Below, piece after piece: positions 1-64,000 of a stretch of 64,000 nucleotides of DNA. The stretch covers positions 1,600,001 to 1,664,000 of the forward strand of contig OZ250183.1 of assembly GCA_965238225.1 (NCBI GenBank), written 5' to 3'. Below the pieces are notes generated by a model. That model saw only the letters and a list, made by a program, of their open reading frames with translations, had not been told where the DNA came from and ran no database searches. The first letter of the stretch is position 1; every line of letters begins with the position of its first letter. The translations under genes were made by a program, and so were the position numbers. The DNA comes from Gammaproteobacteria bacterium (GTDB lineage Bacteria > Pseudomonadota > Gammaproteobacteria > Eutrophobiales > Eutrophobiaceae).

Positions 1-946
1 GTGTTTGGTTTTGATAGAGTTCTCTGGGCAAAGAAAATATGACTTGCTCAATTTCTCCAGGAGCTTCTTCAACTATTCCAGCACCCCATTCTTTTAATTG
101 ATCAACCACCGCCTTTACCAACACTTCCGGTGCAGAAGCACCAGCAGTCACACCAATACATTGTATACCGTCCAGCCATTCTTTTTTAATAACGGAGGCA
201 TTGTCTATCAGGTAAGAGGGCACCCCTACTTTTTCTGATATCTCCATCAAACGTGTTGAATTGGAGCTATTGGTTGAACCAACAACCAAAATCAAATCAC
301 ACTGTGCGCTTAACTTTTTTACTGCATCCTGTCTATTTTGCGTGGCGTAACAAATATCTTCTTTTTTTGGTCCGGAAATATTTGGAAAACGCTCACGTAA
401 GGCATCGATCACTTCTGTAGTATCATCCATGGATAATGTTGTCTGTGTAACAAAGGCTAGAAAATCAGAGTTCTCAACTTCTAGACTCCAAACATCTTCC
501 ACAGATTCAACCAAATACATTCCACCTTCATTGTCTTTATGCTGATATTGCCCCAACGTCCCTTCAACTTCCGGATGACCCTCATGGCCAATCAATATAC
601 ATTCCATGCCCTTCTCCTGATAATGCCCTACTTCCATATGGACTTTTGTCACTAATGGGCAAATTGCATCATAAACTTTTAGCTTTCTACGCGCCGCTTC
701 TTCACGAATCAACTTAGCTACACCATGCGCGCTGAAAATCACGGTAGCATTATCAGGGACTTCATCCAACTCCTCAACAAAAACTGCTCCCTTTATGCGC
801 AGTCTATCCACGACATATTTGTTATGAACAACTTCGTGTCTCACATAGATAGGTGAACCAAATAACTCCAATGCTCTTTCGACAATTTCGATCGCACGGT
901 CTACACCAGCACAAAATCCTCGTGGGTTAGCCATTATTATTTTCAT
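1..946 (-). CDS. ispH: 4-hydroxy-3-methylbut-2-enyl diphosphate reductase (3' end runs off window)
   Basis: Manual translation from ATG at 946 gives [19 protein letters not shown]...[11 protein letters not shown]...[11 protein letters not shown]. The start and end are in frame and no stop lies in the window, so it is absent from the ORF track. Confidence 0.95.
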
Positions 947-1298
947 TGAATGTATCCTAAAATTTATTGCTGCAAGTCATTGTTAAAGACAACCTGTGTT
1001 GCTTTTTGATATGTATCAATGAATCTGAACATCTGCCATTATAAGTTAAGGGTTTTATGCGGGCTATCCTTAAAGTTATCTAAAACCATTTTAGAGTCGC
1101 CTTAAGAGAAAAAAGCCCGAAACGAGAGAAACCAATTTCGCCAGTGCATTTTGATACATAACAATAACTTAGTCTATATCTTGATCTGTATATAAAACTA
1201 TATCGCACATTTATACCACAATATTGCCTATTTTTATACAAAACGCTATTCCGAACGGCTTTCAATTGATTATGAAAGTTATCATTGATATCTAGATA

Positions 1299-1811
1299 TT
1301 ATTCAGTCTTATCACTAAACAAAAGCACATTAATCACCAGCATTACGGTGCCAATACTAATAGCAGAATCAGCAATATTAAATGCTGGCCATGGATTAAA
1401 TATTCTCCAAGGCAAGAAACTCAGCGAGATATCAATAAAATCGACAACATAGCCTAAAATAATACGATCCCAAAGGTTCCCTAGTGCACCGCCAAGAATA
1501 AGTGCTAATGCGCAGGCTATCCATCGTTGATTGGCTTTTAAGCTGTAAAGCCATGTCACTATAAATGTACTAACAACAAGTGTTAGGAAAATAAAAAAAT
1601 ATCTTTGCCAGCCAGAAGCGTTTGCTAAAATACTAAACGCAGCGCCTGTGTTATGCGTTAATGTTAGATTAAAACTTGGAATAACATAAACAGGGTTATG
1701 CATCTGTAAATTCTGGCTTGCAAAATTCTTTGTCCATAGATCGAAAATGAAAATCAGAGCTGTAAGCAATAACCATTTCAAATTTTTTAATCTGACGGGG
1801 AAATTAGCCAT
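1299..1811 (-). CDS. lspA: Lipoprotein signal peptidase II
   Basis: NTGAAFS, GGALGNLWDR, VVDFID and FNIADSAI motifs; follows ileS. Confidence 0.97.
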   Translation of the reverse strand: MANFPVRLKNLKWLLLTALIFIFDLWTKNFASQNLQMHNPVYVIPSFNLTLTHNTGAAFSILANASGWQRYFFIFLTLVVSTFIVTWLYSLKANQRWIACALALILGGALGNLWDRIILGYVVDFIDISLSFLPWRIFNPWPAFNIADSAISIGTVMLVINVLLFSDKTE

Positions 1812-1852
1812 CGCTATTAATCATAAAAGAATCAATCATCGCAAAAATATTT

Positions 1853-4654
1853 TTAGGCGTAACACCTTGACTCACCTTCTGCACAGATATTCTTGATACA
1901 ACGACTGCATAGCTCTGGGTGTTTGTTATGATCTCCGACATCTTTACGATGATGCCAACAACGTATACATTTTTTATCCGATGATTTAGAGATATGAATT
2001 TTAATTCCTTTAATCTCTGTCTCGACTACAGCTTGGTCAACTTCTGCTGCCGCATGTAAGGTCGCAGACGAGACAATAAAAATAAAGCGCAATTCATCTT
2101 CTATGTTTTTTAATAATAGTAATTCTTTTTCATCACAGTAAAGTTTCACCTCAGCATCAAGTGCAGAACCAATAGATCCTACAATACGCAATTTTTCTAA
2201 TTCCTTGCTAACTGTATCTCTGATATTTATTACCTGCTGCCAAAAATAACCGCGTGCCTGTGCACCTGTTTTTTCAGGAAAATTTGCATACCAAGTCTCA
2301 AGAAAAACAGACTCTCCTCTTTTATCTGGAAGATATTGCCATAGTTCTTCGGCGGTAAAGCTTAGTACCGGCGCTATCCATCGAACAAAAGCTTCAGTAA
2401 TATGGTACATAGCGGTTTGTGCGGAACGACGTCCCAAACTATCTGCCTGCATGGTATACATACGATCTTTCGTTACATCCATGTAAAAGCCACTCATTTC
2501 TATCCCACAGAATTTCTGTAGCTTCTGAAAGATTTTATGAAACTGGTAACTCTTATATGCGGATTGAATATCTTCTTGCAAAAATATCGCTTGATCTATT
2601 GCCCATTTGTCCAGATCGAGCATCTCATCATAAGCAATACAATCAGTCCTAGGATTAAAATCATGAAGGTTAGATATTAAATAACGTGCTGTATTTCTTA
2701 TCTTGCGATAGGCATCGGCCATGCGTTTAAGGATTTCATCCGAGACATACATTTCATTACGGTAATCTGTTGCTGCTACCCATAAACGTAAAATATCAGC
2801 ACCTAGAGAATTCATAATTTTTTGTGGCACGACGACATTGCCTTTAGACTTGGACATCTTCTTACCCTGTGCGTCAACCGTGAAACCATGCGTCAATACA
2901 CTTCTATAGGGCGCAACATTATTCATAGCGATTGATGTCAGTAGAGAAGATTGAAACCAGCCGCGATGTTGATCCGATCCTTCAAGATATAAATCAGCCG
3001 GAAAGCTTAATCGCTCATCTGCTCCTAGTACACTTGCATGCGTCACGCCTGAATCGAACCAGACATCTAATATATCGGTTATTTTTTCATAATCTCTGGC
3101 TTCATCACCCAGAAGTTCATTGATATCTAGATCAAACCATGCATCAATGCCATTTTTTTCTACACGAACAGCAACTTCCTCAATCAGTTTTTGTGATTTT
3201 GGATGCAACTCACCTGATTGCATGTGCGCAAATACTGCAATAGGCACTCCCCAAGTTCTTTGGCGAGAAATACACCAGTCAGGTCTACCACGCACCATAT
3301 CGTCGATGCGTTGTTTGCCCCAATCAGGCATCCATTCAACATGGTCAATTTCTTCCAAAGCTTTTTTACGCAATCCATTATCATCCATACTAATAAACCA
3401 CTGTGGTGTTGCTCGAAAAATAATCGGTGTTTTGTGACGCCAACAATGTGGATAACTATGTTTTATCTCTTCATAGTGCAACAGTGCCTGTTTTTCTTTT
3501 AAAACTTCTATGACATGCGTGTTAGCCTTGAAGACATGTTCACCGGAAAATATTTCAGTCTCAGGTAAAAAACAACCATTACTGCCAACAAGATTATCCA
3601 CTGGCAAGTTATATTTCATTCCAACAATATAATCATCATGACCATGACCTGGAGCGGTATGTACTGCACCTGTCCCTGCCTCCAAAGTAACATGATCACC
3701 GAGAATGATAGGCACTTCACGGTTATAGAATGGATGTTTGAGCTTTAACCCTTCCAACGCAGCACCATTTAATGTTTTAAGAATTTGATAATCTTCAATC
3801 CCTGATCGCTGCAACACAGATTCGTGCAACTCTTTTGCTAACAATAATCGTTGCGAAACATTTTCTGTCTGACACAAAACGATCACATACTCAAAATCCG
3901 AGCGTACGCTAACAGCCTGATTAGTAGGTAAAGTCCATGGTGTAGTAGTCCAGATAACGATTGATGTGTCGTCTAGAATTTTATCGTCAACCGCTCCCTC
4001 GCGCATTAAAGGAAACAAAACATCAATGGCAGGAGAAGATTTATCTTGATACTCAACTTCTGCCTCTGCCAAAGCAGAAGCACAATCAATACACCAATGC
4101 ACAGGTTTAGAACCTTTATGCAAATGACCCGCATCAATAATCTTTCCCAAGGCACGAATAATGTTTGCCTCAGTTTTAAAATCCATTGTCAGATAAGGAT
4201 TTTTCCAATCACCCAGAATACCTAGACGCTGAAAATCAACGCACTGTTTTTCGGTTTGTTTTGCTGCATAATCACGACATGCATTACGGAACGTATGCGC
4301 ATCAACTTTATGCCCAGTTCTACCGATCTTTTTTTCTACCATTAATTCAATAGGCAAACCATGACAATCCCATCCCGGAATATAAGGTGCATCGTAATCA
4401 CTTAAGCTATATGATTTAATAATAATATCTTTCAAAATTTTATTGACTGCATGACCAATATGAATATCGCCATTGGCGTAAGGTGGACCATCATGCAAAA
4501 TAAAAGAGTTCTTACCAGACCGTCTAGCTCTTAACTGACCATAAAGATCCATCTCCTGCCATTTTTTTAATATCTCAGGCTCGCGATTTGATAAATTTCC
4601 CCGCATAGGAAAATCTGTTTTCGGAAGGTTTAATGTATTCTTGTAATCAGGCAT
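1853..4654 (-). CDS. ileS: Isoleucine--tRNA ligase
   Basis: [15 protein letters not shown] (HIGH), KMSKS, C-terminal CxRCWH zinc finger. Confidence 0.99.
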
Positions 4655-4807
4655 TTATTTTTAACTATTGATTCCTGTCTGGTTTTCTTGTTCTTGTGCC
4701 ATAAATTATTGAATCAAACATGCTAAAGGAAAAATGCCGGATAGGAAAGTATAGGGATGTACGATTATTATTCAATCTATACCTAGGTAGGTTTATCAAT
4801 GTCGGCA

Positions 4808-5737
4808 TTATTTTTTGGAGAAATATTCCCGTGCATTTTGAATATCAATTTCGATGGCTTTTTTAAGCGCATCAATATCTGAATATTTTTCCTCATGCCT
4901 AAGTTTCTGTAGAAATTCCACGCGAATATGTTTTGTGTAAAGGTCTTCATTAAAATCTAGAATGTGTGTCTCCATACACATATCTTCTCCGTCAAATATG
5001 GGTCGCGTACCAATACTGGTCACAGCAGGATAATTTTTATCATTGATTCCATGGACACGGGTGATATAAATCCCAGCTACTGGACTACGCAGTCTATGTA
5101 ACTCCATATTCGCGGTTGGAAATCCAAGACCTGTGCCTCGTTTATTACCGTGAACCACTCGACCGCTGATTATATAATTTCTACCCAATAACTGACTGAC
5201 TAATTTTAGATCATCATCTGCAAGCGCCTGTCTCAATCTTGTGCTACTAATCCGTTGTCCCGCAAACAAACAGGTATTAGTATAATCCAGTTCGTAGCTG
5301 AACTCATTGGTCATCTTCTTTAACATTGAATAATCACCTTGCCGATTTTTGCCGAAACGAAAATCATCGCCCACTACGAGATGTCGTATATTCAGACTGT
5401 CAATTAAAATCTGCTCAACAAACTCTTTCGCAACAAGATTAAACAATTTTTTGTCAAACCTAAGGATAACTAAACGATCGATATCTAATTGATTGAAACC
5501 TTCAATCTTTTCTCTGAGGCGAGTTAATCTTGCAGGGGCATTATCTGGTGAAAAATATTCCTGCGGTTGCGGCTCAAAAATAACAATAGCCGTAGGCAGA
5601 TCATATTTATTTGAAACTTCTTTAAGCTGCAAAATAATCTCCTGATGTCCTAAATGTAAACCATCAAAATTGCCAATGCTTGCGACACATTTTTTGTGGT
5701 GTTTCTTAAGGTTATTAAGGCTGCGTATCAATTCCAT
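4808..5737 (-). CDS. ribF: Bifunctional riboflavin kinase/FAD synthetase
   Basis: IGNFDGLHLGHQ, GDDFRFG, ISSTR, LGFPTAN; conserved murJ-ribF-ileS order. Confidence 0.98.
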   Translation of the reverse strand: MELIRSLNNLKKHHKKCVASIGNFDGLHLGHQEIILQLKEVSNKYDLPTAIVIFEPQPQEYFSPDNAPARLTRLREKIEGFNQLDIDRLVILRFDKKLFNLVAKEFVEQILIDSLNIRHLVVGDDFRFGKNRQGDYSMLKKMTNEFSYELDYTNTCLFAGQRISSTRLRQALADDDLKLVSQLLGRNYIISGRVVHGNKRGTGLGFPTANMELHRLRSPVAGIYITRVHGINDKNYPAVTSIGTRPIFDGEDMCMETHILDFNEDLYTKHIRVEFLQKLRHEEKYSDIDALKKAIEIDIQNAREYFSKK

Positions 5738-5767
5738 AGATCGTTTATTTAATTAGCTTTGCTCTCA

Positions 5768-7318
5768 CTAAAGATTCATATCATGTTTGCGTAAGCCAAT
5801 TAACCATAATGCAGAAAAATAACTGCCTGTACCAAGAATGATATATAGCGTCAATCGTAGTACACGCGTCCAAACATCCCACTGCAACCAAAACATTTTG
5901 CTTGGTGTTAGAAAATACAACAAAATACTCATGACACCCACAGCAAATATGATCCGCAAAATAAATATACTCCAACCATTTTCTGGTAAAAATACTTTGC
6001 CTTTACGTAAAAAATAATAAAGTAATCCTGCGTTAATAAATGCAGAAATCGAAGTTGCTAGCGCTAGCCCTGCGTGGGCAAGCGGACCAATCAATATAAG
6101 ATTTAAAATAATATTAGAAAACATGGCAAGCACTGCTATCTTAACCGGCATTTTGGTGTCTTGGCGCGAAAAATAAGCACTTGCCAGCACCTTAATCAGG
6201 ATAAACCCAGGCAAGCCAATCGCATAAGCCAGCAAACTCTCTCTGGATCTACTCACAAAATATGGACTGAACTCACCATACTGAAACAAGGTGGTCAATA
6301 TTGGATCTGCGAGCAACATTAGACCAAAAGTGGCTGGAATACTAATAATAAATACCCAGCGTAAGGCCCAGTCAAGAAGACGCGTGAACTTTTCGGTGGC
6401 TTTTTGAGCGTGCCTTTCTGATAGTTTTGGCAAAATGACCGTAGCCAAAGCAACGCCAAATACACCCAATGGGAATTCCATTAATCTATCAGAATAATAC
6501 AGCCAGGAGATACTGCCACTCACTAGAAATGATGCCATGAACATGTCTACAATCAGATTAATTTGTGAAACAGAAACTGCAAATAATGTCGGGATCATTA
6601 GTTTGATAATGTGACTTACACCTTCATGATCTTTTTTAAGTCTTGGTCTAGGTAATCGCTTCAGGCGCAAAAGAAATGGTACTTGAAAAAAAAGCTGAGC
6701 ATTACCCGCAATCAATACTCCCCAGGCAAGTGCTGTAATTTGTAGCCCCACTTCCAACATCGGTGCTAACCAGATAGCACAGACAATCAAAGAGATATTC
6801 AGAAGAACTGGAGTAAAGGCCGGGACAGCAAAGCGTCCGTAAGCGTTAAGTATGCCGCCTGCAAATGCAGTTAAAGAAATAAATAATATGTAGGGAAAGG
6901 TGATTCTAAGCATGTATACGGATAATTCAATTTTATTGGCATCGCCAGAAAAACCCGCTGCAAAGATCATTATGAGCAAAGGCGCAGCGATTACTCCAAT
7001 AACTGTTACACCAAACAACACTAGACCAAGCCTACCACTTACATGATCCAACAGATCTTGCACATCGGATTCGCGCCGTTTATTTTTATATTCTGTAAGC
7101 ACAGGCACAAAGGCCTGTGAAAAAGCACCTTCTGCAAATAACCTTCGCAGGTAATTTGGAATCTTGAAGGCCACAAAAAAAGCATCTGATTCCAAGCCAG
7201 CCCCAAAAATGCGGGCGATCACAATATCTCTAAGTAAACCAAATACCCGAGATAAAGTTGTCATAAAGCTGACAATAAATGTGGATTTAAGTAATCGTTT
7301 TGACAAGTTAGACGGCAA
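5768..7318 (-). CDS. murJ: Lipid II flippase MurJ
   Basis: SRVFGLLRD, RRLFAEGAFSQAFVP, YSDRLMEFPLG; multi-TM. Confidence 0.97.
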   Translation of the reverse strand: MPSNLSKRLLKSTFIVSFMTTLSRVFGLLRDIVIARIFGAGLESDAFFVAFKIPNYLRRLFAEGAFSQAFVPVLTEYKNKRRESDVQDLLDHVSGRLGLVLFGVTVIGVIAAPLLIMIFAAGFSGDANKIELSVYMLRITFPYILFISLTAFAGGILNAYGRFAVPAFTPVLLNISLIVCAIWLAPMLEVGLQITALAWGVLIAGNAQLFFQVPFLLRLKRLPRPRLKKDHEGVSHIIKLMIPTLFAVSVSQINLIVDMFMASFLVSGSISWLYYSDRLMEFPLGVFGVALATVILPKLSERHAQKATEKFTRLLDWALRWVFIISIPATFGLMLLADPILTTLFQYGEFSPYFVSRSRESLLAYAIGLPGFILIKVLASAYFSRQDTKMPVKIAVLAMFSNIILNLILIGPLAHAGLALATSISAFINAGLLYYFLRKGKVFLPENGWSIFILRIIFAVGVMSILLYFLTPSKMFWLQWDVWTRVLRLTLYIILGTGSYFSALWLIGLRKHDMNL

Positions 7319-7425
7319 CCAAATTTTGAATATTTAATATAATCTAGCTATGTATAAGCTATCCATTTGTTTATTATAATATTTATTCTATAAACATAAG
7401 AATAACATATCGTAGGATCAAAGGA

Positions 7426-7454
7426 TTGACAAATAAGAGTAGGGTAAGCATAGT
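7426..7454 (+). promoter_or_regulatory. Sigma70-type promoter of rpsT
   Basis: TTGACA-17 bp-CATAGT followed by a GC-rich discriminator. Confidence 0.6.
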
Positions 7455-7508
7455 TACGCGCCTCAAATAAGACATAATTTTTAGAAATTAATCAGGAGTG
7501 TAACTATA

Positions 7509-7769
7509 TTGGCTAATATTGCCTCAGCAAAAAAACGTGTGCGCCAAAACGAAGCTCGCCGTAAACACAAAGCAGGTCAACACTCTTTGCTTAGAACCTC
7601 TATAAAAAAAGTTGATACGGCCATCAAAAACAAAAATAAGGCAGAAGCAAAAAGTGCATATCAAGCGGCAGTCCCTATCATTGACAGTATGGCAAATAAA
7701 GGTTTAATTCATAAGAATAAGGCAGCTCGCCATAAGAGTCGCTTGAATGCTTGCGTTCGCGCACTTTAA
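7509..7769 (+). CDS. rpsT: 30S ribosomal protein S20
   Basis: ANIASAKKR...IHKNKAARHKSRL; TTG start with AGGAG RBS. Confidence 0.98.
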   Translation: MANIASAKKRVRQNEARRKHKAGQHSLLRTSIKKVDTAIKNKNKAEAKSAYQAAVPIIDSMANKGLIHKNKAARHKSRLNACVRAL

Positions 7770-7831
7770 ACTCTAACAACTTATTAGTACATTTATGCTT
7801 ATCGGATTCTGATAAGACTCTACAGTAGAAT

Positions 7832-8956
7832 TCATAACAAAATTAAATCATCGCGATGAATTAATTCTTCTGAATCCACATAACCTAACAGGCTTTCAAT
7901 TTTATCGCTGCTTTGACCCATGATTTTACGTGTCTCTACGGCATCATAGTTTATTAGACCCCGTGCTATCTCTTGACCCTGAGGATCAACGCAAGAGACA
8001 ATTTCACCGCGCTTAAAATTTCCGGAAATACAAACGACACCAACAGCAAGTAAACTTTTCCCTTGCTGGGATAATACGCGGGCTGCGCCCTCATCAATAT
8101 TTAAAATACCATTGGTTTGTGACTGACCAGCCAACCATTGTTTACGTGCAGTAAATACCTCCTGATTGCTGCTTAATAAAGTGCCACAATTATCACCTTG
8201 AGCAATTTTTTTAAGAATATCTTTAGCAAACCCCGAAGCAATCACAGTGCTAGCGCCCGACTTCGCAGCCATCGATGCTGCTTTTAATTTTGTCAGCATA
8301 CCGCCCCTGCCAAGCGCACCGCCCTCTTCTGCGTATTTTTCCAGTGATGTATCGCAGGCTTCGGCTTCGTTGATCATTTTTGCCTGTGGATTTTTATGAG
8401 GGTCTGCTTCATAAAGCCCCTCTTTGTCTGTCAGCAAAACCAGTAAATCTGCATCAACCAAGTGTGTTATTAAACTAGCTAACGTGTCATTATCGCCAAA
8501 GCGAAGCTCATCAGTTGAAACTGTATCATTCTCGTTCACGATTGGAACCACATCGAGCTTTAACAGAGTCCGCAATGTGCTTCTTACATTGAGATAGCGC
8601 TCACGGTTTGACATAACTTCATGGCTTAGCAATATCTGTGCAGTCTGGATTTGATGGTTTTGAAAACAGGATTCCCACGCCCTAATCAGCCCCGCTTGTC
8701 CAACTGCTGCTGCTGCTTGCAAATCGTGTATCGCATGAGGTCTCTTTTTCCAGCCAAGGCGGGTCATACCTTCCGCTATCGCACCTGATGAAACTATAAC
8801 AATCTCGTGGCCTTTTTGTCTTAACTCATGTATCTGTTTGCCCCAAGCGTTTAGAGAATCAACGCGCAAGCCACAGCCTTCATTGGCCAGTAATGCACTG
8901 CCCAACTTAACCACCCATCGGTTTGTCTTTGTTAATTTTTTTCGTAACTCACTCAT
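7832..8956 (-). CDS. proB: Glutamate 5-kinase
   Basis: VVKLGSA, NENDTV, FGDNDTLA, GGMLTKL, C-terminal PUA domain. Confidence 0.97.
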   Translation of the reverse strand: MSELRKKLTKTNRWVVKLGSALLANEGCGLRVDSLNAWGKQIHELRQKGHEIVIVSSGAIAEGMTRLGWKKRPHAIHDLQAAAAVGQAGLIRAWESCFQNHQIQTAQILLSHEVMSNRERYLNVRSTLRTLLKLDVVPIVNENDTVSTDELRFGDNDTLASLITHLVDADLLVLLTDKEGLYEADPHKNPQAKMINEAEACDTSLEKYAEEGGALGRGGMLTKLKAASMAAKSGASTVIASGFAKDILKKIAQGDNCGTLLSSNQEVFTARKQWLAGQSQTNGILNIDEGAARVLSQQGKSLLAVGVVCISGNFKRGEIVSCVDPQGQEIARGLINYDAVETRKIMGQSSDKIESLLGYVDSEELIHRDDLILL

Positions 8957-8997
8957 TCGGTACAGCCTTCGATAAAAATTTCTACCATCAATCTCTT

Positions 8998-10128
<1,131 letters not shown>

Positions 10129-10203
10129 TTATGCTGCCTGCGACAACCCGCACATCTTATATACATACATCTTGCATACCTATATTAAAAAAAATTCACA
10201 CAA

Positions 10204-10235
10204 TTTAAAAACCCCGCAAATGCGGGGTTTTTAAA
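10204..10235. terminator. Intrinsic terminator after rpmA
   Basis: Perfect inverted repeat TTTAAAAACCCCGCA-AA-TGCGGGGTTTTTAAA. Confidence 0.85.
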
Positions 10236-10258
10236 GGATGCATTATCTTGCTTTTCGT

Positions 10259-10519
10259 TTACTGGCTCGTAACCACACTTACAAAGGTGCGACTTTTCGA
10301 TCCCTTGTGTTCAAATAAAACCTTACCTTCTGTCTTGGCAAATAAAGTATGATCATGACCTAAACCAACATTAGATCCAGCATGAAATTTTGTGCCGCGT
10401 TGCCTGACTAGAATATTGCCTGCCAAAACAGCTTCACCCCCATATTTTTTCACGCCCAATCGCTTGGATTCTGAATCGCGACCATTTCTTGTACTGCCGC
10501 CTGCTTTTTTATGTGCCAT
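10259..10519 (-). CDS. rpmA: 50S ribosomal protein L27
   Basis: [24 protein letters not shown]. Confidence 0.99.
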
Positions 10520-10541
10520 TTTCTATCAGCTCCGGATAAAT

Positions 10542-10862
10542 TTAAGCCTGTTTGGCTGTAATTTTCGTAATGGACAATTCTGTATACGCCTGACGATGCC
10601 CCATCTGCTTACGATGATGCTTACGACGACGAAATTTCACAATCTTTACCTTGTCCCCGCGACCATGTGCGTTTACCTTGGCAGAAACTGTTGCACCCTC
10701 CACATTAGGTGTGCCCACCGTAGTTTTCTCGCCATCAATCACCATCAAAACGTCTGATATCTTGATTGTGTTACCTTCTTCGACATCCAGCTTTTCGACC
10801 TTGACTAGATCGCCTGCTTGTACCTTATATTGCTTACTGCCGGTCTTAATTACCGCAAACAT
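10542..10862 (-). CDS. rplU: 50S ribosomal protein L21
   Basis: [12 protein letters not shown]...[16 protein letters not shown]; start moved to the ATG at 10862. Confidence 0.98.
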
Positions 10863-11079
10863 TAATCTCTTCTCCAAGAAACCCAGAGAACACCTAGGAA
10901 TAAGATTCTAAAAGGTCGCAGATTTTAAGGAATTCACCTTGTATATACAAGTCAAAAGGCACATTAATATTGGTTTCAACCTATAATTTTTAAGGTTTTC
11001 ATGGCAATCTGTCCTCTTCGTTGGCAAAATTTATGGAAATCTGCTCAAACGACTATTTTCGTTAAATCATTTTAATTTT

Positions 11080-12087
11080 GTGAAGCCACTAAAATCAACG
11101 CCACCAGAACAATATGATGCGCACATAGACGCGTTACATGGGCTTATTTATGAGGATATGCAGCTGGTTGATACATTGATTCAGAAGAGCTTGCAATCTA
11201 GTGTCGTTCTCATCAATCAGGTGGGACATCACATCGTAAGTAGCGGAGGCAAACGGCTTAGGTCAGCACTACTTTTACTGATTGTGCGACATTTTGGCTA
11301 TACAGGCACACAGCACATTAATCTGGCAGCAATTATCGAATTTATCCATACAGCAACACTTCTGCATGATGATGTGGTGGATGCTTCTATATTGAGGCGA
11401 GGTCAGGAAACAGCTAATCAAAAATGGGGTAATGAAGCAAGTGTGTTGGTGGGAGATTTCCTCTACTCACGAGCATTTCAGATGATGGTAGGCGTAGAAT
11501 CCATGCGGGTCATGGACATATTTTCAGAGGCAACCAACACCATTGCAGAAGGTGAAGTCCAGCAATTACTCAATAACCATGACCCGAATATAACAGAAGC
11601 CAACTATATCAACACCATTCAAAGTAAGACGGCAAAATTATTTGAAGCGACCGGTAGGCTAGGGGCGATTCTCAGTGAACGTGACTTTAATGACGAAGAA
11701 ACTATGGCTAGATACGGTCTGCATTTAGGCACAGCATTTCAGCTAATTGATGATGTGCTCGACTATAGCACCTCGAATCCTGCGCTTGGTAAGAACATTG
11801 GTGATGACTTGGCTGGGGGAAAACCGACACTGCCCTTGCTTTATGCCCTATGGAACAGTTCAAAAAAGGATGCAAATATTATACGCAAAACTATTTTAAG
11901 TGGCGGCCTAGATGATATCGATGCCATCCGAAACATTATTAAAGAAACTAGGGCAATAGAATACACTGTAGGGCGCGCGCAAGAAGAAGCCCGCCTTGCC
12001 ATTTTGGCATTGGATCGTTGCCTAGAAACGCAATACCTTGATGCCATGATTAGCTTGGTCAAATTTTCAGTAGAAAGACAGTATTGA
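11080..12087 (+). CDS. ispB: Octaprenyl diphosphate synthase
   Basis: GGKRLR, HTATLLHDDVVD and FQLIDDVLD Asp-rich motifs; divergent from rplU. Confidence 0.95.
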   Translation: MKPLKSTPPEQYDAHIDALHGLIYEDMQLVDTLIQKSLQSSVVLINQVGHHIVSSGGKRLRSALLLLIVRHFGYTGTQHINLAAIIEFIHTATLLHDDVVDASILRRGQETANQKWGNEASVLVGDFLYSRAFQMMVGVESMRVMDIFSEATNTIAEGEVQQLLNNHDPNITEANYINTIQSKTAKLFEATGRLGAILSERDFNDEETMARYGLHLGTAFQLIDDVLDYSTSNPALGKNIGDDLAGGKPTLPLLYALWNSSKKDANIIRKTILSGGLDDIDAIRNIIKETRAIEYTVGRAQEEARLAILALDRCLETQYLDAMISLVKFSVERQY

Positions 12088-12183
12088 GTAAATGGTTTTA
12101 GTAAAAGGTTTCATGCAGATTTTGGTTAATGAATCACTGCTTAAAAATCGCAAAACTGCAAAGTGTTTTACTCGTAAATATGT

Positions 12184-12260
12184 CGGCGTGTAGCGCAGCT
12201 TGGTAGCGCATTCGCTTCGGGAGTGAAAGGTCGGAGGTTCGAATCCTCTCACGCCGACCA
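12184..12260 (+). tRNA. tRNA-Pro(CGG)
   Basis: CGGCGTG/CACGCCG acceptor stem, anticodon arm TTCGC-TTCGGGA-GTGAA, GGTTCGAATCC T-arm, CCA end. Confidence 0.97.
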
Positions 12261-12264
12261 ATTT

Positions 12265-12390
12265 TTAGAAGGTCTTTGCTGGGCACATAGATAACAGTTT
12301 TGATATAAACGGATTGTCCGCTGGTTCGATGCGATCAACCTCTTCATCAAAACAGCCTAACTCATACTTCATAAAACTAACAAAACAAAG
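12265..12390 (-). mobile_element. IS481-family transposase C-terminal remnant
   Basis: Manual translation VSFMKYELGCFDEEVDRIEPADNPFISKLLSMCPAKTF* resembles my recollection of the IS481 C-terminus (VSFMxYDLGxFDxExxRxEPxxNPF...VLPM). Confidence 0.7.
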
Positions 12391-12471
12391 GCATTGTTAG
12401 TTTAGCGTTACGAATAATAGTGCTAGTTAATAAATTACACTTTTTTTTAATGGTACGTGCTTTTTTGATAA

Positions 12472-12493
12472 AGAGCGGGTGACTGTTAATCAC
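12472..12493 (+). repeat. 22-bp exact copy of the tRNA-Asn D-stem/anticodon arm (att-like)
   Basis: AGAGCGGGTGACTGTTAATCAC is identical to 19760-19781. Confidence 0.9.
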
Positions 12494-14224
12494 CAGTTAG
12501 ATCTGTTTCATTTTTTAACCACTCAATTGCGGTTTGTTCGTCTTGTTCGATTGCCATTTCAACGGCTTTTTTCGCACATTCTAAAAGGTGTTTTGATTGT
12601 TTGCGCAAGTTAAAGGATTCAGTGACTTTTTGCTGTATGTCTAATTGCTTTTCCTCTGACAAGATAGGAATGACTGTTTCCTTCACTTGGTCGGGTCGCC
12701 AGTGCAAAATTATCGAGCCACCTACATCGCGGTTGACTTGTTCTTGTATCAATATTGAGTTCAATACTAATGTTAAATATTCATTATTTACTTTATCGGC
12801 TTTATTTTGAAGCCGAATAATACCGCCAGAAAGGATCATTTTTTGTAATTTGTCTTTTAGATAATAAGCAATGCCTGGTGTGCCATCCTTGCTAAGTAAT
12901 ATTTCACCTTGTTTTGGTTGATGATTTTTTGATTTTTCAAAGGGGATATTGCCTTCCTGTGGCGTAAGTTGATTATAAAGCGACGATGAAATGTGTTTTT
13001 CTGTTGATAGTTCAAATGGACTAATATTACTCACTCGAACAAAGGGTATCCCTCCATAAAGGTATTCACTACTTCCTACCTCGATACATTTTTTTATCCG
13101 CACCAAACTATCCAGCAACTCCCAGCCACCCGAATAGTTTTTTATAGCGTTAATAATCTCGTCATATTTTGGCTGGTAGTATTCTGCATCGATGCGTTCT
13201 GCTTGCCGGGTATCGGAATAGTTTTTAATAAAAGTGAGCTGGTGTTTGGGTTGCCAGTGGGTTAAGCCAAGTTCAGAGAGAGGATGCTTTGGGCTTGGGT
13301 GTATAGTTTTCTGATTTCCTAGTTCCCGAAAATGAAATCATTATTTCAATTTGTTCTTGAAATCATTAGATGGAGTAAATACTCTTTAAAAGGTTGTTTG
13401 CTACGCTTTTATCTGAAAAACTCGTATGTTGTGTATTAGATATGTAAGCACTTTATATCTCGTTCTAAGGATTTTCAGCTAAATACATTTTGTATCTTTT
13501 TTTGTTCATTCAGTTACAACAACAGTAATTAAGCTCTAGATATTTTGGTTCTGTCCAGTTTTTGGTATTTATAGAAAGTATTACAAAAAAGATTTTTCTT
13601 GGTTTCTTACAGAATCTAATTGGAATTATCCACATATTTCCAATGTTACGGTTTCCCTAATAATAAAATCAACTAAATTTTCTAAGTATCGATTAAACAC
13701 CTAATACCAATTTTAATATTTCCTATAGTATTCTGCATTTTGATTTAATTGTTTCATCCACCATTTTTTGATAATGTTAGATAAAAATTTAATAACTGTT
13801 CATTCTCTTGTTCATAAATAACTTGATGTAATTTTTATATCATCAGAAGTCCCATCTAAACCAGTTGAGTCTATCTAATCATGTTGTCCAGTAATTTTAA
13901 CTATAACTCAAGGACCATCATTCCAATTAAGAACAGTGTTTTTAAAAGATATTGCTTTATTTTGGTAGCCACACTAGGAGGCAATTTTTCAAAAAAGATC
14001 AGCGTCTTCTAAAGCACTGTAAAGCCTTTGAAATAACCTTTAAAATAATACAATGTTCATCTTTTCCATTGATCAATTCATTGAATCTATTAATGAATTT
14101 CCTTCTTTTTTGCTTCTTCTATAAACCCTCTACCTCTACTGAAACTAGAATATTGAAAATACTCTGCATCAAGACCTTCGCTTGTCTTTTTTCCTTCTTG
14201 AAAATATATTGTCTGACGTTGCAT
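12486..14224 (-). pseudogene. Restriction-modification specificity (S) subunit; 5' half disrupted or garbled
   Basis: C-terminal TRD is intact (GIPFVRVSNI, GEILLSKDGTPGIAY, IPILSEEKQ, AKKAVEMAIEQDE). The central spacer ERIDAEYYQPKY is readable near 13130-13300. 13300-14200 has no continuous frame. Confidence 0.75.
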
Positions 14225-14225
14225 C

Positions 14226-16293
14226 TTATCCGTCCACCCAAAACGACAGATTTTCACTTTTCGCCCATTTAATAAAGGCTTCGGCTATGCCGTCTTGTAA
14301 TTCACTATCGTGATTATGCAGGTCATGGTCAACGATTAAATGCCCATTTTTATCCAGTTTGTACTGACCATTGCCGTTTTTAACATAGATATAATCGCCA
14401 GAATTATCTTTACCGCCTTTTTCAGATACCGCAAAAAAGATAGGATAATCATCCACTTTAGGGCAAAGCTCATCGTGCCATTTTTGCACGAATAAAACGC
14501 TGGTTTTTGTGCCGGTATGCGGTTTGAAGGTGTTGCCATGTAAACCGACTACGCCAAGAATACGCCCATGTTGGGCGATAAATTCGCGTATATGTTTATC
14601 AGAGGTATTGTTAAATCTGCCTTGTGGTAGAACAATCGCCATGCGCCCACCAGGCTTGATAAAATCAAGATTTCTTTCAATAAATAAAATATCTCGCCCC
14701 ACTTTGCTTTGCGCTTTTTTACCGTCTGCTTTAAAACCCAGCTCGTATTGGTGCAGAATACGGTTTTCTTTTATATCGCCAGCAAAAGGCGGATTTGCCA
14801 TGAGAATATCAAAATTAAATTGTTTGTCTTGGCCTTTTTCGGATCGTAGTTTTTCCAATCGTTTAAAACCTTTGCCATAGGTGTTCATCCATTTTTTATC
14901 TTTTTCGGTTTTATCACTCCAACATTAAAGTCTAGTGTATTGAGGTGTAGCATATTGGTTTCACCATCACCCGCAATAAGGTTTAACGTTCGGGCAACCC
15001 TGACCGTTTTTTCATCAAACTCGATACCAAAAACTTTAAGTACATGCCCTTATCTTTACTGGGTATTTCAGCATTGGTAAATAAATGCCCCGTGAGTTTG
15101 AAAATAGTGTGAACAGGAAAACCACAACTGCCAGAGGCAGTATCGATCATATACTCGCCCCGTTTGGGGTTGAGCATTTGCACGCACATATCAATGACAT
15201 GGCGAGGGGTGAAATACTGCCCTTTTTCACCTTTGGCGGATTTATTGACCAAATATTCAAAGGCTTCATCCACCACCAACAAATTAGAATTAAATAATTT
15301 GACATCTTGCAAACTCGACACACAAACCGACAGGTGGCTGTCGGATAATTCAAAACTTGAACCCTCTGCAAACACCCCTGACCATTGGTCTTTGGCTTTA
15401 TCAAACAAGGTTTGAATTTTATTTTTTAGTTCGGTATCGGTTTGCCCTGTGTTTCTAAACTCTAACAGCGGAATTTGTATCATCATTGATACCTGTAAGG
15501 GTATTTTTAATGTTGCTCATAATCCGCTCTATTCGTCATCATCAAGATTTTGGTCAAGGTAACCCTCGATCTTCGTTTTATCTTCTTTGCTATCAAATTC
15601 ATCGTAAAGCTTGGTAAATATCAGTTTAAAAACCTCTTCAAAAACATCGACCCCTGCATTGGCTAAAACTTCATCCTCCATTTCTAAAATAATATCTTTT
15701 AAGGACTTTCGCTCATTAGCAATTTTGTCCTTGATAATGAGGTCTTTTAAGGTAAAGCGTTCATTCAGAATATCCTTTAGGCTTTGATTTGATTTTGGTA
15801 TATCGGTTATGTCTTCAAAATAATTTGGGTCTTTACGGTGATAATGGGATATTTTCTCGCCGTTCGTCCATACACCAATAGGTGCACCAGTAGCGTTACA
15901 GTAAGAGCGAAGCTGATTTTTACCGTCTTTGAGTTTTGGCTTTTTTAGCTCAATAACAATATAGGGGGTGTCGGTACGGTCTTTATCAAAAATGACAATA
16001 TCAGCACTTTTCTTTTCTCTGCCGAAATTGACTAAGTATTCAAAGGCAAGGCGTTTTGCGGGGTAGCCATATTCATTGATTAACCGTGTGGCGTAAAGCT
16101 GGCGGACAATTTCCTCTGGCTTTAGTTGAATATCTTTATTACGAATAACACATTGAATGTATGGTGTTTCTTTACCTCGGATGGTTTTGGTAAAAACTTT
16201 CTTAAGCAATGCTTCAATTTCATCTGTTGAAAATAGGGTAAGATGATAATTGCTGTCTCTAAGTATCGTTTGGATAATGTCTGATTGTGTCAT
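14226..16293 (-). pseudogene. HsdR_N-type nuclease fused to N6-adenine methyltransferase, split into 3 ORFs
   Basis: 15529-16293: KPEEIVRQ, ADIVIFD, IELKKP (PD-(D/E)xK). 14983-15486: GQYFTPRHV, IDTASGSCGF. 14226-14888: NPPF. The breaks may be real or sequencing indels. Confidence 0.8.
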
Positions 16294-16372
16294 TTATTTT
16301 CCGTTTTATTTGCTCTGTGCCATAAATTGCCAGTTTTTTCTAGCATTCAGTAGATAATACCAAAAATGATGA

Positions 16373-18394
16373 TCATTTTTTAGGTTCTGATAAGCCAAGA
16401 CTATGTTCCCTAAGATGCTGTACCGCATCCCTCAACATAGCTGCTTCTTCAAATTCAAGATTTCGTGCATGAAGATACATTTTTGCTTCTAGTTGCTTCA
16501 TTTTTTTTGCTGCAAGCTCGGGCGTTAAGCTTGAATAATCTGCCTTTTGCCCCGTGACTTTATCGGAGTATTCTGCGGTACTCGGTCGAGCACTGCGGGC
16601 ACCGGCCATGATATCCGTGACAGATTTTGTGATGCCCGTCGGAGTAATATTATTATCTTGATTAAATTGCACTTGCTTGGCGCGACGACGAACCATTTCA
16701 TCCATAGCACGCTGCATCGAACCTGTGACCTTGTCCGCATAAAAAATACCTTTACCATTCACGTGTCTTGCAGCACGTCCTATGGTTTGCACAAGGCTGG
16801 TTTCAGAACGCAAAAAACCTTCTTTATCGGCATCTAATATAGCGACTAAGGATGCTTCCGGGATATCCAAGCCTTCTCGAAGCAGGTTGATGCCGACCAA
16901 TACATCAAATTCACCCAGACGTAAATCCCGTATTATTTCGACTCTTTCGACGGTTTCAATGTCTGAATGCAAATAACGAACTCTGGCATCGTGCTCTTCA
17001 AGATATTCTGTAAGATCTTCAGCCATGCGTTTGGTTAATGTAGTGACCAGCACACGCTCGTTGAGTTTGGCTTTAAGATTAATCTCTGAAAGTAAATCAT
17101 CAACCTGCGTTGCAGAAGGACGAACTTCTACAACAGGATCCAATAATCCTGTAGGTCTTACCAGTTGTTCGACTGTATTGCCAGAGTATTCCAGCTCATA
17201 CTTGCCTGGTGTCGCAGATGTATAAATAGTTTGCGGCATAAATTTTTCAAATTCATCAAACCGTAATGGCCGATTATCAAGCGCGGAAGGAAGACGAAAA
17301 CCGTATTCCACAAGCTTTTCCTTCCTTGATCTATCGCCTTTGTACATGCCACCAAGTTGCGGCACAGTCACATGACTTTCATCAATGACCAGCAAAGCAT
17401 CTTTGGGCAAATAATCAAGTAATGTTGGAGGTGGCTCACCCGCGCGCCGACCGGATAAATAACGCGAGTAATTTTCTATTCCAGAGCAATAACCAATCTC
17501 AAGGATCATCTCGATATCGAATCGAGTACGTTGCTCAATACGTTGTGCCTCAACCAGCTTATTAAGCGCAATAAATTCACTCACCCGCTCTTTGAGCTCC
17601 AGTTTAATTTCTTCGACTGCGTTTATCAGCGTCTGTCTTGTGGTCGCATAATGTGATTTAGGATGGATTGTAATTCTTGGGATTTTGTTAAAAACTTCGC
17701 CCGTTAAAGGATCAAACCATGCCAGACTCTCAATTTCATCATCGAATAATTCTATGCGAATTGCATCGCGCGCAGATTCTGCTGGAAAAACATCAATCAC
17801 ATCACCGCGAACTCGATAAGTGCCACGTTGCAGTTCGATATCATTTCTCGTGTATTGAATTTCTGCCAAACGCCGTAACAAATTACGTTGGTTAAGCTGA
17901 TCTCCCACGCTTAAATGTACGACCATATTCAGATAAGTCTTGGGATCGCCCAAACCAAAAATTGCAGAAACCGTCGCAACGATGATTGTATCTGGCCGTT
18001 CTAACAGCGACTTAGTTGCCGACAAACGCATTTGCTCTATATGCTCATTGATTGATGCATCTTTTTCTATGTAGGTGTCGCTTGCCGGCACATAAGCCTC
18101 AGGTTGATAATAATCGTAGTAAGAAACAAAGTACTCAACCGCATTTTTTGGGAAAAATTCTTTCATTTCCCCGTAAAGCTGCGCAGCAAGCGTCTTATTA
18201 TGCACAAGTATTAACGTCGACCGCTTTATTTCTTTTACAACATTAGCAATAGAATATGTCTTACCAGAACCCGTAACACCAAAGAGGACTTGATGGGCAA
18301 GACCATCTTGCAAGCCCTGCAAAAGACTTATTATCGCAGCAGGCTGATCGCCGGCTGGTCTATAATCTGAAATTAACTTGAAATCTTTGTGCAT
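16373..18394 (-). CDS. uvrB: Excinuclease ABC subunit B
   Basis: [27 protein letters not shown]-terminal UVR domain. Confidence 0.99.
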
Positions 18395-18469
18395 AAAGTA
18401 TTTGTTAGTAGCGACGTTTCAAGTATATTACATATCCTGTGATGACCAACAGAATTTGAGAATGCAGAA

Positions 18470-19654
18470 TTGGACATAAAACTCTCCCAACGCGCTAACA
18501 GCATCAAACCTTCACCAACACTTGCGGTCTCTGCGAAAGCAGGTCAGTTGAGATCTGAGGGTAAAAATATTATTGGACTTGGTGCCGGTGAACCAGATTT
18601 CGATACCCCCGAGCACATCAAAGAGGCCGCTATTTCGGCACTTGCCGATGGCTTCACCAAATATACAGCCGTGGGTGGCACAACAGATCTAATTCAAGCA
18701 ATTATCCAGAAGTTTAAAAGGGAAAACAATCTGCAATATGATGCGAATCAAATCCTTGTTTCCTGTGGCTGCAAACACAGCCTGTATAACCTAATGCAGG
18801 CTCTTTTGAACCCTAGTGATGAAGTCATTATCCCCGCCCCTTATTGGGTCTCCTATCCCGACATGGCAAAATTGGCAAATGCTGTGGCGGTGATCATCGA
18901 GCCCGGAGAGCAAGACGATTTGAAAATTAGCCCTAAAAAACTACAGGCTGCTATTACCAATAAAACAAGATTATTCATCCTTAACAGTCCATCCAATCCA
19001 ACAGGCGTTTGTTATACGTCGGGCGAACTTGCTGCGCTCGGTGAAATATTAATGAATTATCCAGATATTATTATTGCCACCGATGATATCTACGAACATA
19101 TACTCTGGGGTCTAGAGGCTTTTAAAAATATTGTGAATGTTTGCCCCGAGCTTTACGAGCGTACGGTTGTGTTAAATGGCGTTTCCAAGGCATATTCCAT
19201 GACCGGATGGCGTATTGGTTACGCCGCAGGAGATGCTTTGTTAATAAATGCAATGAAAAAGATTCAGTCGCAAAGCACCTCGAATCCAACCTCGATTGCT
19301 CAGGTCGCCGCACAGGCAGCTCTGGAAGGCGAACAATCCTACATCAGTACGAGTAATAAAATATTCAAAGAGCGTCATGATTATGTCCACAAACAATTAA
19401 ACAAGATTGCAGGCGTAAAATGCCATGCCTCTCACGGTACCTTTTATATTTTCCCCAATTTTCAGGGTGTTATTGAGCGCATGGAAAATATCTCTAATGA
19501 TATAGAATTAGCTCAGTACCTTCTTGAAGAAGGAGGCGTATCAATGGTGCCTGGCTCTGCATTTGGCGCTGCGGGGTACATGCGTATTTCATTTGCAGTC
19601 AGCATGGAAAACTTACAAAAGGGCATGCAGCGAATAGAAAAGGTGCTGGCATAA
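18470..19654 (+). CDS. PLP-dependent aspartate aminotransferase (class I/II)
   Basis: GEPDFDTP, PYWVSY, NSPSNPTG, DDIY, SKAYSMTGWRIG. Confidence 0.92.
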   Translation: MDIKLSQRANSIKPSPTLAVSAKAGQLRSEGKNIIGLGAGEPDFDTPEHIKEAAISALADGFTKYTAVGGTTDLIQAIIQKFKRENNLQYDANQILVSCGCKHSLYNLMQALLNPSDEVIIPAPYWVSYPDMAKLANAVAVIIEPGEQDDLKISPKKLQAAITNKTRLFILNSPSNPTGVCYTSGELAALGEILMNYPDIIIATDDIYEHILWGLEAFKNIVNVCPELYERTVVLNGVSKAYSMTGWRIGYAAGDALLINAMKKIQSQSTSNPTSIAQVAAQAALEGEQSYISTSNKIFKERHDYVHKQLNKIAGVKCHASHGTFYIFPNFQGVIERMENISNDIELAQYLLEEGGVSMVPGSAFGAAGYMRISFAVSMENLQKGMQRIEKVLA

Positions 19655-19697
19655 GTAGATTTACTTGAGAATGAGCCAATTTTTACACATGCAATAG

Positions 19698-19726
19698 TTG
19701 ACCAGCATTCACCACATAAGTAACAT
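19698..19726 (+). promoter_or_regulatory. Sigma70-type promoter of tRNA-Asn
   Basis: TTGACC-17 bp-TAACAT just upstream of the tRNA. Confidence 0.55.
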
Positions 19727-19739
19727 TCGCAGTTCGCAT

Positions 19740-19815
19740 TCCTCGGTAGCTCAGTCGGTAGAGCGGGTGACTGTTAATCACTAGGTCGGCGGTTCGAGCC
19801 CGTCCCGAGGAGCCA
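19740..19815 (+). tRNA. tRNA-Asn(GTT)
   Basis: TCCTCGG/CCGAGGA acceptor, anticodon loop CTGTTAA, GGTTCGAGCCC T-arm, CCA. Confidence 0.97.
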
Positions 19816-19954
19816 TTTCTTTTTTAACTTACTTCTAAATACTCACTTCTAAATACTTCATGCAAATTTTTTCCATCCTTATTAATCCATTCTTTCCAAC
19901 CATTGGTAGATGCACCCATACAAAAATCAGAAGCACCGCTCGGCGAATTAAATA

Positions 19955-20848
19955 TTAATAAGCCATAGGCTTTACATCATTGACCATCCGCTCAACCTGA
20001 TGCGCTATTTTGCCAATCAGTTGTTCAGATAATTCCTGCTCTCTTAATTGCGGAAATATATTTTCTGGTGATTTACCATTGTATACATATACTTTTGCTC
20101 TTATTCTCCTATCAATAAACCAACCTACGATAGACAAAACAGGAACCACGCTTATATCCTCGCCAACAGCCGAACTTAGTTCCGTCGATAGCCATCTGGA
20201 AGAAGATTTAACCTGGATAATCGGCTCAGTTTCCTTCCATGACGGAAATTGTAATGATTCACCATCATAGACAACTGTTGCATTATCCTTACCTTTGCCT
20301 GTTAAACTCTTTGACCTCCCTTTTGTCTCTACTGCAAACACACCATTCTTGCCTATAAAAATATGGTCAATATTAAATTTATTACCGGGAATATCATGAA
20401 AAACTTTATACCCTAATGACAGTAGCTTATTTAATTCTTGGCCTGTTGCACGCTCCGCGTCGTAACCAAGCCTTTTGTTTTCTATCTCTTTTAATATGTT
20501 GAATAATTTATATACAAAATAACCCATCATACCAATCGTCGCCAGTGAGTTAATTATGTAACGACTGATTGTTTCAGGCGTTCCGCTGATATACGAATCG
20601 GAAAGATGTATAGAAATAAAAAATAATGGAATTATTATAATTATAAATACCGTGCAAGAATAATCAATTTTTAACTCGTTTATTTCGCGCAGCAGGCTCT
20701 CGCCTGGCGCTCTTAGAATCTTTATTGTTAATGGATTTTTTCTCTTCTTTACTTTCTGTTTCAGAAAATCAACAATGCAAGGCAAGCAAAGAATTACTGC
20801 GATAAGTATTATTGCTGGTATTATTGCTATTAATGTTTTCATTTTCAA
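19955..20848 (-). CDS. Membrane-anchored NERD (nuclease-related) domain protein
   Basis: LRAPGESL, TM helices, LGYDAERATG, FHDI...NIDHIFIGKNGVFAVETK. Confidence 0.85.
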   Translation of the reverse strand: MKMKTLIAIIPAIILIAVILCLPCIVDFLKQKVKKRKNPLTIKILRAPGESLLREINELKIDYSCTVFIIIIIPLFFISIHLSDSYISGTPETISRYIINSLATIGMMGYFVYKLFNILKEIENKRLGYDAERATGQELNKLLSLGYKVFHDIPGNKFNIDHIFIGKNGVFAVETKGRSKSLTGKGKDNATVVYDGESLQFPSWKETEPIIQVKSSSRWLSTELSSAVGEDISVVPVLSIVGWFIDRRIRAKVYVYNGKSPENIFPQLREQELSEQLIGKIAHQVERMVNDVKPMAY

Positions 20849-21123
20849 TGATACCCCTATTTCAGTTGTTGAGTATTATATTTCTCTATGAATGTACTTT
20901 GCCTGATTTAGCTATTATTCCTTAGCCCTTATGAAATTATGGTAATAGCTCCATGAGAGCACAAAGTTATATTACGTTTCCGCGACATTCCTACTCCCTT
21001 TCCTCGTGGACTTTTAATCATACGCTCCGTATTTATTCAAGCAATAGTTCGTCTCACTGATTTCTAAGAATAAGAAGCCTTTAAGTCATGCGTCTTTTTT
21101 GGTTAATGATTAGAATGAAATCC

Positions 21124-21558
21124 CTACCTTAGTAACATAAGCCTTGGTATGGCATCCTCATTACTAAATACGATTGCGTTTTGTTCATATTGAATGCCCA
21201 GATGCCGAGCTTCATCTTCTGATAAACCTATAGCCAGAAAATTAGGTTCACTTGGCCACGCGCGCCCTGCATCTTGCCCAAGACCAAGAATAATGACGCA
21301 TTTAATTTTATTGAGTGCAATTTCTAAATCATATTGTTTTGCTATATTTTTCTCATCGGTACATGGTTCGCTGCGTGGGTTATAAGCTGTTATGAATGTT
21401 GAACTCTGCGCATCATATTGACGATGTAATGCATCAAGTTTTTTAGAGTGCTCATTTATATGAATAACAAAATGCTTATTTTCTTGCATAACTATAAAAT
21501 CCGTTTTCATATATGCGCTGATTAAATTCTGTGGAATAACTGTAGGAACCATCTTCAC
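21124..21558 (-). CDS. DUF3293-family protein
   Basis: FITAYNPRS...N...WPSEPNF...LGIQYEQNAI pattern. Confidence 0.75.
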   Translation of the reverse strand: MKMVPTVIPQNLISAYMKTDFIVMQENKHFVIHINEHSKKLDALHRQYDAQSSTFITAYNPRSEPCTDEKNIAKQYDLEIALNKIKCVIILGLGQDAGRAWPSEPNFLAIGLSEDEARHLGIQYEQNAIVFSNEDAIPRLMLLR

Positions 21559-21794
21559 AATTGGTAGTTTAGTTATATAAACACAGATTCTAGATAACCT
21601 AGCACAGGTAGAATCGGCTTGATTTAAGATTCCAAGGATTTTTGTTAAGAGTATGCTAACGCAGCATACTGAAGTCTATATTTTAAAAATACCAAATTAT
21701 ATTAATAGCTGCGTTTTATACTCGCATTTATCCTTTTGCTTATTATGAAATACCATAACAACCATCTTCCCTTAAGGGCTCAAAAAAATTGAGC

Positions 21795-22328
21795 TCATGA
21801 AGACTGCTCATCTCGCACTTTCTTTAGTTCTTCAATTTTACTTCTAAGTTTAAGCGCTTTATTAGCTGTAAAAGAAGTAACGATTACCGCAAACATAGTT
21901 ACAAAGATAGGTGGAGGGGGATTATCTTGAAGCCACTTGACATATTCAAGGATTATTAATATGGCAAAAACTACTGCGCTATATATATAAAACATATATT
22001 TTTCATCAACCAATTGATCTATCGTCTGCTGGATGGATTTTTCAGTTTTTAGCATTTTTCTTAAGTCTTCAATTTTACTTCTAAGTTTAAGCGCTTGATT
22101 GGCTGCAAAAGAAGTAGCGATTATTGCAAACATAGTTACATAAATATGTGGAGGGGGATTATCTTGAAGCCACTTGACATATTCAAGGATTATTAATATG
22201 GCAAAAATTACTGAGCTACAGATATAAAGCGTAAATTTTTTGACAATTAATGTATCTAACATCTCACGGATAGATTGCTCAGATTGCTCAAGCGACTCAG
22301 AATTTGTCGGACTGATTGTTTCATTCAT
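21795..22328 (-). CDS. Hypothetical membrane protein with an internal tandem duplication
   Basis: FAILIILEYVKWLQDNPPP...ALKLRSKIE occurs twice; DNA repeat offset is 237 bp (21829 vs 22066). Confidence 0.7.
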   Translation of the reverse strand: MNETISPTNSESLEQSEQSIREMLDTLIVKKFTLYICSSVIFAILIILEYVKWLQDNPPPHIYVTMFAIIATSFAANQALKLRSKIEDLRKMLKTEKSIQQTIDQLVDEKYMFYIYSAVVFAILIILEYVKWLQDNPPPPIFVTMFAVIVTSFTANKALKLRSKIEELKKVRDEQSS

Positions 22329-22612
22329 GTGCTGAAATCTTCCCTAGCTCAAGGTTTCTAATTAGAGTCCATATTACCCGATTTATTTTGGCTTTTGAAG
22401 GCTTAGTTTTAAAAAAACCAGAATGTCCTAGCGCTACAAATGAAGCTTCGATATCTGTAGATATACCGGTCATCATATTCGTCCAATCTTATTCTAAAGA
22501 ACTCGTCCTAGAAGGAATTATCCAGTCTTTAGCCTTCCGCGCTAATTAAAAAGATTCAAACGGCAAGCCTTTTTCTGTTTGTAAGCGATAGATTTCCCAG
22601 TTGGTTGGCTAT

Positions 22613-23060
22613 CTATTTAAAGTAATCTTTACGCTTTAGATAACTTAAAAATTCATCTTTCAAATCTGAATGTTTAAGTGCATATTCAACGGTTGCCTGA
22701 AGATATCCAATTTTTAAACCTGCAATCGTATTGTTTTCCCGGAAAAGCCAGACTATATACCTCTTCTTTCTTTAATAATGCAGCAATTGCATCTGTCAGT
22801 TGAATTTCTCCGCCAGTATCAGCGCCAATTCTCTCCAATAAATTAAATATTTCTGGAGTCAGGATATAGCGACCAATAACTGCCTTCGTGGAAGGCGCTT
22901 TGCAAAGGCTCTGGCTTTTCTACAATGCCGTTGAGTTTGCCAAGCTCCTGATTTATTTCGTCTGAATCTATAATACCGTATTTGCTTTTGTTTCTGGTAA
23001 AAATCGTGTGCCCAGACCGGCAATTGGAAATATTGCTTTATGAATTCTTTATCCTATTAT
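22613..23060 (-). pseudogene. galU: UTP-glucose-1-phosphate uridylyltransferase, 3' fragment
   Basis: GRYILTPEIF, GGEIQLTDAI and IGYLQATVEYALKH are readable across frameshifts; the N-terminal half is missing. Confidence 0.8.
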
Positions 23061-23084
23061 CTTTTACCTGTAATTGGTATCACA

Positions 23085-24926
23085 TTAATTTACTTCTTCC
23101 TGAACGAAACTTCCCTCAGGAACTATCTTGGAAAATAACCTGCTGATTTCTGCATCGTTAAAATTTGCAACAGCCTCTTCTATTTCTGAAATAAGAGGTT
23201 CCAGATTTTGCCAGTCTATATCAGAATGACTAGCTAAAAGAATTTTAGTATGTTCTGTTTCTTTTCTATCTTCATTTTTATAGAACAACTCTTCATAGAG
23301 TTTTTCTCCAGGCCTTAAACCTATATACTCTATCTTTATATCTTCGTTGGGCTTTTTTCCTGAAAGTTTGATCATCTGTTCAGCCAAGTATAAAATTTTA
23401 ACCGGCTTACCCATATCCAAAACAAAAATTTCTCCGCCATTGCCCATGGCACCAGACTGAAGTATTAGCTGGCAAGCTTCTCGGATCGTCATAAAAAAAC
23501 GGGTGATTTCTGGATCTGTGACAGTTATTGCTCCGCCAGATTTTATCTGGGATCTGAAAAGTGGCACCACACTACCCGCAGAACCCAACACATTACCAAA
23601 ACGCACAGTGATAAATTTCGTTCTATCACGCTGATTCATACATTCACAATACATTTCTGCAATACGCTTGCTTGCTCCAAGGATATTGGCAGGATTAACT
23701 GCTTTATCCGTAGATATAAAAATAAATTTCTCACAATTATATTTGATTGCCAACTCTGCCAGGTTTTTAGTTCCTAATATATTATTCTGCGCCGCGACTC
23801 TTAACTGGGCTTGGAGCAAAGGGACATGCTTATAAGCGGCCGCATGAAACAGGATATCCGGCTTGTGCTTTTTCAGGATTTGCTCGACATTACTCCTGTC
23901 ACATATATCCCCCAACACCGCAAATAAAGGGATATCAGGATACGCCTTACTCACTTCCATCTGTGTAGAGTAAAGATTGAATTCGTTGTGCTCATAGATT
24001 ACTAATCCTGCGGGATTTAATCTGGCTATCTGACGGCATAATTCAGAGCCAATCGATCCACCCCCGCCACTGACCAATACGGTTTTATTGGCAATTCCTT
24101 GCTGAATGATTCCCCAATCAAGTTCAATCTTTTCCCTGCCAAGCAAATCTTCTATAGATACTTCTCTTAATTCATCAAGCGCGACTTGAGAAGAAACCAT
24201 TTCCTGTAATTTCGGTAATGTGTGAATGGAGATATCTGTAGATTCGCAATAACTAACAATTTTCTGCATCTGCTCGTCTGTTGCAGATGGGGCAGCAATC
24301 ACAATATTATTAATATCATAGCGTTTATGTATTGTCGGAATATCTTCAACAGAGCCAATAATCGGTACTCCATGAAGTTCAGAATTCTTAAGAATTTGAT
24401 TGTCATCAATAAACCCTATCGGGTTATAACCCCCTTCACGCAACATCTCACGGACAAGCATTTCACCCGCATAACCTGCACCCACAATAATTACCTTTTG
24501 GTTAGTAGTCCCGGAATGAAATTTAAATAAATGATCTTTCCAAAATCGATAACCCAACCTCGCACCGCCCAACAGAAATATCAGAAAAACAGGATACATG
24601 ATAAGTATTGACCTCGGGATACCTTCTAGTCTGATAGACATAAATAACACCAAGGTAATACACAGCCCGCCAAAAACTGAAGCACGAAAAATATTCCATA
24701 GATCTGACAAACTGGCGAATTGCCACAAACCCCGATAAAGCCTAAAACGATGGGAACAAAACCCTTGAATCAACACTGTTACAGGCAATATATACAGGCT
24801 TAGCTTCCAGTCTGAATGGTTAATAAGCTCAAAATTAAATCTGACAAACCATGACAACTGCCACGCTATTGCTGCCATCAGCAAATCGTGAAATACAATA
24901 ATAATTCTGTTATTTAAAGAGAGCAC
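23085..24926 (-). CDS. Nucleoside-diphosphate sugar epimerase/dehydratase (CapD/WbpM/PglF family)
   Basis: N-terminal TMs, IEDLLGRE, GGGGSIGSELCRQ, HAAAYKHVP, ISTDKAVNP, VRFGNVLGS. Confidence 0.93.
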   Translation of the reverse strand: MLSLNNRIIIVFHDLLMAAIAWQLSWFVRFNFELINHSDWKLSLYILPVTVLIQGFCSHRFRLYRGLWQFASLSDLWNIFRASVFGGLCITLVLFMSIRLEGIPRSILIMYPVFLIFLLGGARLGYRFWKDHLFKFHSGTTNQKVIIVGAGYAGEMLVREMLREGGYNPIGFIDDNQILKNSELHGVPIIGSVEDIPTIHKRYDINNIVIAAPSATDEQMQKIVSYCESTDISIHTLPKLQEMVSSQVALDELREVSIEDLLGREKIELDWGIIQQGIANKTVLVSGGGGSIGSELCRQIARLNPAGLVIYEHNEFNLYSTQMEVSKAYPDIPLFAVLGDICDRSNVEQILKKHKPDILFHAAAYKHVPLLQAQLRVAAQNNILGTKNLAELAIKYNCEKFIFISTDKAVNPANILGASKRIAEMYCECMNQRDRTKFITVRFGNVLGSAGSVVPLFRSQIKSGGAITVTDPEITRFFMTIREACQLILQSGAMGNGGEIFVLDMGKPVKILYLAEQMIKLSGKKPNEDIKIEYIGLRPGEKLYEELFYKNEDRKETEHTKILLASHSDIDWQNLEPLISEIEEAVANFNDAEISRLFSKIVPEGSFVQEEVN

Positions 24927-24992
24927 GTTCTAATATTCTTTTGAAATATAAAAACCAACAAGCCCAACACAATCTATAAAAAGAATATTCAT
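24925..24992 (-). pseudogene. Decayed 5' end of an NAD-dependent epimerase gene
   Basis: MNILFIDCVGLVGFYISK(+1 shift)RILER resembles MxILxTGxAGFIGFHLSKRLLER. Confidence 0.4.
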
Positions 24993-25311
24993 TCAGACAG
25001 ACTTAAGCGACAGTGATAAAATAATTATTGGTATATAGAAATTAACAAAAGACAGTAAAAAAAATTTATAATATAATATAAAATCTTGTGAAATCTTGAT
25101 AGGCGAGCATAAACTCTGCCTAGTCTTTATCCTAGACCAAATTACGCATTACTTAGAATTGACTACGCGCAACTCTACTGTAAGCACGAGGTTTTAAAGT
25201 AATTAAATCCATTGTAGAATGCTACATGATTAATATCAATGAGCATTGGCGTATCGAGCCGGACGATGAAGGTTAGGGTAGATCGGGTCTTTCAGCTAAA
25301 TAACACATGGG

Positions 25312-25494
25312 CTATAGATTGCGCCTCAATGCAGCAGCAATACCCTCTAATGCAGAAGCAATATTTTTTAATCCTGCGCCATCACTATAACTATCCCCCC
25401 ATTCAGCATTAGCAACAGGAACAACATTTAAGAACAAACCTAATGCAATAGCACCTAGTAGTATCTTTGTTGTTTTATCTAATTTCAATTCCAT
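25312..25494 (-). CDS. Small hypothetical exported protein
   Basis: 60 aa, AAGGGGA RBS, signal-peptide-like N-terminus ending ANA. Confidence 0.55.
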   Translation of the reverse strand: MELKLDKTTKILLGAIALGLFLNVVPVANAEWGDSYSDGAGLKNIASALEGIAAALRRNL

Positions 25495-25774
25495 ATCATT
25501 CCCCTTTATTTGAATGTTTGCCTAGTCATTTAAGCAGATTTAGAGAGATAAGAGTCCAACATTAGTGAGTTATAAACGCTCATAATCTACTCCGTAAAAT
25601 CTTATTTTAGCATTAACTGTGATATAAATTCCTTATCAAAAATCATGAGTTTTTAGAACGCAACTGTACACCAAATTGTATAACCTAGAGATATTTGTTA
25701 TTTTACTTGTTAGCCTAGATGCTCTGAATGACTTGATATAGCTGATTATTTTGATATATGATGCGGAGAATAAT

Positions 25775-25850
25775 TGGCGTCCCCAAGGGGGTTCGAACCC
25801 CTGTTGCCGCCGTGAAAGGGCGGTGTCCTAGGCCTCTAGACGATGGGGAC
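25775..25850 (-). tRNA. tRNA-Glu(TTC)
   Basis: GTCCCCATCGTCTAGAGGCCTAGGAC...CTTTCAC...GGGGACGCCA. Confidence 0.97.
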
Positions 25851-25896
25851 AATTCATCTTCGTTTTGATATTGTTATTTGGGTGCGTTTTTTATTC

Positions 25897-25972
25897 TGGT
25901 GGAGCCAGGCGGGATCGAACCGCCGACCTCTACACTGCCAGTGTAGCGCTCTCCCAGCTGAGCTATGGCCCC
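25897..25972 (-). tRNA. tRNA-Ala(GGC)
   Basis: GGGGCCATAGCTCAGCTGGGAGAGCG...CTGGCAG...GGCTCCACCA with the G3:U70 pair. Confidence 0.97.
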
Positions 25973-25989
25973 TCAATGAAAAGCGCGGG

Positions 25990-26018
25990 ACTCTACGTTA
26001 CCCCTCACTTTCTGTCAA
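25990..26018 (-). promoter_or_regulatory. Sigma70-type promoter for tRNA-Ala/tRNA-Glu overlapping the gltX 3' end
   Basis: TTGACA-17 bp-TAGAGT then a GC-rich discriminator on the minus strand. Confidence 0.6.
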
Positions 26019-27425
26019 GCGTCTGCGAATATACTCCAACGCCAAATCAATGCGCGCCAGCACACGTTTTTTTCCAATCAATCTGAGGGTTATATCTATT
26101 GATGGCGAAACAGATCCGCCGGTAACAGCAACACGTAAAGGCTGAGTAATCTTACCCATTTTTATATCAAATTGAGCAGCAGTATCAACAATAATCTGAT
26201 GTAAATTTTCATCTTGCCACTTACAAAGCACGGCAAAGCTCTCACGAATTTTCTCTAAGGGTTTTAAAATGACAGGTCTTAGATATTTTTTCGCAGAATC
26301 GAAATCGTGGGCATCGAAATCAAGATAAAAATATCGGCTTTGCTCAACAATTTTCAGTAAAGTTTTCGCACGTTCTTTCTGAGCCTCGACAATTTCTATT
26401 AGATCTGGTCCATCACTTATATCAATATCAAGTCGTTTAAAATATTCATCTAATTTATCAGCAAGATAATTATTATTTGCCGTTTTAATATAATGTTGGT
26501 TTAACCAAAGTAATTTTCCCGGGTTCACAGATGCTGAAGATTTATTCACATCTTTAATATCAAAATGCTCAATCATCTCAGCCACACTAAATATTTCTTG
26601 GTCTCCGCGAGACCAACCGAGCCGCACAAGGTAATTCAATAAGGCCTCAGGCAAATATCCATGATCTTTATATTGCAAAATACTAGCTGCGCCATGACGC
26701 TTGGAAAGACGACTTCCATCCTCATCTAATATCAATGGCACATGTGCATAATTTGGTGGCGTAGCACCTAAAGCATTAAAAATATTGATCTGTCTGGGGG
26801 TATTATTCAGATGGTCATCACCTCTAATGACATCAGTGATTTGCATATCCATATCATCAACAACAACCGTAAAATTATAGGTGGGTGTACCGTCTGATCT
26901 GGCAATAATTAAATCATCAAGCTCTTCATTCTTATAAATAACCATTCCCTGAATACGGTCTTCTATTGCAAGCTCCCCTTCCTGTGGGTTTTTAAACCTG
27001 ACTACCGGTTGTACTTTATCTTTATCTGAATAATTACTGTGCCTGCAACGTCCATCATACCTTGGTTTATTGCCACGCGCCATGGCCGCTTCTCTCATAG
27101 CGTTAAGTTCTTCTTTACTGCAATAACAATAGTAGGCTTTATCTTCATCAAGCAATTTTTGGACGACCGCTTTATAACGATCATATCTTTGTGTCTGATA
27201 AAAAGGGTCTTCATCACATTCCAAACCCAACCATTGCATAGCATCCAATATTACTTGCACAGACTCATCTGTTGAACGTGCTTTGTCAGTATCTTCGATA
27301 CGAAGGATAAAACTGCCTTGATGATGACGTGCATATAACCATGAAAAAAGTGCCGTTCTAACACCGCCGATATGGAGATACCCTGTAGGGCTTGGCGCAA
27401 AACGGGTACGAACAGATGCTGCCAT
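25998..27425 (-). CDS. gltX: Glutamate--tRNA ligase
   Basis: RTRFAPSPTGYLHIGG, LRIEDTD, RLSKRHG; start placed at ATG 27425. Confidence 0.98.
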   Translation of the reverse strand: MAASVRTRFAPSPTGYLHIGGVRTALFSWLYARHHQGSFILRIEDTDKARSTDESVQVILDAMQWLGLECDEDPFYQTQRYDRYKAVVQKLLDEDKAYYCYCSKEELNAMREAAMARGNKPRYDGRCRHSNYSDKDKVQPVVRFKNPQEGELAIEDRIQGMVIYKNEELDDLIIARSDGTPTYNFTVVVDDMDMQITDVIRGDDHLNNTPRQINIFNALGATPPNYAHVPLILDEDGSRLSKRHGAASILQYKDHGYLPEALLNYLVRLGWSRGDQEIFSVAEMIEHFDIKDVNKSSASVNPGKLLWLNQHYIKTANNNYLADKLDEYFKRLDIDISDGPDLIEIVEAQKERAKTLLKIVEQSRYFYLDFDAHDFDSAKKYLRPVILKPLEKIRESFAVLCKWQDENLHQIIVDTAAQFDIKMGKITQPLRVAVTGGSVSPSIDITLRLIGKKRVLARIDLALEYIRRRLTESEG

Positions 27426-27444
27426 ACCATGATTTATGCGCAAA

Positions 27445-28086
27445 TTAACTGGCAAATAGCCAAGGTGCTTGTTGCTTTCTTTTGGTTTCGTAAGCACGAA
27501 TCTCGTTAGCACGAGAAAGTATTATACCGATATCATCCATGCCGTGTAGTAGTCGTTCTTGCAAGTCTTTATCAAGTGCAAAAGAAAGACCATCACCCTC
27601 TGGAGTTGTGATGGATAGATTTTCTAAATCAATCGCCAATGCATAATCAACTGTCGCTGATATTTCAACAAACAATCTATCGACAAAATCAACGCCAAGT
27701 GCAATGGGTAAGAGTCCATTCTTAAATGAATTGCTGTAAAATATATCTGCAAAACTTGGCGCAATAATCACGTTAATTCCATAATCCAAAAAGGCCCAGA
27801 CAGCGTGTTCGCGTGACGATCCACAACCAAAGTTTTCACGGCCAAGTAAAATTTTAGCTGCTTTATAGCGTGGCTGATTTAATACAAATTCAGGGTTCTT
27901 TCGTCTTTTTGAATGATCGTCACCAAGCTCGCCTGCATCAAGATAACGCCATTCATCAAATAAATTCAAACCGAATCCTGTTCGCTTAATTGATTTTAAA
28001 TACTGTTTTGGAATGATGGCATCTGTATCAACATTTGGTCTATCCATCGGCACAACAATCCCGGTAAAATTTTTAAAAGCTTGCAT
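27445..28086 (-). CDS. leuD: 3-isopropylmalate dehydratase small subunit
   Basis: [22 protein letters not shown]. Confidence 0.98.
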
Positions 28087-28109
28087 AATTTATATATTAT
28101 CTTTGTCTC

Positions 28110-29510
28110 TTAGAACTCACGCACATCAACAAAATGACCAGCAATTGCTGCTGCTGCTGCCATCACAGGGCTAACTAAGTGCGTCCTTCCGCCTTGGCCT
28201 TGGCGACCTTCAAAATTTCTATTTGAGGTAGAGGCACATCTTTCTCTAGGCTCCAGTCTGTCTGCATTCATTCCTAAGCACATAGAACAACCCGGTTCAC
28301 GCCACTCAAATCCAGCACCAATAAATATTTGATCCAAACCTTCTTTCTCTGCTTGCTGTTTCACTAACCCGGATCCAGGAACCACCATGGCTAAAGCCAC
28401 ATTATCTGCAATATGTTTGCCTTTGATTATTTCCGCCGCAGATCGAATATCTTCAATGCGCGAATTCGTACACGAACCAATAAACACCTTGTCTATCTTT
28501 ATATCCTTGATTGCCGTACCGGGCTTCAAATCCATATAGGTTAAGGCATGTTGCATGCCATCTCGGACACTACTATCAGTTTCCGTGACAGGGTCAGGCA
28601 CTTCTCCAGTCACTGGCACAACCATCTCAGGCGATGTTCCCCATGTCACTTGTGGCTGGATATTGGCCGCATCCAGACTGACTACCTTATCAAAATGTGC
28701 ACCCTTATCACTTTCCAAATCCTGCCAAGTTTTAACGGCACGATCCCACATTTCACCTTTTGGAGCAAAAGGTCTGCCTTTGATGTATTCAATTGTCTTA
28801 TCATCAACCGCTATCAAGCCGGCGCGGGCACCGACCTCAATAGCCATATTACAAACCGTCATTCTACCTTCCATAGAAAGTGCGCTAATAGCTTGGCCTG
28901 CGAATTCTATAGTGTGGCCAGTACCGGAAGCTGTGCCAATTTTCCCGATAACAGCCAAAATTATATCTTTGGCAGTCACACCATTTCCCATCTGACCATC
29001 AATAACCACTTGCATATTCTTTGCTTTGCGTAAAAGTAAACATTGTGTTGCCAGTGCATGTTCAACTTCTGAGGTACCGATACCAAATGCCAATGATCCT
29101 AATGCCCCATTAGTTGATGTATGTGAATCACCACAAACAATTGTCATTCCGGGCAAAGAAGCACCTTGTTCAGGTCCTATAACATGAACAATCCCCTGTC
29201 GCGGATCATTCATTTCAAATTTTGTAATACCTGTTTCTTTACAATTTTCATCCAGTGTATCCAGCTGTAACTTTGACACTGGATCATCTATCTTGTCACG
29301 ATGATTGGTTGGCACACTATGATCAGGGACAGCCAAATTGGCATCAATGCGCCAAGGTTTCCGACCATTCATTTTCAATCCTTCAAATGCCTGAGGCGAA
29401 GTAACTTCATGTATGAGGTGTCTATCTATATAGATGAGCGCAGTTCCATTGTCATTATCACAGACGATGTGATCCTCCCATAATTTGTCATATAGCGTTT
29501 TTGCTGTCAT
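28110..29510 (-). CDS. leuC: 3-isopropylmalate dehydratase large subunit
   Basis: [39 protein letters not shown]. Confidence 0.98.
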
Positions 29511-29523
29511 TTAAAATATCTTC

Positions 29524-30516
29524 TTAGTCCGCAATTTTAATAACTGTCCTTCCTGTTGATGTGCCTGCCAATAAACTGGCAAAAACTTCCGGCAGGGAAT
29601 CCAAACCCGTAACTTTAGTGACAATCTTATCTACATGCTGCGGCGCCAAATCTGTTACTAATCGCTTCCATAGCTCGTGGCGTATTTTCATCGGGCAACC
29701 TGATGACATTATCCCCAATAAACTCACGCCACGCAATATAAATGGCATAACCGTTGTATTTAAATGACTGCCTTGCGCCATTCCCACAGAGGCAATATTG
29801 CCCCATGGTCTGGTTGTTCTAATCAGCCATGCCAGTATATCACCCCCGACATTGTCGATTGCACCGCCCCACTTAGCTTTTTCAAGAACCGAGCCCGCCA
29901 GATCAATTTTATTTCTATTTACCACCTCACTCGCGCCCAGCGCCAAGAGTTTATCTTTTTCACTTTCCTTACTGGTGACGGCAACAACTTCATAAGCAAG
30001 ACCTGACAATATATCAATAGCATAGTTACCAACACCGCCAGATGCTCCTGTAACGACAATTGGTCCGTGCTCGGGTTTCTGTAAATTTTCTTCCAGTCTT
30101 TGCACACAAAGTGCAACAGTGAAGCCAGCTGTCCCTATCGACATCGCCTGTAGAGGAGACATATTTGCAGGTAAGGGAATAACCCATTCAGCAGGAACGC
30201 GCGCATACTGAGCAAAACCACCATCATGATTAGTACCAAAATCATATCCGGTCACTAATACCGCATCGCCTTTTTTAAAGGCTTCATTTTCTGATGAAAC
30301 AATATATCCTGCTGCATCGATACCAGCAATCAACGGGAATCTACGCAAAATTTTGCCCGCGCCCGTTGCTGCCAACGCATCTTTATAGTTAACGCTGGAA
30401 TAGGCGACCTTGATGATCACCTCTCCAGGCGAAAGCTCATTTATGTTGGAGTATTTCAGTTTGCCCTGTACTTTCTTACCTTCCTGGTAGATGCGGAAAA
30501 CTTTAAAATCAGTCAT
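29524..30516 (-). CDS. YhdH/AcuI-family quinone oxidoreductase (putative acryloyl-CoA reductase)
   Basis: SSVNYKDALA, IGTAGFT, VTGASGGVG, TVMPFILRGVSLLG. Confidence 0.88.
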   Translation of the reverse strand: MTDFKVFRIYQEGKKVQGKLKYSNINELSPGEVIIKVAYSSVNYKDALAATGAGKILRRFPLIAGIDAAGYIVSSENEAFKKGDAVLVTGYDFGTNHDGGFAQYARVPAEWVIPLPANMSPLQAMSIGTAGFTVALCVQRLEENLQKPEHGPIVVTGASGGVGNYAIDILSGLAYEVVAVTSKESEKDKLLALGASEVVNRNKIDLAGSVLEKAKWGGAIDNVGGDILAWLIRTTRPWGNIASVGMAQGSHLNTTVMPFILRGVSLLGIMSSGCPMKIRHELWKRLVTDLAPQHVDKIVTKVTGLDSLPEVFASLLAGTSTGRTVIKIAD

Positions 30517-30691
30517 TTACAAAACCATATATTTACATTTTAAGGCGTGCATGAAACAATTTCACATCTCGCGGTGCAATTACCACAGCGGTTTCTCTTG
30601 ATTCTTCATGGAGATACATAAATCCGCCCATATGGTACGAAAAAATGACGAGTAATCCAACTTCTATAGGTGGTCGAATATAGGTGGTCGA

Positions 30692-31210
30692 ATGAAAAAA
30701 GTTTGTTACGCAATACTATTGATACTATTAAGCGTCCAAACCATCTTTGCAGATCGTAACGATGGTGCCTATGCCTACCTGCAAGGTGACTATGAAACTG
30801 CATATAACGTCATGATTTCATTGGCTAATGTTTCTGATGACAAAATCGCACAATATTATCTAGGTGTGATGTATATGGAAGGACAAGGAGTAAAACAGGA
30901 TTACGAAGAGGCAGGAAAATGGTTGCGCAAGGCATCAAAACAGGGTTTGGCAGCTGCCATGTATAAACTTGCGCATCTCTACACCAAAGGTAAAGGTGTC
31001 CCTAAAGATTTAGAATTTGCGTATGTATGGTACCGCGTTGGTGCTACCTATAATCATCAAAAATCAATCAATATGATTGATGAGGCAAGATCTAAACTTT
31101 CTGACGAAAATCTAGCCTCTGCAAATCAGCTGATTGCTGAATACGTAGAAAAATATGGCTCTAAAGACGAAAATGAAGGGAGGGTAGTAGGCGAAGAGTC
31201 CAAAAAATAA
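30692..31210 (+). CDS. Secreted Sel1-like repeat protein
   Basis: Signal peptide; AQYYLGVMYMEGQGVKQD and AMYKLAHLYTKGKGVPKD repeats. Confidence 0.9.
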   Translation: MKKVCYAILLILLSVQTIFADRNDGAYAYLQGDYETAYNVMISLANVSDDKIAQYYLGVMYMEGQGVKQDYEEAGKWLRKASKQGLAAAMYKLAHLYTKGKGVPKDLEFAYVWYRVGATYNHQKSINMIDEARSKLSDENLASANQLIAEYVEKYGSKDENEGRVVGEESKK

Positions 31211-31247
31211 TCTGCTAAATGCAAAGCGCGACGGTAAGTAAACTACT

Positions 31248-34200
31248 TTATGGTTCAAGGTCGTCTAGATCTTCATCATCCTCAATATCTTCTTCAAATT
31301 TCTCGAAAGCACTCAATTCATCTTCGGTCAAAACATCTTCGTCAGTAAAGCGTTCTTCTTCGGTAAACTCTTCTTCAAACTCTTCGTCATCGACTGCCAG
31401 ATACTCTTGCAGTTGTTCACGGTAATCCGTGAAATTGTCGAGCTCTTGCTCATAACCCTCGATCAATCCATCCAGTTTTTCTTTTTCGGAATCACTCTTA
31501 GCTTCGTTTAAGAGTTCTCTGAGTTCTTTTAGTTTGATGCCAATTTGTGCAATAAATTCATCTAATTTATCTTCAGAAACATTTGGAGCGCAGCCTTCAA
31601 CCTCCTCGCATTGCCCCAGCGCCAATGCCACGCCCCGCCCAAACACTTCAAACAAGGCGAGATCTTGTTCAAATACGCTGGTATCGATAAATCCTAATTT
31701 TACAGCACCCACCAAATCTACAGATGGGTTCAGTACTCCTACGACTGCAATACTAAACGTACCAAAAAATAAGTTTAGAACATTTTGAAGTCCTGTAGAA
31801 CCTCCTTCCGGACCTCCTGAAACTTGCGAACCTGCACCAAATTTAAGGTCACTAACTGTGCTGCCTATTGCAACTTCAACAACACCGCCATCCAAGGCAA
31901 GTTTTATATTTTCAGCTACATCAATCCTATCGCCTGCAATCAATACCGCTTTTTTGGATTTAAAATCTGTAATGCCAGCAGGACCAGTAATAACGCCAGT
32001 ACCAGAAGTGGATTTTACGCCATCATCAACACCAGCAGCGATAAGTGATAGAGTGCCGCCGCTTGCAGTAATTCCTTGAGCTAAATTTAAATCGCCAGCA
32101 AGCAAGGTGACACTACCTCTACTATTTATCGCAGTATTGACATTAATCGCGGAGCTATTTACCACGATCCCTGTGGAATCTAAGAATGTTGCACCTGGAG
32201 TCAGTGTGCCGCCAATAATAAGATGCCCATCAAACTCCGTTAGTATTGGCAGTATTAAGTCACTGCTGCCAATAGTGATAGCAGTTCCAGATGTGCTAGG
32301 TATGGTTAATATACCTGTGCCTGTAACTCTACCCATAGTAGTCAATGTCTTGCCAGAATTAAAATTCCAGATATTGTCTGATGTCGTAATCTCTACTGTT
32401 CCATGATAGTTTCCATCAGATGTAAAGGTATTCCTACCCCCTATACCGCTTCTAATCCGACTAAAACCATTAAATACGATGCCATTTAGCGTGCCAGCTT
32501 CACTATAATCAGTAAGTATCCATGTAGATCCCGATGCTGAATTACCAATTATCCTATTGACACCTCCTACCATTCCATTAAAAGCATTAAATCCTGTGTA
32601 ATTTATGTCATCTGAGCGACCAGTATTAGTGCCAATCACCGTAACTTCATTGAGGTTTGAAACAAAACCTGTGCCGCTTATATCGCTGAGATTTGCAAAG
32701 GTGATGCCATTTCTCTCCGTGTCGCCATGATTAAAGTCTTGAACCCCTACTATTGTGGTGGTATCTGCTGCTGTAAAGCCTCTGTGGGTGATGCCTGCTG
32801 CTGTACCTATTGTTGTGCCGGTCGGTGTAAATGCGATGTCACCCATGCCTACAATCCCACCTGTGCCGGTAATATCGGTGGCACTTAAAAATCTCATGTC
32901 ATGGGTGCCGTTGATGCGTACGCCGTCCAGAAAATGAAAAAAGTTTATAGCCCCTGTTACTGTAGTCGTATCTGCTGCTGTAAAACCACTGTAGGTGAAG
33001 CCCCCTGCCGTACCTGCCGTTGTACCGGTCAAGTTAAATGCAGTTGAACCCATATTGGTAATATTGCCTGTGCCGGTGACATTGGTGACACCCGCAAAGG
33101 TCATGCCACGACTACGCTTTAAACCATGATTAAAGTCTTGAGCCCCTGTTAAGACACCAGTCGTATCTGCTGCTGTAAAACCACTGTAGGTGAAGCCCCC
33201 TGCCGTACCTGCCGTTGTACCGGTCAAGTTAAATGCAGTTGAACCCATATTGGTAATATTGCCTGTGCCGGTGACATTGGTGACACCTGCAAAGGTCATG
33301 CCACGACTCGCGACGGTGTTATGATTAAAGTTTTGAGCCCCTGTTACTGTAGTCGTATCTGCTGCTGTAAAACCACTGTAGGTGAAGCCCCCTGCCGTAC
33401 CTGCCGTTATACCGGTCAAGTTAAATGCAGTTGAACCCATATTGGTAATGTTGCCTGTGCCGCTTATATCGCTGAGATTTGCAAAGGTGATGCCATTTCT
33501 CTCCGTGTCGCCATGATTAAAGTCTTGAACCCCTACTATTGTGGTGGTATCTGCTGCTGTAAAGCCTCTGTGGGTGATGCCTGCTGCTGTACCTATTGTT
33601 GTGCCGGTCGGTGTAAATGCGATGTCACCCATGCCTACAATCCCACCTGTGCCGGTAATATCGGTGGCACTTAAAAATCTCATGTCATGGGTGCCGTTGA
33701 TGCGTACGCCGTCCAGAAAATGAAAAAAGTTTATAGCCCCTGTTACTGTAGTCGTATCTGCTGCTGTAAAACCACTGTAGGTGAAGCCCCCTGCCGTACC
33801 TGCCGTTATACCGGTCAAGTTAAATGCAGTTGAACTCATATTGGTAATGTTGCCTGTGCCGGTGACATTGGTGACACCTGCAAAGGTCATGCCACGACTA
33901 CGCTTTAAACCATGATTAAAGTCTTGAGCCCCTGTTAAGACACCAGTAGTGTCTGCTGCTGTAAAACCACTGTAGCCGATGCCCCCTGCCGTACCTGCCG
34001 TTGCGCCGGTCAAGTTAAATGCAGTTGAACCCATATTGGTAATATTGCCTGTGCCGGTGACATTGGTGACACCTGCAAAGGTCATGCCACGACTCGCGAC
34101 GGTGTTATGATTAAAGTTTTGAGCCCCTGTTACTGTAGTCGTATCTGCTGCTGTAAAACCACTGTAGGTGAAGCCCCCTGCCGTACCTGCCGTTATACCG

Positions 34201-36650
34201 GTCAAGTTAAATGCAGTTGAACCCATATTGGTAATGTTGCCTGTGCCGGTGACATTGGTGACACCTGCAAAGGTGATGCCACGACTCGCGACGGTGTTAT
34301 GATTAAAGTTTTGAGCCCCTGTTAAGACACCAGTGGTGTCTGCTGCTGTAAAACCACGGTAGGTGAAGCCCCCTGCCGTACCTGCCGTTGTACCGGTCAA
34401 GTTAAATACAGTTGAACCCATATTGGTAATGTTGCCTGTGCCGCTTATATCGCTGAGATTTGCAAAGGTGATGCCATTTTTTTCCGTGTCGCCATGATTA
34501 AAGTCTTGAACCCCTACTATTGTGGTGGTATCTGCTGCTGTAAAGCCTCTGTAAGTGATGTTCCCCGCCATACCTGCCGTTGTACCGGTCAAGTTAAATG
34601 CAGTTGAACCCATATTGGTAATATTGCCTGTGCCGCTTATCGCTTCATAATCCGATGAAACAGTGACAACAGTAGTAGTTCCCCCTGAAGTGGTAATACT
34701 CGATTTGCCTGTGCCATGATTAAAACCAGCAAGTCCTGTGATTGTATCTGCAGCGGTATCAGAAAGTGTTATACCTGTATCTGAAGCGTTAATCGCTGTT
34801 ACGCCTTCTGTCTTTTGAATATTTACAGTATCATCATCGTGAGAACCATCGATATTGATAGTGCCGAGCACAGCCCTTGTAGCAGCCCCAGTTTGAGTCA
34901 GTGCGTTGCTGCTAATATCTGAAGTGATATTGATAGTTATCTCGTCAGAAGAATCACTTCCAGTGATATCCAACGTATGATAGCCTGAAAAAGCGATGTC
35001 TTCGCCCACGCCCAGAATAAGAACATAGGCATCCTCAGCCAGACTCGCATCGCCACTACCCCCTGTTGTACCGGATGTAAAAAAAGTCCCGATTGCCAAA
35101 GATGCCACTTCAGCTGACGTGAAATTTACAGTTAAAGTCCCTGTGCCTGTCCAGTCATTAAGAGGCTCAAGACCAGAAAAATCTATGGTTTCGGTAAAGG
35201 ATCCGTAATCATAGGTTAACCCTCCAGCCTTACCTGCGGCATCACCTTGTCTTGTGGTGTATGTCATCCCAATACTGTTTGTATGCGCAGTGTTACTTTT
35301 ATAAAAATTTGCCAGATCATTTTCATTATCTACAACGCCTGAATCGTCTATAACTATATGCTTCTCACCCGTGCCAAGTGCAATGTTGTATGTATCTGAA
35401 CCCTCACCGCCATCTAAAGTTATTATAGGCGCTAATGAGGCATCGATATGGTATGTATCCTCGCCACTTCCGCCGGTAACATTCACCGAACCTGCTAGGT
35501 ATTTCCCTTCTAAAGTGCTTGTGCTGCCTGCATGTGACTCGCCGGTGTGAATGTTAATTGTCCCACTAGATTTATTATCAGCACCTGATGCATTGAGGAC
35601 TCCAGACTCAGTAACAGCAACATTCGTTGCAGAAATTTCAATCATACCGCCATCATCAGCACTTGATGAAACATCAAGCATGCCAGTGTTGATAAGGGAA
35701 TTACCTGATCCAACAGCAACCAATTTAATTGTACCGCCCTGATTTTCAATTTTCCCGGCGCTAATCATGCCGCTGTTATTTACCACCTTAGAAAACACAT
35801 CTTTTGCGGCAGAACCTTGCAACAATACACTGCCACCTTGAGCCTCAATCTCACCGGTATTACTGACTGCGGCATCTAAGGACTGCACATTTGTAAGAAC
35901 TTCTTTGTCGATAGCAAACTGCATTAGGCCATCGCCGTCGAAATCAATGGCAAGCTGATTACCTGCGAGCAAATTTACCTGTCCGATAGAAACACGGATG
36001 ACACCTTCATTGATGACGGCTTTACCAACAAGATTAACTGACCCACCGGCAGCAGCCTCCAACACGCCCTGATTGATAACGATGCCATCTGTCCCATCAA
36101 CGCTGTTGAAATTAAATCTGCCGTTCATAAAGTCGTCACTGGATATGTCTAGCCCAGATACAGTGAGCGAATTGACATTGACACTTGAGCCTGGTTTAAA
36201 GAAGACTCCATTAGGGTTAACGAGTAATATACGGCCAGCAGCGCTTATTGAACCGAAAATTTGGCTGGCACTTTGATCGGTGATCCGAGCCATAAATTGA
36301 TCGCTTGCTTTTTGCTTGATAATTACCTTCTCATGAGCGGCAATATTAAATGAATCGTATTGAGCTGCGAGCTGCGAGGAAAATTGGTCAACTGTGTGTG
36401 TGTTGCCTACTGTGTTTAGCGTTCCGTCTCCAGCAATGATCACGCCACCTTGAGGATTGGCAAAAACGACGCTTGAGTTCAAAGCTAAACATAGACTGAA
36501 AACGAATAAACTGACAACAGGCAGGCGGACGTTACCAATACGCTCGGCAACAAAACTCACTGCCAAGCTGCACATTTGTCGCGCAAAGCTTCTTTTTTTG
36601 CTTCTTTTCTCAGTCAGTAATTTAAACAAATGACGTTCTCTTTTGTTCAT
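31248..36650 (-). CDS. Two-partner secretion passenger (TpsA), filamentous-haemagglutinin-like adhesin
   Basis: Extended signal peptide, TPS domain (ANPQGG, SFNI, SQIFGSI, LVNPNG), Thr/Gly repeats; adjacent to TpsB. Confidence 0.92.
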   Translation of the reverse strand: MNKRERHLFKLLTEKRSKKRSFARQMCSLAVSFVAERIGNVRLPVVSLFVFSLCLALNSSVVFANPQGGVIIAGDGTLNTVGNTHTVDQFSSQLAAQYDSFNIAAHEKVIIKQKASDQFMARITDQSASQIFGSISAAGRILLVNPNGVFFKPGSSVNVNSLTVSGLDISSDDFMNGRFNFNSVDGTDGIVINQGVLEAAAGGSVNLVGKAVINEGVIRVSIGQVNLLAGNQLAIDFDGDGLMQFAIDKEVLTNVQSLDAAVSNTGEIEAQGGSVLLQGSAAKDVFSKVVNNSGMISAGKIENQGGTIKLVAVGSGNSLINTGMLDVSSSADDGGMIEISATNVAVTESGVLNASGADNKSSGTINIHTGESHAGSTSTLEGKYLAGSVNVTGGSGEDTYHIDASLAPIITLDGGEGSDTYNIALGTGEKHIVIDDSGVVDNENDLANFYKSNTAHTNSIGMTYTTRQGDAAGKAGGLTYDYGSFTETIDFSGLEPLNDWTGTGTLTVNFTSAEVASLAIGTFFTSGTTGGSGDASLAEDAYVLILGVGEDIAFSGYHTLDITGSDSSDEITINITSDISSNALTQTGAATRAVLGTINIDGSHDDDTVNIQKTEGVTAINASDTGITLSDTAADTITGLAGFNHGTGKSSITTSGGTTTVVTVSSDYEAISGTGNITNMGSTAFNLTGTTAGMAGNITYRGFTAADTTTIVGVQDFNHGDTEKNGITFANLSDISGTGNITNMGSTVFNLTGTTAGTAGGFTYRGFTAADTTGVLTGAQNFNHNTVASRGITFAGVTNVTGTGNITNMGSTAFNLTGITAGTAGGFTYSGFTAADTTTVTGAQNFNHNTVASRGMTFAGVTNVTGTGNITNMGSTAFNLTGATAGTAGGIGYSGFTAADTTGVLTGAQDFNHGLKRSRGMTFAGVTNVTGTGNITNMSSTAFNLTGITAGTAGGFTYSGFTAADTTTVTGAINFFHFLDGVRINGTHDMRFLSATDITGTGGIVGMGDIAFTPTGTTIGTAAGITHRGFTAADTTTIVGVQDFNHGDTERNGITFANLSDISGTGNITNMGSTAFNLTGITAGTAGGFTYSGFTAADTTTVTGAQNFNHNTVASRGMTFAGVTNVTGTGNITNMGSTAFNLTGTTAGTAGGFTYSGFTAADTTGVLTGAQDFNHGLKRSRGMTFAGVTNVTGTGNITNMGSTAFNLTGTTAGTAGGFTYSGFTAADTTTVTGAINFFHFLDGVRINGTHDMRFLSATDITGTGGIVGMGDIAFTPTGTTIGTAAGITHRGFTAADTTTIVGVQDFNHGDTERNGITFANLSDISGTGFVSNLNEVTVIGTNTGRSDDINYTGFNAFNGMVGGVNRIIGNSASGSTWILTDYSEAGTLNGIVFNGFSRIRSGIGGRNTFTSDGNYHGTVEITTSDNIWNFNSGKTLTTMGRVTGTGILTIPSTSGTAITIGSSDLILPILTEFDGHLIIGGTLTPGATFLDSTGIVVNSSAINVNTAINSRGSVTLLAGDLNLAQGITASGGTLSLIAAGVDDGVKSTSGTGVITGPAGITDFKSKKAVLIAGDRIDVAENIKLALDGGVVEVAIGSTVSDLKFGAGSQVSGGPEGGSTGLQNVLNLFFGTFSIAVVGVLNPSVDLVGAVKLGFIDTSVFEQDLALFEVFGRGVALALGQCEEVEGCAPNVSEDKLDEFIAQIGIKLKELRELLNEAKSDSEKEKLDGLIEGYEQELDNFTDYREQLQEYLAVDDEEFEEEFTEEERFTDEDVLTEDELSAFEKFEEDIEDDEDLDDLEP
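32682..34640 (-). repeat. Ten intragenic 64-69 aa tandem repeats with a 786-bp higher-order duplication
   Basis: Unit (I/V)(S/T)GTGNITNMGSTAFNLTG...FTAADTT...; identical antisense ORFs at 32755 and 33541 mark the 786-bp offset. Confidence 0.92.
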
Positions 36651-36927
36651 GTTTGTTCTCTAATTTTGTCTATCGTTTTTAAACACAAGGCAACTTTTTT
36701 TAAGGTACGAAAAATATTACGTCCACAAATCAAACAACATATGCACACACCAAAATAACCACAACCAAATAACACTTACCTAAATAAGCTAAAATTTATG
36801 CTCAGCTTGTGACTGTTAACGCAATTCAAGAAAATTATAGTCCTAAACCAAAACAACCCTAATAGCAAGTGTGTGTCCTGTAAACTTTACTAAATTAATC
36901 ACTCGTTCGGTCAATAAAATTCTGCCT

Positions 36928-38736
36928 CTAGAATTTATATGTCATATCCCCCCAGATCTGCACATTGCGCCCATTACCAACATCATTGCCGCCAATTTCA
37001 GTCGCAACCGAGAGTTTTGATTCAAACACTCCGGGTAATGTGAATCGCAGACCTAAACCAACACCCCGCAACGAATTGTGTCTTTGCTGTTCTGTTGGCA
37101 ATGGATAATTCAATCGGCCTGATGCCTGCTCAAAGAACAGGCTAAATTGTAGTAATTCACCCCATGTGCGACTATCAAACGCAGGCTTATCTGCAAAGCC
37201 TGGGGCATTCATTAACCATTCTAAGGATAAAAAATAGGCGCGATCCCACAAAACCTGAGAAACAGGGAACGCTCGAAGATTATCCGGTCCGCCGACGGCG
37301 TATTGCTCTATGGCAAGCAACGCATCTTTAGCCCACTGAAATTCTGACCGAATCAATAAAGAATGGTTCTTTCTAAGCGTCTGTAGCCGTGTATAACTGG
37401 CAAATACTTTACTAAACTGACCTGCAGCAAACCGACCGTCAGGCAGACCTTTTTGTCTACTTGGCTGAAGTCCAATCGGCAAGTTAAGCGCATCAACATG
37501 ACTGCCTATGGAGTTAAAGAGATTATTCACCCCATGGCTAAACTCCAGAAAGGCAAAGTTGATACCGCCGCCACTATCATCAGGATCATTGCTGAGGCTG
37601 AATGTATCTACAGAATCATAATCAGCAGATAAAGTGAAAACAGCCAAACGATCCCTGTTTGTGCTGTTGGTAACCGTAATTGTTTGAGATTTCTTGCGGG
37701 TAAAGCCAAAACTTGCAGAAAAATTTTTCTGGCGACTTCTGATGAAAGATTTTTCTATATGTACACCCTGAGTTTCTGATCTGGAACTAATCTGACTATC
37801 GGCGAATTCACCGCCAACATCAAAGGCATTGACGTTAATAAATCCGCCAATTTTATAACCACCAACAAGAAACATGTCATAAGCTGCACTAACGAAAAAA
37901 TTCTTTTTAGGGTGGTACGATTGTTGCCCTGTAAGCGTAAGGCTATCAGCAAACCCGGATATGTTGTTCCAGTCAATGATGGTGCGTAAACGATTACGAC
38001 CAGTTTCCTGAGTACCATGAACATCCGCCCGAATTGCAACATCGAATTGTTTTTCTTCTTGCACTTGAATTACAAGGTCTGCCGTACCAACATGTAGCCC
38101 TGGCTGAAAAACACCATACGCGCTAAGTCCTGAATAATCAGTCAATCTTAGAAGTGCCGCTTCGATCTTCGATTTACTAACAGGCTGTCCTATCAACTTA
38201 CGAAAGGGTCTCTTAAGTATCTCGTTTTTGTATATTTCGTTGCCTTCTGTTAGAATCCGCCCAAGCTTGCCGACCAAGATCTGAACATCAACGATGCCGT
38301 GTGAGATCGTTTGCACGGGGATGACTGCCTGAGCAAGGATTAGACCTTTTCTGCGGTAGAATTTTTCGATTACATCCGCAACGCCTTGCAATTGCCCAAC
38401 GGTAAACCCCTTTGGTTTAAGAGCCTTTTCGTCTTCCAAAAGTGCATTAAGCTCACTAAGATCGATGCCAAATTCAGGCAAATTTTCGGCATCTAACAAG
38501 CGAAATTCCGTAATGAGGACTGTTTCGCCTTCGTCCACACGAAGCGGTCTGTCAACAACGGCAGGAACCTCTAAATTCCCAGAATTGGATGGGTTCTTGG
38601 AATGTTCATCCTGGGAAGGGCGAACTGCCCCAGGACGGGCAAAACCAGATAAGTCTGCAGAATCTGCAAAAATCGATGTAATCATCGTCATGTTGCAACA
38701 CAGCACAACTGCTATAGTAGAAACCCTACTGCCCAT
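36928..38736 (-). CDS. ShlB/FhaC/HecB-family TpsB outer-membrane transporter
   Basis: POTRA-like YRRKGLILAQAVIPVQTI, GGPDNLRAF (VRG motif variant), C-terminal Phe. Confidence 0.9.
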   Translation of the reverse strand: MGSRVSTIAVVLCCNMTMITSIFADSADLSGFARPGAVRPSQDEHSKNPSNSGNLEVPAVVDRPLRVDEGETVLITEFRLLDAENLPEFGIDLSELNALLEDEKALKPKGFTVGQLQGVADVIEKFYRRKGLILAQAVIPVQTISHGIVDVQILVGKLGRILTEGNEIYKNEILKRPFRKLIGQPVSKSKIEAALLRLTDYSGLSAYGVFQPGLHVGTADLVIQVQEEKQFDVAIRADVHGTQETGRNRLRTIIDWNNISGFADSLTLTGQQSYHPKKNFFVSAAYDMFLVGGYKIGGFINVNAFDVGGEFADSQISSRSETQGVHIEKSFIRSRQKNFSASFGFTRKKSQTITVTNSTNRDRLAVFTLSADYDSVDTFSLSNDPDDSGGGINFAFLEFSHGVNNLFNSIGSHVDALNLPIGLQPSRQKGLPDGRFAAGQFSKVFASYTRLQTLRKNHSLLIRSEFQWAKDALLAIEQYAVGGPDNLRAFPVSQVLWDRAYFLSLEWLMNAPGFADKPAFDSRTWGELLQFSLFFEQASGRLNYPLPTEQQRHNSLRGVGLGLRFTLPGVFESKLSVATEIGGNDVGNGRNVQIWGDMTYKF

Positions 38737-39237
38737 ACTTCCGATAAATTCTCACTTTAATATGCCATACACACTCAACCCGCACTTATATCACAGATTC
38801 TAGAGCACTTAATATAGCCCTTTCACTTAAATTTTGACTTACACTAAAACATCCTTGACTGCAAGACACCCTTGGAAGTGTAGCACTTCTATTATTCCAT
38901 GCTATAAAAAAATCCACACCCTTGCAAATGAGTATTTTGGGGCATTGTCTTCTTCACAAATTTATGGGTAAAAATCACCATTCTTAACCCAAGATTATTC
39001 TTGAAATTTGAAAGAGTTATTTTATGCATTAAGATTTTCCCTTAAAGGATAATAAGGTATGATGACAATCTAAGGTATAACGGCAATCACCAAGGAAAAC
39101 GCTAAATATTCATATAAACACATACACAAGTTACAAGAAAATGGTGTAAAAAAATAAACATCAATTTGTCCATTTGTAATGCACAAGCCAAAACTAGACA
39201 ATGAAATATATAAAGCCATAAAAAAACCAAAACCCCC

Positions 39238-40149
39238 ATGCAACCAAAAACTATAGATACAGCCATTGTGTTCGCCGATATAGTGGGCAGCACCAAAATT
39301 TACGACACAATTGGTGATGAGCGTGCAAAAGCAAAAATTGCAGCAACGCTTAAGACTATGTCAGAGATTACCAAAAACAATCAAGGTACAGTAATCAAAA
39401 CTATTGGTGATGAAGTCATGTGTGCTTTCCCAACAGCCGAAAAGGCCAATGCAGCGGCGCAAGAAATGCAAGAGACATTTGAGGAGGAATCAGAATCAAA
39501 TACTGATGGCTCACCTATTGTTATTAGAGTCGGAATGCACTTTGGCTCGGCAATTATGGAAGATGGTGATGTCTTTGGGGATACTGTAAATATTGCAGCA
39601 AGAATGGCGGCACAAGCAAAAGCAAAACAAATCATTACCACACAAGATACGCTAGATAAATTACCAGCATCGGTATGTGCCAGCGCACGTTTCGTTGATC
39701 GTGCGCACATTAAAGGTAAACAAGAAACGATTGATATATTTGAAATTATCTGGCAGGAGGGAGATGTCACGCAGATGGCAGTAAGAAGCATAGTTGCGAA
39801 CAAGACAATACCGGAAACTAAGCTAATGCTAACCTATAGGGGTGAGACAGTTGAACTCAGTAAATCACGACCTAGCCTGATAATGGGAAGAGGTAAAAAT
39901 TGCGATCTCACAATCTATGAAGAACTGGCATCAAGACAACATGTGCGTATAGAACTACGCAAGGATAAATTTTTCATTGTGGATCAAAGCACGAATGGGA
40001 CGCATGTTATAACAGATAACAAACCTGAAGAGTTTCTTCGTAGAGAAGAGATTTCGCTAACCAGCGGCGGATGTATCAGCCTTGGAAAAAGTTTTAGTGG
40101 AAACCCAGATGAAGTGGTGGAGTTCAAGCTGATTGGTTCCCAAAATTAA
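39238..40149 (+). CDS. Class III adenylate cyclase with C-terminal FHA domain
   Basis: FADIVGST, IKTIGDEVM, DVFGDTVNIAAR; FHA motifs GR, SRQH, STNGT. Confidence 0.9.
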   Translation: MQPKTIDTAIVFADIVGSTKIYDTIGDERAKAKIAATLKTMSEITKNNQGTVIKTIGDEVMCAFPTAEKANAAAQEMQETFEEESESNTDGSPIVIRVGMHFGSAIMEDGDVFGDTVNIAARMAAQAKAKQIITTQDTLDKLPASVCASARFVDRAHIKGKQETIDIFEIIWQEGDVTQMAVRSIVANKTIPETKLMLTYRGETVELSKSRPSLIMGRGKNCDLTIYEELASRQHVRIELRKDKFFIVDQSTNGTHVITDNKPEEFLRREEISLTSGGCISLGKSFSGNPDEVVEFKLIGSQN

Positions 40150-40215
40150 ATTACTGCTTTGTAAGATTTCTTTAAAAAGTCTATGGAGTTGGTGTAGGCA
40201 GGTGATAGAAATACA

Positions 40216-40962
40216 ATGGTTATGGTAGAAAACAAATTGTCCGCTCATTATTCATGGTCGTCGTTTGGTATTACTGACACTGGCAAAGTTCGTGAGCGCA
40301 ACGAAGATTCACTACTCAACAAACCGGAAATAGGGTTATGGGTTGTAGCTGACGGTATGGGCGGCTACCAAGATGGTAATATCGCGAGCCAGATGATAGT
40401 CAATTCACTTAGCAAAATTCGTACAGACATAGCTCTCAATCTATGCATTGATAACATAGAAGACAGACTTCTGAAAATCAATAAATATTTGACTGAAAAA
40501 GCGCGGACATCAAAAAACAATGCAACGATAGGAAGCACAGCCGTAGGTATGCTCGCTTATGATAGATTTTGCACTTTTTTCTGGGCAGGTGACAGCCGTC
40601 TGTACAGACTGCGTAATGGCTCGCTAAACCAGTTAACAGCCGATCACTCGCAAGTTGAGGCTTATATCAGGCAAGGCTTAATAGATCGCCAAGATGCAGC
40701 AGACCATCCACACGGCAATATGATTACGAGAGCAGTAGGTGCAGAAAAAGAGCTTTACGTCGATTTTGATATTCAGGAAATGCAATACGGGGATCGATAC
40801 ATGCTTTGCAGTGATGGTCTAACCAAGCATTTGCAAGATATTGATTTTGAAAAAATGCTGAGTAAGGATGATGCTAAACAGGCATGCAAGAAATTAATCG
40901 CGCTCACTATGAAAAGAGGCGCAGGTGACAATGTCACCAGCATCGTAATTGATATTAAATGA
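40216..40962 (+). CDS. PP2C-family Ser/Thr phosphatase (PppA-like)
   Basis: RERNEDS, VADGMGG, GDSRLY, ITRAVG, LCSDGL, DNVT. Confidence 0.95.
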   Translation: MVMVENKLSAHYSWSSFGITDTGKVRERNEDSLLNKPEIGLWVVADGMGGYQDGNIASQMIVNSLSKIRTDIALNLCIDNIEDRLLKINKYLTEKARTSKNNATIGSTAVGMLAYDRFCTFFWAGDSRLYRLRNGSLNQLTADHSQVEAYIRQGLIDRQDAADHPHGNMITRAVGAEKELYVDFDIQEMQYGDRYMLCSDGLTKHLQDIDFEKMLSKDDAKQACKKLIALTMKRGAGDNVTSIVIDIK

Positions 40963-40995
40963 TCATGACTGAGTTAATGAGCATGGGAATAAACC

Positions 40996-43900
40996 GTGGC
41001 TAATTTTAAAACAGCACTTGAAGCACTCGCAAAAGGCAATATGGATATTGATGCTTTGACCAAACAATTACTCGTGCTGCTTGATGAGGCACCTCAGCAC
41101 GCCAATCTTATGCTCTCTCAACTTGATGAAATACATGACCAAAAAATTATTAGCGATCAAGATTACACAAAACTGAAGGGTCATATTAATGAGTACAGAA
41201 GAGATCACTCGGTAGAAACAGAAACTGGCACACATGCTGATGATGAGGCAACGGTGTTTGCTCACAAACCTGATACGCAAGATGATGCAGATGATAAAAC
41301 ACAAGTAATTTCAAGCAATGAGGGTAACACGCAAGAGTCCGGCGTTACTGGCTTTGATGTAACCAGCGGAACAGATATGGGCGGTACCGATATCGATCTT
41401 AGCGACATTCATAGCCCATCAACTATATCCGTCACTGAGACATCTGACGCTACCTGGTCAGAACCTTCCACACAATCCCCTGAAGCGCAAACAACAGCAC
41501 TAGGTCCAGGCTCTATAATTAAACAGCGCTTTAAATTGATTGACGTGCTTGGTATCGGCGGTATGGGTAAAGTATACAAAGGATTGGATCTTCTCAAAGA
41601 AGAGGCAAAAGACAAGAAACCCTATTGTGCAATCAAGCTGTTAAACGAAGATTTCAAAGACCACCCAGAAGCGTTTATATCACTACAACGTGAGTCCAGT
41701 CGCCAACAAAAGCTGGCGCACCCAAACATAGCAACAATCTATGATTTTGACCGCATTGCAGGTCCTGGGACACCTGTCTACATCACTATGGAGCTGATGG
41801 AAGGCATGGAGCTTAAGGATTACATCAAGAAAACGGTAAAAAAACAGAACGGTCTCCCATTTGACGAAGCCTTCCCTATGATCAAACAGATGGTAGATGC
41901 GCTCGCTTATGCACACGATAAACGGCTGGTGCATTCAGATCTCAAACCGGGCAATGCCTTTTTATGTAACGACGGCACAGTAAAAATACTGGATTTTGGT
42001 ATCGCGCGTGCAGTAAAAAATCCTGTTACCGGGGAGACTGAAAAAACGCTGTTTGACCCAGGTAAATTAGGCGCATTGACGCCAGCTTATGCCAGTTACG
42101 AAATGCTGGAAGGTGAAGAACCAGATACACGAGATGACACTTATGCTCTAGGTTGTATGGCATATGAACTGCTAACAGGCAACCACCCCTTTAATAAATT
42201 GCCCGCCAACAAAGCCAAGGAAAATAAACTCAAGCCACCTATGGTCAAGGGCTTAAAGAAAAAACAAAATCGTGCTTTGCAAAGAGCTATCGCATTTGAA
42301 CGTAAGGATCGTAGCCCCACTATCGAACACTTCCTGAAGGAACTTGAAAACAAATATATCTGGTACAAGAGTCCGTCTACGATTGCTGCGGTATTTGCTG
42401 TGGTTATTAGTCTTGGCGGAACGGCGCCTCTATTAAATTATATGAATCAGAGAAATATAGATCGCATGATTACTGATATCAATACTGGCACACCACAGGT
42501 AATAGTTGATCGTTTAGAAGCAATTAATGAATTTGAAACAACTGATCAAAGAGAAATTATTGATGGTGCAAAGGCTGCCATTCAAGACCACTTCAGTGAG
42601 AAAATCGGTAAACTTACCGACACAACAGGTGACAAATACGACTTCCCTGAAGCAGGGTTGGTGCTTGCCAGAGTCGGCAAACTCTATCCAGATTCAAGCT
42701 TTTATCTGGAACAATCTAAGCATATCGAAACCAGCAAGAATCAGAAACTAAGCACACTCTACAGTAAGTATTCGGCAGCGCTGAGTGGTTCTTCTGCACT
42801 GCTGGATAATACTAAGACTATTCTTGAGCGAATCAAAACCCAGATTGATCCTATGGATTCCTTACTAACAGATCCTCGCGCCAGTAACCAATATAGATTA
42901 TTGGCACAGAGCGCATTCGACCAAGGCGATCTTAAACAGGCAACAACATTGATTACTTCTGGTATTGCGCTTACTGATTCCAGTATCAAAATCGCACGAG
43001 AAAAGGAACAATTGGCATCACAAGATGAACAATTGCAGTTGCAAGCGGAACAATTGAAATATGAACAATCGCTTGCACAATTGAAGGATGTCAAGAACAA
43101 AATAGAAACAAAAGTTGATATCATTGCGCTGGAAGAAAGACTTGGTATTCAATCTACCAGACTTGCGTCACTTATTGATTATCAGAAAATAAAAACCGAC
43201 GTTATTGAACTGACCGAACTCAATCCAGAAAGCAATACGCTTACTTCCATTGCTGCTTCCATGCAAAACACGGTGACTCAAGAGCTTGTCAAGATTTTGA
43301 CAAGCGGCAACAGAGAAGATGCTGAGGTATTCGTTAATGAATATGGCGATATATTGAACGCCTTACATCTGAATAAAGAACTCACAGAAATGAAACTTGC
43401 GCATTTTCAAGGCGCACGACGAAGTGCAGAAATTCGGGCTATTGTGAATACGCACACATCCACAATTGACGAATCACTCAAATCTCCCAACATAGAAGAT
43501 TTAAAGTGGGAATCGAAAATATTGACCAGTGTTGGAGAACTTGATGTCTTATCCAAAGAAGATCCTTCAGCAGCAGATGATCTTAAGACTATTCGCCAAA
43601 AAATCGCTCAACTCTATATTGGTGCGGCACAAAAAACACTTGATGCCGAACGATTTTATGTTGCCAAAAATTTTATTAATAAAGGTCGCCGCTTTGCGCC
43701 TGATGATGCAAAAATTTCTAGCATGAGCGCTACCATTGAACAAGCTGAGGTCGCGTATGAGACCACATATAAAAAGAAATTATTGGTTGATGGTCTGATA
43801 GTAGAGTTTGAGACGAAAACAAAAGCAAATGACATTGCCGGTGCACTTGATTATTTTAAACAACTGGAAAAAGAAATACCTGATAACGTATTTGTTACCG

Positions 43901-45396
43901 ATGAAGCGCCCAGATTAATTTCATTAAGCTACGAAAGACTCGCTAAAATCCAATTTGATGCGAAGAAATATGCAAATGCGGTAAAATTTTCTGATGAAGG
44001 TCTCAAATTCGACCCTGATAACATTGATCTGGAAACTGCCAGAGCAGATTATATTGTCGAAGAAAATATCATCGATTTGACCCAGAAATTTAAATCATCA
44101 ATTAGATTTAATATAGATGATATATACAGAAAGATCGAGGACATAGAAATATCCAACCCCCTTAGATACAGTAAATTCAAGAGGGATTCTATTAAAATTC
44201 TGGTAGACCGCATCAATAAAAAACTAAATAATAATGAAAAAGATGCTGCTGCGGTGATCGTAGCAAATGCAGTAATATTCTTCCCTAGCAACGCCGAACT
44301 TGAAAAACTCAAAAGTGGTCTGAAACTTAAACCGTGGCCAAATACTATGATTGCAAAGGAAGCCTTGGACGCAGGCGAGCTCACCGAAGCAAAGAAAATA
44401 TTACAGAATGCTCTAAAAAAATTTCCTACACATCCTACCGTTAATAGATTCAAGACTTCATTAGAGACCAAAATTACACAAGCAAATAAGAACTTTGATA
44501 GATTTAAGGCTGAAAAAGATACGGCAGGAACAGATTATAAAAAATTGAACAAAGCCAAGAAATTTCTCTCTCGTGCTCAGCGTTTTTGGATGGATAGTCC
44601 TGTTTTTGACGAAGCCGAGGTGGCGCTGGATAAATTAATTAATAAATACAAGCCAACCTCAAAAAAGGTAATTGCTAGAGAAGTGATCAATCTGGAATCC
44701 TTTGACATAGAAAAACCTGAGACTGCCCTAAGAAAATGGAGACCAATCGACAGTGGTCGGAGTTGTAAGAAAAGACTTGCAGGTTATGGTAAACGCTCCA
44801 AGGCTGTTTGCTACGATTTTATATACTCGGGTTTGCGCGGGCCTTTTATGGTAGTGGTACCTACAGGAGGTGAATTCAGCAGTCATTTTGCCATCAGTAG
44901 GTATGAAATTTCCGTACAGGACTACAGCAAATACTGTCTTATTTCTAAATCATGCCCACAAGAAAAAAATAAAAATCTCTTCAATAACCCAATCACTGGT
45001 ATTGCACTTACTGAAGCAAAAGCCTATGCAGAATGGATATCTAAACGCACTGGCAAAACCTATCGCCTACCAACAGCAAGCGAGTGGGAATATGCAGCAC
45101 AAGCTGCAGGCAATAAAAAGATGAAGAAAAATTACAACTGTAGAGTTATCATTAACAATAAGATCGTTAAAGGTACAGGGCTTGTTAGTGTTAAAACAGG
45201 ACAACCCAATGATTGGGGCTTAAAGCATATGATTGGCAATGTTCAAGAATGGGTCATTGATGGAGATAAGGTGGCTGCTCGGGGCGGCGCTTTTGAAGAT
45301 GTACATTCCAAATGCAAAGTCTCGTTTAGCAAAGAACATAGCGGAATGGCTGACGACGTGACTGGTTTTCGCCTGATGTTGGAAGAAGTAAAGTAG
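40996..45396 (+). CDS. Membrane Ser/Thr kinase with C-terminal FGE-sulfatase (SUMF1-like) domain
   Basis: LGIGGMGKVY, AIK, HSDLKPGN, DFG, TPAYAS; single TM; helical region; YRLPTASEWEYAA, PNDWGL, GNVQEW, TGFRL. Confidence 0.92.
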   Translation: MANFKTALEALAKGNMDIDALTKQLLVLLDEAPQHANLMLSQLDEIHDQKIISDQDYTKLKGHINEYRRDHSVETETGTHADDEATVFAHKPDTQDDADDKTQVISSNEGNTQESGVTGFDVTSGTDMGGTDIDLSDIHSPSTISVTETSDATWSEPSTQSPEAQTTALGPGSIIKQRFKLIDVLGIGGMGKVYKGLDLLKEEAKDKKPYCAIKLLNEDFKDHPEAFISLQRESSRQQKLAHPNIATIYDFDRIAGPGTPVYITMELMEGMELKDYIKKTVKKQNGLPFDEAFPMIKQMVDALAYAHDKRLVHSDLKPGNAFLCNDGTVKILDFGIARAVKNPVTGETEKTLFDPGKLGALTPAYASYEMLEGEEPDTRDDTYALGCMAYELLTGNHPFNKLPANKAKENKLKPPMVKGLKKKQNRALQRAIAFERKDRSPTIEHFLKELENKYIWYKSPSTIAAVFAVVISLGGTAPLLNYMNQRNIDRMITDINTGTPQVIVDRLEAINEFETTDQREIIDGAKAAIQDHFSEKIGKLTDTTGDKYDFPEAGLVLARVGKLYPDSSFYLEQSKHIETSKNQKLSTLYSKYSAALSGSSALLDNTKTILERIKTQIDPMDSLLTDPRASNQYRLLAQSAFDQGDLKQATTLITSGIALTDSSIKIAREKEQLASQDEQLQLQAEQLKYEQSLAQLKDVKNKIETKVDIIALEERLGIQSTRLASLIDYQKIKTDVIELTELNPESNTLTSIAASMQNTVTQELVKILTSGNREDAEVFVNEYGDILNALHLNKELTEMKLAHFQGARRSAEIRAIVNTHTSTIDESLKSPNIEDLKWESKILTSVGELDVLSKEDPSAADDLKTIRQKIAQLYIGAAQKTLDAERFYVAKNFINKGRRFAPDDAKISSMSATIEQAEVAYETTYKKKLLVDGLIVEFETKTKANDIAGALDYFKQLEKEIPDNVFVTDEAPRLISLSYERLAKIQFDAKKYANAVKFSDEGLKFDPDNIDLETARADYIVEENIIDLTQKFKSSIRFNIDDIYRKIEDIEISNPLRYSKFKRDSIKILVDRINKKLNNNEKDAAAVIVANAVIFFPSNAELEKLKSGLKLKPWPNTMIAKEALDAGELTEAKKILQNALKKFPTHPTVNRFKTSLETKITQANKNFDRFKAEKDTAGTDYKKLNKAKKFLSRAQRFWMDSPVFDEAEVALDKLINKYKPTSKKVIAREVINLESFDIEKPETALRKWRPIDSGRSCKKRLAGYGKRSKAVCYDFIYSGLRGPFMVVVPTGGEFSSHFAISRYEISVQDYSKYCLISKSCPQEKNKNLFNNPITGIALTEAKAYAEWISKRTGKTYRLPTASEWEYAAQAAGNKKMKKNYNCRVIINNKIVKGTGLVSVKTGQPNDWGLKHMIGNVQEWVIDGDKVAARGGAFEDVHSKCKVSFSKEHSGMADDVTGFRLMLEEVK

Positions 45397-45443
45397 GTAA
45401 AAGAATAAACTAGACTAGACTCAAACAAATAAAGTCAATATTA

Positions 45444-46196
45444 ATGATGAGAGATTTACGCGACCTTGCAGAAGAATACGCCCAAAATGTGATTGACAAA
45501 GCGAGCTATCGCAAAGCTAGGAGCGAGCTAATTCAAGGAATTTGTGCCAAGAAAATTAAAATCAAGGCACGTCAATACTTAACGCCACTTAAAACTGTGA
45601 CTGATGAGTTAAGTAAAACAAAAGAAAATACTATTCTTCAACCCTCTAAGCTGAACAAGAACACTACGCCAACATCAAAAAGACCGGCGCAAAGCTACTC
45701 ATCTCCTTGGGAGAACAAGCATAAAAATATCCTTATTAGTGCAGCAATCATCGTTTGCCTGTGTGTCGTCGTACTATTAATTTTATTGACACCTAAAAGC
45801 GACCCTAATAAAAACCATATCCCAACTGCCGACATTGGTAAGCAGGAAATCCAGTCACACACAGGTCAAAATTTAATTATTGATTTTATCCAGAAGAAAA
45901 ATTGGACAGAGGATAGTCTAGGTTTATTTGTCACGTCGTGGCGTAAGCTCGCAAATGCAGAACGAGCCGCTGCGCAAAACAGTCCAGAAATGAAAAGACT
46001 CATTAATGTTATCTACCAACAACTTCTAAGTGAGCGCGCCTTGCTAGGCTTGGGTGATGTTAAAAACGCGGTCGCCAATCAACGAATATTGGTTAATTTT
46101 GTAGAACATTTGGGAATAGATGATGAACGATTCACTATTACCGAGCCCAAACTCCCTCTTGATACCGAAATTCTTACAGAAAAAACTGCAAACTAA
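45444..46196 (+). CDS. Hypothetical bitopic membrane protein
   Basis: 250-aa ORF co-directional with the kinase, one strong TM (ILISAAIIVCLCVVVLLILL), SHOCT-like N-terminus. Confidence 0.7.
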   Translation: MMRDLRDLAEEYAQNVIDKASYRKARSELIQGICAKKIKIKARQYLTPLKTVTDELSKTKENTILQPSKLNKNTTPTSKRPAQSYSSPWENKHKNILISAAIIVCLCVVVLLILLTPKSDPNKNHIPTADIGKQEIQSHTGQNLIIDFIQKKNWTEDSLGLFVTSWRKLANAERAAAQNSPEMKRLINVIYQQLLSERALLGLGDVKNAVANQRILVNFVEHLGIDDERFTITEPKLPLDTEILTEKTAN

Positions 46197-46355
46197 ATTA
46201 AAGTCTGTTGGCAAAAAAATAACAGAAACTGTAAACACCATTGCAAAAAAGCACTAGAAGCAGATACATTAAACTTCCAGCAGTTTATCTAATTTTATGA
46301 ATTCACGTCATTTACAATGCGCAAGCAAAGTGAATTATAAATACAATAATTATTT

Positions 46356-47111
46356 ATGAAAAATACCACCGAAAATATTGATTTTTCTGAAAAATCTAAA
46401 TTTGATGCGCTCGCTTCAAAGTGGTGGAATGCTGATGGTGAATTACAAACCCTGCATGACATAAATCCAACGCGCCTTGCTTACATAGAAAACCATATTG
46501 ACTTAACAGACAAGAAAGTCTTGGATGTTGCCTGTGGCGGAGGCTTGCTGTCAGAAGCTTTGGCATTAAAAGGTAGTTTAGTGACAGGTATTGACATCAG
46601 TGAACCGCTTGTAAAAGTTGCAAATGATCATGCCAGACAAGCAGATCTAAACATTGCCTATCACTGTAAAACAATTGAAGATTTTTCTTCCGATCACGAA
46701 AACATTTTCGATGTTGTTACCTGTATGGAATTACTTGAACATGTCCCTTGCCCAAAATCTATCATTAACGCGTGCATGCGTGTCATTAAACCAAGCGGAT
46801 TACTTTTTTTATCCACAATTAATAGAAATTTAAAGGCTTATCTTCAAACTAAAATTACAGCTGAATATTTATTGAGATTACTGCCTGTGGGAACGCATGA
46901 ATATTCAAAATACATTCGTCCGTCTGAGCTTGCTTTGTTGTGCAGAATGTCTAAATTTACAGTCATTAATATATCAGGAATCTCATATCTCCCTTTCATA
47001 AGACAGTGCCACTTAAAAAATTCACCAGATGTAAATTATATCTTATGTGCTCAAGCTTCATATGACCAATCCGGCAACATAAATTGCGCGCGGGCAAAAG
47101 ACCAAACATGA
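46356..47111 (+). CDS. ubiG: Ubiquinone biosynthesis O-methyltransferase
   Basis: KFDALASKWW, LHDINPTR, LDVACGGG, CMELLEHVP, STINRN. Confidence 0.95.
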   Translation: MKNTTENIDFSEKSKFDALASKWWNADGELQTLHDINPTRLAYIENHIDLTDKKVLDVACGGGLLSEALALKGSLVTGIDISEPLVKVANDHARQADLNIAYHCKTIEDFSSDHENIFDVVTCMELLEHVPCPKSIINACMRVIKPSGLLFLSTINRNLKAYLQTKITAEYLLRLLPVGTHEYSKYIRPSELALLCRMSKFTVINISGISYLPFIRQCHLKNSPDVNYILCAQASYDQSGNINCARAKDQT

Positions 47112-47776
47112 TTACAAGTGTCTTTTTTGATCTTGACGGTACCCTTGCAGATACCGCGCTAGATTTGACGAATGCCTTAAACCAGGTGCTTCATGAACAA
47201 GGAAAACCTAAGCTATCTCTAGAGTTTATTAAACCCGCAGTGGCTCTTGGAAGTAATGCCATAGTAAAACTGGCGTTCTCAATCGAAGAGGATGATCCTG
47301 AATTTGACAAGCTCAAAGAACGTTTTCTTAAAGCCTATCAACAAAGGCTACATCAAGACACATATATTTTTTCAGGAATGTACCAAGTACTTGATTACCT
47401 CGAAGGGAACAATATGACATGGGGCATAGTGACCAATAAACCAGAATGGTTAACCAAGCCTGTCATAAAACAATTGCAACTTGCCCAAAGAGCCGCTTGT
47501 ATTATAAGCGGCGATACTACTCGATATCAAAAACCACATCCTGGATCGATACTGCATGCCTGTGATGTTACACAAAGCGACCCTGAAACATCGCTTTATA
47601 TTGGAGATGCCCTAAGAGATATTGAGGCAGGTCGTGCTGCCGGAATGAGAACACTGGTAGCTTGCTATGGCTATATAGCCAAAAATGAAAATCTGCAAAC
47701 ATGGAATGCTGATGGATACATTGCAAAGCCAGAAGAAATTATTGACTGGCTCAAAATAGAAAACAGACATGCCTAA
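47108..47776 (+). CDS. HAD phosphatase (phosphoglycolate phosphatase/MupP-like)
   Basis: FDLDGTLADT, WGIVTNKP, KPHP, YIGDALRDIEAG; usual ubiG neighbour. Confidence 0.9.
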   Translation: MITSVFFDLDGTLADTALDLTNALNQVLHEQGKPKLSLEFIKPAVALGSNAIVKLAFSIEEDDPEFDKLKERFLKAYQQRLHQDTYIFSGMYQVLDYLEGNNMTWGIVTNKPEWLTKPVIKQLQLAQRAACIISGDTTRYQKPHPGSILHACDVTQSDPETSLYIGDALRDIEAGRAAGMRTLVACYGYIAKNENLQTWNADGYIAKPEEIIDWLKIENRHA

Positions 47777-47784
47777 TGAAATAA

Positions 47785-47991
47785 GGGGCTGTCCCAGAAA
47801 CCAGTCCATTTCCTCTTTATCTCATTGTTTTAACAGGTTAAAAATTTGATATTAATGTATGTTTGTGTAGTTTTTTCTTATTAAAACGCCCTCACATTCC
47901 TTAAAAATAGCAGGAAATACGCTTTGGGAATACCATTAAATCTTCTTATATGTCATTTTGCCTAGTTCCAGAAATTCTCTATGTCGTTAAA
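47785..47991 (-). pseudogene. IS1595/IS1016 transposase C-terminal fragment plus right end
   Basis: FNDIENFWN*AK*HIRRFNGIPKAYFLLFL(shift)ECEGRFN...LLKQ* matches my recollection of the IS1016 C-terminus INGIENFWNQAKRHLRKFNGIPKxHFxLYLKECExRFN. Confidence 0.85.
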
Positions 47992-48003
47992 CAGGGCTAA
48001 ATA

Positions 48004-48031
48004 ATAAAGAGATCTGCATAGATCCCTTTAT
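48004..48031 (-). terminator. Terminator-like hairpin after RTX copy 1
   Basis: ATAAAGAGATCT...AGATCCCTTTAT, a variant of the hairpins at 53956 and 60856. Confidence 0.55.
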
Positions 48032-48105
48032 TGTTATTGTCTTAACTTAAACCTTTTATTTCACTTAACTCTTTATCTAAGCTATATCTGGTGTAATTTA
48101 AGATA

Positions 48106-51100
48106 TTAGGCAGTTTGCCATGTTTCAGTCAATACTGTTTGCAGGTTATCAGCAACATCTTGCGTTATGACATTACCTGCACCAAGTGGTACATCATAAG
48201 CTGCCATGGCATTGACTAATTTGTAGACATCATCTTGTAGTAACACTGATGAATCAGTTGTGATGCTGTCCAGCTTGTAGTCATTCTCTCCTCAGTTGGA
48301 AGAACCATAAAAAGGTTGGTACAGTTTTCGTTTCGTACCAACCGCTCACTGTCGCTTGATCATTGGTTCCAGCGATGGTGATTAGTAAGTCTGCATTATC
48401 ACCACGACTAAACCACAAGTCTTCTACTGATACATTGTCAAATTGTAATATATCATTACTCGCTGAGTAGTCCGTATCATAATTATAAATGGTTGTATTA
48501 CCGTCACCTAAAGAAAACAGATAAGTATCGTTACCGTCATCTCCAGTCAGATAATCCTGTCCTGCACCACCACTTAAGGTATCGTCACCAGCACCTCCCC
48601 ACAAGTAATCGTTACCGTTACCTCCGTACAGGGTATCGTTACCTGCATCACCACTTAAAGTATCGTCACCGATTAGCCTCCGCTATAAGGTAATCGTCAC
48701 CGATACCGCCATACAGAGTCATCGATGCCGTCATCTCCGTATCAAGGTATCGTCACCGGTACCGCCGTTCAAGGTATCGTTACCGTCACCGCCGTCTAAG
48801 ATATCATTATCGTTACCGCCGTATAGTGTATCTATGCCGTTTTGTCCGTACAGGGTATCGTTACCGTTACCTCACGAACTTAAGAGTATCCGTCACCAGA
48901 GCCACCGCCTAGTACATCATCACCGTTTTGTCCGTACAGCTTATCGTCACCGTCACCGCCATTTAAGGTATCGTTATCGTTACCGCCGTATAGTGTATCT
49001 GTGCCGTCACCGCCATTTAAGTTATCGTTGCCGTTACCGCCATATAAGTAATCACGACCGTTGCCGCCGTCTAAGGTATCGCTACCGTTAAATCCGTATA
49101 GTGTATCTGTGCCGTCACCGCCATTTAAGTTATCGTTGCCGTTACCGCCATTTAAGTAATCGTCACCGTCACCGCCGTACAGGGTATCGTTATTGTTACC
49201 GCCGTATAGGGTATCGTAACCTGTGCCACCACTTAGTACATCATCGCCGTTTTGTCCATACAGCTTATCGTTATCGTTATCGCCGTTTAAGGTATCGTTA
49301 TCGTTACCACCGTATAGGGTATCTGTGCCACTACCGCCACTTAAGGTATCGTTGCCAGTCCAGCCGCCTAAGATATCGTTACCCGCACCGCCTTCAAGCA
49401 CATCATCGCCGTTTTGTCCGTACAGGGTATCGTTACCGTCATCACCGTACAGGGTGTCGTTATGGTCACCGCCGTATAGGGTATCATCGCCGTTTTGTCC
49501 GTACAGGGTATCGTAACCTGTACCACCACTTAGTACATCATCACCGTTTTGTCCATATAAGTAATCGGTATCGGCACCTCCGTACAAATAATCGTCACCG
49601 TTACCGCCGTCTAAGGTATCGTGATGGTCACCGCCGTATAGGGTATCTGTACCGTCCTGTCCATACAGGGTATCGTAACCTGCATCACCACTTAGTACAT
49701 CATCACCGTTTTGTCCGTACAGGGTATCGTCACCGTTATCACCGTTTAAGGTATCGTTATCGTTACCACCGTCTAAGATATCGTTATGGTCACCGCCGTA
49801 TAGGGTATCATCGCCGTTTTGTCCGTACAGGGTATCGTAACCTGTACCACCACTTAGTACATCATCACCGTTTTGTCCATATAAGTAATCGGTATCGGCA
49901 CCTCCGTACAAATAATCGTCACCGTCACCGCCGTCTAAGGTATCGTGATGGTCACCGCCGTATAGGGTATCTGTGCCGTCCTGTCCATACAGGGTATCAT
50001 CACCTGTACCACCGTTACCACCGTCTAAGGTATCGTTAGTTACCGCCGTATAGGGTATCTGTGCCGTCCTGTCCATACAGGGATATCATTACCATCATCT
50101 CCAGACAAGGTATCGTGACCGTCATGTCCAGACAAGGTATCGTCACCTGTACCTCCAGACAAGATATCGTTACCATTGTTTCCATTCAAGATGTCGTTAC
50201 CAGCACCTCCAGACAAGTAATCATGACCATAACTGCCTTCAAGCACATCATCGCCGTTTTGTCCATACAGCTTATCATGACCGTCAGCACCGTATACGGG
50301 GTGGTATAAGGGATCATCATCGTAGTGACCGCCACTACCGTACAGGATATCGTTACCATCACCCCCATACAAGATATCGCTACCGCTATAGCCTCTCAAT
50401 ATATCGTTATTACTAGAACCATTGATGATGTCATCTCCATGGCCGCTTGTTGCCAATACGTTGGCATCTATATATGCCTTTGTCCATACAGTACCATCAG
50501 CAAACTCAGTTTGGTCTATTTGGAACCTTTGGAAAAGGTAGGAATTTTCATAGGGAAAGTAATTTTGAATCGTTATAGTTTTTGTCGTGTTATTATCATC
50601 ACTTACTTGTAATAGAAGATGATCATATGCGCGAAATATTTGAACATCCGTGGCGGCAATACCTTCTCCAAATTTCAAGATATCTGTGCTACTGCCTAGG
50701 ACACCGTCAGAGCCTACATCGGCATTATAAATAGTTGTATTACCGTCACCTCGAAAAAATAAATAAGTATCGTCACCGTGGTTTCCTTGCATGTAGTTTG
50801 TACCTTTGCCGCCGCTAAAGATATCGTTACCGCGACCTCCATACAAGGTATCGTTACCATCACCGCCATTCAAGACATCGTTGCCATTACCGCCGTATAG
50901 GGTATCGTTACCAGTACCCCCATTCAAGGTATCGTCACCGGTATCTCCAGACAAGATATCGTTACCGTCACCGCCGTACAGGGTATCGTTATGGTCATTT
51001 CCAACCAAGATATCGTTACCGCCACCGCCGTACAGGGTATCGTTACCCCCACGACCTTCTAATAGATCATTACCATCACCACCATTGATAGTGTTATCGT

Positions 51101-53456
51101 TCTCGTCGCCTATAAGCAAGGCGGCATCTATCTGTGTCGATGTCCATACAGTACCATCAGCAAACTCAACTTGGTCTAATCGGTAATCATCCCTGAAGTG
51201 ATCGTAAATCGTTATAGTTTCTGTTGTGTTATCAGCACCACTTACTTGTAATAGAAGATCATTATCTACGCGAGTTGTTTGAACATCTGTGGTAGCAATG
51301 CCTTGTCCAAGTTGCAAGGTATCTGTGCTATTGCTTGTATCAAGGTTATGAATGCTTGTATCACCGTCACCTAGAGAAAATAGATAAGTATCGTCACCCT
51401 TATCTCCAACTAAGACATCTGTACCAGAACCGCCGCTAAAGATATCGTTACCGCGACCTCCATACAAGGTATCGTCACCGTCACCTCCGCTTAAGGTATC
51501 GTTGCCGTCTTGTCCAGACAGGACATCATTACCGTTATCTCCAGACAAGGTATCCGTACCGGAACCGCCGCTTAAGAAATCGTCACCGGCACCTCCATAC
51601 AAGGTATCGTCACCGTCAGTTCCATTCAAGGTATCGTTACCAGCAAGACCTTCCAGTAGATCATTACCATTGCTACCATTGAGAATATCATCGTTCTCAG
51701 AACCTCTTAACGAGTTTGTTGGCAATGTCCATACAGCACCATCAGCAAACTCAATTTGGTCTAATTGGTTATCATCATTTAGGAAGTGATCTATAATCGT
51801 TATAGTTTCTGTCGTGTTATCAGAGCTACTTACTTGTAATAGAAGATTATTACCTACGCGAGTTGCTTGAATGTCTGTGGTAGCAATACCTTGTCCAAGT
51901 TGCAAGGTATCTGTGCTTACGCCTGTATCGTAATTATGAATGGTTGTATCACCGTCACCTCGAGAAAATAGATAAATATCGTTATCGTTACCGCCATACA
52001 AGGTATCCGTACCAGAGCCACCGCTTAGTACATCATCGCCGTTTTGTCCGTACAGGGTATCGTCACCCGCACCGCCGTTTAAGTAATCGTCACCGTTACC
52101 TCCATTTAAGGTATCGTTATCGTTACCGCCGTATAGCTTATCGTTGCCAGCATAACCTTCCAGTAGATCATTACCACTACCACCATTGAGAGTGTCATCG
52201 TTCTCAGAACCTCCTAACGAGGTTGTTGGCAATGTCCATACAGTACCATCAGCAAACTCAACTTGGTCTAATAGGTAAGAATTACCTAGGAAGTGATCTT
52301 GAATCCTTATAGTTTCTGTTGTGTTATCAGAGCCATTTACTTGCAATAGAAGATTATTATCTATGCGAGTTACTGAACATCTGTGGTAGCAATACCTTGT
52401 CCAAATTGCAAGGTATCTGTGCTGTTGTCTGTATCATAATTATAAATGGTTGTATCACCGTCACCTTTGGAAAACAGATAAGTATCGTTACCGCTAACTC
52501 CAATTAAGATATCCGTACCTGCACCGCCGCTTAATGTATCGTCACCAGCACCTCCAACCAGGGTATCGTTACCGCTACCTCCATTTAGGGTATCGTACCA
52601 GTACCACCACTTAGTAATATCGTCACCGCACCTCCATACAGGGTATCGTTACCGTCACCTCCGTACAGAGTATCGTTACCAGCACCACCATTATAGAGGC
52701 ATCGTTACCAAGATTCACCGCCATATAGGGTATCATGTACCGTTTTGCACCTACAGGGTATCGTTACCTGTGCCGCCGCTTAAGTACATCATCGCCGTTT
52801 TGTCCAACCAAGGTATCGTCACCGTCACCACCGTATAGGGCATCGTTATGGTCACCGCCGTATAGGGTATCTGTACCGTTTTGTCCGTACAGGGTATCGT
52901 AACCTGTACCACCACTTAGTACATCATCGCCGTTTTGTCCATAATAGGGTATCGTCACTGTTATCGCCGTTATAAAAGGTATCGTTACCGTCACCACCGT
53001 CTAAGATATCGTTATCGTAAACCGCCGTATAGTGTATCTGTACCGTTTTGTCCGTACAGGGTATCGTAACCTGTACCACCACTTAGTACATCTTGTCGCC
53101 GTTTTGTCCATATAAGGTAATCGGTATCGGCACCTCCGTACAAATAATCGTCACCGTCACCGCCGTCTAAGGTATCGTTATCGTACACCGCCGTATAGGG
53201 TATCATCGCCGTTTTGTCCATACAGGGTATCGTCACCGTTATCGCCGTTTAAGAAATCGTCACCGGCACCTCCATTCAAGGTATCGTTACCGGCACCCCC
53301 TTATAGAACATCATCACCGTTTTGTCCATACAAGGTAATCGTTGCCGGCATTTCCATACAGGGTATCGTTACCAAAGCACCTGGTGAATTCAGGGTATCG
53401 TCGCCATCATTTCCTTCTAATCGATCATCCCCACTATCACCATTAACATTAGCCAT
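48106..53456 (-). pseudogene. RTX calcium-binding repeat protein, copy 1 (multiple frameshifts)
   Basis: Starts [15 protein letters not shown] at 53456. GGxGxDxLx repeats occur in ORFs 50040-52346, 48880-50076 and 48281-48604. Its C-terminus is near-identical to copy 2 (...[10 protein letters not shown]). The indels may be assembly errors. Confidence 0.85.
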
Positions 53457-53860
53457 AATAATATTCCTGTTATTTATACGTTTTATAAAAGGTTGGTTAT
53501 TTGTAAGTTTAATCTTTTTTAAATCTTCTTAACGTTACGGTACAACAATAGTGCTATACAGCGTTCAATCATTAGCCGATATCTTGTTTGCATTTTTGTT
53601 GTCAAAAAGGTATTTAAAGATAAATCCTGTCAATGTTTTGCGTATTTATCTGTGTTTAAGGCTATATCCTTTAATGTACAACTTTTGCTATCACTAAATT
53701 GTGATACCCAAATAGGGTACCCTAAAAAAACGTTATACGAAAGTGGCAAATACATTAAATGTTGATTTAACTTTAGATACATAACATGCCTTATATAGGC
53801 ATTGCACCACTAATATTGTGGGGGGGTATGACCACAAGGTTGGTGAAAAAGTTCCACACC
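53451..53860. repeat. ~410-bp RTX upstream (promoter/RBS) region, copy A
   Basis: Near-identical to 60087-60492 (AGCCATAATAATATTCCTGTT...AAGTTCCACACC). Confidence 0.92.
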
Positions 53861-53955
53861 GAAATGTAGAATTAGAGGTTAAATAAGATAATATTAAAGG
53901 GATCTAGATAGGATAAAGACAGGACTAAATGTAGAATTAGAGGTTAATAAATAAT

Positions 53956-53981
53956 ATAAAGGGATCTGTAGATCCCTTTAT
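53956..53981 (-). terminator. Terminator hairpin after RTX copy 2
   Basis: ATAAAGGGATCT-GT-AGATCCCTTTAT with an AT-rich tail on the minus strand. Confidence 0.65.
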
Positions 53982-54038
53982 TGTTATTGTCTTAAACTTA
54001 AACCTTTTATTTCACTTAAATCTGCTGTGATTAAGCTA

Positions 54039-64000: not shown

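Follow-up and report, generated by a model that had tools for sequence, protein, structure and literature searches.

A conserved kinase, phosphatase and cyclase-FHA neighbourhood suggests a link between threonine phosphorylation, cAMP and two-partner secretion

Known phosphorylation switches and a compact relative

Threonine phosphorylation by Hanks kinases is paired with a secretion system in the Pseudomonas aeruginosa H1 type VI secretion system (H1-T6SS). There, PpkA/PppA/Fha1 and TagQRST set a single-pass Hanks kinase, a PP2C phosphatase and an FHA reader beside the machine. An FGE-like periplasmic domain forms part of the sensing; a model of TagR has this domain bound to the ectodomain of PpkA (PMC13713981). 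Other systems couple phosphothreonine (pThr) to nucleotide cyclases. Bdellovibrio DgcB, an FHA-GGDEF protein, is activated by a pThr peptide in its own flexible region, with an unidentified upstream Hanks kinase (PMC6733907). In P. aeruginosa SiaABCD, a PP2C/kinase pThr switch drives a nucleotide cyclase, and adhesins are needed that include the two-partner secretion (TPS) system CdrAB (PMC7647112). An FGE/DUF323 domain at the C-terminus of Hanks kinases, such as those of chlamydiae, is an architecture on record since 2005 (PMC1262709).

We analysed a locus in which such components lie side by side, within a 64,000-nucleotide stretch of gammaproteobacterial DNA (the window). The source genome measures 1.72 Mb, in one contig, and is 100% complete. 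On the plus strand, a 303-residue cyclase-FHA gene (39238..40149; PF00211 at residues 7-164, PF00498 at residues 215-283) is followed by genes for a cytoplasmic PP2C phosphatase (40216..40962; 248 residues; PP2C_2/PP2C, PF13672 and PF00481), a single-pass Hanks kinase (STK; 40996..45396; 1,466 residues; Pkinase at 180-450, TPR matches, FGE-sulfatase at 1296-1460) and a single-pass (bitopic) partner (45444..46196; 250 residues) that belongs to no Pfam or NCBIfam family. Gaps of 66, 33 and 47 bp separate the four. On the minus strand, across 501 bp, lie tpsB (36928..38736) and tpsA (31248..36650). The original prediction had described this four-gene run as divergent from tpsB-tpsA and had placed a distal FGE-sulfatase domain in the 1,466-residue kinase; the open reading frames, the 501-bp gap and the Pfam match at 1296-1460 bear out both. 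None of the four proteins received an equivalog-level NCBIfam name.

No T6SS accompanies this module. The prediction had called the run T6SS-like and had seen no T6SS structural gene in the window; no core gene was found either there or in the rest of the genome. The T6SS families PF05943, PF05638, PF05591 and PF06761 gave zero matches each in the complete genome, and the E. coli control was positive. TssB, TssC, Hcp and TssM are absent, so the kinase has no T6SS to act on. Against the TagH/Fha1 model TIGR03354, the FHA domain scored 30.1 bits, far under the cut-off of 120.25. A PP2C, a Hanks kinase, an FHA domain and an FGE-like domain do together resemble PpkA/PppA/Fha1/TagR, and could be read as the threonine-phosphorylation pathway of a T6SS encoded elsewhere in the genome. 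With zero matches to TssC, Hcp, TssB and TssM in a one-contig, 100%-complete assembly and an FHA domain so distant from TagH, this reading is almost certainly wrong; it is refuted for the source genome, unless a T6SS there has diverged beyond the reach of the four Pfam models. What stands of the T6SS-like label is the Hanks kinase, the PP2C and the FGE-like periplasmic component. The TagH/Fha1-type FHA and the T6SS fall away, leaving an analogy only.

The module departs from each described system in a different way. Like H1-T6SS, it sets a single-pass Hanks kinase together with a PP2C and an FHA reader beside a secretion system, and it has an FGE-like periplasmic domain. Unlike H1-T6SS, the secretion system is of type Vb, the kinase itself carries the FGE-like domain, C-terminal to a solenoid of about 700 residues, and the FHA domain falls outside the TagH/Fha1 orthologues. 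This FHA domain shares a polypeptide with an adenylate cyclase, which makes the predicted output a diffusible messenger, not machine assembly. Like DgcB (PMC6733907), the module fuses an FHA domain to a dimeric nucleotide cyclase, here with the invariant T178 in the linker between the two. Unlike in DgcB, the catalytic domain belongs to the class III adenylate cyclases instead of the GGDEF family, and the domain order is reversed, with the FHA C-terminal; the kinase and phosphatase genes are next door, and the kinase carries a look-alike threonine motif. SiaABCD (PMC7647112) shares the predicted PP2C/kinase switch, the second-messenger cyclase and the TPS adhesin. Unlike the module, it is a partner switch acting on SiaC that makes c-di-GMP, uses other families and does not lie beside TPS genes. 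For the kinase-FGE proteins, PMC1262709 mentions no FHA-cyclase partner, TPS linkage or long TPR solenoid.

Literature searches, with subscription journals and supplementary files outside their scope, found no description of a cyclase-FHA/PP2C/kinase/TPS module and no paper on the regulation of FHA-fused adenylate cyclases. The locus is a complete and compact case, with writer, eraser, reader-enzyme, candidate phospho-sites and a likely TPS adhesin partner side by side. Its conserved neighbourhood in many marine bacteria suggests an undescribed link between phosphorylation, cAMP and a surface adhesin. If the link is true, a second secretion system besides T6SS would be paired with a Hanks-kinase threonine-phosphorylation pathway, and Ser/Thr phosphorylation would be connected directly to cAMP in bacteria.

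Linkage to two-partner secretion genes

The tps genes encode a type Vb pair, in which a TPS-domain TpsA adjoins a TpsB with POTRA domain and ShlB barrel. TpsA is an exoprotein of 1,800 residues whose N-terminus bears a TPS/NPXG secretion domain (PF05860, 87.7 bits; TIGR01901 also matched). In the PDB, its N-terminal sequence matches the corresponding parts of EtpA, HxuA and HMW1, and by tblastn its conservation among relatives is confined to about the first 350-390 residues. TpsB is an Omp85-type transporter whose POTRA_2 domain (PF08479) and ShlB barrel (PF03865) both exceed Pfam cut-offs. Hydropathy places a hydrophobic segment at residues 5-26 of its signal-peptide-like N-terminus. TpsB orthologues adjoining the module in relatives are 43-67% identical.

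The 501-bp divergent intergenic region (38737..39237) holds a conserved block and has lost a gene. Relatives carry a gene for a periplasmic parvulin PPIase here, between tpsB and the cyclase. No remnant was detected by tblastn across the whole source genome, which has lost the gene. A promoter-like block, TTTTCCCTT..GAATAATAAGGTATGATGA (39020..39068, plus strand), lies about 170-200 nt 5' of the cyclase start codon. Its core is invariant in an alignment of 8 same-genus loci, and 17 of 118 loci, other genera included, have the block 5' of the cyclase. We regard it as a candidate for the promoter or operator that serves the module operon. Rfam matched no family in the region, and intergenic promoter and terminator scans scored no better than shuffles.

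TPS linkage recurs in five gene orders and many families, so the objection that homologous modules are unlinked to TPS elsewhere fails. In order 1, TpsA-TpsB-(PPIase) diverges from cyc-PP2C-STK-bitopic. Of 20 same-family genomes (about one per genus), 16-18 have this layout: all 20 carry cyclase, PP2C and kinase, while the PPIase is present in 18/20 and TpsB in 16/20. Other families have the order too (L039-L043). Order 2 has bitopic-STK-PP2C on the minus strand diverging from TpsB-TpsA (L046, L118, L159). The remaining three lie on one strand: cyc-STK-TpsB-TpsA (order 3; L132), PP2C-STK-bitopic-TpsB-TpsA in a genome without FHA-cyclase (order 4; L156/G284) and TpsB-TpsA-SapC-cycFHA with the kinase 1.6 Mb away (order 5; L157/G135). 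The kinase-TPS link survives in two genomes (G284 and G202) that keep PP2C-STK-bitopic with TpsB-TpsA and have no FHA-cyclase anywhere, so cAMP is not required for the link. In family f11 it is the cyclase, not the kinase, that adjoins the TPS operon. In family f31 the kinase is short and lacks the FGE domain, and all TpsB matches are weak.

Counts over larger sets point the same way, though they draw on related genomes and are not independent samples. An orthologous kinase was present in 56 of 156 non-redundant loci, with TPS no more than 20 kb away in 40 of the 56, and TPS was present in 5 of 96 cyclase-FHA loci without kinase. Within a 400-genome sample of the class, the TpsB type occurred in 17/22 genomes with the kinase solenoid vs 16/377 without.

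The same surveys bear on whether the TPS is a mere neighbour. The module might be a general envelope-state sensor that sets cAMP, much as TagQRST-PpkA senses membrane damage, with TPS beside it through conserved chromosomal order or as one of many regulated targets, and without direct contact with the kinase. Order-1 flanks are also co-conserved (Sel1, a ubiG-like MT, HAD, gltX, aconitase-family and ADH genes), and since these are housekeeping genes, part of the order-1 conservation is backbone synteny. The module also occurs without adjacent TPS (L015, L048, L049, L051, L057, L086): L015/G511 has no TpsB found in the genome, and in L049/G417 the TPS lies 246 kb from the module. Marinospirillum celere DSM 18438, a cultured and harmless carrier of the module, encodes its TpsB orthologue on another contig. 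The source genome encodes a further FGE-domain membrane protein, PP2C-TM-FGE (G000 C1:1528499-1530655), which speaks for more general use of the FGE-like periplasmic domain, and the TagR FGE domain acts in membrane-damage sensing (PMC13713981). Against this stand the five orders, some of them operon-like, that keep TPS by the kinase operon or the cyclase, the same-strand L132, L156 and L157 among them. These rearrangements make backbone synteny insufficient and rule it out as the full explanation. Together with the skewed TpsB counts, they leave the general sensor an unlikely reading.

A second alternative keeps the TPS and demotes the cyclase. Kinase, PP2C and bitopic protein might mainly control TPS biogenesis or release post-translationally, for example with the periplasmic solenoid as a scaffold or chaperone platform together with the parvulin, leaving the FHA-cyclase a dispensable read-out of secondary importance. 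G284 and G202 fit this, as does the parvulin, which accompanies the module also in loci that have no adjacent TPS (L044 and L049) and forms a PPIase-cyc operon in L048, L051 and L057. A TPR-like solenoid of about 700 residues, as modelled, would also be typical of protein-binding scaffolds. A cytoplasmic kinase domain and phosphatase are, however, ill-suited to a purely periplasmic role, nearly all carriers have a cyclase-FHA with intact catalytic residues, and f11 keeps the cyclase rather than the kinase by the TPS operon. We regard this reading as distinctly improbable.

Comparative genomics, as a record of gene neighbourhoods, supports a real tie of the module to TPS genes. On balance, we think the module is probably a pThr signalling unit that has a periplasm-reaching receptor kinase at its centre and functionally belongs with the adjacent TPS (type Vb) system, a view we hold with modest confidence.

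A reader-cyclase, its predicted cAMP and a shared threonine motif

Cyclase-FHA has the residues of a working enzyme. It consists of a class III cyclase domain (residues 1-173; PF00211, 74.4 bits vs a cut-off of 21.9), a linker with T178 (codon 39769-39771) and an FHA domain at about 200-290 (PF00498, 42.3 bits vs 20.7). The prediction had named ATP-specifying residues in IKTIGD and DVFGD; K54 and D111 are indeed there, as are D14, D58, N118 and R122. We take D14 and D58 to be the metal aspartates, K54 and D111 the substrate pair, and N118 and R122 the transition-state residues. These six are kept in 35/36 family and 17-18/18 distant module sequences, and G217, R218, S232, H235, N253 and G254 of the FHA domain in 35/36 and 18/18. 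The domain is minimal, at about 165 residues, which could hint that it is silent or makes another nucleotide and that the protein is an FHA adaptor only. Such a role is very improbable: all six canonical residues occur in 53/54 module-linked sequences with an ATP-type K/D specificity pair, cNMP-binding proteins co-occur with the cyclase, and the closest solved relative and best PDB match of the cyclase part (E 1.4e-17), Ma1120, is deposited as a cyclase. Ma1120 is catalytically active.

The source genome has one predicted source of cAMP and no CRP-type reader. The complete genome contains a single PF00211 match, making this the sole class III cyclase, and zero matches to PF01295, the class I family, so cAMP can come only from cyclase-FHA. 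Three cNMP-binding proteins are encoded, with a rhodanese domain, a coiled coil or no extra domain, and none is CRP-type. The prediction had proposed that cAMP could control adhesin expression or display. Judged by these domain assignments, no CRP-type regulator is present that would connect cAMP to tps transcription. Across the order, the cNMP-rhodanese protein is present in 33/34 genera and cyclase-FHA in 31/34, and both are missing from the same genus (0/23 each).

The kinase and the cyclase-FHA protein carry the same threonine motif, D-x-T-x-hydrophobic-A. From N- to C-terminus, the kinase has a helical domain (residues 1-75), an acidic, threonine-rich linker with T86 (codon 41251-41253), the kinase domain (132.6 bits vs a cut-off of 31.7), a transmembrane segment (461-481), the TPR-like solenoid and the FGE-like domain. 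The FGE-sulfatase match, like PP2C_2 in the phosphatase, is above its Pfam cut-off. H313-S314-D315, a non-RD motif, and D333-F334-G335 are invariant in 25/25 orthologues. Between L40 and G172, T86 is the sole invariant residue in the same 25. Its motif occurs in 34/48 kinase orthologues, two of which have it in tandem repeats, 10x and 7x. T178 is conserved in 35/36, 18/18 and 21/25 cyclase-FHA sequences from three sets.

T86 and T178 are candidate FHA ligands and putative phospho-sites. Hanks kinases have a weak site consensus, and other constraints may account for the conservation of the two motifs. Of the cyclase-FHA homologues with 39-45% identity, most stand alone (87/156 loci) and still keep T178, which is thus not specific to this kinase. 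Full-length homologues occur in 83/400 sampled Gammaproteobacteria, and a single scan matched more than 585 stretches.

We propose a route from the periplasm to cAMP. The periplasm would hold the kinase solenoid and FGE-like domain, the TpsA precursor, the POTRA domains of TpsB and, in relatives, the parvulin. Sensing of an envelope, secretion or contact state in this compartment would toggle the cytoplasmic non-RD domain of the kinase, which would phosphorylate T86 in its own pre-kinase linker (D-x-T-V-F-A). Phosphorylated T86 would serve as a docking site for the FHA domain of the cyclase, and the kinase would next phosphorylate T178 in the cyclase-FHA linker (D-V-T-x-M-A). Bound by an FHA domain, phosphorylated T178 would set the activity state of the dimeric class III cyclase, on or off, much as FHA gating does in DgcB. 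PP2C would reset the switch, and the three non-CRP cNMP-binding proteins would read the cAMP. The TPS system might be input, output or both. The most specific version, in which the solenoid and FGE-like domain monitor TpsB/TpsA (secretion, tension or target contact) and pThr-FHA gating passes the signal to cAMP from the sole cyclase, is tentative and by itself rather doubtful. If true, it would amount to outside-in adhesion signalling for type Vb secretion, widespread in marine and sediment Gammaproteobacteria.

Kinase ectodomain, phosphatase and single-pass partner

The periplasmic half of the kinase combines two recognisable folds. An AF2 model of residues 511-1466 reached a pLDDT of 87.9, and its Foldseek matches were TPR scaffolds on the one hand and FGE, PvdO and ToxD on the other. 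The fold match of the FGE-like domain to formylglycine-generating enzyme is clear, and the 25-orthologue alignment contains six invariant cysteines. The phosphatase matched the Stp1/IreP model NF033484 with E 1.4e-61 and 208 bits, below the 230-bit cut-off.

The bitopic protein is the constant companion of the kinase: wherever an arrangement includes the kinase, the bitopic gene lies 3' of it. Alignment and hydropathy define a conserved cytoplasmic helix pair (4-34), a threonine-containing linker and a transmembrane segment (92-121), and an AF2 model (pLDDT 78.9) predicts a conserved five-helix periplasmic bundle (135-235). As a single-pass inner-membrane protein and possible phospho-target, it resembles Agrobacterium TssL (PMC3953482). 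Fold searches with it gave generic helical matches only (best Z 7.5), and the Atlas gave unnamed clusters only. The N-terminal helices of kinase and bitopic protein have a short common motif, but an hhalign probability of 8.7% led us to reject them as homologues. Complex prediction for kinase residues 1-560 with the bitopic protein scored 0.00 in both runs, made without controls, and weighs neither for nor against an interaction. In several other families, the bitopic protein is fused to a second FGE-like domain.

The module and its two-partner secretion neighbour

The cyclase-FHA gene belongs to a compact module set back-to-back with a two-partner secretion (TPS) pair. The ORF list and Pfam confirm the originally noted four-gene run diverging from tpsB-tpsA, with co-directional genes for the cyclase-FHA protein (39238-40149), a PP2C phosphatase (40216-40962) and a 1466-aa kinase (40996-45396), followed in the ORF list by a 250-aa single-pass protein, here called bitopic (45444-46196). 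Gaps of 66, 33 and 47 bp and the shared direction suggest a single operon. On the opposite strand, 501 bp from the module, tpsB encodes POTRA_2 and ShlB domains (Pfam) and tpsA an 1800-aa protein with a TPS/NPXG domain, whose N-terminus is similar to those of EtpA, HxuA and HMW1. Upstream of the cyclase gene, a block of about 50 nt (39020-39068, plus strand; TTTTCCCTT..GAATAATAAGGTATGATGA) is conserved across genera; within it lie a TATGAT resembling a -10 element, paired with a poor -35, and a CCCTTGAA stretch similar to the sigma-32 -35 consensus. Just downstream of the module and its flanking MT-HAD genes, three RTX-repeat proteins of 398, 768 and 2017 aa follow in succession (48880-60092, minus strand), each with 16-45 HemolysinCabind stretches plus HCBP_related.

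Close relatives share the order TpsA-TpsB-PPIase<>cyc-PP2C-STK-bitopic-MT-HAD (<>, divergent; cyc, cyclase-FHA; STK, kinase). Their PPIase, a parvulin with a signal peptide, is encoded at the position matching 38737-39237 and has been lost from the window's genome. Across 20 same-family loci, about one per genus, cyclase, PP2C and kinase are always present (20/20), the single-pass protein and PPIase in 18/20 each, and TpsB in 16/20, with TpsA alone in one more; the exceptions are L026, L027, L020 and L025. Because flanking housekeeping genes are co-conserved, same-family synteny alone could be backbone synteny. The parvulin's mature N-terminus is conserved (AFSIxELLGLG), and its gene keeps company with the module even when TPS is not adjacent, forming an operon with the cyclase in family f31. 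Flanking the TPS-module locus, and conserved there, is a Sel1 gene (30692-31210); Sel1-repeat coding stretches are very many for a genome of 1.72 Mb (for example C1:49-52 kb, 119-121 kb, 1283 kb, 1453 kb, 1577-1579 kb and 1721 kb).

Rearranged gene orders in distant genomes are the decisive evidence on the meaning of the TPS neighbour. Analysed with profile HMMs made from the family loci and checked with Pfam, the neighbourhood survey bears out TPS linkage elsewhere: five orders keep TPS near the kinase or cyclase. The first, TpsA-TpsB-(PPIase)<>cyc-PP2C-STK-bitopic, also occurs in other families (L039-L043, L083). The second places bitopic-STK-PP2C on one strand, divergent from TpsB-TpsA (L046, L118, L159); the third, from Ca. 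Azotimanducaceae, reads cyc-STK-TpsB-TpsA on a single strand with PP2C divergent (L132); the fourth runs PP2C-STK-bitopic-TpsB-TpsA on one strand (L156, genome G284). The fifth joins TpsB-TpsA-SapC-cycFHA on one strand, at a distance of 1.6 Mb from the kinase (L157, genome G135). The giant TpsA of L157 (G135 C1:1814000-1833999), which carries DUF5649 repeats, seems to be divided among four ORFs by frameshifts or assembly errors. No FHA-cyclase was found in G284, a 100%-complete genome, or in G202, the source of L159. These two cyclase-free genomes show that the relation between kinase and TPS can do without cAMP. Influence may also run opposite to the sensing direction proposed below, with the kinase controlling TPS.

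TPS follows the kinase in two counts. Among 156 non-redundant loci, with TPS counted within the same locus at 20 kb or less, it accompanies 40 of 56 kinase-bearing loci (several of the other 16 lie on truncated contigs) and 5 of 96 cyclase-FHA loci without kinase (two of the five being threshold or contig artefacts). In an even draw of 400 Gammaproteobacteria genomes, the window's own excluded, TpsB matches occur in 17/22 genomes with the kinase solenoid and 16/377 without it; the latter 16 include G135 and G458, where another query finds the kinase, and sampled relatives are not independent of each other. The cyclase-FHA count of 83 genomes includes the unpublished G162, G240, G384 and G394, and becomes 79/396 without them.

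Several genomes depart from the clustered arrangement. In G511 cyc-STK occurs with PP2C and TPS both absent, TPS lies 246 kb from the module in G417, and Marinospirillum celere carries the module on one contig and a TpsB of 45% identity on a different one. Family f31 combines a short kinase without FGE with a PPIase-cyc operon and weak TpsB matches only. In L038, L044, L058 and L059 cyc-PP2C remains, with the kinase lost and TPS absent. We read the whole as a three-part system of TPS pair, kinase/PP2C/single-pass trio and FHA-cyclase, in which clustering is usual and not obligatory.

Protein anatomy and paired threonine motifs

In the cyclase-FHA protein, Pfam places a class III nucleotide cyclase domain at residues 7-164 and, fused to it, an FHA domain at 215-283. 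The predicted ATP-type Lys and Asp are confirmed as K54 and D111. All six catalytic residues and the pThr-pocket residues of the FHA domain are conserved in 35/36 family and 17-18/18 distant module-linked sequences; among solved cyclases, the minimal enzyme Ma1120 is closest. The kinase has a Hanks domain (180-450), TPR matches and a C-terminal FGE-sulfatase domain (1296-1460; Pfam), with a single membrane segment at 461-481 (hydropathy). Across 25 orthologues its DFG and the H-S-D catalytic loop are invariant, the latter making it a non-RD kinase.

Kinase and cyclase share a threonine motif. Ahead of the kinase domain, a conserved helical domain (1-75) is followed by an acidic Thr-rich linker, in which T86 is the sole invariant residue between L40 and G172 in 25 orthologues; its motif, D-x-T-V-F-A, is found in 34/48. 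The cyclase-FHA linker holds an invariant T178 in (E/D)-D-V-T-R-M-A, conserved in 35/36, 18/18 and 21/25 sequences. Both sites have an acidic residue at -2, a hydrophobic one at +2 and Ala at +3, a pattern resembling that of the GarA and OdhI tails that bind FHA domains. DgcB offers a solved case of an own-tail phospho-Thr gating an FHA-fused cyclase (PMC6733907). In two pre-kinase linkers the Thr motif is multiplied in tandem: L034 repeats D-A-T-A-I ten times, once every 15 aa, and L032 repeats E-K-T-V-I seven times, once every 8 aa. Both have the look of arrays for docking at several sites.

AlphaFold2 with 34 orthologues confidently modelled the periplasmic part of the kinase (pLDDT 87.9) as an all-alpha solenoid of about 700 residues joined by a short linker to an FGE fold; Foldseek matched TPR scaffolds and FGE, PvdO and ToxD. 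The FGE-like domain holds six invariant Cys, which would suit an oxidising compartment. The 250-aa protein, which has no Pfam family match and no informative match in the fold search, combines, on the cytoplasmic side, a conserved pair of helices and a linker often with D-x-T, then a single membrane helix (92-121; hydropathy) and, in the periplasm, a conserved bundle of five helices. Outside the window, a 718-aa protein (C1:1528499-1530655, minus strand) reads as PP2C, membrane segment and periplasmic FGE-like domain, a putative transmembrane phosphatase with the kinase's type of ectodomain.

Relation to known pathways and a proposed mechanism

The module resembles the T6SS threonine-phosphorylation pathway in design and does not belong to it. 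Of the original "T6SS-like" description, the likeness to PpkA/PppA/Fha1/TagR stands and membership is rejected: TssC, Hcp, TssB and TssM families gave no match in the whole genome (one contig, 1.72 Mb, rated 100% complete; E. coli control positive), extending the noted absence beyond the window, and the module's FHA domain scored 30.1 bits on the TagH/Fha1 model against a cut-off of 120.25. The single-pass protein is the nearest counterpart of TagR, since several families fuse it to a second FGE-like domain. That pathway and DgcB are the closest designs, with SiaABCD alike at the level of logic (PMC7647112).

None of the parts is unfamiliar. Novelty, in testable form, lies in their conserved three-way association, in the pairing of Thr motifs and in the sole-cyclase status, and a cultured carrier of the module is available. 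Kinase-FGE fusions have been known since 2005 (PMC1262709). With subscription literature and supplements outside the search's scope, we found no paper on an FHA-adenylate cyclase regulated by an adjacent Hanks kinase and PP2C, or on two-partner secretion coupled to a pathway of threonine phosphorylation.

We propose that the solenoid, FGE ectodomain and single-pass partner sense a periplasmic state tied to TPS, which could be TpsA passage or accumulation, TpsA-target engagement or outer-membrane disturbance. Phosphorylation of T86 by the kinase would provide a docking site for the FHA domain. Once recruited, the cyclase would itself be phosphorylated, on T178, and binding of pT178 by an FHA domain, in the same protomer or across two, would alter the dimer geometry that class III catalysis requires. 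PP2C would return the switch to its starting state, and cAMP would act via cNMP-rhodanese and related proteins. Beyond the domains and residues present, every step is inferred.

Putative cyclic nucleotide signalling in the window's genome

The module's class III cyclase is the only cyclase in its genome in a search covering classes I and III, with no class I enzyme found. Three cNMP-binding proteins are encoded (in map order, C1:702613-704988, 971478-972140 and 1368154-1369209), two with tandem cNMP domains. One tandem protein, here called the first, also has a rhodanese-like domain (Pfam); in the second, of 791 aa, a stretch resembling rhodanese and an extended coiled coil rich in Lys/Glu are read by eye. 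The third, of 220 aa, has a cNMP domain and no further Pfam family. Because none of the three has a DNA-binding domain or is a CRP-type regulator, control of tps transcription by cAMP is without an obvious carrier.

Cyclase and candidate effector are both widespread in the order. Among 126 genomes, all of one family, cyclase-FHA orthologues occur in 87 (31/34 genera of the order) and the first cNMP-rhodanese protein in 99 (33/34 genera). One genus has neither (0/23 each); this joint loss is only a hint, being one single evolutionary event.

The genome encodes three Hanks kinases, one fused to a receiver domain (1014196-1015464), and four FHA proteins. A second FHA neighbourhood holds a secreted or membrane protein of 547 aa that reads as VWA-like region, membrane segment and FHA (C1:1324292-1325935) and, 1.3 kb away, a 297-aa FHA protein (C1:1327220-1328113). 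Some relatives have a paralogous second full-length cyclase-FHA at 31-35% identity (for example G100 C2:630986-631885 and G024 C1:1269104-1269988).
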